Shown: positions 1-64,000 of the stretch, in pieces
Position numbering within the stretch: position 1 is the first letter of the stretch
Layout of the letters: each line of letters opens with the position of its first letter
NCBI GenBank assembly: GCA_963812605.1
Contig: CAWEWF010000008.1
Coordinates: 1 to 64,000, forward strand
DNA length: 64,000 bases
Direction: 5' to 3'
From: an uncultured Verrucomicrobiae bacterium
Lineage (GTDB): Bacteria > Verrucomicrobiota > Verrucomicrobiia > Palsa-1439
Notes under the pieces: generated by a model
Seen by the model: the letters and a program-made list of their open reading frames with translations, nothing else
Told to the model about the DNA's origin: nothing
Database searches by the model: none
Position numbers and translations under genes: made by a program

Positions 1-566
1 TCGGCTAGCGGCGCAGCCCCGACTTCGTCATCGCGTTACACGAGCGCAAGCCCTCTCTGGCGATCTCGCGCGTAGGAGAGGACGTCCCGGAAACTACTCA
101 GACGGCACTCTACTCGATCGGCGGCGACAGCGAACCTCTCGCAAAAGCCGAAGCCTGAACGAAAGGCCTGATAAACCCGCGCGCGTTGCCTCCTCGGCTG
201 CGCGTCGCCGGACGATCGTCAAAATCCGCCAAGGAGGCGGCCCGTTTCGTGCTACTCGGCCGCCGAATGGAAGGTGCTGCGCGGGGCATCTTGAACGCGG
301 CAGGCGGTAATTCCAGCTTCACTGACACCGCGGTCGCGCCGATGGCGCGCAAACCATCCCGCGACCTCGATACGGCGTCACCACGCAACCGCGCGGCGAT
401 GAAGTCGGGATTATCTCTAAAGACCCTCTTCGGAGGCGCGGCCGCCTGAGTAGATTCCGATCCTATCCGACACTTTCGGTGCCGCCATAGATTCGCGGTC
501 TTCGCGTTCCCGCCCGGCCCGCAATGGGCTGGCCACATGGCGCCGCAAAAATAAAGGACAAATCCC

Positions 567-749
567 ATGGACAAAGATCGCATCAAAGGAACGGTCGAAC
601 AGGCCAAGGGCGCTGTGAAAGAAGCTGTGGGCAAGGCCGCCGGTGACGCCAAGCTTGAGGTCGAGGGTCGGAACGAAAAAGCCGCCGGCAAAGTTCAGAA
701 CGCGGTCGGCGGGGTCAAGGACGCTTTGCGGGACGCCCTAAAGAAATAA
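567..749 (+). CDS. csbD: CsbD family general stress protein
   Basis: 60 aa MDKDRIKG..QAKGAVKEAVGKAAGDAKLEVEG..KAAGKVQNAVGGVKD is the canonical CsbD pattern; AAAGGA RBS upstream. Confidence 0.92.
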   Translation: MDKDRIKGTVEQAKGAVKEAVGKAAGDAKLEVEGRNEKAAGKVQNAVGGVKDALRDALKK

Positions 750-837
750 TCGGCCCAGCCCGCGCTCCAATAAGCAACCAAGTCCATCTAGAGGTTGGCG
801 ATGTCAAGTTGCCAAACGCGACAAAGGAGACACCATA

Positions 838-924
838 ATGGATATGACAACTCTTCTCATCATCGTCGTCGTCGTTCTTTTGCTCGGCGGCGGCGGCTTC
901 TATGGACGAGGACGCTGGTACTAG
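838..924 (+). CDS. 28-aa single-TM small protein (DUF3309-like), MDMTTLLIIVVVVLLLGGGGFYGRGRWY
   Basis: Translated by hand (too short for the ORF track); strong AAGGAGA RBS just upstream; hydrophobic stretch followed by Gly/Arg/aromatic tail. Confidence 0.8.
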   Translation: MDMTTLLIIVVVVLLLGGGGFYGRGRWY

Positions 925-1162
925 CGCCGGCTCCTTTCTGGAAGCGGTTCCTCGCGGAAAAGCCGCCATACGGTCCCGCGAAAGCTATGATCGGGGTGCC
1001 GGGGGATTTGGGCGGACGCAACGGCGATGCGGCGTTCACTTCCGATGGCGCTCCGTGGCCAAACCAACGGCTCAGATTAGACACTCAAACCTCAGGCGAG
1101 CGCGCCGGACGACTGGCCCAGTGTTGGTCCCGCGATGACCGTTCAATTTGGAAATTGCAACC

Positions 1163-1206
1163 GACGATTGAAGTTTGGGAGCGCCCCGGTTTGCGGGCGC
1201 TTTCGT
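1163..1206 (+). repeat. ~44-bp terminator-like sequence, copy 1 (copy 2 at 4151-4195)
   Basis: gacgattgaagtttgggagcgccccggttt(g/t)cggg(g)cgctttcgt present twice, nearly identical. Confidence 0.85.
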
Positions 1207-1302
1207 TTTGTTCGTGTGCGTTGTGGAAAGTCTGACCCATAGCGGGCATCGGCAGGTGTCGAATCGGCACGAATCATGCTTGGCTCCCGTCCGGGAGTCA
1301 TC

Positions 1303-2246
1303 ATGCCGTTCCTCACCATCCGGCACGTCACGACCTATCGCTACCGGCGGCCCGTCGCCTTCGGCGAACACCGGATGATGCTCCATCCACGCGACTCCCA
1401 CGATCAAAGAGTGATCCAAGCGGGCCTAAAGATCAGCCCGGAGCCGGCGAGCCTGCGCTTCGTTCAGGACGCATTCGGCAATTATGTGGGGATCGCGCGG
1501 TTTTCGCGTCGGTCAAAGGAGCTGAGCTTCGAGAGTATCGTGTGCCTCGAGCATTCGCCCTGTGACAGCGCCCTCGATCTCGAAGACGCCGGACGGGCCT
1601 TCCCTGTCGACTATAGCGTCGGTGAGTTGCGGCGACCTCGGCCAGTATATCGAACGCCATCAGCTCGATCCGATTGACGAGGTTGGCTGCTGGGCTCGGC
1701 AATTCCTGCCCCCAAGGGGGTCGATCGGCGCTTTCGAGCTTCTCACACGGTTGTCGGAGGGCATCCATCACGGCTTCCGTCTACAGGCGGCGGGAAGCGA
1801 AGGGAATCCAGCTGCCGGTGGAGACGCTCCGGCTCGGCCATGGGAGTTGCCGCGACTTCGCCATGCTGATGATCGACGCGGCGCGCTCGTTTGGTCTCGC
1901 CGCGCGGTTTGCGTCGGGGTATCTCGCAGTCCCGCTGGATGATCCGCAGGAGCCGACGAGCGGCTCAGCTCGCGGGTCGACTCATGCCTGGGCGCAAATC
2001 TATCTGCCAGGCGCCGGCTGGATTGATTTCGATCCTACCAGCGGCAGCGTCGGCAACACCGGCCTTGTCACCGTTGCGGTCGTGCCCGATCCTCGCCACG
2101 CGATCCCGCTTCACGGCACCTTTTTCGGATTTCCGTCGGACCATCTCGGCATGGAGGTGCAAGTGAGCGTCATGTCGGGTACTCCGAATGTGATCTGGGC
2201 CGCCCCCCAACTGTCCACACGTCGACGAGTTGCCGAACCGGCGTGA
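1303..2246 (+). CDS. Transglutaminase family protein (N-terminal Bact_transglu_N plus core), two frameshifts
   Basis: IRHVTTYRY..FGEHRMMLHPRDSHD start, GSCRDFA catalytic Cys, GSTHAW and GWIDFDPT; split over three frames (shifts near 1630 and 1780). Confidence 0.85.
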
Positions 2247-2463
2247 TCGACGTCGAGAGGGACAATGAACGTGCATCGAAGGCACGGCATTGCTTAGATT
2301 GCGCTTGTGAGCCGGGCGATTTTCACGCACTCGTGTGCGCGGGTCGCGCTGCCAGTCCCAAGGGCGGCGCCTTTGCCGTGGCGCCGACGTCGAAACATTG
2401 AATTCCTTCGACAAGATGGCTGGGACATTAGGTCATAGAGACGGTGCAATCGGGGGATGTCGA

Positions 2464-3270
2464 ATGAAGATTCGTGTCGGCTACGAGCTGATTTACGATT
2501 TTCCGCAACCCACGCCAATGATCATGGTTCTAGGAACCCATTTCACCCGGGCGTCCGACGTCATCACGCCCGACTATTTGACCACCAGCCCTTCCGTGCC
2601 GATCTCCCCCTATCGCGACCTCTTCGGCAATTGGTGCAGCCGCATCGTCGCTCCTGCCGGCCGAATGCGCCTGTCGGCCAATGGCGTCGTTCGCGATAGC
2701 GGTCTGCCCGACGTGGTTGCCCCTTCGGCTTTCCAACACGCTGTGGAGGATTTGCCGCCAGAGACGTTGGTCTTTCTGTTAGGCAGTCGCTACTGCGAGA
2801 CCGACCGCCTGTCCGAGGCGGCCTGGAGCCTCTTTCAAAAATCGGCGCCCGGATGGGTGCGCGTCCAGACGATCTGCGATTTCGTGCATCGCCACATTGC
2901 GTTCGGCTATGAGCATGCGCGCCCGACGATGACATCCTGGGAAGTCTTCAATGAAGGCAAGGGCGTGTGTCGCGACTACGCGCACCTCGCCATCACATTC
3001 TGCCGCTGCATGAACATTCCGGCGCGATATTGCACCGGCTATCTTGGGGACATCGGCATGCCGCCGCCCTATGGCCCGATGGATTTCGCAGGCTGGTTTG
3101 AGGCTTATCTTGGCGGCCGGTGGTACACGTTCGACCCGCGCAATAACATGCCGCGAATAGGCCGCGTGCTAATCGCACAAGGTCGCGATGCGGCTGACGT
3201 GCCCATCACCCATACCTTCGGTCCCAATACGCTGGTAAGTTTCAAGGTATGGACGGACGAGGTCCGTTAG
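2464..3270 (+). CDS. Transglutaminase-like family protein
   Basis: MKIRVGYEL start, GSRYCETD, GVCRDYAHL, ARYCTGYLGDIG, WFEAYLGGRWYTFDPR, GRDAADV. Confidence 0.9.
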   Translation: MKIRVGYELIYDFPQPTPMIMVLGTHFTRASDVITPDYLTTSPSVPISPYRDLFGNWCSRIVAPAGRMRLSANGVVRDSGLPDVVAPSAFQHAVEDLPPETLVFLLGSRYCETDRLSEAAWSLFQKSAPGWVRVQTICDFVHRHIAFGYEHARPTMTSWEVFNEGKGVCRDYAHLAITFCRCMNIPARYCTGYLGDIGMPPPYGPMDFAGWFEAYLGGRWYTFDPRNNMPRIGRVLIAQGRDAADVPITHTFGPNTLVSFKVWTDEVR

Positions 3271-3644
3271 ACCTGCCAGCGGATGGGTGCCCGGCGACGT
3301 TCCTCAAGTCGGTCTCGGTTCATGCGCATTGTCAGTGCCCCCGTTCGCCCCGCCGATGCGGAATGCGGTGAGAGGAGGGTTGAAACCGCGATAAGCGAAA
3401 TTATTATCGCAAACATGGTTTATACTCTCGTCAGTCCTGAATGCGAGGATCAGCTCAATTGCGGTTACCAACATAACATTAGTGTACAGCAAGTTCAGCT
3501 GCGTATTTGACTTCCGAAAAATCTTACGAGTGCGAAAATAAAATCATACCGTCACCTTACAATACGGCAAGAAATACCCAAATAAGAATTGCGTAGGCCA
3601 TGAGGCTGCGTTACGGAAAATTCGGCCCCAAAGGCGGATCATTC

Positions 3645-3676
3645 GCATGTCGCTCAAACAGAGAGGTCATGCTATG
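3645..3676 (+). promoter_or_regulatory. ROSE-like RNA thermometer hairpin sequestering the ibpA SD
   Basis: GCAUG-UCGCUC-aaaca-GAGAGGU-CAUGC: a UCGCU motif pairs with the SD directly before the sHSP start codon. Confidence 0.6.
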
Positions 3677-4144
3677 CGTACATTTGATTTTGCTCCTTTC
3701 TATCGTTCCACCGTCGGTTTTGATCAGCTGTTCTCAATGCTCGATCAAGTCAGCGGCGCGGAAAGCGCTGCGGCGCCGGGCTATCCTCCTTACAATATCA
3801 AACGTTCGGGCGAGAACGCCTACAACATCTCGGTAGCAGTCGCGGGCTTCGCCGGCCCTGATCTTTCGATCGAGGTAAAAGAGAGCGTAACGATCCGCGG
3901 CAACAAACAGAGCAGCGGTGAGGAGGAGAGCGACCTGATCTACCAGGGCATCGCCGAGCGGAATTTCGAACGTAAGTTCCAGCTCGCCGACCATGTCCAG
4001 ATCAAGGGCGCGAGCCTGGAGAACGGGCTTCTGCAGGTCGACCTCTTGCGGGTGGTCCCAGAGGCGATGAAGCCTCGGGCGATTCCCATAACGACCGCCA
4101 AGAAGGCGGTCCTCGAGGCCAAGCCGGCCAAGATCGCCGCGTGA
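3674..4144 (+). CDS. ibpA: Small heat shock protein Hsp20, alphaproteobacterial IbpA type
   Basis: MRTFDFAPFYRSTVGFD, YPPYNI, AVAGF, YQGIAERNFERKFQLAD, ENGLL, PEAMKPRAIPI. Confidence 0.93.
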   Translation: MRTFDFAPFYRSTVGFDQLFSMLDQVSGAESAAAPGYPPYNIKRSGENAYNISVAVAGFAGPDLSIEVKESVTIRGNKQSSGEEESDLIYQGIAERNFERKFQLADHVQIKGASLENGLLQVDLLRVVPEAMKPRAIPITTAKKAVLEAKPAKIAA

Positions 4145-4150
4145 GAGTCT

Positions 4151-4195
4151 GACGATTGAAGTTTGGGAGCGCCCCGGTTTTCGGGGCGCTTTCGT
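4151..4195 (+). terminator. Intrinsic terminator after ibpA (copy 2 of the 44-bp repeat)
   Basis: agcgcccc / ggggcgct stem followed by ttc, 7 nt after the stop codon. Confidence 0.7.
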
Positions 4196-4427
4196 CAGGC
4201 GTCGCTGGGTGAGATGACCCTGCTTTCTGGCATCCAGGCGCGCCGTCACGATGCAGAGAGCTGTCCTTAACCACTGCTTCCGCCTGTACGGGCTGGACGG
4301 CGACTCGGTCGCAGTGAGCCTTGCACGCGATTTGATGTGCTCGTGAAGACCGTGGAGGCGTTCAAATGGGAGACGCCACTGTTGGCGCCCTCGCCGCGTT
4401 CCGGCGCCGGCGCTTCCCGCTGTCCCG

Positions 4428-4649
4428 ATGGCGGCGCCCGTCGATCCGATCTTTACGGCGATCGAGCGCGATCGTATCGCATATGTCGCCTTCGCCGCAT
4501 CGCTCAACAGGACCGATGGACGGAAGGCAGCACAGGAAAAAGGTCGCGAAGTCACACAAACCGATGAGGACGCTCACGAAGCCGCCAGCGGCGTCGCGGA
4601 GGATGCCGTTAGTGAACCTACGGATGACGGCGTTTGGCGTCAGAGGTAG
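4428..4649 (+). pseudogene. Fragment of a hypothetical protein
   Basis: APVDPIFTAIER..AF resembles hypothetical proteins recalled from Rhizobiales; no convincing start or end. Confidence 0.3.
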
Positions 4650-4816
4650 GCGCGCCGTCCTTCCGCTCCCCGCTCGCGACGATCCGCAGTGCGTCGTCAG
4701 GCAACGGCCGCCGCAGCGCCGGACGTGTACTCTCGAGTGCTGGGTCATCAAGTCATAGCCGCAGGCATCGCGTGAGTAGTTTCCGACGGTTGCCGCGGAG
4801 CGCCACTGCTCCTATA

Positions 4817-5445
4817 TTCGAGGAATGCGCGCCGAACCGGCCGCCGCGGTCGCAGAAATGGCCGCTCGCCTCCGGCACCTGGAAAGTCGAGATCATCGTC
4901 GGCGCCTCCATGGTGACGTCGACGAACCACGCGATCTGCCGCGGTTCCTCGCACTCGTTGCGGATCTGCTCGTTGACGATCATGACGATGTCGCGGGTCG
5001 CGCCGTCCTTGTCCTTGGCGAATTCGGCGATCGGCATCTGCAGCATCGGGAACACGTGTGGGCGCCGTTCCACGCGACATGTACAACTGGCTGATCTCGG
5101 GATAGCGCAGGTTTTCCGGCGTAGGCTCTTTCGGGCCATGGAGCAGCTTGTCGCGATCGAGGATCTGGAGCACGCCGCCCTTGTTGGTGCCGTAGCCGAA
5201 ATACACCCGGTTGCCCTTCGGCCCGGTGGAGATCGGCCCATGGGCTCGGCCGGGATGGTGCCGGTCGCGCCGGGCTCCTGACCGGGCAGCCCGAAGTCGC
5301 GGATGTGGACGGGGTGGGCGGGATCGCTGAGGTCGTAGATCTGGGTCATGCGCTTGACGCGCCAGCCCGGCGCGCCGCCGACGAGATAGGCGATGCCGGT
5401 GTCGCATTCCCACCAGTTCTTGTGGGTGTCGACGCAGGCCGTCGT
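4817..5445 (-). pseudogene. Internal fragment of an LVIVD-repeat-like beta-propeller protein
   Basis: DTHKNWWECDTGIAYL..YDLSDPAHP..HGPISTGPKGNRVYFGYG..FCDRGGRFGAHSSN; frameshifted and cut at both ends. Confidence 0.6.
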
Positions 5446-5716
5446 CTTCGAGGGCGCACGTGGTTGGTGCGCTTTACGCGCGATGGGTATGAAGACGCCG
5501 ATGTGAAGTGGGGAGTGGAAGTCATCGGCAACCACGGCGCGAAACCCGGTGGGCTTCGCGCCCTACAATTACTGGCCAAGAAAAGCCGCCGCGTCGGGGA
5601 CACGGCCTACAACGGTCAGCATTGATTGTGGGGCAGGCCTCCGTATCTGTCAAAATCCATCCCCACAGGCCCCGAAAGCTTTCGGGGTGCCACCAAAAAG
5701 GTTCATGAAACCACTT

Positions 5717-6667
5717 TCAAACCTTGTCCTTGAAGTATTCGATGGCTTGGCGGAGGCCGTCTTCCAATTTCACCTTGGGTTCCCAGCCTAACAACTCTTT
5801 GGCGCGAGAGATATTGGGGCGGCGCTGTTTGGGGTCGTCGACGGGGAGCGGTTCGTGGGTGATTTTACTCTTGCTGCCGGTGAGTTTGATGATGAGCTTC
5901 GCGAAATCGAGGATGGTGAACTCGGTCGGGTTGCCGATGTTGACAGGCTCGTGGAAGTCGCAGCGCGAGAGACGGTAGATGCCGTCGATCAGGTCGCTGC
6001 AATAGCAGAAGCTGCGGGTCTGCTGGCCTTCACCGAAAACGGTGAGTGCTTCCCCGCGCAGTGCCTGACCAACGAAGGCGGGCACGACGCGACCGTCCTT
6101 GAGGCGCATGCGCGGGCCGTAGGTATTGAAGATGCGGACGATGTGGGTATCGACCTTGTGATAGCGATGGTAGGCCATCGTCATGGCCTCGGCGAAGCGC
6201 TTGGCTTCGTCGTAGACGCCGCGCGGTCCGATGGGATTGACGTTGCCCCAGTAGGACTCGGACTGCGGATGTTCCAGCGGATCGCCGTAGCATTCGGACG
6301 TGGAAGCCAGGAGGAAGCGCGCGCCTTTGGCCTTGGCGAGGCCGAGGGCGTTATGCGTGCCGAGCGAACCGACCTTGAGGGTCTGGATGGGAAGTTGCAG
6401 ATAATCGATCGGGCTGGCCGGCGACGCGAAATGGAAAACGTTGTCCACCGCGCCGGGCACATCGATGAATTGCGTCACATCATGGCGAAGGAACTGGAAT
6501 TTCCGGTTGGTGGCAAGATGGGCAATGTTGTCCATGTTGCCCGTGATGAGGTTGTCGATGGCGATGACGAAATGGCCCTCGGCAAGGAGGCGGTCGGAAA
6601 GATGCGAGCCGAGAAAACCAGCGCCACCAGTGACGACGGACACAGGAACGGATGAAGTGGGTGCCAT
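5717..6667 (-). CDS. UDP-glucuronic acid decarboxylase family SDR (UXS-like)
   Basis: [66 protein letters not shown]. Confidence 0.93.
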
Positions 6668-6858
6668 GGTTCCTGTGTGATTCGCAGAATTTGTGCCACC
6701 GGGCAACAAAAAAGCGCGAAAATCTGTTCTACAACCTCGGTTACTGCTCGTCTCGACCGGGAGGGGTCGCCGGTTCGGCGAAACGAAGTGACTGGCGCGC
6801 GTAATTTCCCGGTAATGCCCCCTCTGTCAAAAATACGCGATGAGAAGGAGAAACAAAA

Positions 6859-7406
6859 ATGCTTAGAGAATTGATTTGCACGTCGGTGTGGATTGGGCTC
6901 TTGTGGTTGCCAATGGCCAATGCCGGTGAATCCGGGGCAAAATGGCTGGACTCTTTCGGTGTGAACGAGAAGAATCTCAGGCCGGCAGGAAGCAACCGGT
7001 ATTTCATTATCGAGCCCGGGTACAAACTTGTGTTTGAGGGAAAAGAAGATGATGCGACAGTGCGGCTGACCATCGCCGTGCTCGACGAGACGAAGAAGGT
7101 CGATGGCGTTGAGACCCGCGTGGTGGAGGAACGGGAAACGAGGAACGGAAAGCTGGCGGAGGTTTCGCGGGTAGGCGATCGGTACTTTCAGGAAGTAGCG
7201 CCGGGGACCGCGATGGATCGAGCGGAAGTTGTCAGCACGAATGAAATGGTCAGTACGCCAGCCGGGATTTTCGTCCACTGTGTGAAGACCGAGGAGACAA
7301 TGCCGTTGGAACCAAAATCCGAAGAATACAAGTACTATGCCCCCAGGTGGGTTTGATCCAGGATGGCCATTTGAAATTGGTCGAGCACGGTCAAACAAGA
7401 GACTAG
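6859..7406 (+). CDS. Secreted hypothetical protein; apparent internal deletion and a 3' frameshift
   Basis: Signal peptide; TKKVDGVETRVVEERE, YFQEVAPGTAMDRAEVVS, TPAG; frameshift near 7345 continues as VGLIQDGHLKLVEHGQTRD*. Confidence 0.65.
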
Positions 7407-7414
7407 CTCGGAAG

Positions 7415-8728
7415 ATGGGTAATTCACCTCTGACCATCCGCATCTGGTCCACTCTGGCGACGGCCGGGGTGACGATCGGTATCTTTTGCGTTCTTGCTCC
7501 CAGTCGCGCTGATGAGCCGGGCGTGCCGGTGGCTCCTGCGGATCTCATCACCGAAGCACAGGAGAAAAATCCCGAGATCCGCGCGCTGTCGGCCGCGATT
7601 GCTTCCGCCCAGGGGGAAGTGACCACGGCCAGGACCTGGGACAACCCCGACCTGGGAGTTGAACCGGGCGTCCGTTACCTCCAGTCGTCGAGCGGTTCAT
7701 CCGTGGGCGAGTTCCACGGCATCTTCGACCTGAAACAAACCTTTGAATTTCCGGGCAAGCGCCGGTTGCGCCAGGCGGTCGCTGAAAAGAACGTCGCCAT
7801 CCAGGAACTGGCGCTGACCGGCTTCCGCAAGCAACTGAGCATCGAAGTGCGCCATGCCTGCGAGACGCTGCGGATCCTGCAGCAGGTCGTCGCGTTGAAG
7901 GAAGGCGAATTGACGCTCGCCCGAACGTTCGCGGAAGTCGCCCGCCGGAAATTCGCCGGCGGGTTCGCGCCGGAGTTTGAGGCGACGAAGGCCGAGGTGG
8001 AAGTGATCGCCGCGCAGAAGGGTTTGAGCGAGGCCCAGACACAGGTGATCGCGGCGCGCGCGGCGCTGAACACGCTGGTGGGTCGGACGCCGCACGCGGG
8101 GCTGGAGATCGCGGATACGTCCGACATCCCGGTGACCTTGCCCGACGAAACGAATCTCCTGCAGCAAGTGCTCTTGCACAATCCCAGTCTTCAGGTGCAG
8201 GCCGCCGAAGTGGAACATTCCGGATTAAACCTGAAGTCGGTGCGCAAATCGCGATTGCCCGACTTTTCCATCGGACCGAGCATTGAGTATTTGAAAGACG
8301 AGCAGACGTACGACGTCGGCGTGACGGTGCCGCTGCCGCTCTGGGACAGCAAAAAGGGGGAAATCGCCAGCGCCTCCGCGGAGCAACAGAAAGCGGTCGC
8401 GGAACTGGAGAAGCTGCAGCGTGAAATCGAGCGTGACGTCACGAGCGCCTATCACGAGCTGCTGTCCGCCCGGCAATCACTGGCGCTTTATACGCCGGAG
8501 TTTTTGGGAAAATTGAAGGCGACGCTGGACTCGGCCGGGGACAGTTACGCAACCGGCCGGACGGGCCTGCTCCTTTATTTGGAAACCCAACGGACCTACT
8601 TCGACACGCAGTTGGACTACTTCGACACGCTGCGAAAACTCCATGACGCCACGGCCGACCTCGAAGCGGCGGCGGGCATGCCATTGGCGGAATTGCCGGG
8701 CGCAGCCACCCCACGGGAGAAACACTGA
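7415..8728 (+). CDS. TolC family outer membrane efflux protein (CzcC/CusC-like)
   Basis: Signal peptide, two OEP halves (KNPEI..A, HNPSL), LKQTFEFPGKR, VPLPLWD; first gene of a C-B-A operon. Confidence 0.9.
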   Translation: MGNSPLTIRIWSTLATAGVTIGIFCVLAPSRADEPGVPVAPADLITEAQEKNPEIRALSAAIASAQGEVTTARTWDNPDLGVEPGVRYLQSSSGSSVGEFHGIFDLKQTFEFPGKRRLRQAVAEKNVAIQELALTGFRKQLSIEVRHACETLRILQQVVALKEGELTLARTFAEVARRKFAGGFAPEFEATKAEVEVIAAQKGLSEAQTQVIAARAALNTLVGRTPHAGLEIADTSDIPVTLPDETNLLQQVLLHNPSLQVQAAEVEHSGLNLKSVRKSRLPDFSIGPSIEYLKDEQTYDVGVTVPLPLWDSKKGEIASASAEQQKAVAELEKLQREIERDVTSAYHELLSARQSLALYTPEFLGKLKATLDSAGDSYATGRTGLLLYLETQRTYFDTQLDYFDTLRKLHDATADLEAAAGMPLAELPGAATPREKH

Positions 8729-9673
8729 ATGAGAATGATTCGGGCAATACTCTTTCTTACCCTTGTCGCCAGCGTGGCGGGCGCGGGCTGCGGGAGGAAG
8801 GGGGCCACGGCGGTCGAGAACCAGCCCACGGATGAACCCGCCCATCAACCGACGGGGGTGGTGCACCTGACGGATGAGAGCCTGAAACTCATCGACCTGG
8901 AGATCATTACCGTCGGGCCGGGCAAGATGAACATGGAATTGCGGGCCCCGGGCCTCGTGAGTTTCAATTTGAACCGGACGGCGAAAGTAACCGCCACGTT
9001 CGAAGGCCAAATCCGGAAGTTGAATTTCGATATCGGCGAGCACGTGCCGCCGGAGGCGGTCGTGGCGCTCGTTGACAGCCCGGAAATGCTCAACAAGCCG
9101 CTGGAGATCAAAGCGCCCATCGAAGGCGACATTGTTGAGCGCGAGGGAACGGTGGGCGAGATCCTGGACAAGGGCAAGGAACTCTACACCATCAGCGACC
9201 TGAAGAAGATCTGGGTCATCGCGGACGTCAACCCGAACGATATTGCCGCCGTGGCCACTGGTCAACCGGCCCTCATTCACGCGTTACCCTACCCGGCGGA
9301 AACGTTTACCGGGGCCATCGCGCTGGTCAGCCCGGAGGTGGACGACAAGTCCCACACGGTGAAAGTGAGGGTCGAGGCGGAAAACCCCGGCGCCAAGCTC
9401 AAGCCCGGGATGTATGCCGACGTGGAAATCGTCACCAACGTCCTCAACAGCGTGCTCTCCGTTCCTGACGAAGCGCTGCAGAAGATGGACGACGACGTGA
9501 TTGTGTTTGTCGCCGGCGATCACGGCACATTCACCAAGCGGGCCGTTACCACCGGCGCCGCGCAGGACGGCGCAACCGAAATTCTCGACGGGCTCAAGGA
9601 GGGCGAACGGGTGGTGACCAAGGGGAGCTTCCTGCTGAAATCCGAATTGCTCAAGAGCGAACTGGGTGAGTAG
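8729..9673 (+). CDS. RND efflux periplasmic adaptor (CzcB/CusB-like), lipoprotein
   Basis: GAGC lipobox-like, IKAPIEG, ISDLKKIWV, ENPGAKLKPGMYA, EILDGLKEGERVVTKGSFLLKSE. Confidence 0.9.
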   Translation: MRMIRAILFLTLVASVAGAGCGRKGATAVENQPTDEPAHQPTGVVHLTDESLKLIDLEIITVGPGKMNMELRAPGLVSFNLNRTAKVTATFEGQIRKLNFDIGEHVPPEAVVALVDSPEMLNKPLEIKAPIEGDIVEREGTVGEILDKGKELYTISDLKKIWVIADVNPNDIAAVATGQPALIHALPYPAETFTGAIALVSPEVDDKSHTVKVRVEAENPGAKLKPGMYADVEIVTNVLNSVLSVPDEALQKMDDDVIVFVAGDHGTFTKRAVTTGAAQDGATEILDGLKEGERVVTKGSFLLKSELLKSELGE

Positions 9674-9681
9674 CGGCTGTC

Positions 9682-12774
<3,093 letters not shown>

Positions 12775-12893
12775 GAAGGAAGACCGGCGCTCGTGTCGAC
12801 GGGGATGGGCCGTTGCTCTGATGGCGTCAAGAATCAAGCGTACCCCCTCCACGAAGCAATGCTGTGAACGGGGAGCATGCACCCGGTTATCCG

Positions 12894-15197
12894 CTAGCTT
12901 TTCAAACTTGACCAGCCGTCGGAGCTTCGTCGTCCCTCAATAACTCGACCGACAGGACAATGCTCGGTGATGGAGTAAACCAAACCGGCCTGATGCACAC
13001 GCAAGCCGAGAAGAGTACGTACTTCGCAACAGATAGCGAGGTGGTTTCCATTTGGAGACAGAACTGCGGCTTCCACGCGACAACGCCCCGTCTTGAGGGT
13101 CAGCGCGACTTGTGTTGCAACGGCTTCCCATAATTGAGACTCATCGGCGCTTCTTCTAACGCCGATAAGTAAGTCGGTGAGCGCCCGGATGCAGGTGCCA
13201 TTGGACGTGGCAAATTCGACGTGGATGGACAGGCCTGTCAGTTCCCCGTTCTGCTCAAAGCGGATGTATTCGCGGCCGCCGTTTTCTTCCACAAGATATG
13301 TACCAAATGACTGCGGCGTAATCCGCGCGCCGAAACTTTTAAGCGCGTTGAGAACAAATTCGGCAGAATCCATACGGTGGATGATGACTGGCAGGGTCGG
13401 AGCGCGAGGCCCGATATATTCGGCACCATCCATACCGCCCAGCATAGTATTGATGTTCTTTTCCTCGATCTCTAGTGTGCTCTTTGCCTTGGCAATGCTT
13501 AGCTCTGCTTGTCGGGTTTTTGCCTCTACGTCTATGCCCGCAAGGGCGGCGATAACCAACTCGCGGATTCTCTCATCAAAGCTTGTTTCCCCGTTCTCCT
13601 CTTCGTCCCCAATTCCAGACGCCCCAAGAAGCGCTTCGATATCACCGATCGCGTGAGATGCCATCTGAAGTTTTTCCATCAAGCGTCCAACGATGTATTC
13701 TTCAAAAGTCCCACGTAGCATAATGTTAAAGATGGCGACACTTTTGTGCTCGCCTCCTAAGCGTTGCACGCGGCCGATGCGCTGCTCAACGATCATCGGG
13801 TTCCAGGGGAGATCGTAGTTAACCAGTACATTCGCGACCTGAAGGTTCACACCTTCGGATCCGGCTTCTGTAGAAACTATGACATGGCACTCCGGTGGAT
13901 CGCTTCGGAAGCGAGCAAGGGTGTCTTGATTGCGCTGGCCAGAACTTCCGTTGATTATTCCGACTTTGAGGCCCTTGCTCTCCAAGAACAATTGGATAGT
14001 GGTTTGGGTCTCCACACGTATGGTGAATACAACCAACCGCCAGCGCTCAGAGTTTTCCCGTTTTAGCTTGTCGATCAGGGCACCAAGTCCACCCAATTTC
14101 GCACTAGTGGACATTCCGGTTACAATGGTGCGAACAGTTGAAGCTAATTCCTGAGGAACGGTGCCGTTCCTTGCCATGTTGTTCAACTGCGCCATTAGAG
14201 CTTGAGGACTACTCGTCAAAGCTTGCAGGATTGAAATCTGTGACAATCGGTTCAGCTGTTGGATCGGCTTGGCGATAGCTTTGATGAGTTGCAGCTCCGC
14301 CGTAGTCGGTTCGACCTTGTGCATTTGCACAACACGATCGGGAAAATACAGCTTGGCATCACCTCGCCGAACTCGCGACATATAGCCATAGACAATCGAC
14401 CGGAACTCGTCTTGGGCCTCACCTTTCAAATGGCGAGCCTGGTCCCGACCGTCGGCGATGAACTTCCGGGCAAACACGCCCTCGCTGCCAAATGGATTTT
14501 GGTGCCCACGCGCGATGGTCAGCAAATCAACTAACGAATACAGATCCCACAAACGGTTTTGTATCGGTGTCGCCGTCAACATGAGGACGAAGCGAAATCG
14601 GCGGTCTTCCAGTGCCTTGCGAAAGCGCGTTGCAACCTGCGGTGGTTTTTCAGTGCCATAGAGGTTTCGAAGTTTGTGCGCCTCATCTAATACCAACATT
14701 TGGAAACGATCCTGCGGGATTGAATCGAGATATAACCGAGCGGACTGATAGGTTGTAATGAGGGCTCCGGGTTCCTCAGGATCAGCCGTAGTCAGATCTC
14801 TGCCGGTCGCAATCACAGACGGGATATTAAATTTGCTGAGAAGTTCTTCCTGCCACTGGGGGCCCAGCAGCTTGGGACACACGATAAGAGTTTTCTGAAG
14901 TCGTGACCGGGAGATTAACTCACTCATGATGAGTCCGGCACTGATTGTCTTACCGAGACCAACATCGTCAGCGAGTAACGTCACCGGCAGACGACGGCAG
15001 AAAGTAATGAGATTTGTAACTTGGTGGTGATAAGGCTCGACTCGATCGTGCCAGCGATTTTTTGATTTTAGATCATCGCGGGTCTCAATAACGATTGGGT
15101 CGGTCAAGTCCCATTCGAGACCCGCCCGATAGACGCGGTACTCCTCTGGCATGGTCTTGGGGCGAAGTATCTTTGTTTGAAATTGCGAAGAGGACAC
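12894..15197 (-). CDS. SNF2/RapA-like SF2 helicase; C-terminus probably truncated or fused after ~13230
   Basis: LLADDVGLGKT, LDEAHKLRN, LTATPIQN, STEAGSEGVNLQ, YDLPWNPMIVEQRIGRVQR; visibly more AT-rich than its flanks. Confidence 0.85.
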   Translation of the reverse strand: MSSSQFQTKILRPKTMPEEYRVYRAGLEWDLTDPIVIETRDDLKSKNRWHDRVEPYHHQVTNLITFCRRLPVTLLADDVGLGKTISAGLIMSELISRSRLQKTLIVCPKLLGPQWQEELLSKFNIPSVIATGRDLTTADPEEPGALITTYQSARLYLDSIPQDRFQMLVLDEAHKLRNLYGTEKPPQVATRFRKALEDRRFRFVLMLTATPIQNRLWDLYSLVDLLTIARGHQNPFGSEGVFARKFIADGRDQARHLKGEAQDEFRSIVYGYMSRVRRGDAKLYFPDRVVQMHKVEPTTAELQLIKAIAKPIQQLNRLSQISILQALTSSPQALMAQLNNMARNGTVPQELASTVRTIVTGMSTSAKLGGLGALIDKLKRENSERWRLVVFTIRVETQTTIQLFLESKGLKVGIINGSSGQRNQDTLARFRSDPPECHVIVSTEAGSEGVNLQVANVLVNYDLPWNPMIVEQRIGRVQRLGGEHKSVAIFNIMLRGTFEEYIVGRLMEKLQMASHAIGDIEALLGASGIGDEEENGETSFDERIRELVIAALAGIDVEAKTRQAELSIAKAKSTLEIEEKNINTMLGGMDGAEYIGPRAPTLPVIIHRMDSAEFVLNALKSFGARITPQSFGTYLVEENGGREYIRFEQNGELTGLSIHVEFATSNGTCIRALTDLLIGVRRSADESQLWEAVATQVALTLKTGRCRVEAAVLSPNGNHLAICCEVRTLLGLRVHQAGLVYSITEHCPVGRVIEGRRSSDGWSSLKS

Positions 15198-15444
15198 GGG
15201 TGCGCCTAGCCTTATCTCACTCTTGAGATGTTTCGACTTTTCAGTCGCTGCGTCAATCTTCTTTTTTCACAGCGAGTTGCCTTATCGGACCCGGTTTCCA
15301 CGCCACATGCGGTTGATAGGGAAACCTGTACTCGATTTACGTGGATGGTTGGGTAAAACAACCGACGCACAACACGCGTTCGTAGACAGTTGCTACGCGG
15401 GCAGGGGAGACAAACGACTATATATCGTAAATTGATAATTTTGC

Positions 15445-15842
15445 TGGACACGGTGTTACGGGATGGGTATGGTCGAGGCGTGAATTATGGACGGACAGGA
15501 CGGTACGAAACCCCGCGGGCTTCGTACCCTACAATTCGGAGGGGAGTGCGCGATCGGGCCCCGAAAGGGTTCGGGGTAAAAGTCCGTCGCACAACGGCCG
15601 GGCAGGCGCGGACGGCTGGGCCAGCGTTTGCGACCTCGACACTACATGGTCGCGTCTCCACTTCGTTACGGCTCTACCAACGATTGGCAATGGCGAAACT
15701 ACGGCCAGCGGGGGGAGATGGGACTCGAAAAACATGCTTTCTGCGAAACGAACCGGATTGGTTTTCGTGAGAATTTCGCTAGAAGCGCCAGCGTATGAGA
15801 TAGTTAAGGTGCATTACAGAAAACTGACAAATGGGTTCGTTT
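15445..15842 (+). other. Promoter-bearing intergenic element, copy A (candidate ncRNA or MITE-like)
   Basis: TGGACA-17-TATGGT, then GTGAATTATGGA (15480), cacaacggc (15590) and gatggga..aaaacatgctttctgcgaaacgaacc (to 15754), all shared with 29612-30002 on the minus strand; inverted GGGTTCGTTT at 15833-15842. Confidence 0.55.
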
Positions 15843-15884
15843 AGTGCCTTTAAGGAAGCGGGCGGGACGCCCACCCCACTATCA

Positions 15885-17302
15885 TTAGTGCGCGCCGAGG
15901 CCGGTGAGGACGACGGGGACGGTGCGGGCGAGAATTTTGAGGTCGAGCCAGAGGGACCAGTTGTCGATATATTGGAGGTCGAGTTTCATCCATTGGTCGA
16001 AACCGATCTGGTTGCGGCCGCTGATCTGCCAGATGCAGGTGAGGCCAGGCTTCATGGAGAGCCGACGGCGATGCCACGGGTCGTAGTGCTGCACTTCGCT
16101 GGGGATGGGCGGGCGCGGTCCGACGAGGCTCATGTTGCCAACGAGAACATTCCAGAGTTGGGGAAACTCATCGATGCTGGTGCGGCGCAGGAAATGGCCG
16201 ATCGGGGTGACGCGCGGGTCGTCCTTCATTTTGAAGACGGGGCCGGTCATTTCGTTGTAGGCGGCGAGCTCCGCTTGCAACATTTCGGCGTTGGTGACCA
16301 TCGAGCGGAACTTGTACATCGTGAAGAGGCGTCCGTGCAGGCCGCTGCGTTTCTGTCCAAAAAGGATGGGGCCGGGCGAGGTGAGCTTGATGATGATGGC
16401 GGCGGGCAGCAGGACCAGCGGCCCGAGGATCAACAGCCCGACGGTCGCGCCGACAATGTCGATCAGCCGTTTGCAGACGAGCTGCCAGGAAATCTCCGGG
16501 GTGGTGCTGAAAATCAGCAGCGGTTTCCCGTAAAAATCGTCCACGGTGGCGCGGGCGATGGAGGTCTTCACGAAGTCGGCGACCAGCCAGGCCTCGACGC
16601 CTTCCAGTTCGCAAGCCAGGATCGCTTTCTCGATCTCGCTGAAGGAGGTCTGGCTGACATTGAAGATCACGCAGCCAACGGGATGGCAGTGCAACATCGC
16701 GGGAAGCTGGTCAACGAGGTTGTCGCTGGGGTCGAGCCGGGCGGTGACGCGCAGGCTCCATTCGGGATGTTCCTCCAGCAAGCCGGCGAACTCGGCGTTC
16801 CGCTCTTCCGATCCCACCAGGATGACTTCCGTGAGGTCCTTTCCGCGGCGGGCGCGCTGGTGCATGTAGACCTGAAACAGCCGTCCTTGGCGAAAAGCGC
16901 GACGATGCTGAACAGCGCGAAGAACACAATGACCTCGCGACTGAGCATGGTCAGCCGGAAAAAGAACATCGCGGCCATGACCGCCAGCGTGCAGATGGCG
17001 CAGCTTTTGACGAGAATCCAGACCGTGTTGCGGCGGCGCAGGGTGTGGGCGCGGCTGTAGAAGCCATTCAGATCGAGCAAAAACGGGTAGAGCGGCAGGA
17101 TGACCAGGTAGAGATATTTGTAATAGCGAAACGAGGTGATCATCCCGAATTGGGTCGCGAACCCGTGGAAGGAAAGGGGGAATGGAAACAGATACGCGAG
17201 CTCCTCGCGCATCGCGTGGGCCAGCCGAAAGACCACGGCGATCAGCAGCGCGTCGCTGATCTGGTTGACCTGGACAATAAATTCTCTTCGTCTACTCGCC
17301 AT
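15885..17302 (-). CDS. Polyprenyl-phosphate sugar phosphotransferase (WcaJ/EpsB-type priming glycosyltransferase), frameshift near 16880
   Basis: N-terminal TM helices; [68 protein letters not shown]. Confidence 0.92.
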
Positions 17303-17376
17303 TGAAACATCCAAGCGCTCCCGGGGAGCGAGTTCATGTACACTGCAAAAACGCGGCGGTTCACCGCCGATTACCG

Positions 17377-18158
17377 TTAGTTCGCGACGAGGGTGGGATA
17401 GATATCCTGCACAAACCCGGCCACGAGCTTCATCGTTTGCTCTTCGGATTTGCCCTTGCCGTCGGTCTCACTCTGCGTCACGGGTATATGGATCAAAATG
17501 TAGGCCCAGCGGTGATTGGTGTTGTGCAACACGCGGTCCTTGGCCGTCCAATAGATGCGCTGCCAGTGGTACGGCGTCACCCGGTCCTTGCCCACGAACC
17601 AGTAGAGGAAGATCGAGTGCGTCTTCGCAGTGTGTCCATCGGACAAGGGCACGTCCCGCGTGGCATTCAATCGCGACACGGCGAGCACGCCGCCCTTCGC
17701 GGCCGGGTGGAAATGTCTTCGACCTGCAGTTTCCCGAGTCGCCAACCCTGGCCCGTCAGGCAGAGTTCGGGGCGGTGAATGCTGGTCACATCCCGCCCGG
17801 CCAGCACAATCGAACAAAACAACTCGTCGCCATCCTTGTCCTTGAACAAACGCCGCGACCCCATGGTGTCTTCCGGGAGGATTTTTTTCTCTTCCTCCGT
17901 CAAACCGCTCAACTCCCCGCCGGTCCAGTTGCCGGCCTTGTCGGTCAAAAATGGTTGTCCGCTTTCACTCAACTTTACGCCGGGCTCGGAAACTTTCGTC
18001 ACATCGGAGGTCATCGCCGTGAACAACACGCCGCCGCCGAGGATCGCCACGACGATGGCGATTTGCCGGGTGCTCGGCCCCCGGTGTGTTGTCACCGCGG
18101 AGCGCGCGGACGGTGGTTCGGCCGCGGTTGGAGTCGCGTTTACGCCGGATTCGTTCAT
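17377..18158 (-). CDS. epsI: Exosortase-associated EpsI family protein, frameshift near 17705
   Basis: TM anchor, EEEKKILPEDT, SIHRPELCLTGQGW, IFLYWFVG, RWAYI; directly downstream of an exosortase. Confidence 0.85.
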
Positions 18159-18180
18159 GCCATTCCTTCCCTCATGTCAG

Positions 18181-19320
18181 TCAAAGCGGTTCGTCATTAT
18201 GCGGGCCGTCGTTCGGCGGTGGCGGCGGCGGCTTCAGCCAATTCTCGAAATAGCGGCGGAACGAGAAATTCAACAGGAGCCCGATAATGACCATCGTCGA
18301 CAGCGCCACGGGAAAAACGATGAAGCCTGAATATTCATGATACGCTTTGGCGGCAATTTCCTGGCCGTAGACTTCCGCTACCAGGGCGATGGAAGTCACG
18401 CGCACGATGTTGCCCAGCACGGCCAGCGGCATCGCGCTCAGGAACAACACCCACCGTTTCCATTGCACATGCTGCGTCACGTAGGCGTAGGCGGCAGTCA
18501 CGGTGGTCAGCGCCATGAGCGACCGGATCCCGCTGCACGGCGCGGCCACATCGAAATGGAACACCCGGGAATAAATCCCCGTCCCGATCCGCGTCGTCTC
18601 GATCCCCAGCAGGTTCAGGATGGTGGTCGACGATCGGGCCATCAATAATTGCAGCGGAAAACCGACTCGCTCATCCAAAAAATTCAGTGGAATCATCAAC
18701 AGAAGAAAAGTGATGGGAAAGAAAAGCAGGCGGAAGACTCCGCGTCCGCCGAGCGCCAACGCCAAACCATGAAGCAGGATCACGAAGGAGAACACAACGA
18801 TGCGGGGTTGCATGGCTTTTACGCCGAAGTAATAGATCGCCATTGCCACAGCCACCAGGGCGACTCCCCGCGGATCGGAGTCATCCATGAATTCCCGGAT
18901 TCCGTCCCACAATGCCGCCACTTGCCAGAACAAGAGAAAGGGCGCCAGCCGAAGCGCGTAGGGCGCCAGCGAATCCGAGATCATGTCCGGAGCTACCAAA
19001 ACAACCATGGTGGCTCCCAGTGCGATCCAGTAGGGATTCCAATTTCGCTGCTCGTTGGCGGTGTTGCTGGAGAGATTCCACCAGAGGAGGAAAATCGCGA
19101 TGAGGGGAATCAGCGGCCCGTGCGAGTAATTGGAGACGTGACTCCAGTGGCTGGTGAGCCAGATGTAGCAATTCAACTGGGAAGCGTGCTCCGCCTCAAC
19201 AGTTTGCACAAAATAGGCGTAGTAGACCAAACCGGCCAGAACCACCCCAAGGGCAACCTTCACCCAGTCGACAGTACTGGAGGGAAGTCTGACCGCCGCA
19301 ATCGAAGTCCCGTTACTCAT
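18181..19320 (-). CDS. Exosortase (EpsH-type transpeptidase)
   Basis: YSHGPLIP, LLLMIP, VAAPCSGIRSL (Cys), GNIVRV (Arg), YHEYSG (His); multiple TM helices. Confidence 0.92.
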   Translation of the reverse strand: MSNGTSIAAVRLPSSTVDWVKVALGVVLAGLVYYAYFVQTVEAEHASQLNCYIWLTSHWSHVSNYSHGPLIPLIAIFLLWWNLSSNTANEQRNWNPYWIALGATMVVLVAPDMISDSLAPYALRLAPFLLFWQVAALWDGIREFMDDSDPRGVALVAVAMAIYYFGVKAMQPRIVVFSFVILLHGLALALGGRGVFRLLFFPITFLLLMIPLNFLDERVGFPLQLLMARSSTTILNLLGIETTRIGTGIYSRVFHFDVAAPCSGIRSLMALTTVTAAYAYVTQHVQWKRWVLFLSAMPLAVLGNIVRVTSIALVAEVYGQEIAAKAYHEYSGFIVFPVALSTMVIIGLLLNFSFRRYFENWLKPPPPPPNDGPHNDEPL

Positions 19321-19436
19321 TCAGATCTGATATTTGAGGGCAAACTCGTGAAAATCCCCAGCAGTTTAAGGCCACCCAGCATCCTTGTCAAACCCGCCCG
19401 CTTGCTGTCCCGCGGGCTCTCGGCTACCATCCCGCA

Positions 19437-20954
19437 ATGAAACGGCTCATCCTTTTCGTGCTCGTCCTCGCCTTGGCAAGCTGCCAGCGCTCCCGCCAAC
19501 CCGAACCAGCCACCCTGACGTTTGCCCGCGGGGCGGATTCGCAGAAGCTCGACCCCGCCGACGTGGACGACGGCGAATCGATGAAGGTCCTCGTCAATGT
19601 CACCCAGGGTTTGGTGCGCTTCAAACACGGCACCACGGAGCCCGAACCCTGCCTGGCGACTTCCTGGACCATCAGTCCCGACGGTCTCACCTACACCTTC
19701 CAACTCCGCCCGGGCGTTAGCTTTCATGATGGCACACCGCTCGACGCGCAGGCCGCCGCATTCAGTTTTCTCCGGCAAATGGACAAGTCCCACCCGGCGC
19801 ATCTGCGGGATGCCACGTTCGCGTACTGGTCGGCCATGTTCAACATGATCACCGCGGTCGAGGTCGTCGACCCGATGACCCTGCGACTGCGACTGCGCGA
19901 GCCGAATGCGCCGCTGCTCGCCAGCCTTTGTATCCCGGCCGCGCACCTGATTAGTCCGAAGTTCATTGATCAGCGTCATCCTGTCGGCACCGGTCCGTTC
20001 CGCTTTGTGGATTGGACACCCAACGAGCGCATTGTGCTGGAAGCCAATCCCGATTACTGGGAAGGCCAGCCCAAAGTCCAGCGCGTCATCTTCAAGGTCG
20101 TTCCCGACTCCGCCACCCGCTTGATCCAGCTTCAAACGGGCCAAATCCAGGCAATGGACGGCATCGATCCGAACGATCTGCCCATCATCAAGCGCGACAA
20201 ATCACTGCAGTTGATCACGGCGCTGGGATTGAATGTTTGCTACCTCGCCTTCAATTGCCAAAAGCCGCCACTCGACAACAAAGTCCTGCGCCGTGCCATC
20301 GCCGCCGCCATCAACAAGAAGGACATCATCGATAACGTCTATCGCGGCGCGGCCATCGTTGCGCGGAATCCTCTGCCACCGTTCGTCGCCGGCCACAACG
20401 ACGCGATCCCGGAACAGCTCTATGAAACGGTTCAGCCCTGGCCCGCCCTGCAGCATCCGTTGCGGCTTGAAGTGATGACGAATCCGCGACCGTACTTGCC
20501 CAATCCGCTGCGCGCCGCGGAGATGATCAAGTCCGACCTGGCAAAGATCCAGGTCCCCGTCGAAATTGTCCCGAATGAATGGGGTGCGCACCTTAGCCGC
20601 ACCGAGCACGGCGACCACGAATTGGCGTTGATGGGCTGGGTGGGCGACAACGGTGATGCCGACAATTTTCTCTACGTGCTCCTCGACAAAGATACCGCCA
20701 CGCTCGGTTCCGCGCTTAATATCTGTTTCTGGATGAATGATTCCTACCACGATCTCATGATCGCCGCGCGCCGTGAACTCGATCCCGCGAAACGCGCCGC
20801 GCTCTATCACAAATCGCAGGAGATCATCTTCGAGGAAGCACCCATGGTTCCGCTCGCGCACGCCGAGTCGCTGCTGGCTTGCCGCGCGAACACCAATGGC
20901 ATCCTCTTCGAGCCCAACGGCGATATCCTCTTCTACAAAGCTACGGTGAATTGA
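19437..20954 (+). CDS. dppA: Peptide/nickel ABC transporter substrate-binding lipoprotein (SBP family 5)
   Basis: LASC lipobox, LATSWTISPDGLTYTFQLRPGVSFHDG, PVGTGPFRF, RPYLPNP, GWVGDNGDADNF. Confidence 0.88.
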   Translation: MKRLILFVLVLALASCQRSRQPEPATLTFARGADSQKLDPADVDDGESMKVLVNVTQGLVRFKHGTTEPEPCLATSWTISPDGLTYTFQLRPGVSFHDGTPLDAQAAAFSFLRQMDKSHPAHLRDATFAYWSAMFNMITAVEVVDPMTLRLRLREPNAPLLASLCIPAAHLISPKFIDQRHPVGTGPFRFVDWTPNERIVLEANPDYWEGQPKVQRVIFKVVPDSATRLIQLQTGQIQAMDGIDPNDLPIIKRDKSLQLITALGLNVCYLAFNCQKPPLDNKVLRRAIAAAINKKDIIDNVYRGAAIVARNPLPPFVAGHNDAIPEQLYETVQPWPALQHPLRLEVMTNPRPYLPNPLRAAEMIKSDLAKIQVPVEIVPNEWGAHLSRTEHGDHELALMGWVGDNGDADNFLYVLLDKDTATLGSALNICFWMNDSYHDLMIAARRELDPAKRAALYHKSQEIIFEEAPMVPLAHAESLLACRANTNGILFEPNGDILFYKATVN

Positions 20955-22721
20955 GCACACGAAACACGATGAAGCGTCCGCTTTCCGTTATCCGCTGGAA
21001 ATGCCGGAGTTGCTCCGGGTGGTTCTCGAACAACACCACGGCGCAACGGACATCCAGCGGCCCCAGTTTGTTAGCCTTGTAGCGTCGCGAATCCTGTCCG
21101 TCATACGAGAACCCCGCATCATATATGAAGTAGTCGGCCTCGTACTTGCGCGCAAAGTCATAGAATTGCTCTTCACTCCCGTAAATCGCCGCCAGCATCT
21201 CGCGATAGCGTTCGCGGATCCGTTGATTCTCGAATTTCGAATGCATGATGATCGGCCGTCCTGTGTGCGCGAGGAACACGGGCGACTCCGAGATCGAGGC
21301 GAGCACAACGGCGTTCGTCGGCGTGTTTTCCTGCAGCCATTTCACGATCGGGCGATACTCGTTCGGCGCCGGCTGCTGCCGTTCCAGTGGCAGGAAATTC
21401 AGCATCGCCAATTGCCACACGGCGGCGACGAAAACCAGCCACTTTCCCCAGATGTACTGCGCCGCCAGTCCCGCCGCCACCACCGCGACCGCAAACCCCA
21501 GGAACGTGAAACAGCGCAATGCCATCCACGCCAGCGGCACGAGCAGCAGGGTAAACACGATGAAAATATTCGTGGCGCAAGGGACGCGCTTCCCGCTGGT
21601 TAACAAGAATGCCACCGACACCAGCGCCAAGGGCCCACAAAACAACAAGCTGCGCCAAAACTCATGCCACGGCGCGGTTTCAAAAGAGCCGCCTTCCCAC
21701 AACAACCGCGCTTCCCACGGCAGGTCCGCGGGATTGACCGGCTTCACACCCAGAAAGCGCAGCTTGTACACGAAGAGTTGGTACACGTGCGCGTACTCGC
21801 TGGAAGACTTCAGCACCAATGCGCTCAAGAGCAGCCAGCCCGTTGCCCAGCCCGCAAACACCAGCGTCGCCCGCTTGCGTCCGCCATTGATCCACACAGC
21901 CAGCGCCAACGCATAGAGCACGCACATCGTCGGCGACAGAAAAACATGTTTCGCCCGCAACACGGGAATCAACATCGTGCCCGCCGCCAGCATCAGGACG
22001 AACCACGGAAGCCGCGGCGTTTCCCCTTGCTGAGATACACGATGGTTGTGGCCAGCACCAGCGGCGCCATCACGAATTGCGTCAGGTGCCAACTCGCCAG
22101 CGCCGCGAGCCAGAACAGCGCGGCCAAAATCTGGTCGCGTATCCGCTGGTCCTGCAGCGCGCGCACGATGAAGTAGAGCCCGAAAATTATCAGGGGAATC
22201 GCGAAGTCTTCGCGCAGAAACAGGTTCTTCACCGTCCGCCCATAGCTCGGATACAACGCCGCGTAGAGCGCGCTGGCGAAGATCCCCGCCGCATTGCTGC
22301 GCCAGAGGGCCCGCGCGAGGAAGAAGACGCCGAACAAGGACAGGCTGGAAACAAGACAGTCGTACCAAACCACAAAAACATGAAACGGCGGCATTTGGAG
22401 GGCGAGGCTCCCGCCGAGCCGATACAACACGCCGACCGGCACTTCCATTGCCACGGTGAATTCGGCCCAGTCGTCCATCGTGTCCGGATACTGGACCGCG
22501 CGGTCGCGCGAAAGCTGGCCCCAGTCGCGAAGGGGATGTGACGCAAAGAATTTTGCGAACCGATACTGAAACGCGCCCTCGCTCCAGAGTTGCCCCACCT
22601 CATCCTGCGCATCCCAGGTCGGGTTGGAAAAAATCTTCGCCGTCTTCAGATGGACGTGAAACGCGTATAAAGCAGTGACTACCGCCAAACAAAACAAAAG
22701 TCGCCGCCACGAGTTCGTCAT
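20941..22721 (-). CDS. GT-C fold membrane glycosyltransferase resembling DPY19 C-mannosyltransferase, frameshift near 22025
   Basis: SEGAFQYRF..DRAVQYPDT..EVPVGVLYR, FLREDFAIP, SWHLTQF, and C-terminal KWLQENTPTNAVVLA..TGRPIIMHSKFENQRIRER; no WWDYG motif. Confidence 0.7.
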
Positions 22722-23009
22722 CACAGCGATTCTTAACCGCGACGCCCCCTGATTACAAACCCCTTGTGGGAGCATCGGTGAATCCACAAAGCGCAGCGGA
22801 CCTCTCTTTTCCTTTCCGGAACGTGGGAGCAACCTCCCGGTCGCGAATAAGCTGCCCCCCTCCTGAAGTTGTCACCCTGTCCATGCCAGTTGTGGCTCGA
22901 ACGTCGCTTGTATAATCCAAACAACGACCTTGCTCAGCCGCTCAACCCTCGGCATACTGGACGCATGCTATCCATACAGCACATCCGACTTCGATCTTGA
23001 TGGTGGTTT

Positions 23010-23514
23010 ATGTATATCCACTCCATTCTTCTCGAAAGCATAAAACCCTTCGAACGTATCGACCTCAATTTCCTACGACCCGGTCAACCTGACCACAATT
23101 ACGCAGGCTTGAACTTCTTTGTCGGGGGAAACTCTTCTGGCAAGTCCAGCATCCTGAAGTGCATGGCTATGGCATTGGCGGGTCCTACCGTGGCAAACCA
23201 ACAGCTTATCACGCCAGCCGGATGGATTCGGCGCGAAGCCACGAGAGGATTGATAGAATTGGAAGTCCATTGGGACCAAGCAAAGGATTCCTTTAAGATT
23301 AAAGGAGGAACGCCAGCAGCCGATGCTACCTTTAAGGCTGGACTCGTACGCGCTCATGCTCGATATAATTCATAACATGGCAATTGCGTACGGAGCTTCA
23401 AACCTGTTTTCCCGCGATGGAGATAACCGCATTGTTGTCAATCAGCCCGGTGTCATCCTGATTGATGAGCTGGAAGCACACTTGCATCCTAGTTGGCAGA
23501 GGACAATATTGTAG
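23010..23514 (+). pseudogene. AAA/ABC-type ATPase (PtuA-like) with an internal deletion and a 3' truncation
   Basis: Walker A GGNSSGKSS; jump at ~23340 to YALMLDII..GVILIDELEAHLHPSWQR (Walker B/D-loop), then a stop. Confidence 0.75.
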
Positions 23515-24049
23515 TTCGAATGAGCCTTCTCAACTCGAACACTTTCGCCCTCTTGCTTTCTTTCCGGAAAACGCTTTGGATTACGGCAATTATCTTTGGT
23601 CCTGCGACATCTGCAACAGAACGTACAAAGGCGAAAAATTTCCTCCGACCACTGAACCAGGGGCGCCCATTTTAAATCCACTGGACGATAACGTGTGGGA
23701 ATATTTTTTTGTCGATGACATTTTTGGTCGACTACTCATGCGTATCGACCTAACGACGAGTCAACCCCTGCCACGAGCGGTTAGTACATGCAACGTAGTC
23801 GGAATTGATCGGGAGAATGTTCAGACAAAGCGAATCCGCCGATTCAGTAATCTTCGCCGCAACGCACTCCGGGTTTTGGGTGAGCTGCAAGCTGGCACTT
23901 TGTCTACCGCGATTGTACAGACCGAAATTGCAGATTGGCGTTCGGAACCATTCCAAGCAGATGTCGCTGACTACTTTCTGAACGGTCCAGGCCGTTCCAA
24001 GGAGCCATTTCGAACGCTATTGTTGGCAGTTGGAGAAGCTGTAGCCTAA
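23507..24049 (+). pseudogene. HNH endonuclease (PtuB-like) lacking its N-terminus
   Basis: YCSSNEPSQLEHFRP..NYLWSCDICNRTYKGEKFP..ILNP; begins in mid zinc-knuckle without a start codon. Confidence 0.75.
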
Positions 24050-24194
24050 AACACTAACGCCTGATGCACGCAACGAAAGGGGGCGACAGGCGCGGTTTTG
24101 AGTTGGGTGTTTTCGGGCGCGGAGCCGTTCCCGAGCGGACGCCTCGACAGAGCGAGGCGGCTACACCAAGAAAGACCAACTGGGATTAGGTCTC

Positions 24195-24632
24195 CTACGG
24201 CGCGTTCGTCGAGGTGTTTTCGAAGACCACGAAGTCGGCGCGGACGTGGACTTCGGGGATGGAGAACAGGATGAAGAATTGCTCGTCTTGTTCGATCACA
24301 ATGTTCGCCGGGGTCAACGGGCCGCCGGCTTGGACCCCGCCGTTTTTATACATTCTATTAACCGCTTTCACCCGGCTGGCGGGCACGATCGTGAAAAGCC
24401 CCAGGAGCTTGAAACCGTGGTCATGGCCCACGGCACTCAGCTTTTGCGCATGAAAATTGGCCTGGGTAAGCTTGACTGTTGTGATGGTTCGAGGCGCTTC
24501 CGGAGCACCCGCGGCGGGATCAGGAGCAAGGGCCAGGGCCGTCAAGCTCGAGCAACCCGTCAGCAATGGCGCCGCCAGGCCGCACACCAGAAGGCTCACA
24601 CAAGCCCTGGCCGCAAGGTTCTGCAGATTCAC
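24195..24632 (-). CDS. Lipoprotein, DUF6567-like
   Basis: GTG start with GGAGG RBS, LTGC lipobox, VKLTQANF, GFKLLGLF, FFILFSIP..RADFVVF. Confidence 0.65.
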   Translation of the reverse strand: MNLQNLAARACVSLLVCGLAAPLLTGCSSLTALALAPDPAAGAPEAPRTITTVKLTQANFHAQKLSAVGHDHGFKLLGLFTIVPASRVKAVNRMYKNGGVQAGGPLTPANIVIEQDEQFFILFSIPEVHVRADFVVFENTSTNAP

Positions 24633-24927
24633 CGTTTCCTCCCCATGAATGATCTCCTTTGCCCTTATCATCGCGCGGCAAATTCAATTGCACAATCGGC
24701 CCAAACACTGACGCTCATCTCGGCGACCATTGCGAAAAACAATAGGGCGATCTCCTAGAGCTTATTTCGCAAACGCTGGTGGGCCGCCTCTGCGATGCGG
24801 CGTTGACGGGTTTCCGAAGAAATCCGCCGACACACAGTGTCGGCCTACAACGCAAAGCCAAGACGAACGGCCCGCGCTTCACAGAAGCGCGGCTACACCA
24901 GAGCGGCAACAAACGGAAAGGGCCGGC

Positions 24928-25527
24928 TCACGTCTTGGCGTGGAACTTGATGCCGCAGCCGACGAACTTGGTTTCCTTGACCGGAATCGGCTGGCCCGCG
25001 GTCGAAGCGGCGATCGCGTCCTGCAGGAAGTGGTCCTTGACCGCGCTCGCGTCCTGCGAGTCATCGATGGCGCCGTGGTACACTAGCTTGCCGTCCTTGT
25101 CGAAGAGGAACGCCTCGGGGGTGCGCGTCGCGCCAAACGCGCGCGCTACATCCGACGTGGCATCGACGACATAGGGGAACGTGAAGCCGAGCTTCTGGGC
25201 GCGCTTCTGCATCTCGGGGTAACTGTCCTCGGGATAATCGGCGGGATCGTTCGAGTTGATGACAATCACGCCCACGCCCTTGTCCTTGCCGGAATTGCCG
25301 ATGGCCGCGATGCGGTCCTGCCACGCTTTCACGAACGGACAATGATCACACGAGAAAATGACGAGCGTGCCGTTCTTGCCCGTCACGTCGGCAATGGACA
25401 CCTCTTTCCCGTCCACGTTCTTCATCTTTACGGTCGTGTCCGGCGCTTTGTCGCCGATATTCAGCCCAAACGCGCTGCCGGCCAGCGACAGCGATACGAT
25501 TAACGTCCCGAGCGAATTACTTTTCAT
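24928..25527 (-). CDS. Secreted thioredoxin-fold redoxin (AhpC/TSA-like)
   Basis: Signal peptide, IFSCDHCPFV, INSND, ARAFGATRTPE, YHGAIDD, GCGIK. Confidence 0.88.
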   Translation of the reverse strand: MKSNSLGTLIVSLSLAGSAFGLNIGDKAPDTTVKMKNVDGKEVSIADVTGKNGTLVIFSCDHCPFVKAWQDRIAAIGNSGKDKGVGVIVINSNDPADYPEDSYPEMQKRAQKLGFTFPYVVDATSDVARAFGATRTPEAFLFDKDGKLVYHGAIDDSQDASAVKDHFLQDAIAASTAGQPIPVKETKFVGCGIKFHAKT

Positions 25528-25550
25528 GCAATGCCTCCCGTTGGTTTGAT

Positions 25551-26060
25551 TCATTTGCCAAGGACTTCGACCACTTTCTGCTGAAAAACGTTGAAAGTGG
25601 TTTCGCCCTCCCAAAAATCCCGCAGTTTTCCCGTGCCGTCAAAAAGAAACGTCGCGGGCAGCGCGCCCGTCCAGTCTTTGCCCATCCCGTCGATGAACTC
25701 CTGGTCCTTCTCCGCCTTCAAGTACGCGGGAAACTCCACGCCGTGGTCGGCCAGGAACTTCTTCACTGCTGGCAGGTCGGTCTCCGCATCCGCCGAGACG
25801 AGCAGGACCTTCAACCCCTGCCCCTGGTACTTGTGCGCCACGCTCACGAGATCGGGAAATTCTGCCCGACAAGGGCCGCACCAGGTCGCCCACATATTTA
25901 CCAACACCGCCTTCGCGCCGGAGTCCCGCACCGCCTTTTGAAGGTCAGCGGCGGTAACCGGCGTCACCTTGACATCCTCGATCCGCACCGTGCTGCTCGG
26001 CTTGCTGCACCCCGCGCACAGCAGAAGTCCCGCCGCAATGATTCTTCGGGTAACCGTCAT
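25551..26060 (-). CDS. TlpA-family disulfide reductase lipoprotein
   Basis: CAGC lipobox, VNMWATWCGPCRAEFP, WTGALPAT. Confidence 0.9.
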   Translation of the reverse strand: MTVTRRIIAAGLLLCAGCSKPSSTVRIEDVKVTPVTAADLQKAVRDSGAKAVLVNMWATWCGPCRAEFPDLVSVAHKYQGQGLKVLLVSADAETDLPAVKKFLADHGVEFPAYLKAEKDQEFIDGMGKDWTGALPATFLFDGTGKLRDFWEGETTFNVFQQKVVEVLGK

Positions 26061-26148
26061 AAGCTTCCACAATAGTACATGAAATCCGTTGCCGCGCCAG
26101 CGGGTAATACGTAGTATTCCGAATGCTCCCGGGAAAGCGCATCATTCT

Positions 26149-26628
26149 ATGATCATCTCCAGCCTGGCCAATCTCGCGGCGGCCAGCTACCTCACCTGGG
26201 GTGGATTCAAGGGCTGGCGACGCGGTCTGGCCGTCGAACTCCCGCGATTGCTCAGCGTCACGCTGGCGCTGGTCACCGGCGCGGGTTTGATGTGGTGGGC
26301 GGACCGCGCGTTGGCGGACTTCGACAAGTTCACCGGGCAAGTCGCAGGCGCGCTGGGCTGGGGCGGCTCTCTCGTGGGCGCATTCTATCTGGCGCGCCGG
26401 TTGCGGGCGCGGATGGGACGCTGGATTATCGAGCAATTGCCCGAAGAGAGCGTCGAGAAACGGGCCGGCATGGCGGCGGGATTCCTCCGAACCCTCGTTA
26501 TCAGCGCCATGATCACCCTCTTTTTACTGCATACGCCGCTGGCCTTCCTCGTGCGCAATTCCATGATGGGCAGCCTCGCGAGGATGGTGCAGCCGGTCTA
26601 TCATATCGCCGACAAACCGCATCCTTGA
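26149..26628 (+). CDS. cvpA: CvpA (colicin V production) family membrane protein
   Basis: GWRRGLAVEL, four TM segments, EKRAGMAAGFLR, NSMMG. Confidence 0.65.
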   Translation: MIISSLANLAAASYLTWGGFKGWRRGLAVELPRLLSVTLALVTGAGLMWWADRALADFDKFTGQVAGALGWGGSLVGAFYLARRLRARMGRWIIEQLPEESVEKRAGMAAGFLRTLVISAMITLFLLHTPLAFLVRNSMMGSLARMVQPVYHIADKPHP

Positions 26629-26680
26629 CCGCAGCTCTGTCAGGCAGTGCTCACCGCGCTTGACACTCTGCTGGACACTG

Positions 26681-26845
26681 TGTTCAGCGCACTGGACATT
26701 TCGCTGCTGGTAATTCCTTGGCGATTTTTACTATTGAAAATAATTGCGTTTTATTGGCCGTCTTAACTGCCACGCAACACGCCTATTTCGCATGCGTGCG
26801 AATGTATTGCCATCGACCGACTCTCCCTCTGGCACAGCCCATGCA
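26681..26845 (+). promoter_or_regulatory. Sigma-54 promoter with an upstream enhancer-like palindrome
   Basis: TGGCACAGCCCATGCA (GG-N10-GC) at 26830-26845; TGTTCAG-cgca-CTGGACA palindrome at 26681-26698; AT-rich IHF-like tract between them. Confidence 0.6.
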
Positions 26846-26940
26846 ATCCTAGTTATCCGCAAGGAAAGTTGCGGGGGGAATACGGTGGCAAAGCCAATCC
26901 GTATTCGTGAAAAAAATTGAAGACAAGAACGGAAGAATTT

Positions 26941-27084
26941 ATGAACTCAACGGATACCATGAGCCTGAAGCCTGAGTTTACTCTGAAGAACCGGAGAGAA
27001 CGGCGCCTCACTGTCTGGACGTTGATCTGGGCGGGCCTTTGGACGGGCGTGTTGCTCTGCGGCTTCGTCATATTGATGCGCTAG
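26941..27084 (+). CDS. 47-aa small membrane protein MNSTDTMSLKPEFTLKNRRERRLTVWTLIWAGLWTGVLLCGFVILMR
   Basis: Translated by hand; basic patch plus one TM helix; lies downstream of the sigma-54 promoter. Confidence 0.55.
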   Translation: MNSTDTMSLKPEFTLKNRRERRLTVWTLIWAGLWTGVLLCGFVILMR

Positions 27085-27261
27085 GGAAACGCCGCCGGCG
27101 GCCCCGAGAACACACGCGACGGAAGCCAGAGCCATCGCGACGTGCGCCCAAGCCAAAATGGACAAGTTGTAGCGGCATGTCCTCTTGCGAATTGCCGTCT
27201 TTACTCTCTCCATCACAGCGGGATACTGCTTTCCTCGGTTGCTGTTCGCGGGATCGAACCG

Positions 27262-28191
27262 CTACGGGCTGCTCAGCGGGCGCGTTGCTCCCGGTAGTTC
27301 CCTCGCCGCTGGTCGGCATCGCCCCGCGACCTTCCAGATCAGCCCCAATCCCAGGAAGTAGAACACGAGTCCCAGGGTTTCATGCACGAAGCCATACGGG
27401 AGTGTCGTCCGCGGCGCGACGAGGCAAATGCTGACGATCCTCAGGAAGTTGAAGCCGATGGCGATGGGGACCGACACCGCCCAGAGCGATAACTTCTCCA
27501 CCCATGGCATCCGGTTCTGGAATGCCAGAATGGTCGCCACAATCAAGGCCGACGTGAGCAATCCGAAGCCGTTGCATTCGGTGGCCACGACGAATATGTG
27601 GTCCTTCACATACAGGAGCAATTGCGGCGGCTGGCCCTGTTCCAGGGCAATTTTCACCGGTGATCCCATCGCCGCCAGCAACGCGCCGGCATACCGCGCC
27701 GCCATCGCCCGCAACGGCCAATCCAATGTCGGCACCAATCCCGCCAGCATACCGAACACGAAAAAAGCCCCGAGCGCCGGCAGGAATTGCCGGGCGCCAA
27801 TCTTGCCGAAGAGAAACGAAACGACGCCGGCGAATGACAGGCACGCCGACAAAACCACGAGCGGCAACAGCCACGGTCGCCAGCGCGCCCCCAACCACAG
27901 GCATCCCAGCGCCAGCGCGACCAGGCCAATCCCCTGGTTGTTGATCTGCGGCGCGGGCCGCAGGTCATGCACGGCATCGCGCACGCAAATCGCGAGCGCG
28001 ATCAGCACCAGCAGCGCGCCGTTGAGAAGCTGCTGGGTGTGGATCGTCATCGACCCCAACCAGTACAGCAACGGCAAATACAGCAACCCGATCAATACGC
28101 CGATCGCCAACACCATCAGCATGCTCGTCGAACGCACCGGCGGCGCATTCGTGACGCCGGCTGTCAGCGGCTTTTCAGTGGCGGATTGCAT
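27262..28191 (-). CDS. Second, divergent exosortase/archaeosortase family protein
   Basis: VATECNGFGLL (Cys), FNFLRIVSI (Arg), FVHETLG (His); about 8 TM helices. Confidence 0.8.
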   Translation of the reverse strand: MQSATEKPLTAGVTNAPPVRSTSMLMVLAIGVLIGLLYLPLLYWLGSMTIHTQQLLNGALLVLIALAICVRDAVHDLRPAPQINNQGIGLVALALGCLWLGARWRPWLLPLVVLSACLSFAGVVSFLFGKIGARQFLPALGAFFVFGMLAGLVPTLDWPLRAMAARYAGALLAAMGSPVKIALEQGQPPQLLLYVKDHIFVVATECNGFGLLTSALIVATILAFQNRMPWVEKLSLWAVSVPIAIGFNFLRIVSICLVAPRTTLPYGFVHETLGLVFYFLGLGLIWKVAGRCRPAARELPGATRPLSSP

Positions 28192-28230
28192 TCGTTGGAT
28201 TAGACGACACTGGACCGCTTCTGCTCAAGC

Positions 28231-29413
28231 TTAGAGAGCGCGCTCGAGGATCTCGTGCAATTCCTCGTCGCGCAACGGCAGCGGGTTGCCTTTCATGCTG
28301 GTCGACGACTTCGCCTTCTCGATGATCGCCGGGAAATCATCGCGCTTCACGCCATACTGCCGCAAGCGGGGGAATCTTCAGCGCCCGAACCAACTCGCCG
28401 GTATCGCCGACGATCTGCGCCACTTCCTCAAAGCGCCGGACGATTTCCGTCGGGGCGGATACCGCGCCGCGACCGGCGGCCCGCGAATCATCCGCCGGTT
28501 GACTTCCATTACATGCGGCAGCAGGGCCGCGCACAACGCGCCGTGCGGCGCATCGAACATCCCGCCCAATGGCCCGGCCAGCCCGTGCACCGCGCCCAGG
28601 CCCGCGTTCGCCAATGCCATGCCGCCAAATAAACTCGCGACACACATGTCCTGCCGCGCCGACACATCCTCGCCATGCTCATAGGCCCGCCGCAACGATC
28701 GCGCCGTCCGCAGCAGGCCTTCCCGGCAAATCGCGTCGGTCAGCGGATTCGCCTTCACCGAGACAAACGCCTCGATCAATTGCGTCAGCGCATCCAATCC
28801 GGTGGTCGCCGTGAGCTGCGGCGGCAAATCGTAGGTGAGTTCCGGGTCCACTAGCGCCACGCGCGGCAACATGAGCGGACTTCGCAGGCTGACCTTCACG
28901 TGATGTTCGGGCGAACCCAGCACCGCGTTGCGGGTGACCTCCGAACCCGTCCCCGCCGTCGTCGGGATCGCCAGGTACGGCGCCGACGGTTGCGTGAGTG
29001 GCTGGCCCTTGCCGATCACCTCCACGTAATCCAGCGGGTCGCCGCCATTCGTGAGCAACGCCGCGATCGCTTTGCCCGTGTCGATCACGCTGCCGCCACC
29101 GAAACCGATGACGAAATCACAGCGCTCATCGCGCGCGCGCTGCGTCCCCGTCCGCGCGACATCAAGAGTCGGCTCGCCCACCACCGAAAACGTCGCATAC
29201 TCGATGCCCGGATTCCGTCAACGCACTCAACATCGGCTCGACCCGCTGTACCGCCCCCGCGTGCGTGGCCGTAGCCATTTCCGCGCGAAGGCCCGCCGAC
29301 TTGCCAATCACCACCAACGCCCGCTTCCCCAACCCCTGCGCCAGCGCGCCAACCTCCTTCAACTTCCCCGCGCCAAACAGAACGCGCGTCGCCGTGGCAA
29401 ATTCAAAGTTCAC
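28231..29413 (-). CDS. Iron-containing alcohol dehydrogenase, frameshifted
   Basis: FEFATATRVLFGAG, GGGSVIDTGK, IPTTAGTGSEVT, GLDALTQLIE, GAVHGLAGPLGG..HG; ends EILERAL*. Confidence 0.88.
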
Positions 29414-29682
29414 CTCCACAGTAAAATCGCCGCCCGTTGCCAGTGTGATGTTGAACAGGCGTTCCCTTGTTCCAGCAATGAATGGCCCGCTCCAGACTTG
29501 TACCGGCGCTTCTGTGAAGCGCCGAATAGCCGCGCCCTCGCCCTGCACCACGTTCGCCAAATTCATAACGCCGATCTCCCAACCTGTTGATAAAGCGCCT
29601 CTTAACTGGGGGGTTCGTTTCGCAGAAACGCATGTTTTCAAGACATCCCATCGCACTCCTGCTGGTTTCGGAAAGCCAGATT

Positions 29683-29721
29683 CCCCTCCTCTCCCCTTGG
29701 GGGAGAGGATTGAGGTGAGGG
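29683..29721. repeat. CCTCTCCCC/GGGGAGAGG..GAGGTGAGGG hairpin repeat
   Basis: Stem-loop resembling the widespread CCCTCACC..CCTCTCCC intergenic repeat type. Confidence 0.55.
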
Positions 29722-29758
29722 TATTCGCTTTCGCCGTTGTGGGGCGTGATGCCTGTCG

Positions 29759-29930
29759 TAGTGGCGCGGGCGTCCCGCCCGTGTCCTTCCGCCTCCGAGT
29801 TGAACAGGCGTCCCGCCTGTATCTTTTCGCCGCGTCATTCATCAATGCCTTGCCATAGTGGCGCGGGCGTCCCGCCCGTGTCTTTCCGCCTCCGAGTTGA
29901 ACAGGCGTCCCGCCTGTATCTTTTCGCCGC
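29759..29930. repeat. Tandem duplication of a 75-bp REP-containing unit (29759-29833 and 29856-29930)
   Basis: tagtggcgcgggcgtcccgcccgtg...cccgcctgtatcttttcgccgc twice, one mismatch, 22-bp spacer. Confidence 0.9.
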
Positions 29931-30356
29931 TTGCTGCCGACCGTCATACTCCAATCCATAATTCACTCCCCGCATCATACCATTATCGGAATTCGATGTA
30001 CAGAGGAAAACACCGCCACCGACTTCTCCACAATTGTAGGGCAGGCGGCCCGCCTGCCACCTCCCTCGTAGAACGGGCAGCCTGCCCTCCATAGCGCCCT
30101 CGCGACGGAGGGTCCCGCCCGTTCCCCAATCACCCTGCTTGTCGACCCGTCTCTCTGTCGATACACTCTATCGACATGATGGCTGACGGCGGCGCCCTCA
30201 TCACTTTACGGAAACCGTTCGTAAGCACGGAACGCGAATATCGGAATTCGATGTCCAGTCCGAAGATGCGTTATCCTTGCCAAGTCGTTGGTGGGGGTAG
30301 AACGTCCCGTGAGATGGACCGGCGAGCCGCGTCGCGGAAACACCGTCTTACGTGGT

Positions 30357-31274
30357 TTACGGAAACCGGCGACGTAATCGGCAACTGCCGAACAACGCGC
30401 AGGGCCCTAACGCCACAAAAATCCACGTCGCCGGCTCAGGAACCTGCACCGCGATCCCAAAGGGCCCATACAAACCTGAAGCGAAGACTGTCCCAATTCC
30501 ATTAGTATCGAATTTCTCGATCGTGCCGCTGCCAAAATTAGCCACATAGAGATTCCCGCTGCTGTCGAAGGCAAGATCAGCAGGGTCGTTCAGCCCCGCA
30601 CTTGCGAAAACCGTGCCGACTCCATTCGTTGTGAATTTCACAATTGAATTGGTGTAGTTCGCCACGTACAGATTCCCGCTCCTGTCAAACGCCAGACCGG
30701 TAGGCTCGCGCAGGCCAGAGCTGGCGTCGGCAAAAACACTCCCGACTCCATTCGTACTTAGCTTGACGATCGCGTTATTGCCTTGATTTGCCACATAGAG
30801 ATTACTACCACCATCAAAGGCAACACCGGAAGGTAAGTTTATGCCTGAGGTATAGTCGGCAAAGACAGACGCTACCCCGTTTGAAGTGAATTCCTCCACC
30901 GTGCCCTGGAGCCCTCCGAAATTCGCTACGTAAAGATTGTTACTGCTATCGAAGGCAACGCCAAAAGGCAGGTCCAACCCCGAACTGCTGTCGGCAAAAA
31001 CGGTACCATTACCACTCGAATCAAACTTCTCAATCGTGCTGTTCTGAGAATTTGCTACGTAGAGATTACCGCTGCTGTCAAACTCCAGCCCCAGTGGCCT
31101 CACTAGGCCAGTGCTCGCGAATACCGACGCCTGCCCACTTGGGTTAATCACATCGACCGTGTTGTTGGAAAAATTCGAGACGTACACGAGATCGGCATGA
31201 GCAACCGTGACGGTGAGCATTAGAAATAGTAATACACTCTGCGCAACCGGCGATACATTGATGCGTTGCTTCAT
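30357..31274 (-). CDS. PEP-CTERM protein with NHL-like beta-propeller repeats
   Basis: Signal peptide ending AHA-D; five P-x-G/D-L/V-x-FD..GNLYVAN-type repeats; VPEPATW plus TM plus RLRRR tail. Confidence 0.9.
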   Translation of the reverse strand: MKQRINVSPVAQSVLLFLMLTVTVAHADLVYVSNFSNNTVDVINPSGQASVFASTGLVRPLGLEFDSSGNLYVANSQNSTIEKFDSSGNGTVFADSSSGLDLPFGVAFDSSNNLYVANFGGLQGTVEEFTSNGVASVFADYTSGINLPSGVAFDGGSNLYVANQGNNAIVKLSTNGVGSVFADASSGLREPTGLAFDRSGNLYVANYTNSIVKFTTNGVGTVFASAGLNDPADLAFDSSGNLYVANFGSGTIEKFDTNGIGTVFASGLYGPFGIAVQVPEPATWIFVALGPCALFGSCRLRRRFP

Positions 31275-31731
31275 ATTCAGGTTGCACCCCACACCATAAA
31301 TAATATATGCCTTGGATGGCGATAGTCGCACACAACACTATCGATTGCAAGGCTAAACCCAGTCGTGGCGAATGGAGTCGTAGCCCCGAGTAAGCTGCGG
31401 TTGCAAGAACGCATAAGGAAATAGCGTCGGGTATCACCAGTAAAACATTCGACGGGCGGACCGGGATCAGTCCCGCACAATCGCACAATGGCAGTGTTGA
31501 ACGCGCTGCCGCACCGCCCAAAACCCCTCGCCGTATTTCACGCCTTTGCGCGACCCGGATGGAAATCACCCCAACGGAATCACTCGCCAAAAAATAAATT
31601 TGCAACCTTCGCCGACTTGGGGAATCGTTCTGATCAAGGCGTTGGGCGCAGTGAAAAAATCTTAACGTGAAGCGATAAACGTTCAAGAGCATCAAACCCC
31701 CCAACAGTACAAAGCGAAGAAAGCCTAAACC

Positions 31732-32673
31732 ATGAACACTTCCTCCAAACCTGCGGGCGACAAGGACCTCGCCCAACAAATCTTCGACCTGATGGTTCAG
31801 ATGCCGGGAGGCAAGCCGGGTTATCGCCCGGTCCACGCCAAGGGGATTGTCTGCCAGGGAACGTTCGCACCCACGAAAGACGCCGCGACCATTTCCAAAG
31901 CCGCTCATTTCCAGGGAACGCCGGTGCCCGTAACCGTTCGCTTCTCGGACGGGGCGCCGGACCCCTCCATCCCGGACAACTCGCCTGACGCCGGTCCACG
32001 CGGAATGGCGATTCGATTCCATCTCGCGGGCGATGGGAAAGCCGATATTGTCGCGTTGTCCCACAACGGCTTCCCTGTCGGCACCGGTGAAGAGTTTCTC
32101 GCGCTTCAACAGGCCGTCGCCGCGACCAATCCCAGCCAGCCGCACCCCTGGCCCATCGAAGCCTTTCTCGGCGCGCGTCCCCTCGCCTTGAAATTTGTCA
32201 TGGAGAGCCGGGTGATCCCGGCCAGCTTCGCCACCGAATCGTTCTTCTCCAACAACTCCTTCGTCTTCGTGAACAAGAAGGGAGTGAAACAGGCGGGCCG
32301 TTACCAGATTCTTCCCGTCGCCGGGCAGCAGAACCTGAACGACGCCGAGGCAAAAGCCCGGTCGGTCAATTTTCTCGTTCAAGAACTCCAGACCCGTCTG
32401 GCAACCGGGCCGGTCCAGTTCCGTCTGGTGGTGCAACTTCCCAATCCTGGCGATCCCACCCATGATTCCACGCTGGTTTGGCCCGATGATCGCCAGGCAA
32501 TTGACGCCGGCACGATCAGCATTACTTCCATTCTTGCCGACAGTGCCGCTGCCGAAAAGAAACTGGTGTTTGATCCGACGCACTTGACGGACGGGATCGA
32601 ATTGTCCGATGACCCGCTGCCCGCACTGCGCGCCGAGGTCTATTCGCTCTCGGCGGCGCGTCGCCAGGGCTAG
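31732..32673 (+). CDS. Catalase-related heme peroxidase (SrpA-like)
   Basis: RPVHAKG, VRFS, PRGMAIRF, FDP..L.DGIELSDDP, RAEVYSLS (proximal Tyr). Confidence 0.88.
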   Translation: MNTSSKPAGDKDLAQQIFDLMVQMPGGKPGYRPVHAKGIVCQGTFAPTKDAATISKAAHFQGTPVPVTVRFSDGAPDPSIPDNSPDAGPRGMAIRFHLAGDGKADIVALSHNGFPVGTGEEFLALQQAVAATNPSQPHPWPIEAFLGARPLALKFVMESRVIPASFATESFFSNNSFVFVNKKGVKQAGRYQILPVAGQQNLNDAEAKARSVNFLVQELQTRLATGPVQFRLVVQLPNPGDPTHDSTLVWPDDRQAIDAGTISITSILADSAAAEKKLVFDPTHLTDGIELSDDPLPALRAEVYSLSAARRQG

Positions 32674-32801
32674 CCAGCGAATGATGGCGCGTTGACCATG
32701 ATCACATTTCAACAAGGGGATTAACCAGGCCATGCCAATCATGACTGGCTCGTTCACTGCGATAATACACAACCAACCGTCTCTCAACGAAAGGAATACC
32801 C

Positions 32802-33920
32802 ATGACAACTTCGACCTCAAACCGCGACGATCCAGCCAGCGAATTGAAACAGAAACCGTCGGCACCGGCTTCCGCCGCCCAATCCGTCCGCAGTTTCGGA
32901 ACAGGAGCCGCAAAGAGTTATCAGGCTTGGGTTGCGAAAGCACCCAAACAACCCATGGTCCTCGAAACCGTTGATCCCGGACCGCTCGGGGCCGAGGACG
33001 TGGAAGTCGCTGTCGAACACTGCGGTTTGTGTCACTCCGATCTCTCCGTTTTGAACAATGACTGGGGCATTTCGCAATACCCCGCGACCCTCGGCCACGA
33101 GGTGATCGGTCGGATCACTGCCATCGGTTCAAACACCAAGGGACTGGCGGTCGGACAGCGTGTCGGCGTTGGCTGGTTCTCGGGTAGCGACATGCACTGT
33201 CGCCAGTGCCTGTCGGGAAACCATCACCTTTGCCCGCAGGGGCAAGCGACGATCATCGGTCATCGCGGCGGGTTCGCAATCCACGTCCGCGCGCACTGGG
33301 CCTGGGCCATCCCGCTGCCGGAGAAGCTGAACTTCGCCGACGCCGGGCCGTTGCTCTGCGGCGGCATCACCGTCTTTAACCCGCTGGCGATGTACGCCAA
33401 GCCGACCGATCGGGTAGGCATCATCGGCATCGGCGGATTGGGACACATGGCGGTGAAGTTTGCCGCCGCGTACGGTTGCGAGGTGACCGCGTTCACGTCG
33501 AGCGAGAGCAAGTTCGAGGAAGCGAAGGGTTTCGGGGCGCACCACGTCATCTCGAGCAAGGACTCCGCCGCGATCAAGAAACTCGGCGGCAGTTTCGACC
33601 TTCTGATCAGCACCGTCAACGTGCCGCTCGACTGGGACGCCCTGATCAACGCGCTCGCCCCCAACGGCCGGCTGCACGTCGTCGGTGCCGTGGTGGAACC
33701 GATCCCGGTCGCGGCCTTCTCGCTCCTTATTGGGCAGCGCAGTGTCTCCGGTTCGCCGACTGGCTCGCCAGTGGCGATCGCGACGATGCTCGACTTTGCT
33801 TCGCGGCATAATGTCGCGCCGCAGACCGAGCACTTCCCGATGAGCAAGATCAACGAGGCTTTCGCCCGACTTGCATCCGGCAAGGCCCGTTACCGGATCG
33901 TCCTGGACGCGGATTTCTAA
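32802..33920 (+). CDS. ahr: Zn-dependent NADPH aldehyde reductase (Ahr/YjgB-like)
   Basis: CGLCHSD, GHEVIG, AGPLLCGGITVF, GIGGLGH, SGKARYRIVLDADF. Confidence 0.88.
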   Translation: MTTSTSNRDDPASELKQKPSAPASAAQSVRSFGTGAAKSYQAWVAKAPKQPMVLETVDPGPLGAEDVEVAVEHCGLCHSDLSVLNNDWGISQYPATLGHEVIGRITAIGSNTKGLAVGQRVGVGWFSGSDMHCRQCLSGNHHLCPQGQATIIGHRGGFAIHVRAHWAWAIPLPEKLNFADAGPLLCGGITVFNPLAMYAKPTDRVGIIGIGGLGHMAVKFAAAYGCEVTAFTSSESKFEEAKGFGAHHVISSKDSAAIKKLGGSFDLLISTVNVPLDWDALINALAPNGRLHVVGAVVEPIPVAAFSLLIGQRSVSGSPTGSPVAIATMLDFASRHNVAPQTEHFPMSKINEAFARLASGKARYRIVLDADF

Positions 33921-33960
33921 TCGGCGTACCGAATTTTTTCCCAATCTGAAAGGAGCTACC

Positions 33961-34712
33961 ATGCAATCGAAACTTTCTGGAAAAGTTGCCGTCGTGACTG
34001 GCGCGTCCAAAGGACTCGGGGCAGAAATTGCCCGCCAACTGGCTGCCGAAGGAGCTTCGGTGGTCGTGAATTACTCCAGCAGCCGATCTGGCGCGGACAA
34101 GGTGGTGTCCGATATCACATCGAAGAGCGGCAAAGCCATTGCCGTGCAGGCCGATGTTTCGAAGGCTCCAGACGTGAAAAGGTTGTTCGCGGAGACGAAG
34201 AAAACCTTCGGCCGATTGGACGTGCTGGTCAACAACGCGGGCATCTACAACTTTGCGCCGCTCGAGCAGATTACGCCCGAGCATTTTCAGAAGCATTTCG
34301 AGCTCAACGTGCTGGGCGTGATTCTCGCGACGCAGGAGGCGGTAAAGCAATTTGGGCCTGACGGCGGAAGCATCGTGAACCTGAGCTCGGTCGTTTCCAC
34401 AGCTTCACTGCCCGGTATGGGTGTCTACGCCGCGTCGAAGGCTGCCGTGGACGCGCTGACGCGGTCGTTCGCGGCCGAGTCGGGCCCAGGAAAATCCGGG
34501 TGAACGCGGTGGCGCCGGGCGCGGTGGCCACGGAAGGCAACGTGGAATTCAGTGACCCGAACAGCGCGTTTGCCAAGGCGTATATCGCCGGCTCGAAGCT
34601 TGGGCGTATCGGGCAGCCAGACGATATCGCTCCCGCCGTCGTTTATTTCGCGTCAAATGATTCAAAATGGGTGACGGGCGAAACGCTCTTTGTCACGGGT
34701 GGGTTTCGATAG
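33961..34712 (+). CDS. SDR family oxidoreductase (FabG-like), frameshift near 34480
   Basis: TGASKGLG, NNAG, YAASK, NAVAPG, WVTGETL.VTGG. Confidence 0.9.
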
Positions 34713-34798
34713 AGCAGAATTTGCGGCAAATATTCGTCCTCAATTATTTGACGGAGGGACGCGCGATTATCCGCAACAAATTGAAAAGGAGACAAGCC

Positions 34799-35161
34799 AT
34801 GCCCAGCATATCGACCTTGCTAACCCGCAATCTTCACGATGTCTTCGGTGAAAACGACCCCGCGCGTCGGCGCGCGGCCATCGACGAGCTTTGGGCCGAA
34901 GATGGCGTGTTCTACGATCCCAACAGCGGCGCCTACCGTGGTCGCGACGAGATCGATCGCATCGCGGGCGTCATCAAGGCTACGCACCCTGACTTTCGAT
35001 ATCAGCCAATTGCCGAGCCCGAGGAATTGGGCAATGCCGGGCGGGTCCCATGGGTATCGGGCCGTCCTGGCGAGGCGCCGGCTTACGCCGGGACGGATTT
35101 CCTCATTGCCCGGGACGGCCTGATTGCCGCCGTTTATTTCTTTTTCGACAAGCTACCCTGA
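34799..35161 (+). CDS. SnoaL/NTF2-like domain protein
   Basis: NLHDVFGENDPARRRAAIDELWAEDGVFYDP..YAGTDF; AAGGAGA RBS. Confidence 0.85.
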   Translation: MPSISTLLTRNLHDVFGENDPARRRAAIDELWAEDGVFYDPNSGAYRGRDEIDRIAGVIKATHPDFRYQPIAEPEELGNAGRVPWVSGRPGEAPAYAGTDFLIARDGLIAAVYFFFDKLP

Positions 35162-35206
35162 GCTGAGGACTTCTGGGGACACTATACAAAAACTCGCTTG
35201 ACTGTC

Positions 35207-35266
35207 TTCGCCCGACTTGCATCCGGCAAGGCCCGTTACCGCATCGTGCTGGACGCGGATTTCTGA
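35207..35266 (+). repeat. Duplicate of the last 60 bp of ahr (33861-33920)
   Basis: ttcgcccgacttgcatccggcaaggcccgttaccg.atcgt.ctggacgcggatttct.a; three differences, two synonymous plus TAA/TGA. Confidence 0.9.
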
Positions 35267-35296
35267 AGTGACAAGACGTTTTCGAGGTAAACAACC

Positions 35297-36025
35297 ATGA
35301 GCGGCCCACGGAAAACAGCCATCGTCACCGGAGCTTCGCAGGGGATCGGCGCGGGAATCGTGAAAGGGTTTGTCGAACGCGGTTTTAATGTCCTTGCCAA
35401 TTCCCGCAAGGTGACCCAGTCCACCGAGATCGCGGCCTCCAACTGCATCGCCCTGGTGGACGGCCACATCGGCGAACCGGCCACTGCCGCGAGGATTATC
35501 GAGACAGCCCTGTCCCGTTTTAAGTCGATCGACGTACTGGTCAATAACGCTGGCATCTTCTTCACCAAGCCGTTCACGGAATACACGGCCGAGGACTTCC
35601 AGTCGCTCGTCTCGACCAACCTCGAAGGCTTCCTGTACGTCACCCAACTCTCCATCAAACAAATGTTGGCGCAGAAAACCGGCGGAAGCATTGTCACGAT
35701 CACGGCGGCCCTGGCCCGCAACCCGATCCGGGGCGTCACGGCGTCGGTCCCAATGATCACCAAAGGCGGTCTGGAAACGATCACCCGGCACCTGGCGATG
35801 GAGTACGCGAAAGACGGCATCCGCGTGAACGCCGTCGCTCCGGGCGTCGTCGATACGCCGCTTCACAAGAACGACCCGAAAGAAGTTCTTCAATCACTAA
35901 ACCCGATGGGTGTCGTTTCGAGCGTTAAAGACATCATGGACGCGGTCATGTACCTGACCGATGCCGCGACGGTCACCGGTGACATCCTGTACGTCGACGG
36001 CGGCGCGCATTTTGGCCGCTGGTAA
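35297..36025 (+). CDS. SDR family oxidoreductase
   Basis: TGASQGIG, NNAG, RVNAVAPG, VTGDILYVDGG; catalytic YxxxK replaced by MITK. Confidence 0.9.
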   Translation: MSGPRKTAIVTGASQGIGAGIVKGFVERGFNVLANSRKVTQSTEIAASNCIALVDGHIGEPATAARIIETALSRFKSIDVLVNNAGIFFTKPFTEYTAEDFQSLVSTNLEGFLYVTQLSIKQMLAQKTGGSIVTITAALARNPIRGVTASVPMITKGGLETITRHLAMEYAKDGIRVNAVAPGVVDTPLHKNDPKEVLQSLNPMGVVSSVKDIMDAVMYLTDAATVTGDILYVDGGAHFGRW

Positions 36026-36042
36026 TTGAAAGGAGATTCATC

Positions 36043-37441
36043 ATGACATTGGAGCTGTGTCACAATCTCGTGATCGGAAGTGGTGTGGCGGGAAAAATCC
36101 TCTCGTGGAATCTGGCGAAGATGGGACAGAAAACGGTTGTGGTCGAACGCTCGATGATCGGGGGGTCTTGTCCGAATGTGGCTTGTCTGCCGAGCAAGAA
36201 TGTCGTTTATAGCGCCAAGGCCGTTTCCCTTGTGGATCCAAAGACCGGCCTGGGAGTCGTGACCGGTCAGACCCGTGTCGATATGGCTGGCGTGGTTCGC
36301 CGCAAACGAAAGATGGTCGATGATCTGATCAAGCTCCACCTCGACGAGTTCAAAGCAAGCGGTGCGGAGCTGGTCATGGGCGAAGCCCGCTTCACCGAAC
36401 CGAAGATCGTGGATGTAACGCTGAACGCCGGCGGGACACGCCGCCTGCGCGGTGAGCGTGTCTTCCTTGATGTTGGCACGCGCGCCACCATACCGGAGGT
36501 GCCCGGACTTGCCGCCGCCGCGCCGCTGACGCATGTCGAAGCGCTCAATCTCGAACGGTTGCCCGAACATCTCGTCATTATTGGCGGTGGCTATGTCGGT
36601 CTGGAGTTTGCTCAGGCGATGCGACGCTTCGGCAGCCGGGTCACGATCGTTCAGCATGGGAAACAACTGCTCGAAAAAGAGGATCCAGACGTGGCGGAGG
36701 CGCTCTTGGAATTGATGAAAGACGAAGGCGTTGAGGTGCTGCTGGAAGCTGAAGTTCTGCGTGTTACGGGCCGGTCCGGTGCCAGTGTCCAACTTCAACT
36801 GCGCGTTGGAGGATCAGACAAAGCTCTCAATGCCTCCGACATTCTGGTCGCGGTAGGCCGAACACCCAACACGGATCGGCTTGATGCGGCCAAGGGAAAC
36901 ATTCGTCTGGATTCACATGGCTACATTCAGGTCAACGAAAGGCTCCACACCTGCGTCGCGGACGTTCTGGGCGATGGGGGAATGCGCCGGCAGCCCGAAA
37001 TTCACGCACGTCGGCGCCGACGATTGCCGTGTTGTCCTGGACAACCTCGCCGGCGGCAATCGCACGACGCGCGACCGGCTCATTCCTTATTGTCTGTTCA
37101 CCGACCCGGAACTGGCCCACGTCGGCATGAATGAATCCGAGGCGAAGGCCAAGCACGTTACTTATCGCCTGGCCACGCTTCCGATGTCACACGTGTTGCG
37201 AACGCGCACACTCTCCCAGACGCGGGGGTTCTGCAAAGCGCTGATCGGTCCCGACGATCGTATTCTGGGTTTCACCGCCTTCGGTGCCGAGGCGAGCGAA
37301 ATGATGGCGGTTGTCCAGACCGCGATCATCGGCGGCATGCCCTACGCCGCCCTCCGGGACGCGATCTTCACCCATCCGACCGCTGCGGAAGGATTGGGGG
37401 GCCTGTTCGCGAGCGTTCCCGTATCGCAACAAAAAGAATAA
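36043..37441 (+). CDS. Class I pyridine nucleotide-disulfide oxidoreductase (RclA/MerA-like family), frameshift near 36965
   Basis: GSGVAG, GGSCPNVACLPSK (CxxxxC), GGGYVGLE, GRTPN, FTDPELA, IFTHPT. Confidence 0.88.
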
Positions 37442-37464
37442 ATCTATAAGAGGAGGATTGGAAT

Positions 37465-38370
37465 ATGCTTGTCTTTGTTACCGGTGCCACAGGTTTCATC
37501 GGCTCTGCCGTCGTTCAGGAACTCATCCACGCGGGCCATCGGGTGCTCGGCCTCGCTCATTCAGATGCGTCTGCCAGGTCGCTTGCCGCTGCTGGTGCGA
37601 AGGTGCATCGGGGTGATCTTGAAGATCTGGAAAGCCTGCGCAAGGGAGCGGCAGCGTCTGATGGCGTGATTCACACTGCTTTTAACCACGACTTCTCGAA
37701 ATTCAAGGCTAACTGCGAAACCGACCGACGTGCCATCGAAGCTCTCGGCTCCGCGCTTGCTGGCTCGAACCGCCCCTTAATCATCACCTCCGCAATCGGG
37801 ATTCTTCCACCAGGCGGTCTCGCCACTGAAGACACGTTGCCTGCTTCCGGCTCCGCCTCTCTCCCTCGGGTCGCTTCGGAAGAGGCAGCCAATTCGGTAG
37901 CGTCGCGGGGAGTGCGCGTTTCGGTGGTGCGTCTGTCGCCATCGGTGCACGGTGACGGCGATCACGCCTTCGTTCCAATTCTTATCGGCATCGCGCGCGA
38001 AAAGGGAGTTTCGGCGTATGTGGGCGACGGGCTCAATCGCTGGCCTGCCGTACACCGGCTCGATGCCGCTCATCTTTTTCGGTTGGTGCTTGAGAAAGGT
38101 TCTGCAAGAACCCGTTATCACGGCGTCGCCGAGGAGGGCGTTGTGTTCCGAGATATTGCTGGAGTCATCGGAAAACGCCTGAACATTTCGGTTGTAAGCA
38201 AGTCACCCGAGGAGGCAGCCAAGCATTTTGGCTGGTTTGCAGCCTTCGCTGCACTCGACCGCCCGGCCTCAAGCAAACTCACTCAGGAACGCCTGGGTTG
38301 GCATCCCGCGCAGCCCTCGCTCCTCTCTGACCTCGAACGAGGGAGCTACTTCAAGGGTAACGGTGCCTGA
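37465..38370 (+). CDS. Atypical SDR / NAD-dependent epimerase family protein
   Basis: [37 protein letters not shown]. Confidence 0.88.
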
Positions 38371-38402
38371 AGCGAATCTGAAACCCGATAGGAGGCAGAT
38401 CA

Positions 38403-38915
38403 ATGAATCGAAAATTGAAGGAACTGAGGGCAAAGCGCCAAGGCGCTCGACCGGCCAGTCCTGAACAACGGTTGAAAGAACTTGCCATCAAGCTTCCCGC
38501 ACCGCCGGAGCCCTTCGGCGTCTATGCCGAAGCAGTACAGACGGGCAACCTGCTGTTTCTGACCGGGATGCTTCCCACGGAAGGCCGCGCGGCGAAATTC
38601 ATTGGGCGCGTCGGCGCGGAGCTCGATGTGGAAGCGGGGCGCAAGGCGGCTCACCTCGCGGCGCTCAACGTCCTCGCGGTCGCGCGGCAGCATTTGGGAT
38701 CGCTCGATAAAGTGACGCGGATCGTCCGGCTCGGTGTGTCGGTGGCCACTTCGGGAGATGTCCGCGATCAGCCGAAAGTCGCTGATGGCGCTTCCGAGTT
38801 GCTGCAAGCCGTCTTCGGAAAAGACAAGAACCCTTGCCGCCTGGTCTATGGCGTCGCCAGTCTTCCGCTCGGCACCCCGGTCGAGCTGGAAGTCATCTTC
38901 GAGGTGAAACCGTGA
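38403..38915 (+). CDS. RidA/YjgF family protein
   Basis: QRLKELAIKLP, GNLLFLTG, PKVADGASELL, SLPLGTPVELE. Confidence 0.88.
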   Translation: MNRKLKELRAKRQGARPASPEQRLKELAIKLPAPPEPFGVYAEAVQTGNLLFLTGMLPTEGRAAKFIGRVGAELDVEAGRKAAHLAALNVLAVARQHLGSLDKVTRIVRLGVSVATSGDVRDQPKVADGASELLQAVFGKDKNPCRLVYGVASLPLGTPVELEVIFEVKP

Positions 38916-39004
38916 TGATGTCGGCGACATCGAACCGGCCGGATAGGACGAGTGAATAGATGGTTATACAGCATTTCGACGTGATATAATTCGCGCGGGG
39001 GGAT

Positions 39005-39673
39005 ATGACCAAGTCGCTGCAAACTGAGTTGCGTTACCTTTCACCAGCCTGGCTGATATGCGTTCTGTTGCCATTGCCTCTGATCCTATTCTGGCGTTCA
39101 CCGCCGGGACCGTCCTACGCGTTGATGTGCTTCTTTTTGGGATGCGCGACTCTGGCGGCCTATTCATTTCGTCGGGATGTCAGGGCAGAGCGTTCTCCGG
39201 CGGCGGCCGAAAAGTCACAACCCCGGACCTGGCGCGAAAGAATGTTGCCGTTGATTTTGATGCTGTTTGCCGCTTTCGCGGTATTTTCGGCACTCTCTCT
39301 GGCCGTCGATGATCCACACGATTTTGCGGTCCCCATGCTGGCGCTGATGGTACTTATTCCGGTACTCGGCATCGTACCGTATATGGTTCTGGTCACTCGC
39401 AGCCCCATGGCCGGAATCGTATTCTCGATCCTGCTCGTGGGCTCGTTGAAGACACCTATCGGCGCGGCAATCGTCAAAGTATTTTTTCCTTCCCACTTCG
39501 AGCAGGCCCTGGATGTGGATGGCGCACTCATCATGCCGACGCCGTGGGTTCATCCCAACGTGCTTGTCTGGATATTTTACGTCCTGGTCGCTGCCCTTTC
39601 ACTCTTGTTTTGTTTTTTGGGTGCGAGAAAATTTCGCGGAATACACCGGAATTGGAAGTCATCTTGGAAGTGA
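39005..39673 (+). CDS. Hypothetical multi-pass membrane protein
   Basis: About six hydrophobic helices; TATAAT about 15 nt upstream of the ATG suggests its own promoter. Confidence 0.6.
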   Translation: MTKSLQTELRYLSPAWLICVLLPLPLILFWRSPPGPSYALMCFFLGCATLAAYSFRRDVRAERSPAAAEKSQPRTWRERMLPLILMLFAAFAVFSALSLAVDDPHDFAVPMLALMVLIPVLGIVPYMVLVTRSPMAGIVFSILLVGSLKTPIGAAIVKVFFPSHFEQALDVDGALIMPTPWVHPNVLVWIFYVLVAALSLLFCFLGARKFRGIHRNWKSSWK

Positions 39674-39721
39674 AAATGGATTGATTCGCAACCGACATGG
39701 AATATCTCCGAGGAGACAATA

Positions 39722-40664
39722 ATGCCAGCTACCGACAACCTTCGCTATACGAAGATACCCCTCAACAACGGCTCCGGCGCCATCCCCGCGCTCGGCTTTG
39801 GCACACTCATTCCCGATCCCGTCGCAACCAGGGTCGCGACCAGGGCGGCGCTGGAAACAGGATTTCGCCTGCTCGACACTTCGGAACGCTACCGAACCGA
39901 AAAAGAGGTCGGGGAAGCGATGCAGGAAGTGTTCAAGGAAGGGAAGGTTAAGCGGGAGGACGTGGTGGTCGTCCACGAAGCTCTGGAATAACAATCATCG
40001 TCCGGAACGCGTCAAACCCGCTTTCGAGGCAAGTCTCAAGAAACTCCAACTCGAGTTCATCGATCTCTATCTCATCCACACCCCCTTCGCCTTCCAACCC
40101 GGAGACGAGCAAGACCCAAGGGATACAAACGGCACGGTGATCTATGACAAAGCGGTGACGTTGCTCGATACCTGGAGGGCGCTGGAGGCCCTGGTGGACG
40201 AAGGCAGGTGCAAGGCCATCGGATTATCCAACGTCAATCTGGAACAGGCGAAAGGAATCTTTGATGCCGCGAGGATCAAGCCTGCGGTCGTTCACGTCGA
40301 GTCTCATCCGTACCTCCCGGAATGGGACCTTTTGAACTATTGCAAAAAGAATGGCATCGTGCTGCAAGCGTTCGCGGCACTGGGGCATAGTCTGGAGCCC
40401 AGGTTGCTGGAAGATCCGGTCATCACCGCCATCGCCAGGCGAGTCAACAAGACCCCGGCGCAGGTCTTGCTCGCCTGGGCTATCCAGCGCGGGACGGCTC
40501 TCCTGACCACCTCGAAGACTCCCGGCCGCATCCACGAGAACTTTGAAGTCTCGGCCCTTCCTGAAGATGCCGTGAGGGAGATCACCGAAGGAATCAAGTC
40601 GCGGGTCAGGTTTAATGCCGTTGTGGAGACCGGCGTTCCCGGGTTCATTCCGAGAGGCAAGTGA
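39722..40664 (+). CDS. Aldo/keto reductase, frameshift near 39970
   Basis: IPALGFGT, DTSERY, TKLWN, DLYLIHTP, AIGLSN, ESHPY, QVLLAWAIQRG. Confidence 0.9.
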
Positions 40665-40786
40665 TGTTGAGAAAGCAATCGCTTCAACAGGTAAATAGCA
40701 GGTCCTCGCCGTGGATGACCTGGCTTGGTCTGGCCGCCGTGCTCATGCTGTCCCCCAACGTGCTCGCTCAATCAAAGGAGTCTGCC

Positions 40787-41650
40787 ATGGCCCAACCTAC
40801 CTTGTACCGCACAATAAAAGTGGACGGTCTCTCGATCTTCTACCGCGAAGCCGGCCCGAAAGACGCGCCGACACTTCTCCTGCTGCACGGACTTCCCTCT
40901 TCATCGCGGATGTTCGAGCCTCTCTTCGCCCGGCTTTCGGATCGCTATCATCTGATCGCGCCCGATTACCCGGGCTTCGGGCACAGCGACTGGCCGGACC
41001 CGAAAAAATTTGCGTATACATTCGATCACTACGCCGAGATCATGAATCACTTCACTGAAGCGCTCGGGCTTTCGCGCTACACCCTTTACATGCAGGACTA
41101 CGGCGGACCCGTCGGCTTTCGGATGGCGCTTGCTCACCCGGATCGCGCCGAAGCCCTGATCGTGCAAGATGCCGTCGCCCACAACGAAGGCCTCGGCGCG
41201 AACTGGAAGACCCGGCGCGCGTTCTGGGCCGACCGCGCTGCCTACGAGGCCAAGCTGCGGACCAATCTGCTCTCTTTGGACACCACGCGGACGCGGCACG
41301 TCGGCAACGACCCGCACCCCGAAAAGTACGATCCCGATCTTTGGACCGACGAATACGCGTTCCTGAACAAGCCCGGCCAGGCCGACATCCAAAGCGACCT
41401 TTTCTACGACTACCGCACCAACGTGGACGCCTATCCGAAGTGGCAGGCCTGGATGCAAAAGACCCAGCCGCGCCTGCTGGTGCTCTGGGGAAAGTACGAC
41501 CTGTCGTTTGAGTTGACGGAACCCGAGGGGTACCGCCGTGACGTGCCAAAGGCCGAAGTCCACGTCCTCGATGCGGGGCATTTCGCCCTGGATACCGCCG
41601 CCGATGAAATCGCCGATCTCGTTCGCCATTTCCTCGGGTACAGCCGGTAG
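40787..41650 (+). CDS. Alpha/beta hydrolase (epoxide hydrolase-like)
   Basis: FYREAG, LHGLPSSS, APDYPGFG, MQDYGG nucleophile, DAGHFAL; AAGGAG RBS (an upstream signal-peptide-like extension is possible). Confidence 0.88.
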   Translation: MAQPTLYRTIKVDGLSIFYREAGPKDAPTLLLLHGLPSSSRMFEPLFARLSDRYHLIAPDYPGFGHSDWPDPKKFAYTFDHYAEIMNHFTEALGLSRYTLYMQDYGGPVGFRMALAHPDRAEALIVQDAVAHNEGLGANWKTRRAFWADRAAYEAKLRTNLLSLDTTRTRHVGNDPHPEKYDPDLWTDEYAFLNKPGQADIQSDLFYDYRTNVDAYPKWQAWMQKTQPRLLVLWGKYDLSFELTEPEGYRRDVPKAEVHVLDAGHFALDTAADEIADLVRHFLGYSR

Positions 41651-41865
41651 GCATCTTTCCTAGAAGAATTTAGTGTCCGACCCGATGTACAACCGTTGGT
41701 CTTGGTGATAGCAGCTTAAGAGGCGAGAAAGGCGAATGATGACCAACTGCAAGTTGAGTTACGCCACAAAACTGAAGAGCGCGGCCAACGCGGTCGCGCC
41801 AATCAAGAAATCCGTGCAATAACCATTCACTTTCAACCCGAAACGAACGACAAAGGAGGAGTGCC

Positions 41866-42778
41866 ATGCCATACGTTACTATCGATAAGGAAAACTCGGG
41901 CAACATCAATCTCTATTATGAGGACCACGGCTCTGGTCGAGCCGGTTATCTTGATTCACGGATATCCGCTGAGCGGCGCCTCGTGGGAGAAACAGGTGCC
42001 GGTTCTTTTGAGCGCCGGGCACCGGGTCATCACCTATGACCGCAGAGGGTTCGGCAAATCCAGCCAGCCAACATCGGGCTACAACTACGACACCTTCGCC
42101 GAGGATCTGCGCAAGCTCATCACAAAACTTGAATTACGTGAATTCGTGCTGGTCGGTTTCTCCATGGGCGGCGGCGAAGTGGCGCGCTACCTGGGAAAAT
42201 ACGGATCAGAGGACGTGAGCAAAGCGGTGATCCTTTCCGGAGTGCCTCCGTACCTGCTCAAGACGCCCGACAATCCAGAGGGCGTGGACAAAAACGTCTT
42301 CACGGGAATCGAGACCGCCATCAAAGCGGACCGTTACGCGTTCTTCACCGAATTCTTCAAGAATTTCTACAACACCGACGTGTTGCTGGGAAAGCGCGTC
42401 AGCGAGCAAACGGTGCAGGCCAGTTGGAATGTCGCCGCCACCTCCTCCGCCACCGCCACGTTCGAATGCGTGCGCACGTGGTACACTGACTTCCGTAAAG
42501 ATGTGGCGCGCATCGACGTGCCCACGCTGGTCATGCATGGCGATGCCGACCGGATCCTTCCCATCGCCGCCGCGGGACCGCGGACCGCAAAACTTATCGA
42601 GGGAGCCCGTTTGGTGGTGGTCGAGGACGGGCCGCACTGTATCACCTGGACGCACTCGGAAATCGTGAACCGTGAGCTGCTGGCCTTTCTCGGAAACCCA
42701 ACGCAAACGGCCCGTCAAAGTCCGTTGGGAAAAGTCGCGAGTGGTAAGAAGTCCGCGCAGCCGGTGTCGAAACGATAA
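41866..42778 (+). CDS. Non-heme haloperoxidase/perhydrolase (BpoA/Cpo-type alpha/beta hydrolase), frameshift near 41935
   Basis: ENSGNINLYYEDHG, HGYPLSGASWEKQ, DRRGFG, GFSMGG, HGDADRILP, GPH; AAGGAGG RBS. Confidence 0.88.
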
Positions 42779-42784
42779 ACGCTC

Positions 42785-42970
42785 GATGTGCCGACACTCA
42801 TCCTGCAGGGCGACGATGACCAGATCGTGCCAACCGGCGCCGCGGGTCGGATGACCGCGAAGATCGTGAAGGACGACAAGCCGAAGGTGTATCCAGGTTT
42901 TCCGCAAGGGATGCCGACAACCAATGCCGACCAGATCAACGCCGACCTGGTGGCGTTCCTCAAGGCGTAG
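42785..42970 (+). pseudogene. C-terminal remnant of a second chloroperoxidase-type hydrolase
   Basis: DVPTLILQGDDDQIVP..KVYPGFPQGM..QINADLVAFLKA; no N-terminus; catalytic His position reads Gln. Confidence 0.75.
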
Positions 42971-42982
42971 CACGCCCGGCAA

Positions 42983-43195
42983 TCAGGAACGTTTTTTCAG
43001 CAGTGGTAGTTTAGATCTTCGAGATATGATTACAACTCCGCTCGCTCGAACATCTGGCACGTTAGCAGGATAAAAACGATCGTTGAGTTCCTTCGCGGCC
43101 CGGAGTCGTTGCTCAGGCGTCATGGAAATCTGCTGCTGGATGTCCCATTCCTCGGCTTCCTCGAACCCCTTCGCCCTGTGGACAACTCGTTCCAT
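42983..43195 (-). CDS. Small hypothetical protein (antitoxin-like)
   Basis: FEEAEEWD..MTPEQRL..L pattern, recalled from small partners of nucleotidyltransferases. Confidence 0.55.
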   Translation of the reverse strand: MERVVHRAKGFEEAEEWDIQQQISMTPEQRLRAAKELNDRFYPANVPDVRASGVVIISRRSKLPLLKKRS

Positions 43196-43234
43196 TCCAA
43201 TATTATGCCTGAAATCAGAGCGACAAGCAAGTCG

Positions 43235-43531
43235 CTAGGTCGTCCAAAACACTTCCCCGTACTTCACACTCGTACGCGGCTCGGCCATCATCGGGGCGAC
43301 GGTGTCACGCCACTTCGCGTAGTGCGCGGTCTCCTTGTGCTGCGCGGGCGCGTCGGTAGTGCGATACACTTCCACCAACACGAAGCGCGTGGGATCGTCG
43401 GCTTGCTGCGCCACGTCGAAGCGGGCGATGCCGGGTTCCTTCACGCTCTCGCGGGCGTTTTCAATTGTCGCCGCGCGGAAGGCTTCGACGCAATCCGCTT
43501 TTACGTGGACGTGAACATGAACGATCAACAT
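43235..43531 (-). CDS. ABM/LsrG-like putative quinol monooxygenase
   Basis: [49 protein letters not shown]. Confidence 0.88.
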
Positions 43532-43595
43532 ACTGTGTCTCTTCAACCAACCGATGCGTGAGCGTATTATATTGCGAAGTCTTGGGCAAGATGTT

Positions 43596-43656
43596 GGTGG
43601 CACAGGCGTCCCTGCCTGTGTGGGGCTTGCGACAGGCAGGGACGCCTGTCGCCACC
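43596..43656. repeat. REP doublet (GGTGGCACAGGCGTCCCTGCCTGTG family; second copy at 62519-62580)
   Basis: Inverted pair; gttggtggcacaggcgtccctgcctgtgtgg is identical at both loci. Confidence 0.8.
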
Positions 43657-43769
43657 GGGCCCGTTTGGGCCTGCCCAACACTCTAGCCACACCCTTCTGA
43701 GAACGTTCCATTTGACAACCAATTCGCTCTCCTTCATCCTGCGCGCGAAGCGAAAGGCGCAGAACGTTC

Positions 43770-44354
43770 ATGGCTTACACCGAACAACAACTCCGCGACA
43801 TCCTCAAACGCGGCGAGACCGACCAGGTCGAACTGAAGGCCGAGGTCCGCGACGCCGGCTTGCTCTCCCGCATCATCTCCGGCTTCGCCAACGGCAGCGG
43901 CGGCCTGATTGTGATCGGCGCGCAATCCCCCAGCCATATTCCCGGCTGCGACCGCAAACAACTGGCTCCCGTTTATGATGCCGCGCGCAAGCAGTTGAAC
44001 CAAACGCAGGTCGGCTCGCTGGAATTCGCCCCGCTCGACGGCAAAGAGGTCGGCTTGATCAAGGTCGACAAGTCCGACAAGCTCGTCGCTTCCACTTCCG
44101 GCGTGTACGTGCGCAAGGGCAGCGGCACCCTGTCGATGACCGCCGACCAGATCTTCGGCAAGGCCGCCCAGAGCGGGGACACTTCCATCCGCAACCTGTC
44201 CAATCTGATCTACGACCAGATGGTCACGATCGACAAGCTTCGCCGGACGCTGGAAGAAAAGCATTCTTGGAAATCGAAAGCCACGGACTTCGCCATCTCC
44301 GGCATCGTCGGCGCTGTCCTCGGCGTCGCTCTCTCCAAAATACTCTTGAAGTGA
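43770..44354 (+). CDS. AlbA_2 (Schlafen-like) domain protein with a C-terminal TM helix
   Basis: [30 protein letters not shown]; hydrophobic tail [21 protein letters not shown]. Confidence 0.8.
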
Positions 44355-44370
44355 CACGCCTTTTATCGCA

Positions 44371-44439
44371 TGGAGGGCCACGCTCCGTCGTGGCCGTCTG
44401 GGGTCATTAGTAACGGACGCGACGGAGCGCGTCCCTCCA
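44371..44439. repeat. GGAG-type REP doublet
   Basis: tggagggccacgctccgtcgtggccg ... cggacgcgacggagcgcgtccctcca inverted pair. Confidence 0.7.
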
Positions 44440-44514
44440 ACCGGTAAATTGAGACACCACGGCCTCCGCGAAAAAGTTTCGCGGCTACAAACGTGAGAGG
44501 CTACACTCCCGACC

Positions 44515-45432
44515 ATGCATGTCTTCCTGCTGCGGCGGGTCGGGTCGCTGGTGGTGGCGCTGTTTGTCGCCAGCATCGCGGTCTTCCTGCTCGTGCGCGC
44601 GGTGCCGGGGGACCCGGCGCGGCTGCTCCTGAAAAACCCGACGCCGGAAAAGATCGCGGCGATTCACCAACGGCTCGCCCTCGACCGGCCCCTGCCAGTG
44701 CAATATTGGATCTGGCTCAAGAATGCGCTCGGTCACGGAAGTTTTGGCGAGTCGGTCGTCACGGGCCGCGATGTCAAAGAAGACCTGGCGCGGACCTGGC
44801 CCGCGACGATTGAGCTGGCCGTCGTGGCCTTGCTGATCGCCACGGTCGCCGGGGTGTGGCTCGGGATTTTCTGCGCGCGCCACGCGGGCACGTGGAAGGA
44901 TGCGCTGGGAACAACCCTAAGTCTCGTCGGTCTCAGTGTGCCGGTCTTCTGGCTGGGACTGCTCGCGATGTTGCTGTTCTCGCTGGAACTCGGCTGGCTG
45001 CCGGCGGGGGAACGCGGCGGGATCGATCATCTTATTCTACCATCACTCGTGCTGGCGACGATCCCGGCGGCGTTCATCGCGCGCGTCGCGCGGACAGCCG
45101 TGCTGGAAACGCTGGGCCAGGATTTTATCCGCACCGCCCGGGCCAAGGGCGCCACCGAGCGAACAGTTCTCTATCGCCATGCGCTCCGCGCGGCGCTGGT
45201 TCCCATCGTGACGATGATCGGGGTCGAGTTCGCGTACCTGCTGGGGGGCGCGGTATTGACCGAGACAGTGTTCGCGTGGCCGGGCATCGGGCGTTACATC
45301 GCCACCGCCGTGCTGGCGCGCGACTATCCGGCGATTCAAGGCGCGCTGCTCGTGTTGGTGGCCATGGTGATGCTCGCAAATTTCGCGGTGGACATCGCGC
45401 ACCACGCGCTCGATCCGAAATTACGGCGATGA
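44515..45432 (+). CDS. dppB: Peptide ABC transporter permease
   Basis: PGDPA, LDRPLPVQY, PATIELA, VPVFWLG, DFIRTARAKG, ETVFAWPGIG, RDYPAIQG. Confidence 0.9.
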   Translation: MHVFLLRRVGSLVVALFVASIAVFLLVRAVPGDPARLLLKNPTPEKIAAIHQRLALDRPLPVQYWIWLKNALGHGSFGESVVTGRDVKEDLARTWPATIELAVVALLIATVAGVWLGIFCARHAGTWKDALGTTLSLVGLSVPVFWLGLLAMLLFSLELGWLPAGERGGIDHLILPSLVLATIPAAFIARVARTAVLETLGQDFIRTARAKGATERTVLYRHALRAALVPIVTMIGVEFAYLLGGAVLTETVFAWPGIGRYIATAVLARDYPAIQGALLVLVAMVMLANFAVDIAHHALDPKLRR

Positions 45433-46229
45433 AATCGAGAAACTCACTGCTTGGGATCGGTTCCACGATGCTCGCCGTCGTGGTCCTTGCCGCGGCGCTG
45501 GCGGGCGCGATCTCCCCGCACGGGCCGACGGAACAAATCTATCGCGACTTCGCCCTTGCGCCGCCTTCATCGACGCACTGGGTGGGTGTGGATGGAGTGG
45601 GCCGCGATGTGCTGACGCGGCTGCTGTACGGCGCACGGGCGACGCTGGGCATTGCGTTGGGGGCCACGGCGATTGCAGTCCTGCTGGGGACCTTGCTGGG
45701 AGCGGCTGCGGGCGTGCTGGAAGGTTGGTTCGATGCGGTCGTCAGTCACGTGACGGATTTCCTGTTGGCGTTCCCGTCGATCTTGTTGGGGCTCGTGGCG
45801 CTGACAATCCTCTCCCCATCACCCACGAGCGTCGCCATCGCGGTGGGCATTGCGAGCCTGCCAACCGTCGTGCGCCAGATCCGCGCGGCGTTTGTATCGG
45901 AAAACGCGAAGGAATATGTGCTGGCGGCGCGGGCCACCGGCGCGGGTCGCTGGCGCATCGCCATCCTGGAGATCCTGCCGAATTGCGCGGGACTGATTCT
46001 CGTGCTGACCACGCTCACGCTGGGTAGCGCCGTGCTCGAAGCCGCCGGGCTGGCGTTTCTCGGGTTGACGGGCCAACCCGACGTGCCTGAGTGGGGCATG
46101 ATGTTGCGCGAAGAACGCAGCACGTTCCGCATCGCGCCCTGGCTCTGTGTCGCGCCCGGCCTGGCCATCACCTGGACCGTCTTGTCCTTCAATCTCATCA
46201 GCGACGGCCTGCGCCAGCGCTGGCCGTGA
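45429..46229 (+). CDS. dppC: Peptide ABC transporter permease
   Basis: GVDGVGRDVLTRLLYGAR, AFPSILL, EYVLAARATGA, ILPN, PEWGMM, FNLISDGLR; ATGA overlap with dppB. Confidence 0.9.
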   Translation: MKSRNSLLGIGSTMLAVVVLAAALAGAISPHGPTEQIYRDFALAPPSSTHWVGVDGVGRDVLTRLLYGARATLGIALGATAIAVLLGTLLGAAAGVLEGWFDAVVSHVTDFLLAFPSILLGLVALTILSPSPTSVAIAVGIASLPTVVRQIRAAFVSENAKEYVLAARATGAGRWRIAILEILPNCAGLILVLTTLTLGSAVLEAAGLAFLGLTGQPDVPEWGMMLREERSTFRIAPWLCVAPGLAITWTVLSFNLISDGLRQRWP

Positions 46230-46326
46230 ACGGTCTCGTGAATCCGGTTGTCGAATCCAATTGTAAAACCCAAGTGCTGAATTATAGTGGATCCAGGAGC
46301 AAGGATGTCAGCCGACGGAGGAACCT

Positions 46327-47155
46327 ATGAAAGAAAAAAGTCGAACGACCCATCTCATTACCCGGAGGCTGCGACTGTTCTTCGTGGCCTGCGCACTGGC
46401 AGGTCTTGGGGCTTTCTCCGCGCGAGCGGCGGATGTGAAGCCGACCGAGGCCAAGCCCGTCATCGATCCGTCAGCGGACAAATTCCTGAAGCGCATGGGC
46501 GACTATCTGGCCCAGGCCCCCTTCTTTTCGGTGAATGCGGAAATCTGGCAGGACGTGCAGGCTCGGTTCCGGACAGCAGGTCCAGGCCGGTCGCACCGTC
46601 GACCTGCAGGTACGCCGTCCCGACCGCCTCCATGCCGAAGTGCGCTCCACCCGCCGCAATCGCGGGCTGTTCTACGACGGGAAGTCGATCACCCTGCTCA
46701 ACCGCGTCCAGAATTTCTACGGCAGCATTCCCGCGCCGGCTTCGCTTGACCAGGCGCTGGATACCGCCAGTGAACGCTTCGGGATCGCCATGCCGCTTGA
46801 GGACCTGGTCGTCAGCGATCCCTACCAAAGCGCCATGCAGAAGATCGTTTCGGGGCGCGACATTGGGCCGGTGACGGTCCTGGGCACTCCTTGCGAGCAC
46901 CTCGCCTTTTCGTTGGGCGCGGTCGATTGGCAAATCTGGATCGAGGACGGAATGAAGCCCGTGCCCCGCAAAATTGTGATCACCTACAAGGACGAGGAAG
47001 GCACGCCGGAATACACGGCGATTTTCTCCCACTGGGATTTCCAAACCAAACTGCCAGATTTCCTCTTCACCTTCGAGCCGCCGGCGGGGGCCTCGAAGAT
47101 CGACGTGGCGGAGATCAAATCCGAAAACCAGTCGCATAACAAAGAGGGCAAATAA
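46327..47155 (+). CDS. DUF2092-like periplasmic protein (LolA-like fold), frameshift near 46560
   Basis: Signal peptide; LKRMGDYL, VRRPDRL, FYDGK, CEHLAF, VDWQIWI, PRKIVITYK, FTFEPPAGA. Confidence 0.82.
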
Positions 47156-47157
47156 CC

Positions 47158-47931
47158 ATGAGATTTGCCAAAACTGATTCCAGCCAGAAAATCATGGTCG
47201 GCCTCGCGACGCTTTTGTTTGCGTTGCCGCTCCTCTACGCCCAACAGCGTCAGCAACAGGGCGGTCGCCCCGAGCCCGCACAGCGAGCCGAACCAGCGCG
47301 GAGCGAACCCGCGCGCGCTCCCGTGCAACGCAGCCAGCCCGTGTTCGTCAACCGTGACAATCATGGAAGTATTCGCCACGTGGACACGCATGTCGTCGAG
47401 CAACCTTTTCAACGCCCTGTCCAGCGGCCCATCGAAACGCGGCCTGGTTTTGACAACCACCACGATGTCTTCGTGCATCACGATGTGGACGTGGACTTCC
47501 ACCGTCCCCGCTTCTGGCACGATTTTCGGTATGGCGCGCGGTTCGGTGTGCTGCCCGTGGGCTATCTATCGCTCTCGGTGGGCGGTTCGCCTTACTTCTA
47601 CGACGACGGCGTCTACTACCAGTCGGCGGATGATGGCGGCTATCAGGAAGTCTACCCGCCGGTCGGCGCGGACGTTCCCGACTTGCCGGATGGCGCGGTC
47701 GAAATCGACGCGGGCGGCCAGGCCTACTACTACGCTGGCGGCGCGTTTTATGTGCAGACGGATAACGGATACAACGTCGCGCCGACACCGATCGGCGTCA
47801 CGGTGCCGGAGTTGCCCCCCGGCGCCATTCAAGTGGCGGTCAACGGCGGCATCGCGTATCAATTCAACGGGATCTACTACCGCCCCGTGTTCGTGGACGG
47901 CGTGACCCAATATATGACCTTCATGCCCTGA
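47158..47931 (+). CDS. DUF6515-like secreted protein
   Basis: Signal peptide, Arg/His/Pro-rich linker, three repeats of LP.G...(V/I)..GG..Y(Y/F)...G..Y. Confidence 0.75.
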   Translation: MRFAKTDSSQKIMVGLATLLFALPLLYAQQRQQQGGRPEPAQRAEPARSEPARAPVQRSQPVFVNRDNHGSIRHVDTHVVEQPFQRPVQRPIETRPGFDNHHDVFVHHDVDVDFHRPRFWHDFRYGARFGVLPVGYLSLSVGGSPYFYDDGVYYQSADDGGYQEVYPPVGADVPDLPDGAVEIDAGGQAYYYAGGAFYVQTDNGYNVAPTPIGVTVPELPPGAIQVAVNGGIAYQFNGIYYRPVFVDGVTQYMTFMP

Positions 47932-47964
47932 TCAATCCTCCCGCGAGCCGATCCCCTGGCCAAC

Positions 47965-48628
47965 ATGAAAGAACGCAAACCCGGGCGGGGATTTTTTCAA
48001 CGCCGCGAGTGCCTGCTTCCGACCTGGCGAGGATGGTTGGCTGCTGTTGTTTGCCGTCGCGGCGCTGGCGGTATTCAGCGTCCGAGGAGCCTACTCATTC
48101 CTCGCCATCAATGACCCCGTCGCCAACGGCGCGCTCGTGGTGGAAGGATGGCTGCCGGATTACGCGCTCCAGGAAGCGATCACGGAATTCAAGAAAGGTC
48201 ATCACAGCCGGGTTTTCGTGACCGGCGGACCGTTGGACAGTGGCGCGCCGCTATCGGAATACAAAACCTTTGCCGAACTTGGCGCCGCTACGCTGGTGCG
48301 GCTCGGCCTCGATACCAACGCTGTCCAAGCCGTGCCCGCGCCTAAAGTCCGGCTGGATCGCACCTACACCTCCGCAGTGGCCTTGAAAAATTGGTTGGTC
48401 GTCAATGGGATTGAGGAAACGAACTTCAACATCATCTCCCTCGGTCCTCACTCCCGGCGAAGCCGGCTTCTCTTCGCAAAGGCCCTGGGTGGGGACTACA
48501 AGGTCGGCATCATCGCCATCGAGAATCAGGACTACGACGCCAAACGCTGGTGGACTTCCAGCGCCGGCGTGCGAACCATGACGGACGAAATCATCGCCTA
48601 CGCGTACACCCGCCTGTCATCACCGTGA
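47965..48628 (+). CDS. YdcF/ElyC/SanA (DUF218)-like protein, frameshift near 48045
   Basis: PTWRGWL, LVVEGW, VTGG, DRTYTSA, HSRRSRLLF, WWTSSAGVR. Confidence 0.8.
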
Positions 48629-48753
48629 GGTGCCTGTCGCCACGACATTGGCTTACAGACTGTTGGAGCAACACGTCAGGAAAGACACAGGCAATCACCC
48701 AGCACGCTAAAGATGCGGTGATATCGGCGGTTCAAGTGCTACGAAACACAGCA

Positions 48754-49821
48754 CTATGGCGGCGGCGCAATCGACTGGCGATTAATGATTTCCACCGGAA
48801 AAACACGGTGTTGAATCCGCGCCCCGTCGTTGAGGTTTTGCAAATGCGTCGCCAGCAATTCAATCGCCGCCCGACCCATCTCCGCGGTGGGTTGACGCAC
48901 GGTCGTCAAGGCGGGCGAAACGCGCGGCGCCCAGCGTGAATCGTCAAATCCCACCACCGACACCTCGTGCGGGCAATCAATCTTGTCCTTCGCCAGCGCA
49001 TCCAAAACCCCAAAAGCAATTTCGTCATCCCCGCAAACGATGGCCGTAGGGCGTTCCGAACACGTTTTCACTTGTTCCCATCCCTGGATTCCCCCCTCGG
49101 TCGTAAAGGTGCCATGAACAACCGCGCGCGGATCGAGGGAAACGTCGTATTCTTTCAGCGCCTTGATAAATCCCTGCTCCCGCTCCCACGCATCGCGAAC
49201 GCCCGTCGGTCCGTTGATCAAGGCCAGCCGTCGATGGCCCAGTTCCAGAAGACGGGCCGTGACGTTATGGGAAGCCAGCAAATTATTGACGCCCACGGTG
49301 CTGACGTGAACATCCGACAGATCGACATGCGCCGGGAGACTGCCCCCCATGATGACGATCGGCCGCGCCAGGTCTTCGAGCTTGACCAGTTGGCGGACCG
49401 AGAGCGGCTTGGCCATGTAAAATATGGCCCCCGCGCCGATGGCCACACGGCGCATTTCCTCCAGGATATCGACATCGTTCGGGTCGACGAGGGCCACCCG
49501 GGTCTCGGTCTCCCATTCACGGGACGCGGCGACCACACCCGAGAGAACCGCGCCATAAAACTCACTGACGAAAGCGCCCGTTTCGAAAGGTAACAGCGCT
49601 GTAATCAAATGGACTTTCGGCTTGCGCATCAACTGGGCAGCCGGATGCGGCACGTAATTTACCTGGCGCGCCGTCTCGCGAATTTTTGCTCGCAAATCGG
49701 GCGCTACTTTGTCGCTGGTTTCTTTGCCGAGGGCTCGCGACACGGTGGAGATTGAAACATTTAGTTTCTCCGCGATGTCCTTGAGTCGCATGGTTCCAAA
49801 CTCTTTCATAGTAGGCTCCAT
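48754..49821 (-). CDS. LacI family transcriptional regulator
   Basis: LKDIAEKLNVSISTVSRAL HTH, NYVPHPAA hinge, LGHRR, DDEIAFG, VSVVGFDD, LTTVRQP. Confidence 0.93.
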   Translation of the reverse strand: MEPTMKEFGTMRLKDIAEKLNVSISTVSRALGKETSDKVAPDLRAKIRETARQVNYVPHPAAQLMRKPKVHLITALLPFETGAFVSEFYGAVLSGVVAASREWETETRVALVDPNDVDILEEMRRVAIGAGAIFYMAKPLSVRQLVKLEDLARPIVIMGGSLPAHVDLSDVHVSTVGVNNLLASHNVTARLLELGHRRLALINGPTGVRDAWEREQGFIKALKEYDVSLDPRAVVHGTFTTEGGIQGWEQVKTCSERPTAIVCGDDEIAFGVLDALAKDKIDCPHEVSVVGFDDSRWAPRVSPALTTVRQPTAEMGRAAIELLATHLQNLNDGARIQHRVFPVEIINRQSIAPPP

Positions 49822-49843
49822 GGCCGCGCATTATGACCAATGC

Positions 49844-50019
49844 AACAAACGATTGCAAGCAGAACCTTTTGTTTGCAGCCGATAATTTGCAGAAATTCTG
49901 TGCACACTGCAAGCCCCAATGCTATTTGGACATAGAACTAAATTATAGCATCCAGCAAAATAGAAGAAAATTGCGATAGTTGTTGACACTCTTTCCAGTC
50001 TATGCAATCATTTGCATAG
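49844..50019 (+). promoter_or_regulatory. Two LacI-type operators plus a sigma-70 promoter (module 1)
   Basis: AACAAACGATTGCA 49844-49857; TTGACA 49983; TGCAATCATTTGCA 50003-50016 overlapping an extended -10 (TGcAATCAT). Confidence 0.75.
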
Positions 50020-50078
50020 TCGATGGGAACCAGTTTCGAGTTTCAATGAGCACACATCCAGAAGGGAGACCGCGTGGT

Positions 50079-51072
50079 ATGGAGAAGCGTGTTATGGGAA
50101 TGATTTGGCGACTGTGTGTTGCCTTGGTCGCATTTACTTTCACTGCAATCGCAGTCAATGCACAAATAATCAATGGTGGCTTCGAAACCGCGGGGACGAA
50201 CTATACGTTCCCCGATGCGGGGGACGGCGCGTTCCCCATCATCTCGAACACTTTTGCTCAGAATTGGAATCCAAACGGGTCGTATGTCGCCCGTACGGCA
50301 ACCAATAGTCCGCAGCAGGGCAGCTATGAGGAAGCAGGAGGAATTGGTCAAGACTGGTACGGCATTAACCAGTCAGGCACCAATGTCTCTCCAGGCGGCC
50401 CTCTTGCCTTCCCCGTTACATCCCGCAGCGGTCAGTACTCCCTGCGAACCTTCGGCCCCTTCGGCGCCACTTGCTGTGCTGGCTCCGGGGCGGTCCAACT
50501 CCTCTCCAGCAATCAAAATGCGGCGGTCAGCAATAATACGGTTTGGGTGGTGAGCGGCTATGGCTTCAATTGGTCGGGCGATCCGCTGAATCGACGTGGG
50601 AGTAGGAACCGTTGGGTTCGGGCTGATTCAGGTTGCCTTTTACGATGTCACAAACGGGCTTATTGGTATACCGATCGATGGCCCGCATCTTGACACGAAC
50701 ACCGCGATGAACACTTGGATAAGCTGTTCAGTAACCGGAACCGCGCCTGCGGGAACGGTTTCGGTTGGGGCTTGGGCGTTGCACGTCGGTATGGAGGGAG
50801 CCTACGGTTCGATGTTCTGGGATGATATGACCATTACCAATATCGGCGTCGCCCTGCCTCCACCGCCCATTGTAACCAACCAATTCCAGGCCGTCATTCA
50901 AACAGGCAACGAGATTTGTTTCCCCACGATCACCACCGCCTCCTATCAGGCGCAGTCGAGCGATGACGGTTCGACATGGTCGAACATTACCGCACTGACG
51001 CCGGGCGATGGCAATACGGATTGCGTTTTTTCCGTCACCCATAAGTTCTACCGTGTGTCGATATCGCAGTAA
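50079..51072 (+). CDS. Secreted CBM-like (galactose-binding fold) protein with a C-terminal FYR-ending domain, frameshift near 50590
   Basis: GAAGGGAGA RBS, MEK start, signal peptide; NGGFE, W..SVTGTAPAGT, FWDD; C-terminal YQAQSSDD..W..HKFYRV. Confidence 0.7.
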
Positions 51073-51126
51073 ATTAACAAGGGTTTGGGAATACTGATTA
51101 TGCAAGCAGAAGGGAGATTACGAGGT

Positions 51127-52521
51127 ATGGAGAAGCACCCCGTCACGAACATTTGTCGCTTGGGCGCCGTGTTCATTATCGTCGCGTTGAGCGTCAGCGT
51201 TGCGCGCGCAAATCTACTGTTGAACCCGGGTTTCGAAACGGTGGGGGCGGATCCCAGTAACGCGGCCAATTGGGTTCAGTTCGGCAACGCGACCCTGAAT
51301 GGTACCAATTCCACCACGGTCACGATTCACAGCGGTCTGTACTCAATGTCGGCGGGCTTTACCGCGACCAACGCCCCAGCCGGCTCGGGAGCGTTCCAGG
51401 ATGTTGCGCAAACCGGGCCTCTGACCTACCGGCTTACCGGTTATCTGTTCAACTGGCAAAACGCCAAGTTGATGGGACCGGACGGATACTTCGTGGCGCA
51501 ACTCGCATTTCTTGATTCAAGCTCCAACTTGCTTCAGGCTGTTAGCGAGAGCCCGCACTACGGCTCGACCGCGAACCTGCCGGTCAATACCTGGGTGCCG
51601 TTTGAGGTGGATGCCACCGCCCCCGGAGGGACCGCTGCCGTGCGGACGTATATTATGGCCGTGGGAGATAGTCAGGACTTGGGCACCGTCTTTTATGACG
51701 ACCTGAATCTCTACCAACCGAGTTCATCGAGCACGGCCGGGGTAACCAGCCAGTCGGCAGTTCAAGTCTCCTGGCCCACGTCCACTCAGACCAACGAAAC
51801 CGACTATCAGGTTCAGTACGCGTCGACCCTGGTGTTCACGAATGTGATTAATACTGCTGTGAACGTGATCACCAACAGCAGTTTTGAAACGAATGGTCTG
51901 GCGTGGATACTGCAAGCCGGTTGTTCTTATTCCACCGGCTTGGTTCCCGCCCACACGGGTACCAATACTCTGAAGGAAGTCACCGCCACCACCGGGCTCG
52001 TTCCGGTTACCTATCAATTCTGTGGCCCGATAGTTGCAAATCAGGTCTGGGAGGAGGACGGCTACGCCTACAACTGGTCGGGTGCGCCGATCCACCAGGC
52101 TGGCACCCGGGCCTTGTTGAAGATCGTTTGGCTCGACAGCAACGGTGCCGCCCTCCAGTGCGTGCCAGCCAACCAGGATACCAATCTGGTCGGCAATATT
52201 GAAACAGGCCAGTATCCTGGCATTACGTCACAAATAGAATTGAGCGGCACTTCTCCGCAAAACGTTTGGACATTCTTGCAAGCCAGGGGAACTGCTCCCA
52301 CAAACGCTGTGCAGATACAGCCGTTCTGTATCCTGGTCACCGGCGCCTCGGGCCCGACGGAAACCGTGTTCTTCGACGATATCACCGCGTTTCAACCAGT
52401 GGGGACGGTTGTGCAATGGAATGACCTTGGCCCTCTCTGGCTCGGTACGGGTCTCACCAACCAGGTGTTCGACTTGATCGGCACAAACAAGAACAAGTTC
52501 TACCGCATTATTACTCCGTAA
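51127..52521 (+). CDS. Secreted protein with two CBM-like domains and a C-terminal FYR-ending domain
   Basis: Same RBS and MEK start; NLLLNPGFE..ATAPGGT..FYDD; NSSFE..GTAPTNA..FFDD; ends KNKFYRIITP. Confidence 0.72.
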   Translation: MEKHPVTNICRLGAVFIIVALSVSVARANLLLNPGFETVGADPSNAANWVQFGNATLNGTNSTTVTIHSGLYSMSAGFTATNAPAGSGAFQDVAQTGPLTYRLTGYLFNWQNAKLMGPDGYFVAQLAFLDSSSNLLQAVSESPHYGSTANLPVNTWVPFEVDATAPGGTAAVRTYIMAVGDSQDLGTVFYDDLNLYQPSSSSTAGVTSQSAVQVSWPTSTQTNETDYQVQYASTLVFTNVINTAVNVITNSSFETNGLAWILQAGCSYSTGLVPAHTGTNTLKEVTATTGLVPVTYQFCGPIVANQVWEEDGYAYNWSGAPIHQAGTRALLKIVWLDSNGAALQCVPANQDTNLVGNIETGQYPGITSQIELSGTSPQNVWTFLQARGTAPTNAVQIQPFCILVTGASGPTETVFFDDITAFQPVGTVVQWNDLGPLWLGTGLTNQVFDLIGTNKNKFYRIITP

Positions 52522-52662
52522 GGAGAATGTCCCCGATGGCGTAAAGAATGGAAGGATCATGAACGGCGGTCGGGTATGGCCCGGTGGCAATCGGGTGTGT
52601 AACGGAAACAATGGCACAGCCCGAGTATTCGGAGCAGCAAAGGAGCAGAATCGTGAGATTGC

Positions 52663-53418
52663 ATGGTAAGATTGGAGCGAACGGCGTTCACCTTGATTGA
52701 GTTGTTGGTCGTTATCGCAATCATCGGGATTTTGGCGGCCATGCTGCTGCCCGCGCTGAACAAGGCGCGCGCCAAGGCCAGGACCGCGCTCTGCGTGTCC
52801 AACCTGAAACAAATCGGCGTCGCCATTATCTTGTATGCCGATGACTATGACGATTGCTTTCCGCCGGGATATGAATGGCGGTACTGCGGGATCGGATTGG
52901 CATCTGCTGATCGGACCGTATCTGGCGAAAACGTCAGTGACCTATGCCAAGCGGCACTGTTAGTCCCGGTATTTCTCTGCCCGTCGGCTGTGCTGGCACC
53001 GCCAGCGGGCACAACGATATCCTTGACCTACACCGCTCATCGGGCGATGTTCTGGTGTGCGCCGGTGGCGTGCCACTAAGGAAATTTGCTCACGCGGTAC
53101 AAGCGGGGCCAATGCCAACGGCCCAGCGAAGTCGTGATGGTCTTTGATGGCACCCAGCAATCCATTGATCCCCGTAACATACGATGCCCAGGCCTGTTCG
53201 GATCAACTCCTTGATTCCACTCTCTATTTCGGCGGACCCGGTGCCAACAAGCCCAATCAATGCCGGAGCCTACAGGGCCAAACACCGATGGTGTCACGGG
53301 CCAGATTCGCTGGCGTCACAACAGCAACAACGGCGCTAATTTTCTTTTTGTGGACGGACACGTGGAGACGCTGCTCACCGGGCAGATCTTGCGACGCAGT
53401 TTCTATTACGACAAGTGA
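52663..53418 (+). CDS. Prepilin-type N-terminal methylation / DUF1559 protein with an H-X9-DG-type C-terminal motif, several frameshifts
   Basis: [41 protein letters not shown]; last frame [25 protein letters not shown]. Confidence 0.85.
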
Positions 53419-53630
53419 CGGAAGTTTTCCATTTGAGCCGAATGACGATTGCAGGGCGCAGTCGTAAATGAATAAGGGCCGAACAAGAAACGAAACAGCT
53501 CTCGTTCACGACCGGATGAATCTACCGACGGCTGCGCCCTGTTTCTTTCCTTCCCAAGCGGTCTTCCCTGTTTTGATCTGGTCACGTAGAACGTGGCTGT
53601 GTGAGAAACACGTGTTGCCGCAGAGCCATC

Positions 53631-53696
53631 TGTAGGCCGCTTCTGTGAAGCGGCGGAATTCATGATGAAATCGCCGACTCGCAGAGTCGGCCTACA
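53631..53696. repeat. GTAG-family REP doublet (relatives at 5587, 24140, 24825, 24873, 29499)
   Basis: tgtaggccgcttctgtgaagcggcg ... cgccgactcgcagagtcggcctaca. Confidence 0.75.
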
Positions 53697-53837
53697 ATTC
53701 GCGGCCGAGGTAGACAGGCCCTTTTAACAGCCCCGAACGACCGTCGCCGCCCGTTCCACATGCCAAACCATCTGGAGGGCGAGCCTCCCGGCGAGCCGCT
53801 CGGTAGGGAATAAAAATGACATTCGTGCATCCCAATA

Positions 53838-56027
53838 ATGGCCTCACGGCAAATGAAAATGAAATTGGGACAGCACCGAGACAAGGCTGCGGTCGATTCA
53901 CTTCTCCGATCCGACGCGGAAATTTTCTTCATCAGCGCGTTGATTCTCTACCTTGAACTCGCGCTGATTCGCTGGATCGGCACCGAGATCCGCATCTTCG
54001 CCTATCTGGGCAACCTCACCCTGGTCATGTGTTTCTTTGGCATCGGATGGGGGTGTTATCGGGCGGCGAAACCCGTGGAGCCGGTGGTCATGGCCATTAG
54101 CCTGTTGTTCCTTGCCACACTGGTGGCCAATCCGTTCCACAGTGCGGCGCTGAGCTTTTCCAAAATATCGTTTCTCCTCAGCGGTTTTGAGGACTCGACC
54201 GTCTGGCAGGATGTACAAGGACCCGGCGCGGACTACGCGACGGGCATCTTCTTCATTGGAATTCTTATTGTCGCGCTGACCCTCACGTTTGCGCCACTGG
54301 GACAGATACTCGGGCGGGCGATGCAACGCGCCCCGCGCGTCATCCGAGCTTATTCGGTGAACGTCGCCGGGAGCCTCGCTGGAGTTTGGCTCTTTAACAG
54401 CCTGAGCTGGGCCCGCACACCGCCAACCGTCTGGATGTTGGTGGCGGCAGGGCTGCTGGCCGCCGTCCTTCTCGCCGGGCAGGCGCGCGCATGGCTGGCG
54501 GTAGGCTTGGTGGTGGTGGGAGCCGGGGTGGTGTGGTTGGGTGACTCGTCCTCCAATCTCATCATCTGGTCGCCCTATCAAAAGCTCGTGGTATCCCCGT
54601 TCTGGACGACCGGATTTGATCCCGTGCAATGGGGCTATCTCGTGCAGGCCAATGGAACGGTACACCAGACCGTGCTCGATCTCTCCGACCGTTTCGTCAC
54701 GAATCACCCGGGACTGTTCGTCGACGAGCCGTTCGAGCGCAACGTCTATAGTGTCCCTTTCAGCTTCAAGCCGCATGCGCGCCGCGTCCTGATTGTCGGC
54801 GCCGGTGCCGGCAATAATGCAGCCGCAGCGTTGCGTCACGGCGCGACGCAAGTGGATTGCGTCGAAATCGATCCCCAGATCTACGCCTTGGGCCAGCGAC
54901 TTCATCCGGAGCAGCCGTATAGCTCTCCCCGGGTGCGGGTGACGGTCAATGATGCGCGCGCTTTCTTTAAACAGGCCACGGGACCGTATGATTTAATTTG
55001 GTACGGGTGGCTCGACGCCCACACGCTTGGCTCGTCCTACAACAACATGCGACTGGACCATTACGTGTACACACTGGAGAGTTTCCGCGAGGCCAGAAAA
55101 CTGTTGGCGCCCGACGGCTTGATGGTGGTCAACTTCCCGGTCCAGCGCACGTGGATGGTGGACCGTTTATTCAACCTGCTGCGACAGACGTTTGGGCGCG
55201 ACCCTTTCGCTTATTGTGACGCCTCTATCGCGGCAAAGCTGAGACGGGTTCCGACGGCCACCCTCATCGTCGGCGAACAACCTGTAACGTCGCAGATGGT
55301 CGAGAGCCCCGCGCTTCGCGACTACCTCGCCTCCTGGCAGTGGCATCCCACCGGCACCACTCGGGCTCCGACCGACGACTGGCCGTACTTGTACCTGAGG
55401 CAGCCGGGTATCCCGAAACTGCACCTAATCGTTTCGACTGCGATTTTGGTGGCCGTGCTGGTGGCAGGGAGACGCGCTCTCGGAGTAGCCAGCGGTTCGG
55501 ACTGGCATTTCTTCGCGCTGGGAGCCGCGTTTCTCCTGCTCGAAGTCCAAACCGTCAGCCGCGCAACGTTGCTGTTCGGGATGACCTGGATCGTCAACGC
55601 CATCGTCATCTCCGCGGTGCTCGTGATGATCCTGTTGTCCAACCTCGTGGCGTGGCGCTGGCCACGCCTTCCACAAGCCGTGATCATTACCGGACTCGCG
55701 CTCACCCTTGCCGGGCTGGCGTTGGTGCCGCTGGACTGGTTCAATGCGTTGACGGGTGCGGCCAAGCTGTTCGCCGCCAGCGCGTTTCTGACCGCACCGG
55801 TGTTCTTCGCCGGGCTCATCTTCATCCGGTCCTTCGCTGCCTGCGCGGACAAATCCCGGGCGCTCGGCTCCAATCTCATCGGCGCGCTGGTGGGAGGTCT
55901 GCTGGAGTCGCTGTCATTCGTCACCGGCGTCCGGGCCCTCATCCTTCTCGTCGGCCTGTTTTATCTAATCGCGATCCTGCGCCGCCCGATGGCCGGTCCG
56001 ATATCGAGCATCGCTGCGGCTGAGTAA
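53838..56027 (+). CDS. Membrane-bound spermidine synthase-like SAM-dependent transferase
   Basis: N- and C-terminal TM bundles around IVGAGAGN, VEIDP, NDAR; WSPYQK, TDDWPYLYL, SNLIGALVGG. Confidence 0.82.
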   Translation: MASRQMKMKLGQHRDKAAVDSLLRSDAEIFFISALILYLELALIRWIGTEIRIFAYLGNLTLVMCFFGIGWGCYRAAKPVEPVVMAISLLFLATLVANPFHSAALSFSKISFLLSGFEDSTVWQDVQGPGADYATGIFFIGILIVALTLTFAPLGQILGRAMQRAPRVIRAYSVNVAGSLAGVWLFNSLSWARTPPTVWMLVAAGLLAAVLLAGQARAWLAVGLVVVGAGVVWLGDSSSNLIIWSPYQKLVVSPFWTTGFDPVQWGYLVQANGTVHQTVLDLSDRFVTNHPGLFVDEPFERNVYSVPFSFKPHARRVLIVGAGAGNNAAAALRHGATQVDCVEIDPQIYALGQRLHPEQPYSSPRVRVTVNDARAFFKQATGPYDLIWYGWLDAHTLGSSYNNMRLDHYVYTLESFREARKLLAPDGLMVVNFPVQRTWMVDRLFNLLRQTFGRDPFAYCDASIAAKLRRVPTATLIVGEQPVTSQMVESPALRDYLASWQWHPTGTTRAPTDDWPYLYLRQPGIPKLHLIVSTAILVAVLVAGRRALGVASGSDWHFFALGAAFLLLEVQTVSRATLLFGMTWIVNAIVISAVLVMILLSNLVAWRWPRLPQAVIITGLALTLAGLALVPLDWFNALTGAAKLFAASAFLTAPVFFAGLIFIRSFAACADKSRALGSNLIGALVGGLLESLSFVTGVRALILLVGLFYLIAILRRPMAGPISSIAAAE

Positions 56028-56208
56028 GTGACACCGGCCAAATTTCAGAAGCTCGCGGAAATGTCCGATTAGATCTTCTGGGTTCATATAAAAACGCCCC
56101 CAAGCCATCGTATAAAGCCTGCGGATTGTTTACGAAAAATGATGTTTTGATCATCCTCACGTTGAACGGCTTGCGAACCTTGCGGGTTCAGATTCCGAGG
56201 TCAACTGC

Positions 56209-58323
56209 TCACGGCACAGCCCGCGCTCGTTCCAGATTGTTTTGAGCCTGCGTAAAATCAGGCTTGATCCGCAGGGCCTGCTCCCAATGGCTGATCGCCT
56301 CCGGCAGCCTGCCGGCCCGCTCCAGGGCGAGCCCGAGGTTGTTGTGCGCGTCCGCGTTATCAGGCTGGATTCGTAGCGCCTGACCGTACTGTTCAATCGC
56401 CTCCGGCACCTTCCCGTCGTGGACCAAAGCATTTCCCAAGTTGATGTGCGCCGCGACAAGATCGGGATTAATCCGTAGCGCGTCCTCAAAGTGTCTGGTC
56501 GCCTCCGGCATCCTACCCGCTCGCATCAGGGCCAACCCCAGATTGCTGTGAGCACTGGCAAGATGGGGATCAATTCGCAGGGCTTCCTCGAAGTGGTTGA
56601 TGGCCTCCGGCATTCGGCCCGTTTGCGCCAGGGCGAGCCCCAGATGATTGTGCGCGTCAGCAAGATCGGGCCTGATCCGCAGGGCCTGCTCCCAATGACT
56701 GATCGCTTCCTGGATCCTGCCCGTTTGCGCCAGGGCGAGTCCCAGGGCATAGTGCGCCTCGGCGTAATCGGGTTGAATCCGCAGCGCGTCCTCGAAGTGG
56801 CTGATCGCCTCCGGCATTTTGCCGGCTTCCTCCAGGGCGATGCCCAGGTTGCCGTGCGCCTCCGCGAAATCGGGCTTGATCCGCACGGCTGCTTGATAAT
56901 GCCCAATGGCCTCTTCCAGCCTGTCCATTCGTTCCAGGGCATTCCCGAAGTTATTGTGCGCTTCCGGATAGTCAGGCTGGAATCGCAGGGCCTGGCGGTA
57001 CTGTTCAATCGCTTCGGGCAGCCGGCCCCGTTCCATCAGGGCAACTCCCAGGTTGCTGTGCCCACGGGCATTTTGCGGACGTTTGACCACGGTATCCTGC
57101 CAGATGGCCAGGTTGGATTTGTAGTCCTGGTTGCGTTGAATAGTCAGGAAGGCGAACAGACCGACCACGGACCCACTCGCCAGGCATCCAAGCACAACGC
57201 CCTCCTGCGCTTTGAACAATCGTTTCCCGAGCGCATACGCGCCCGCCACGACCACCGTGACCACCGCGGCCAACGGCAGGTACATTCGCCGCTCCGCCGC
57301 CACTTCACCGACGCTTGGCAGAAAGCTCGAAGTCGGCGCCAGGATGAGAAAAAACCAGGCGCCCAGGAAACCCACCGATGGCCGGTGACGAAGCGCCCAC
57401 ACCGTTCCACCCAGCAGGCCAAGCGCGACGACACCGGAGACAAGGCCATCTTTCAGCGATGAGGTAATCGGCCAGTCCGCGTAATCAATCACCAGCGGGT
57501 GAGGCCAGAAGCAAAGCCGTAAATAGTAATTGATCACGCCCGCCTCGGTCTTCAGATAGTCCCATGAGGTCAGGCCTTTAATCCCAAACCCGGTCGCGGA
57601 ATGCGGTGTCCGCGCCACCAGCACAAACAAAATGAGCCAGGTCGCGGCGAGACCGGCGTACAAACCGGCGCGCCGCTGACGCAATTCGCGAAATGACGAC
57701 GCCAGAAACACGCGATCGTAGAGCAACACGAGCAGTGGCGCTCCGACCATGACCTCCTTGCTTCCCATACCCAGGGCGCACGAGATAACGGCGGCCAGAT
57801 ACCACCCGCCCGGGCGAGCCGAGTGAGAACCGCGAAGGGTACAGTACAGCGTTAGCAGCAGAAACAGTCCCATCAGCAATTCCGTGCGCTGGCCAATGTA
57901 GGTGACGCTTTCCGTTTGCAGGGGATGGACCTCCCAAATGAGCGCGATCGCCGCGGCCAGCCAGACGGCTGCGCCGTCAAATCGGTCACGAAGTTTCTCC
58001 CCCTCAAGCGTGCGCCGGACAATCCCAAACAGCGCCAGCGCGGACAACAGATGCACCGTCAGGTTGAAGGCATGGTAGCCCCGGACATTCAGTCCGCCCA
58101 CCGCGTAGTTCACGGCCAGGGTCAGACAAACCACCGGGCGCCCATTGACCGAGCAGTAGCGGGGCGCAGACAGGGCTTCGCGAATCGGCCACAAGTGACG
58201 GATGTGGGGATTCATGGGGATGGAATGCAGGTCGTCAAAGATGAAGGGTCCCTGAAAGCTGTTGCGATACGCCCAAATGCCAGCGACAATTACCAACACA
58301 GGGATGAACTGGCGCAGTTTCAA
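56209..58323 (-). CDS. TMTC-like GT-C membrane protein with ~8 C-terminal TPR repeats (putative protein O-mannosyltransferase homologue)
   Basis: FIFDD, GRP, VHPLQTESVTYI.QR, SKE, AERRMYLP, WQDTVVKRP, then 34-aa TPR repeats. Confidence 0.8.
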   Translation of the reverse strand: MKLRQFIPVLVIVAGIWAYRNSFQGPFIFDDLHSIPMNPHIRHLWPIREALSAPRYCSVNGRPVVCLTLAVNYAVGGLNVRGYHAFNLTVHLLSALALFGIVRRTLEGEKLRDRFDGAAVWLAAAIALIWEVHPLQTESVTYIGQRTELLMGLFLLLTLYCTLRGSHSARPGGWYLAAVISCALGMGSKEVMVGAPLLVLLYDRVFLASSFRELRQRRAGLYAGLAATWLILFVLVARTPHSATGFGIKGLTSWDYLKTEAGVINYYLRLCFWPHPLVIDYADWPITSSLKDGLVSGVVALGLLGGTVWALRHRPSVGFLGAWFFLILAPTSSFLPSVGEVAAERRMYLPLAAVVTVVVAGAYALGKRLFKAQEGVVLGCLASGSVVGLFAFLTIQRNQDYKSNLAIWQDTVVKRPQNARGHSNLGVALMERGRLPEAIEQYRQALRFQPDYPEAHNNFGNALERMDRLEEAIGHYQAAVRIKPDFAEAHGNLGIALEEAGKMPEAISHFEDALRIQPDYAEAHYALGLALAQTGRIQEAISHWEQALRIRPDLADAHNHLGLALAQTGRMPEAINHFEEALRIDPHLASAHSNLGLALMRAGRMPEATRHFEDALRINPDLVAAHINLGNALVHDGKVPEAIEQYGQALRIQPDNADAHNNLGLALERAGRLPEAISHWEQALRIKPDFTQAQNNLERARAVP
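56230..57060 (-). repeat. 102-bp TPR-coding repeats
   Basis: Recurrent AH.NLG.AL..GR.PEAI.H.E.ALRI.PD; DNA-level near identity, e.g. gatccgcagggcctgctcccaatg at ~56266 and ~56674. Confidence 0.85.
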
Positions 58324-58556
58324 CAGTCCAGAAGTTTATCTGACCTTGCCTCGCGCGACCAGTGTTTACTGAGCTACGCCTCTCCCCGCAACCGGATATC
58401 CTACGGGTGCCCCGTCCATGCTTCCCGAAGAATTCCGGTGACAAAGGCCCTCTCCTATCGCGGGCCGTGACTGGGGCCGTAAGCATTGCTTCCAGACTCC
58501 CCTGATGGATGGTAGTGTGTCAGTTTGAATTCAGGCTTCGTCGATGTGTTTCTGCA

Positions 58557-58622
58557 TTGTAGGGCAGGCGGCCCGCCTGCCATGTCCATAAACGACGGCA
58601 AGCGAGCCGCTTGCCCTACAAA
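58557..58622. repeat. GTAG REP doublet (another copy at 30035-30058)
   Basis: ttgtagggcaggcggcccgcctgcc ... ggcaagcgagccgcttgccctacaa. Confidence 0.8.
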
Positions 58623-58675
58623 TTACGCGAAATGGGCTTCGAGCAAAATGATACACTCCCTGATGGATTCCTCTC

Positions 58676-60332
58676 TCAGGGGTTGCGGGAACCTGTCACG
58701 TTCTTGGGCTCGTAATAAGCGCGGCTTGCCCGGTAGAGGTCCAACTGCATCTCGAGCTGGCTGACCAACTGGGTTTGCGCGGTGGAATCAGCCAATTGAA
58801 TGGCCTTCTGTGCCGTGCCGACGGCATCGTCGAATCGGCCAGCGGCGGCATAGGCGGCGGCCAGGGTATCAAGACACGGAACCGCTCGGTAGTCAGTGTC
58901 CCGCTTGATGAGCTTGCAGGCCCGCTCGGCCAACGCCACCGCCCGAACCGCGTTGCCACTTTCCGTCGGCGGACGCGTCGCCAGCAGCCAGGCGAGATTG
59001 TTCAGTGCCTGGAGATAATCCGGCTTGATCCGCAGCGCCTGCTCCAGTTGCTCGATCGCTTCTGGGATCCTGTCCGCCTGCGCCAAGGCGATCCCCAGGC
59101 CGTCGTGCGCCATCCAGCAACCGGGATTCTTGGCCAGGGTGTCACGCCAGAGTGTTTCCAAATCCCGATAGACGTGTGCTCGCTTCCAAGTGGACGCTCC
59201 CAGCAACACCAGCACGGCTATGGCGGCAAGCCTTCCCAGATCGCCGCCCCGGGGCCGGCCGTTGGGCTACCGTGGCCCCGGCGCTGACCACCAGGGCGAT
59301 CAGCCCGATGATCGAATAGTATTGCCAGTGATCGGCAACCAGTGAGTATCGCATAAAGTAGATGTTCACAAACCCCAGGGCCGGCGCCAACATCGTCAGG
59401 TAGTAGCCCAACGCCAACAGGCAGGGTTTCCCCCACGATTGCCGATAGCGCCAGCAGACGAGCAACCCCACCACGACGAGCAGCCCGGGCACGTAGGACA
59501 CCAGGTTCTGCGGGTCGATCTGCCATCGCGGATAGACAAAACACAGATGCAAGGGAACCACGGCCTTGTACAGGTAAAACCATATCGCCCAACCAGCCCC
59601 CGCCAGCCGTGGCCAGAAGCCGTCCTGCCGCACGATATCGCCGCCGATAACCCGATGAGATTGGAACCACACCGTTACGCAACTCAGGAGCCCCGCCACG
59701 GCAAAGAACGGCAGGCTCCGCAGCACATCCCGCCGCTCCATTCTCCCACGGCGCCACCACGCGAAGCCCAACAGGACCACCGGCAGCGTGGCCACCGCCG
59801 TCTTGCTCAACAGCGCCAGCACAAAGGTTCCTGCCGCCGCCCAGTACCAGCCCCTCCGTCCCTCCTCTTCGAACTTCAGATACCCCAGGCAGGTCAACGC
59901 GAAAAAAAACATGGCCAGTGTGTTCTTGCGCTCCACAATCCACGCCACCGATTCCACATTCACCGGATGCACCGCAAACACCGCCGCCGCCAACCACGCT
60001 CCCGGGATCTTCAACCTCGCCAGGATACGCCACCACAACACCGCACTGAGCGCATGCAAGATCACATTGACCAGGTGGTATCCCACCGGATTCATCCCCC
60101 ACAGCCGCCACTCCAGCCACCAGGTTGTGGAGGTCAACGGCCAGTAGTCCGGGGGCTGGGTCGTGAACCAAAATCGATGCAAACCGTCCGACATCCGTAT
60201 CAGAGGATTCTGAACGACGAGTTTGTCATCGTCCCAGATGAATCCGCCGCGCAGAGCAGGGATATATACTACAACCGTCAGCAGCAGGATGAGGGCCGAG
60301 CCGGCAACCGGCGACTTCCATGCGTTCTTCAT
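58676..60332 (-). CDS. Second TMTC-like GT-C membrane protein with TPRs, frameshift near 59230
   Basis: [68 protein letters not shown]. Confidence 0.8.
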
Positions 60333-60539
60333 CGGTCGGGCAATCCTTGCGTCATGTTGGGGGCCTGGCGGTACGTTTGTCCGTCGCGATATCGTTGCCG
60401 CCGACTCTCGATCTTCTCGGCCAATGCGCGGCTGGCCCCAGCGCAGGGCCGGTTCGAGGGCCTTTCTTCTTCGCCACCCGGTGATCCCTCGGGGCACAGT
60501 CTAACAAGGGAAGCGCGGTGGAAACAAGCGCGCTGGATG

Positions 60540-60577
60540 TGACAGGGGATGCGGGCAGGTGCCCGCATCCCCTGTCA
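60540..60577. repeat. Perfect palindrome with 17-bp arms
   Basis: tgacaggggatgcgggc-aggt-gcccgcatcccctgtca. Confidence 0.8.
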
Positions 60578-60790
60578 GGTTTCGGTTGTCGTGACTTGGG
60601 AACCATCCATCCCATGGCAGCGCGACATCGGCGCCACCCGGTGGACGTGCTTTGCGAGGGCAGCCGCACACGATCTTTCGGCTCACCGAGAGCCCCGATA
60701 ATGAGAATGGGGACAAACTTCGTCTAAATCCCTCCAAATCAACCATGCTAAAGCATCAGTCCGCCGCCCTACCCGTTCAAAAATCGAGTA

Positions 60791-60961
60791 AGCAAACGAT
60801 TGCAGAATCCAGCCTGTTGGATGGCCAGCCAGCGAACCGATTTGACCGCTGAACTCAAAACGTATTTGATTAAAGGTCAAACCGGGTGTGGCCTTGGCCT
60901 CCCTGGCGATTTTTCTTCATAATGCTGTTGACAATTTTCCCAGAATTTGCAATCATTTGCA
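60791..60961 (+). promoter_or_regulatory. Two LacI-type operators plus a sigma-70 promoter (module 2)
   Basis: AGCAAACGATTGCA 60791-60804; TTGACA 60928; TGCAATCATTTGCA 60948-60961, same geometry as module 1. Confidence 0.75.
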
Positions 60962-61013
60962 TCAAGCGAGTATAGGAATTAGGGTTAGCAAAACCGAAGG
61001 GAGATATAAGGTT

Positions 61014-61688
61014 ATGGAGAAGCGAGTTAGTATTTCACTGGTGTGCGTTGCGATATGCACGCTGGTTATGTCCACAACGAGCAGCGCGCAAAATCTGCTG
61101 ACGGATCCCAACTTTGACATGGGAATCACAGCCCCCAATCCGAACCCGACCGCTATTCCTGGTTGGTCGGAGTTTGGCGGGGCGGCTATAACGCCAGAGG
61201 CTGTTGCGTTAAGTTTGCCGAACGTCATGCTCACACCCGCTGGTGGTGGTGGCTACAGCGTTCCGGGAGCGTATCAAAACTTCCCGGCTTCACCGGGTCA
61301 GGTGTTTACACTGTCGGGCTGGGTCTATACGCCCAATCTGCTGGTGAGCAATAGCAACGACTTTGCGATCTTGCAACTGTCGTGGTGGACCGGCAGTGGA
61401 TACAGCAATGCGGTCGGAACGGTGGCCGGCGTGAATGTTGGTACGCCCATCGGGCCGGGTCCCAGTACCGTCGCGCTCCCGCAGGGCGTGTGGACGTTCG
61501 CCAGTGTAACCGGAACGGCGCCGGCCGGCACAACCGGAATGAGCCCATTCCTTCTGGACATCAACGCGGATACGAATGGAACCTTCTACTTCGACAACAT
61601 GTCGCTTGTTCCTGAGCCGAGCACCGTGGCGATGGCGCTAACGGGTCTGCTGGGTCTTGTCGCGTTCGCCAAACAGCGTCGCGTGTAG
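61014..61688 (+). CDS. PEP-CTERM protein with a CBM-like domain
   Basis: GAAGGGAGA RBS and MEK start, QNLLTDPNFD, WTFASVTGTAPAGT, YFDN, VPEPST plus TM plus KQRR. Confidence 0.88.
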   Translation: MEKRVSISLVCVAICTLVMSTTSSAQNLLTDPNFDMGITAPNPNPTAIPGWSEFGGAAITPEAVALSLPNVMLTPAGGGGYSVPGAYQNFPASPGQVFTLSGWVYTPNLLVSNSNDFAILQLSWWTGSGYSNAVGTVAGVNVGTPIGPGPSTVALPQGVWTFASVTGTAPAGTTGMSPFLLDINADTNGTFYFDNMSLVPEPSTVAMALTGLLGLVAFAKQRRV

Positions 61689-61705
61689 TTTCGTTGTCGA
61701 TCGAC

Positions 61706-61757
61706 GGATTTTTACCCCGCCTATCCAGCGTCTCCTGGATGGGCGGGGGACAAATCC
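61706..61757 (+). terminator. Strong intergenic hairpin (partial terminator or mRNA stabiliser)
   Basis: ccccgcctatccag / ctggatgggcgggg stem extended by ggattt / aaatcc; no U-tract. Confidence 0.45.
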
Positions 61758-61859
61758 AAGCGGGCAGTCCAGCCAAGGGTTTCCGACAGCGAAGAGAATA
61801 ATCAAGACGTGTCTGTCGACCCGTTTTGATGGCAGTCAGCGGTTGCGGATTCGGAAACC

Positions 61860-62492
61860 ATGAAGACAGTCAAAGTCGGCGTCCTCACCCTGTTTGCGCT
61901 GACCGGGTTTTTTGTATTTACGACTTTCTCCGGAGTAAAGGTTCTGCCCAAGGCCGGCCCTCCGGAGCTTCTCTCGAATCCCAGTTTTGAAACACCAGCC
62001 CTTCCCGCCGGCGGTTGGGCCCTGGTCCGTCAGGCTGATTGGCAGGCTTTCACCAGCGGCACCGCGGAGTTGATGACCCTCTGGGCCGGCGCGGCCCGCA
62101 CGGGCAATCAGTGCATCCGGTTCGTGTCCCACGGAATTCCCAATTTCTATCAAGGGTTGTTTCAAGCCGTGTCCGTGACGCCCGGCGAAACCTACCAATT
62201 CAGCGCGTACATCAGGAATGATTCCACCCATCCGCTCAAAGGTTCGGTCATCGGCCAGTTGTCCATTGAATGGCACGACGCCAACGGCGGCGAAGCCGGC
62301 CGGCTCTGGAGCCCGGCTTGGGGCGCGGCGCTGTCGACGACCGAGTGGACGAAATTTGTGGTGGCCGGCGCCGCGCCGCCCAACGCCGCGAAGGCGCATT
62401 GTGTAATTGTTGAAAAGGGCCAGGGCCAGCCGGTGGCCAACTGCGTTTTTCTCGTTGACGATGCCTCGGCCGTAAAGCCGTCCGACGAGTGA
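61860..62492 (+). CDS. N-terminally anchored CBM4/9-like carbohydrate-binding protein
   Basis: Hydrophobic N-terminus; LLSNPSFE, QAVSVTPGETYQFSAYIR, WTKF..AAPPNA, VDD. Confidence 0.72.
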   Translation: MKTVKVGVLTLFALTGFFVFTTFSGVKVLPKAGPPELLSNPSFETPALPAGGWALVRQADWQAFTSGTAELMTLWAGAARTGNQCIRFVSHGIPNFYQGLFQAVSVTPGETYQFSAYIRNDSTHPLKGSVIGQLSIEWHDANGGEAGRLWSPAWGAALSTTEWTKFVVAGAAPPNAAKAHCVIVEKGQGQPVANCVFLVDDASAVKPSDE

Positions 62493-62662
62493 AAGCCGAA
62501 GTGGTTTCATAAATCGTTGGTGGCACAGGCGTCCCTGCCTGTGTGGATGGATGTTGACAGGCACAGAGGCCTGTTCCACCATTTGTGAGACGAGTTCTCG
62601 GGTGCCTTTGCGCCCGGAAGTCCGCAATTGAGTTATTATCGAACGGTGCGTTACAATCCATC

Positions 62663-64000
62663 ATGACCATCGCGGCGAAACACGGGAAGTCGCATTTCAA
62701 GTTGGTTCTTCCGTCGGTCGTCTTCCTGGTGTCAGTGGTTTTATCAGGCTGCGCCAGCGGCCCCGTCTCGGGGCCAACGCCTTCTGCGACTGCGTCGCCC
62801 TTCATCAAGGTCGCCCGCACAAGCAACGGTTACTTCTTCCAGCGCGGCACGAATCTCTTTTATTCGCTGGGCGTCTGCGTGGTCATTCCCGAGGAAACCT
62901 GGCCGGATCAGCCCGAATTCGCGAAGCGAAAAGCCCTGGGCTCCTATGATGGTCTCCGCCGTTTCGGCTCCGACACCCAGGCGTGGGCGCGCGCCACCGT
63001 TACGCGATTGGAATCGTGGGGATTCAATACCGCCGGCGCTTGGTGCAGCGAGGACCTGTACCAACAGCCGATGTATCACGCGCGGGTGGTGTGGTTTTCC
63101 CAGCCAGGCCCCAATGAAGACCGCCTCATTGATGTCTTCACCACTGATTACGAAAAGGCGATCGAGCAAGTGGCCCTCGAGCAGGTGGCGCCGCACAAAG
63201 ACGATCGCTGGTTGATCGGCTGGTTCCTCAATAATGAATTGCCCTGGTATGGTACCCACGGTTGGCCGGAAGATCCGAACCATTCTTTGTTCGACCGCTA
63301 CCTCGCCCTGCCCGCCAGCGCGCCGGGTCGGGTGGAGTTGATTCGCTTTCTTCATGAACAGTACGCGGACATCGCCGCCTTGAAGGCCGAGTGGGATACA
63401 CCGGCGAACACATGGGCAGACCTGGAGAATCGTTCCGTCCTGCCCCCCAAAAGCCGCGCGGCCAAACGCCTGAAATATGCGTGGGCCGGACGGGTTGCGG
63501 ACCGCTATTTCTCGATGTGTGTTGCCAGCATCCGGCGTCATGATTCGAATCATCTGATCCTCGGCTGCCGCTTTGCCGTCAAACCGCCGCGAGCGGTCGT
63601 CGAGGCGCTCGCGAAGTACACCGATGTCGTCAGCGTGAACATGTACTCGAAAAGTGGCAAAGTGGATCTCGGATACCTGCGCGATGTTTACGCGCTGACA
63701 AAAAAACCCGTCTTGATCACCGAGTTTTCCTGGCGCGCCACGGAAAACAGTTCGGGCGATACGAATACCGAAGGGGCCGAAGTCACCGTGGATACGCAAG
63801 CGGACCGCGCCGAACGCTATCGCGCCTTCGTCAGCACCATTGCCCAGGAGCCGTACATCATGGGCTCACACTGGTTTCAATATATGGATCAGCCCCCCGC
63901 CGGCCGCTGGATTGATGGTGAAAATTCCAATTACGGGATCGTGGACATTCATGACCAGCCCTACGAGAAACTGGTCGCGGCCATGACGGAAACCCATCAA
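62663..64000 (+). CDS. GH50-like (beta-agarase family, clan GH-A) glycoside hydrolase lipoprotein, runs off the window end
   Basis: Translated by hand: LSGC lipobox, RLESWGFNTAGAW, DDRWLIGWFLNNELPW, NHLILGCRF, DVVSVNMY, PVLITEF, HWFQYMDQP..GR..DGENSNYGIVD. Confidence 0.82.
   Translation, partial: MTIAAKHGKSHFKLVLPSVVFLVSVVLSGCASGPVSGPTPSATASPFIKVARTSNGYFFQRGTNLFYSLGVCVVIPEETWPDQPEFAKRKALGSYDGLRRFGSDTQAWARATVTRLESWGFNTAGAWCSEDLYQQPMYHARVVWFSQPGPNEDRLIDVFTTDYEKAIEQVALEQVAPHKDDRWLIGWFLNNELPWYGTHGWPEDPNHSLFDRYLALPASAPGRVELIRFLHEQYADIAALKAEWDTPANTWADLENRSVLPPKSRAAKRLKYAWAGRVADRYFSMCVASIRRHDSNHLILGCRFAVKPPRAVVEALAKYTDVVSVNMYSKSGKVDLGYLRDVYALTKKPVLITEFSWRATENSSGDTNTEGAEVTVDTQADRAERYRAFVSTIAQEPYIMGSHWFQYMDQPPAGRWIDGENSNYGIVDIHDQPYEKLVAAMTETHQ

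Follow-up and report, generated by a model that had tools for sequence, protein, structure and literature searches.

Does a bacterium possess a protein glycosyltransferase of the DPY19 kind, and if so, what does it modify? DPY19 enzymes use polyprenyl-phosphate-mannose to modify WxxW/C sequons, and C2-alpha-mannosyl-tryptophan is what they produce. The sections of two reviews that treat the distribution of tryptophan C-mannosylation and its enzymes confine them to metazoa and alveolates (PMC6801728, PMC12990085). The window analysed here, a stretch of 64,000 nucleotides from the soil-type genome of an uncultured Verrucomicrobiae bacterium, raises the question anew. An earlier note, made from the letters alone, had proposed a DPY19-like GT-C enzyme at 20941..22721, interrupted by a frameshift and lying beside an exosortase locus. 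These coordinates proved exact, with the conserved ATG start at 22721 and the stop at 20941, and the motifs quoted in the note (SEGAFQYRF, DRAVQYPDT, EVPVGVLYR, LREDF, WHLTQF and WLQENT...AV...TGRPIIMHSKFENQRIRER) are all present in the ORF translations. The gene is split into two minus-strand ORFs, 21993..22832 and 20941..22368, and its parts are as follows.

20941..22721, minus strand, the whole Dpy19-like GT-C glycosyltransferase gene, ~593 aa once the one-base gap is read through
22023..22721, minus strand, N-terminal part, 233 aa, frame A, with TM1, EL1, Glu48, Arg162, Leu169-Arg170-Glu171 and Trp211
20941..22023, minus strand, C-terminal part, 360 aa and stop, frame B, with Phe347, Arg403 and the periplasmic dome
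within 20941..22023, minus strand, the dome loop His494-Ser-Lys-Phe497-Glu498...Arg503 (residues mapped by alignment)
22023..22026, minus strand, the break site, a G4 run where orthologs have G5 or GGGTG

Is the encoded protein truly a member of the DPY19 family? Pfam Dpy19 (PF10034), which it has in common with C. elegans DPY-19 and human DPY19L1-L4 (PDB 7ZLG, 7ZLH, 7ZLI), matches both halves above the gathering cut-off of 27.2 bits: the N half with 43.8 bits (E 1.4e-11, profile positions 35-232) and the C half with 32.0 bits (E 5.3e-8, profile positions 508-591). All three intact orthologs gave 62.5-68.7 bits, and one intact ortholog reached E 4e-19. When the family profile was compared with the PDB, C. 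elegans DPY-19 came first (E 3e-30, 108.5 bits), while the best STT3 followed at E 7.6e-19 and 70.8 bits. The fold was compared using an AF2 model with pLDDT 75.9 and pTM 0.79; its pLDDT is below 50 at 153-164, 225-227, 255-263, 299-303 and 440-443, which includes the loop with the Arg211 equivalent. Foldseek gave CeDPY19 at each of ranks 1-3 (E 5e-15 to 1.5e-14, TMq 0.70-0.75). A VIA alignment with CeDPY19 gave Z 24.8 and rmsd 3.7 over 556 aligned residues, against Z 23.0 (STT3B) and 22.1 for STT3, so the structural margin is small. Since Pfam, the PDB profile, Foldseek and VIA all put DPY-19 above STT3, AglB, PglB, PMT and ArnT, the better match to another family that the earlier note had named as counter-evidence was not found. 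The window protein is a real DPY19-family GT-C enzyme (Pfam PF10034, CAZy GT98-like), as that note had claimed. NCBIfam has no model that covers the window protein. The resemblance of the window protein to Dpy19 is far beyond chance.

The two proteins share about 16% identity, at about 590 aa in the window and about 700 in DPY-19, and both have a GT-C fold with a C-terminal dome. The same GT-C(A) architecture and dome core are found in STT3, AglB and PglB (GT66; Z 17-23), with profile and Pfam scores below those of DPY19. TMTC1-4 and the PMTs (GT105/GT39) are polyprenyl-phosphate-mannose-dependent GT-C enzymes that modify proteins, and their match to the fold is limited to the membrane part (Z 16-17, about 335 residues). 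Pfam PMT_2 was matched on the N half only, with 28.9 bits, beneath the stronger Dpy19 match that outscores it, and on intact orthologs it gave no match at E <= 1; the MIR domain of PMTs had no match in the window protein.

Which residues of DPY-19 are kept? According to the passages of Bloch et al. 2023 (PMC10154233) that describe these sites, the catalytic carboxylate of C. elegans DPY-19 is Glu71 in EL1 (Asp in DPY19L4), the phosphate is bound by Arg211, Arg471 and Trp262, and L-R-E replaces the D-x-E of OST. In the same account the acceptor Trp(0) lies in an aromatic groove of Tyr395, Phe401 and Tyr578, and the pocket for Trp(+3) or Cys(+3) consists of Lys473 and Leu474/Tyr (PMC10154233). 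The window protein was mapped onto these sites by HMM alignment, and residues were counted among 143 family representatives. Glu48, part of an FWSE motif, falls on Glu71 (of 143 representatives, 125 have E and 11 have D), so that the early Glu singled out before corresponds to the catalytic one. Arg162 corresponds to Arg211 (R in 129/143), Trp211 to Trp262 (W in 141/143), Arg403 to Arg471 (R in 143/143) and Phe347 to Phe401 (F in 121/143). Further on, Phe497 takes the place of Tyr578 (107 F, 19 Y and 9 W, i.e. aromatic in 135/143), Glu498 that of Glu579 (E in 139/143) and Arg503 that of Arg584 (R in 137/143). These three belong to the loop His494-Ser-Lys-Phe497-Glu498...Arg503, equivalent to His575-Pro-His-Tyr578-Glu579...Arg584 and of the common form H-x-x-[FY]-E-x-x-x-I-R. 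Judged by the alignment, then, the catalytic and donor-binding residues of DPY-19 are kept. The strings of C. elegans DPY-19 equivalent to those given in the note for human DPY19L1 also stand in the same order.

The comparison with STT3 is informative at the same sites. Leu169-Arg170-Glu171 equals CeDPY19 Leu218-Arg219-Glu220: where OST has D-x-E, the window protein shares L-R-E with DPY19, opposite the D-N-E of STT3. Position 164, the site of the OST metal-binding Asp, is L/V/G/I in 105/143 representatives and E in 12/143. Neither WWD nor WW[DE]xG occurs in either window half, WW[DE][YFW]G occurs in 0/143 representatives, and the site aligned with WWDYG reads LASISESP; DPY-19 likewise lacks WWDYG. 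The absence of this motif had been noted before and extends to the family. Of the features of STT3, AglB and PglB, the protein is thus without WWDYG, without the D of D-x-E and without the motif context of the DK/MI type. Conserved residues of STT3 do align with the Arg211 and Glu220 equivalents. Most of the conserved residues are GT-C(A) machinery common to STT3, and therefore they fix neither the donor nor the acceptor.

What may the enzyme do? It is probably a periplasmic protein glycosyltransferase, with ~13 helices predicted to span the membrane and a small dome in the periplasm at the C-terminal end. On the model of C. elegans DPY-19, the donor would be a single hexose, with mannose as the first guess, on a polyprenyl-monophosphate carrier at the periplasmic face; the protein being bacterial and facing the periplasm, this carrier would be a bacterial polyprenol, while in DPY-19 it is dolichol. 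Arg162, Arg403 and Trp211 would hold the donor phosphate, and Glu48 would serve as acid/base without the help of a metal. The acceptor would be an extended stretch of an exported polypeptide, held between the periplasmic loops and the dome. A protein acceptor is suggested by the close solved relatives, DPY19, STT3, AglB and PglB, which all glycosylate polypeptides. Five polyprenyl-phosphate-sugar-synthase-like GT2 genes in the genome, unlinked and below equivalog cut-offs, are candidates for the donor supply. In this lineage the acceptor is probably tied to the surrounding exosortase/PEP-CTERM exopolysaccharide system, with exosortase cargo as the putative substrate. Taken as a whole, a functional DPY19-family GT-C enzyme with a polyprenyl-P-hexose donor, an exported polypeptide acceptor and a link to the exosortase is the explanation that we on balance favour, by a modest preponderance.

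The protein belongs to an uncharacterised prokaryotic Dpy19-like family of at least 1038 cluster representatives, mostly TPR-tailed; our literature search found neither biochemical data nor any study on a prokaryotic member. C-terminal TPR repeats were found in 13/22 sampled relatives, and 111/144 tree tips have >= 700 aa, the tree consisting of 144 tips of this prokaryotic family. TPR-tailed members (e.g. 'tetratricopeptide repeat protein' of Elusimicrobiota MAGs) have 24-31% identity, 230-340 bits to the profile and the same conserved residues as the window protein; the taxa of distant relatives were taken from a few named rows and the Atlas. A GT-C module joined to TPRs, as in most of these relatives, is also found in TMTCs, where the TPRs are luminal. 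The window clade is without a TPR tail but nested among TPR-bearing forms, and it has its own exosortase, TlpA and SBP neighbourhood, whereas the genes of distant members follow rpoN or have a secretin as neighbour. The neighbourhood in the window is as follows.

15885..17314, minus strand, EPS polyprenyl glycosylphosphotransferase (priming enzyme, TIGR03025), with a one-base deletion near 16884
17377..18158, minus strand, EpsI-like gene, so assigned by position only, split by a one-base deletion near 17707
18181..19320, minus strand, first exosortase, XrtA-like, 8TM_EpsH (TIGR02602 142.9 bits, cut-off 105.55)
19437..20954, plus strand, orphan family-5 solute-binding lipoprotein, DppA-like (Pfam SBP_bac_5 308 bits; NCBIfam DppA-like below cut-off)
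23010-24049, degraded AAA-ATPase fragments upstream of the Dpy19-like gene
24928..26072, minus strand, two genes for TlpA/ResA-like periplasmic thiol-disulfide oxidoreductases
27262..28191, minus strand, second exosortase, divergent, best XrtW-like (Pfam Exosortase_EpsH 105.7 bits)

The two exosortases are the only ones of the genome, and the Dpy19-like gene lies between them, 1.6 kb and 4.5 kb off, so that the location beside an exosortase locus had been seen correctly. TIGR03025 gave 351.1 bits on 15885..16865 and 24.2 bits on 16667..17314. The EpsI-like pieces had no family match and no NCBIfam match, and their position matches the DUF3485/EpsI genes of the orthologous loci L015, L019 and L020. 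The Dpy19-like gene and the nearest one to it, the solute-binding lipoprotein gene, are convergent, the latter overlapping the 3' end of the former by 14 nt; the Dpy19-like gene forms no operon with the exosortase here. In the orthologous locus L020, Dpy19, PMT_2, exosortase, EpsI and EPS_sugtrans follow in order and are co-directional. A solute-binding protein neighbour recurs in 5/8 orthologous loci, and relatives have one TlpA/ResA-like gene directly upstream on the same strand. An exosortase stands within about 7 kb in 6/8 orthologous loci. This link is limited to a single bacterial family of related genomes, and among 10 loci from farther away in the phylum none had an exosortase nearby. 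Adjacency to exosortase and EPS genes is conserved within the family to which the genome belongs.

Could the acceptor be a glycan or a lipid instead, for example if a side-branch sugar were passed from a polyprenyl-phosphate donor onto the exopolysaccharide that the genes around it produce? Polyprenyl-phosphate donors are combined with non-protein acceptors in the ArnT, Emb and Aft enzymes. The surroundings, with a priming glycosylphosphotransferase, an EpsI-like gene and exosortases, would suit such a role, many bacterial GT-C enzymes act on glycans or lipids, and AftA, AftD and ArnT are among the fold matches. But these matches fall far behind, with Z 11-13 where DPY-19 has 24.8 and with Foldseek E 4.5e-5 to 1.3e-2, the nearest relatives all modify polypeptides, the TPR tails of most relatives suggest protein binding, and the more distant members are without an EPS context. 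We regard a glycan or lipid acceptor as rather unlikely.

There is a further question of concern, whether the gene is alive in this strain. The window reads AAGGGGAAAC at the break, while the two closest orthologs read AAGGGGGAAAC and AAGGGTGAAAC; one base is therefore missing in the G-run 22023-22026, and the frame shifts after ...YLSKG. The frameshift pointed out earlier is thus real in the sequence. Is it real in the organism? The gene might be a true pseudogene, recently inactivated as part of a decaying exosortase locus. Its reading frame is interrupted, as are those of EPS_sugtrans and the EpsI-like gene next to it, degraded AAA-ATPase fragments have been inserted upstream (23010-24049), and the rpoB of the same genome is intact at 1265 aa, which means that assembly errors are not everywhere. 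On the other hand, comparison with an ortholog showed that the local breaks are three window-specific one-base deletions in three genes within 6.9 kb, the one in the Dpy19-like gene lying in a homopolymer, and genes elsewhere in the window are split as well, including an unrelated Fe-ADH and an AcrB/CusA-type pump. The gene has single-frame orthologs of 587-603 aa in 23/24 genomes of the same family, and neither half contains further stops. The dN/dS is 0.13 for the N half and 0.14-0.18 for the C half, level with the 0.12 of an intact ortholog pair; the gene is under purifying selection. An assembly in few contigs (15 here) with about 90% completeness fits long-read assembly with residual indel errors. 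Because of the intact orthologs, the low dN/dS and the like one-base deletions in nearby genes, an assembly error of one base is most likely, and a genuine pseudogene is unlikely. Among the sequencing runs searched for the stretch with the G-run, none held it (best share 0.07). The intact rpoB neither confirms nor excludes an error-prone assembly.

If the gene encodes a functional protein glycosyltransferase, is it a tryptophan C-hexosyl (C-mannosyl) transferase, acting like DPY19 on Trp of exported proteins? DPY-19 is its nearest relative by every measure, it keeps the catalytic Glu, Arg211, Arg471 and Trp262 as well as the His575-Arg584 loop, and two of the three Trp(0)-groove aromatics have aromatic equivalents (Phe401 and Tyr578). 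The aromatic at the Tyr578 position, however, also aligns with a Trp of STT3 and is thus not specific. Lys473 and Leu474 of the Trp(+3) pocket are not conserved but replaced by Phe405 and Thr406. At the Lys473 equivalent, position 400 in ortholog numbering, the residue differs between members of the family (S 34, G 15, V 12, E 11, M 11 and others among 143 representatives). Tyr395 aligns with Ala and is probably not conserved, in a loop where the alignment is unreliable because of an 8-residue insertion with invariant Trp residues. A placement of VLRAK opposite Arg471-Lys473, from an 8.8-bit domain, was dropped, as the 101-bit alignment sets the invariant Arg398 (ortholog numbering) on Arg471.

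Nor do substrates rich in WxxW appear in this genome, unlike in DPY19 systems. The 23 PEP-CTERM ORFs, with 5,895 residues, contain one WxxW and one WxxC. Either motif comes to 0.17 per 1000 residues there, while the genome as a whole has 0.30 for WxxW and 0.24 for WxxC; WxxW/C is thus not enriched in them relative to all ORFs of the genome. TSR-like WxxW arrays were absent from the genome's ORFs, with at most 5 WxxW per ORF. A [FY]-[DN]-N-x-[ST] string stands ahead of the PEP motif in PEP-CTERM tails, perhaps no more than the last strand of a lectin-like fold. Of the proposal in the earlier note, the Dpy19-family GT-C enzyme is supported, but the Trp C-glycosidic bond and the action on PEP-CTERM proteins stay hypothetical, with Lys473 not conserved and the sequons not enriched. 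A true tryptophan C-mannosyltransferase is accordingly quite unlikely. A wider scenario is bacterial protein C-glycosylation, in which a family of about a thousand clusters would join a hexose to an aromatic residue by a C-C bond, in exported proteins (exosortase cargo in this case) and at a sequon different from WxxW, and eukaryotic DPY19 would have descended from bacterial periplasmic machinery; we hold it to be very doubtful. An N-oligosaccharyltransferase of the STT3/PglB/AglB kind is highly improbable, for despite significant STT3 profile matches (E 7.6e-19 to 1.8e-11), nearly equal fold scores (Z 20-23) and weak or sub-threshold Pfam STT3 matches on some relatives (P0121 22 bits, P0126 31.4 bits), WWDYG is absent from the protein and from all 143 relatives, the D-x-E metal site reads L-R-E, Pfam STT3 (PF02516) matches neither window half and none of 3 orthologs at E <= 1, and DPY19 scores above STT3 everywhere.

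What does a probable periplasmic protein glycosyltransferase of the DPY19 family mean for bacteria? In contrast to the restriction of tryptophan C-mannosylation to metazoa and alveolates, the catalytic and donor-binding residues of DPY-19 are kept, by alignment, in a gene from a bacterium and in the family behind it, which counts at least 1038 sequence clusters. Whatever linkage it makes, the prokaryotic Dpy19-like family is a large, untouched class of periplasmic glycosyltransferases, with relevance to how the DPY19/STT3 pair arose. The position of the window copy among genes for exosortase, EpsI, EPS priming, TlpA-like and peptide-binding proteins suggests where to seek its substrate, and makes the enzyme a candidate for modifying PEP-CTERM proteins, as has long been suspected to happen to them.

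The Dpy19-like gene of the window consists of two overlapping minus-strand ORFs in different frames, 21993..22832 (279 aa) and 20941..22368 (475 aa), which are called here the N half and the C half. Their translations contain all the motif strings quoted in the earlier note for a bacterial DPY19-like GT-C enzyme; the existence of such a gene is confirmed. The start methionine of the orthologs corresponds to the ATG at 22721, and the gene therefore spans 20941..22721, as first proposed. When its DNA is aligned with that of the two closest orthologs, only one difference breaks the frame; it lies in the G-run 22023-22026, where the window has AAGGGGAAAC and the orthologs have AAGGGGGAAAC and AAGGGTGAAAC; an identical gap at 22023 appears in a separate alignment to the ortholog locus L015. 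The product read through the break has 233 + 360 = 593 aa, with the junction ...YLSKG / ETPRLPW.... Over the region, Dpy19 family matches are found exclusively on the minus strand, and the plus-strand ORFs gave no ground for consideration.

Does the protein belong to the DPY19 family or to another GT-C family? In Pfam, the Dpy19 model (PF10034, cut-off 27.2 bits) scores 43.8 bits on the N half (E 1.4e-11, profile positions 35-232) and 32.0 bits on the C half (E 5.3e-8, positions 508-591), and on all three intact orthologs it scores 62.5-68.7 bits. PMT_2 reaches 28.9 bits on the N half, beneath the Dpy19 match; Pfam STT3 gives no match at E <= 1 for the window halves and the three orthologs, and NCBIfam returned nothing relevant for the protein. 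When a profile of 23 close homologs was compared with the PDB, the best chain was C. elegans DPY-19 (CeDPY19), the tryptophan C-mannosyltransferase with a solved structure, at E 3.5e-7, followed by STT3 at 5e-4 to 8e-3. With a profile built from 27 diverse prokaryotic members of the family that lack TPRs, CeDPY19 is matched over nearly its full length (E 3e-30, 108.5 bits), and the STT3 chains have E 7.6e-19 to 1.8e-11. An AlphaFold2 model was made of the intact ortholog L005, which is 84% identical to the window C-terminal part. The model (pLDDT 75.9, pTM 0.79) combines a membrane domain of helices with a C-terminal alpha/beta domain that begins near residue 445, and its confidence is low in the loop that carries the Arg211 equivalent. 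Its structural matches are as follows.

Structural matches of the L005 model (Foldseek; VIA-align)
CeDPY19: ranks 1-3, E 4.6e-15 to 1.5e-14, TMq 0.70-0.75; Z 24.8, rmsd 3.7-4.0, 556-565 aligned
STT3: E 8e-13 to 5e-9; STT3B Z 23.0, STT3A and yeast STT3 Z 22.1
AglB: E 7e-8; Z 20.6
PglB: E 3e-6; Z 17.4
AftA: E 4.5e-5; Z 11.7
ArnT: E about 3e-3; Z 13.4
Pmt4: E about 3e-3; Z 16.7

CeDPY19 is thus top in profiles, Foldseek and VIA-align, ahead of STT3, ArnT and PMT; a better match to one of these, which the earlier note said would refute its reading, was not obtained. Note that the margin over STT3 is less than 2 Z units in structure, and it is therefore the sequence profiles that decide between the two. 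Together, Pfam, the PDB profiles and the fold support the family assignment.

The functional residues of CeDPY19 were taken from Bloch et al. 2023 (PMC10154233), their equivalents were placed by HMM alignments, and conservation was counted in 143 cluster representatives, each of at least 560 aa.

CeDPY19 residues, equivalents in the window protein, and counts among 143 representatives
Glu71: Glu48; 125 E, 11 D
Arg211: Arg162; 129 R
Leu218-Arg219-Glu220: Leu169-Arg170-Glu171; Glu position 134 E
Trp262: Trp211; 141 W
Phe401: Phe347; 121 F
Arg471: Arg403; 143 R
Loop His575-Pro-His-Tyr578-Glu579...Arg584: His494-Ser-Lys-Phe497-Glu498...Arg503; F 107, Y 19, W 9; E 139; R 137

The oligosaccharyltransferases differ at two places: STT3 has the metal site D-N-E where the window protein has L-R-E, and what aligns with WWDYG reads LASISESP. 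WW[DE][YFW]G occurs in none of the 143 representatives, nor is there any WWD in the window protein. The aromatic at the Tyr578 position does not discriminate DPY19 from STT3, because a Trp of STT3 aligns there too. Some acceptor residues of CeDPY19 are changed: Lys473 is replaced by Phe405, at a position variable across the family, and Leu474 by Thr406. Tyr395 is aligned to Ala, but this alignment is unreliable since the loop has an 8-residue insertion.

What might the enzyme do? The most likely reading, for which we see slightly better than even chances, is a functional periplasmic DPY19-type transferase, metal-independent and polyprenyl-phosphate-hexose-dependent, whose acceptor would be an exported polypeptide linked to the exosortase system. 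The main rival, that the acceptor is a glycan instead of a protein, is considered unlikely. Lower still stands a minority possibility, the C-glycosylation of Trp on PEP-CTERM proteins proposed in the earlier note. A regular expression finds 23-29 PEP-CTERM ORFs in the genome, one of them in the window (60888..61688, plus strand, tail ...YFDNMSLVPEPSTVAMALTGLLGLVAFAKQRRV). The 23 that have at least 150 aa (5,895 residues) contain one WxxW and one WxxC, or 0.17 per 1000 each, compared with genome-wide rates of 0.30 for WxxW and 0.24 for WxxC, and no ORF in the genome has more than five WxxW. By these counts the canonical sequon is without obvious clientele. As for the donor of the preferred transferase, five GT2 genes are similar to polyprenyl-phosphate-sugar synthases (AglJ-, PpgS-, ArnC- or PgfS-like), all below the equivalog cut-offs and none linked to the Dpy19-like gene; judging from these similarities, a polyprenyl-phosphate-sugar donor could be made in this genome. 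Several further ORFs of 400-660 aa, on contigs C1, C8, C10 and C14 of the same assembly, start with a membrane helix, after which comes ...PAL.GGF[VI][FW]DD..., an N-terminus which we take to be typical of bacterial TMTC/PMT_2-TPR-type GT-C proteins.

The Pfam scan of the window covered 30 of 63 long ORFs, between 5.7 and 38.4 kb, and further minus-strand ORFs were scanned afterwards.

Genes around the Dpy19-like gene
15885..17314, minus: EPS polyprenyl glycosylphosphotransferase, split
17377..18158, minus: EpsI-like by position, split, no family match
18181..19320, minus: XrtA-like exosortase
19437..20954, plus: orphan SBP_bac_5 lipoprotein
20941..22721, minus: Dpy19-like gene
23010..24049, plus: AAA-ATPase fragments
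24195..24671, minus: small ORF
24928..26072, minus: two TlpA/ResA-like oxidoreductases
26089..26628, plus: CvpA
27262..28191, minus: second exosortase
28378..29959, minus: Fe-alcohol dehydrogenase, split

The two exosortase genes are the only ones found in the whole 4.17-Mb assembly. Of eight related loci (69 of 106 ORFs scanned, the outermost dropped), six have an exosortase no farther than about 7 kb from the Dpy19-like gene, and five have a redoxin gene at most a few kb upstream of it; the locus L020 has a co-directional run of Dpy19, PMT_2, exosortase, EpsI and EPS_sugtrans. Because these genomes are kin, the exosortase neighbourhood is conserved synteny and not independent recurrence. At ten loci from distant members of the phylum, where 84 of 102 ORFs were scanned, no exosortase was found. 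There the Dpy19-like genes of other classes, of about 700 aa, keep two fixed contexts, five being immediately downstream of sigma-54 (rpoN; L031, L032, L035, L038, L039) and five adjoining a large secretin gene (L033, L034, L036, L037, L040). Near four of the secretin loci there are dephospho-CoA kinase/Rho or 5'-3' exonuclease genes, and TSP3_bac-repeat genes occur at two.

The orphan lipoprotein between the first exosortase and the Dpy19-like gene is a DppA-like, family-5 protein, and no permease or ATPase gene for it was found among the ORFs scanned. It is the convergent neighbour in the same place in five of the eight related loci, and a PMT_2 GT-C gene substitutes for it in one genome; it might be a putative peptide-presenting partner replacing a lost TPR tail. 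In three of the five loci with a redoxin gene, a TlpA/ResA-like periplasmic thiol-disulfide oxidoreductase gene immediately precedes the Dpy19-like gene and shares its strand (L018:8912-9508, L019:5529-6272, L021:8810-9616), and in the window the TlpA/ResA-like genes are parted from the Dpy19-like gene by the inserted ATPase fragments. Such neighbours hint at an acceptor with cysteines held reduced. A SNF2-family helicase (12894..15197, minus) adjoins the exosortase block and may be a defence island remnant; its best NCBIfam match is DISARM DrmD, with 199.5 bits, far below the 610 cut-off.

Is the gene then truly broken? The frameshift is most likely an assembly error. The unbroken rpoB (1265 aa) leaves room for a recent inactivation in the window's strain, which we rate as improbable. 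Several observations favour the assembly error. Of 41 genomes searched, 25 gave a match, the window's own included: 23 of 24 of the same family, the single one of a second family of the order, and none of 15 from thirteen other families of that order and class. The frames in the relatives are intact and 583-697 aa long; two rows of this search have one stop each. Compared with two orthologs, the N half has a dN/dS of 0.13 and the C half one of 0.14-0.18 (0.12 between the two intact orthologs), and therefore purifying selection has acted on both. In the 6.9 kb aligned to L015, three conserved genes each have a one-base deletion private to the window: the EPS priming transferase at 16884, the EpsI-like gene at 17707 and the Dpy19-like gene at 22023. 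The Fe-alcohol dehydrogenase, an AcrB/CusA-type pump and the AAA ATPase are likewise split, and the assembly has 15 contigs and 90% completeness. No public sequencing run containing the stretch in question was found (best share 0.07). In all, at least five further window genes are split between frames (9738..11760, the pump; 15885..17314; 17377..18158; 23010..24049, AAA/ABC-type; 28378..29959), two of these breaks being private one-base deletions against an ortholog. Indel errors probably occur throughout the assembly, which also has a single run of 41 G, probably an artefact.

How widespread is the family in prokaryotes? An exhaustive profile search gave 1038 cluster representatives at E <= 1e-3, of which 492 also reach E <= 1e-30. 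In the Atlas, the closest cluster is bacterial, with Planctomycetota most frequent. Among 22 sampled relatives, 21 pass Pfam Dpy19 and 13 have C-terminal TPR repeats. Relatives with a record name come from Verrucomicrobiia/-ae and Elusimicrobiota MAGs and are annotated 'hypothetical protein' or 'tetratricopeptide repeat protein'. PF10034 matches at E <= 1e-5 in 46 of 301 genomes sampled from the phylum (the window's own included) and in none of 14 control genomes. Seven of 150 listed matches were dropped as shorter than 560 aa, and a FastTree tree was built of the remaining 143 representatives, those used for the residue counts, and an ortholog; 111 of its 144 tips have at least 700 aa. The window's type falls in a six-member clade, five members of which have less than 640 aa, and this clade lies within a larger one of 23 members, 18 of them long forms (support 0.98). 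With short forms nested among long ones, the window's form looks like a derived, TPR-less one. Full-text searches, within the text open to them, brought up no work on Dpy19 homologs from prokaryotes or on exosortase-tied GT-C enzymes. PF10034 is already in Pfam, and the bacterial branch of the DPY19 family, including the TPR-less form embedded amid exosortase genes, is an unstudied side of this known family.
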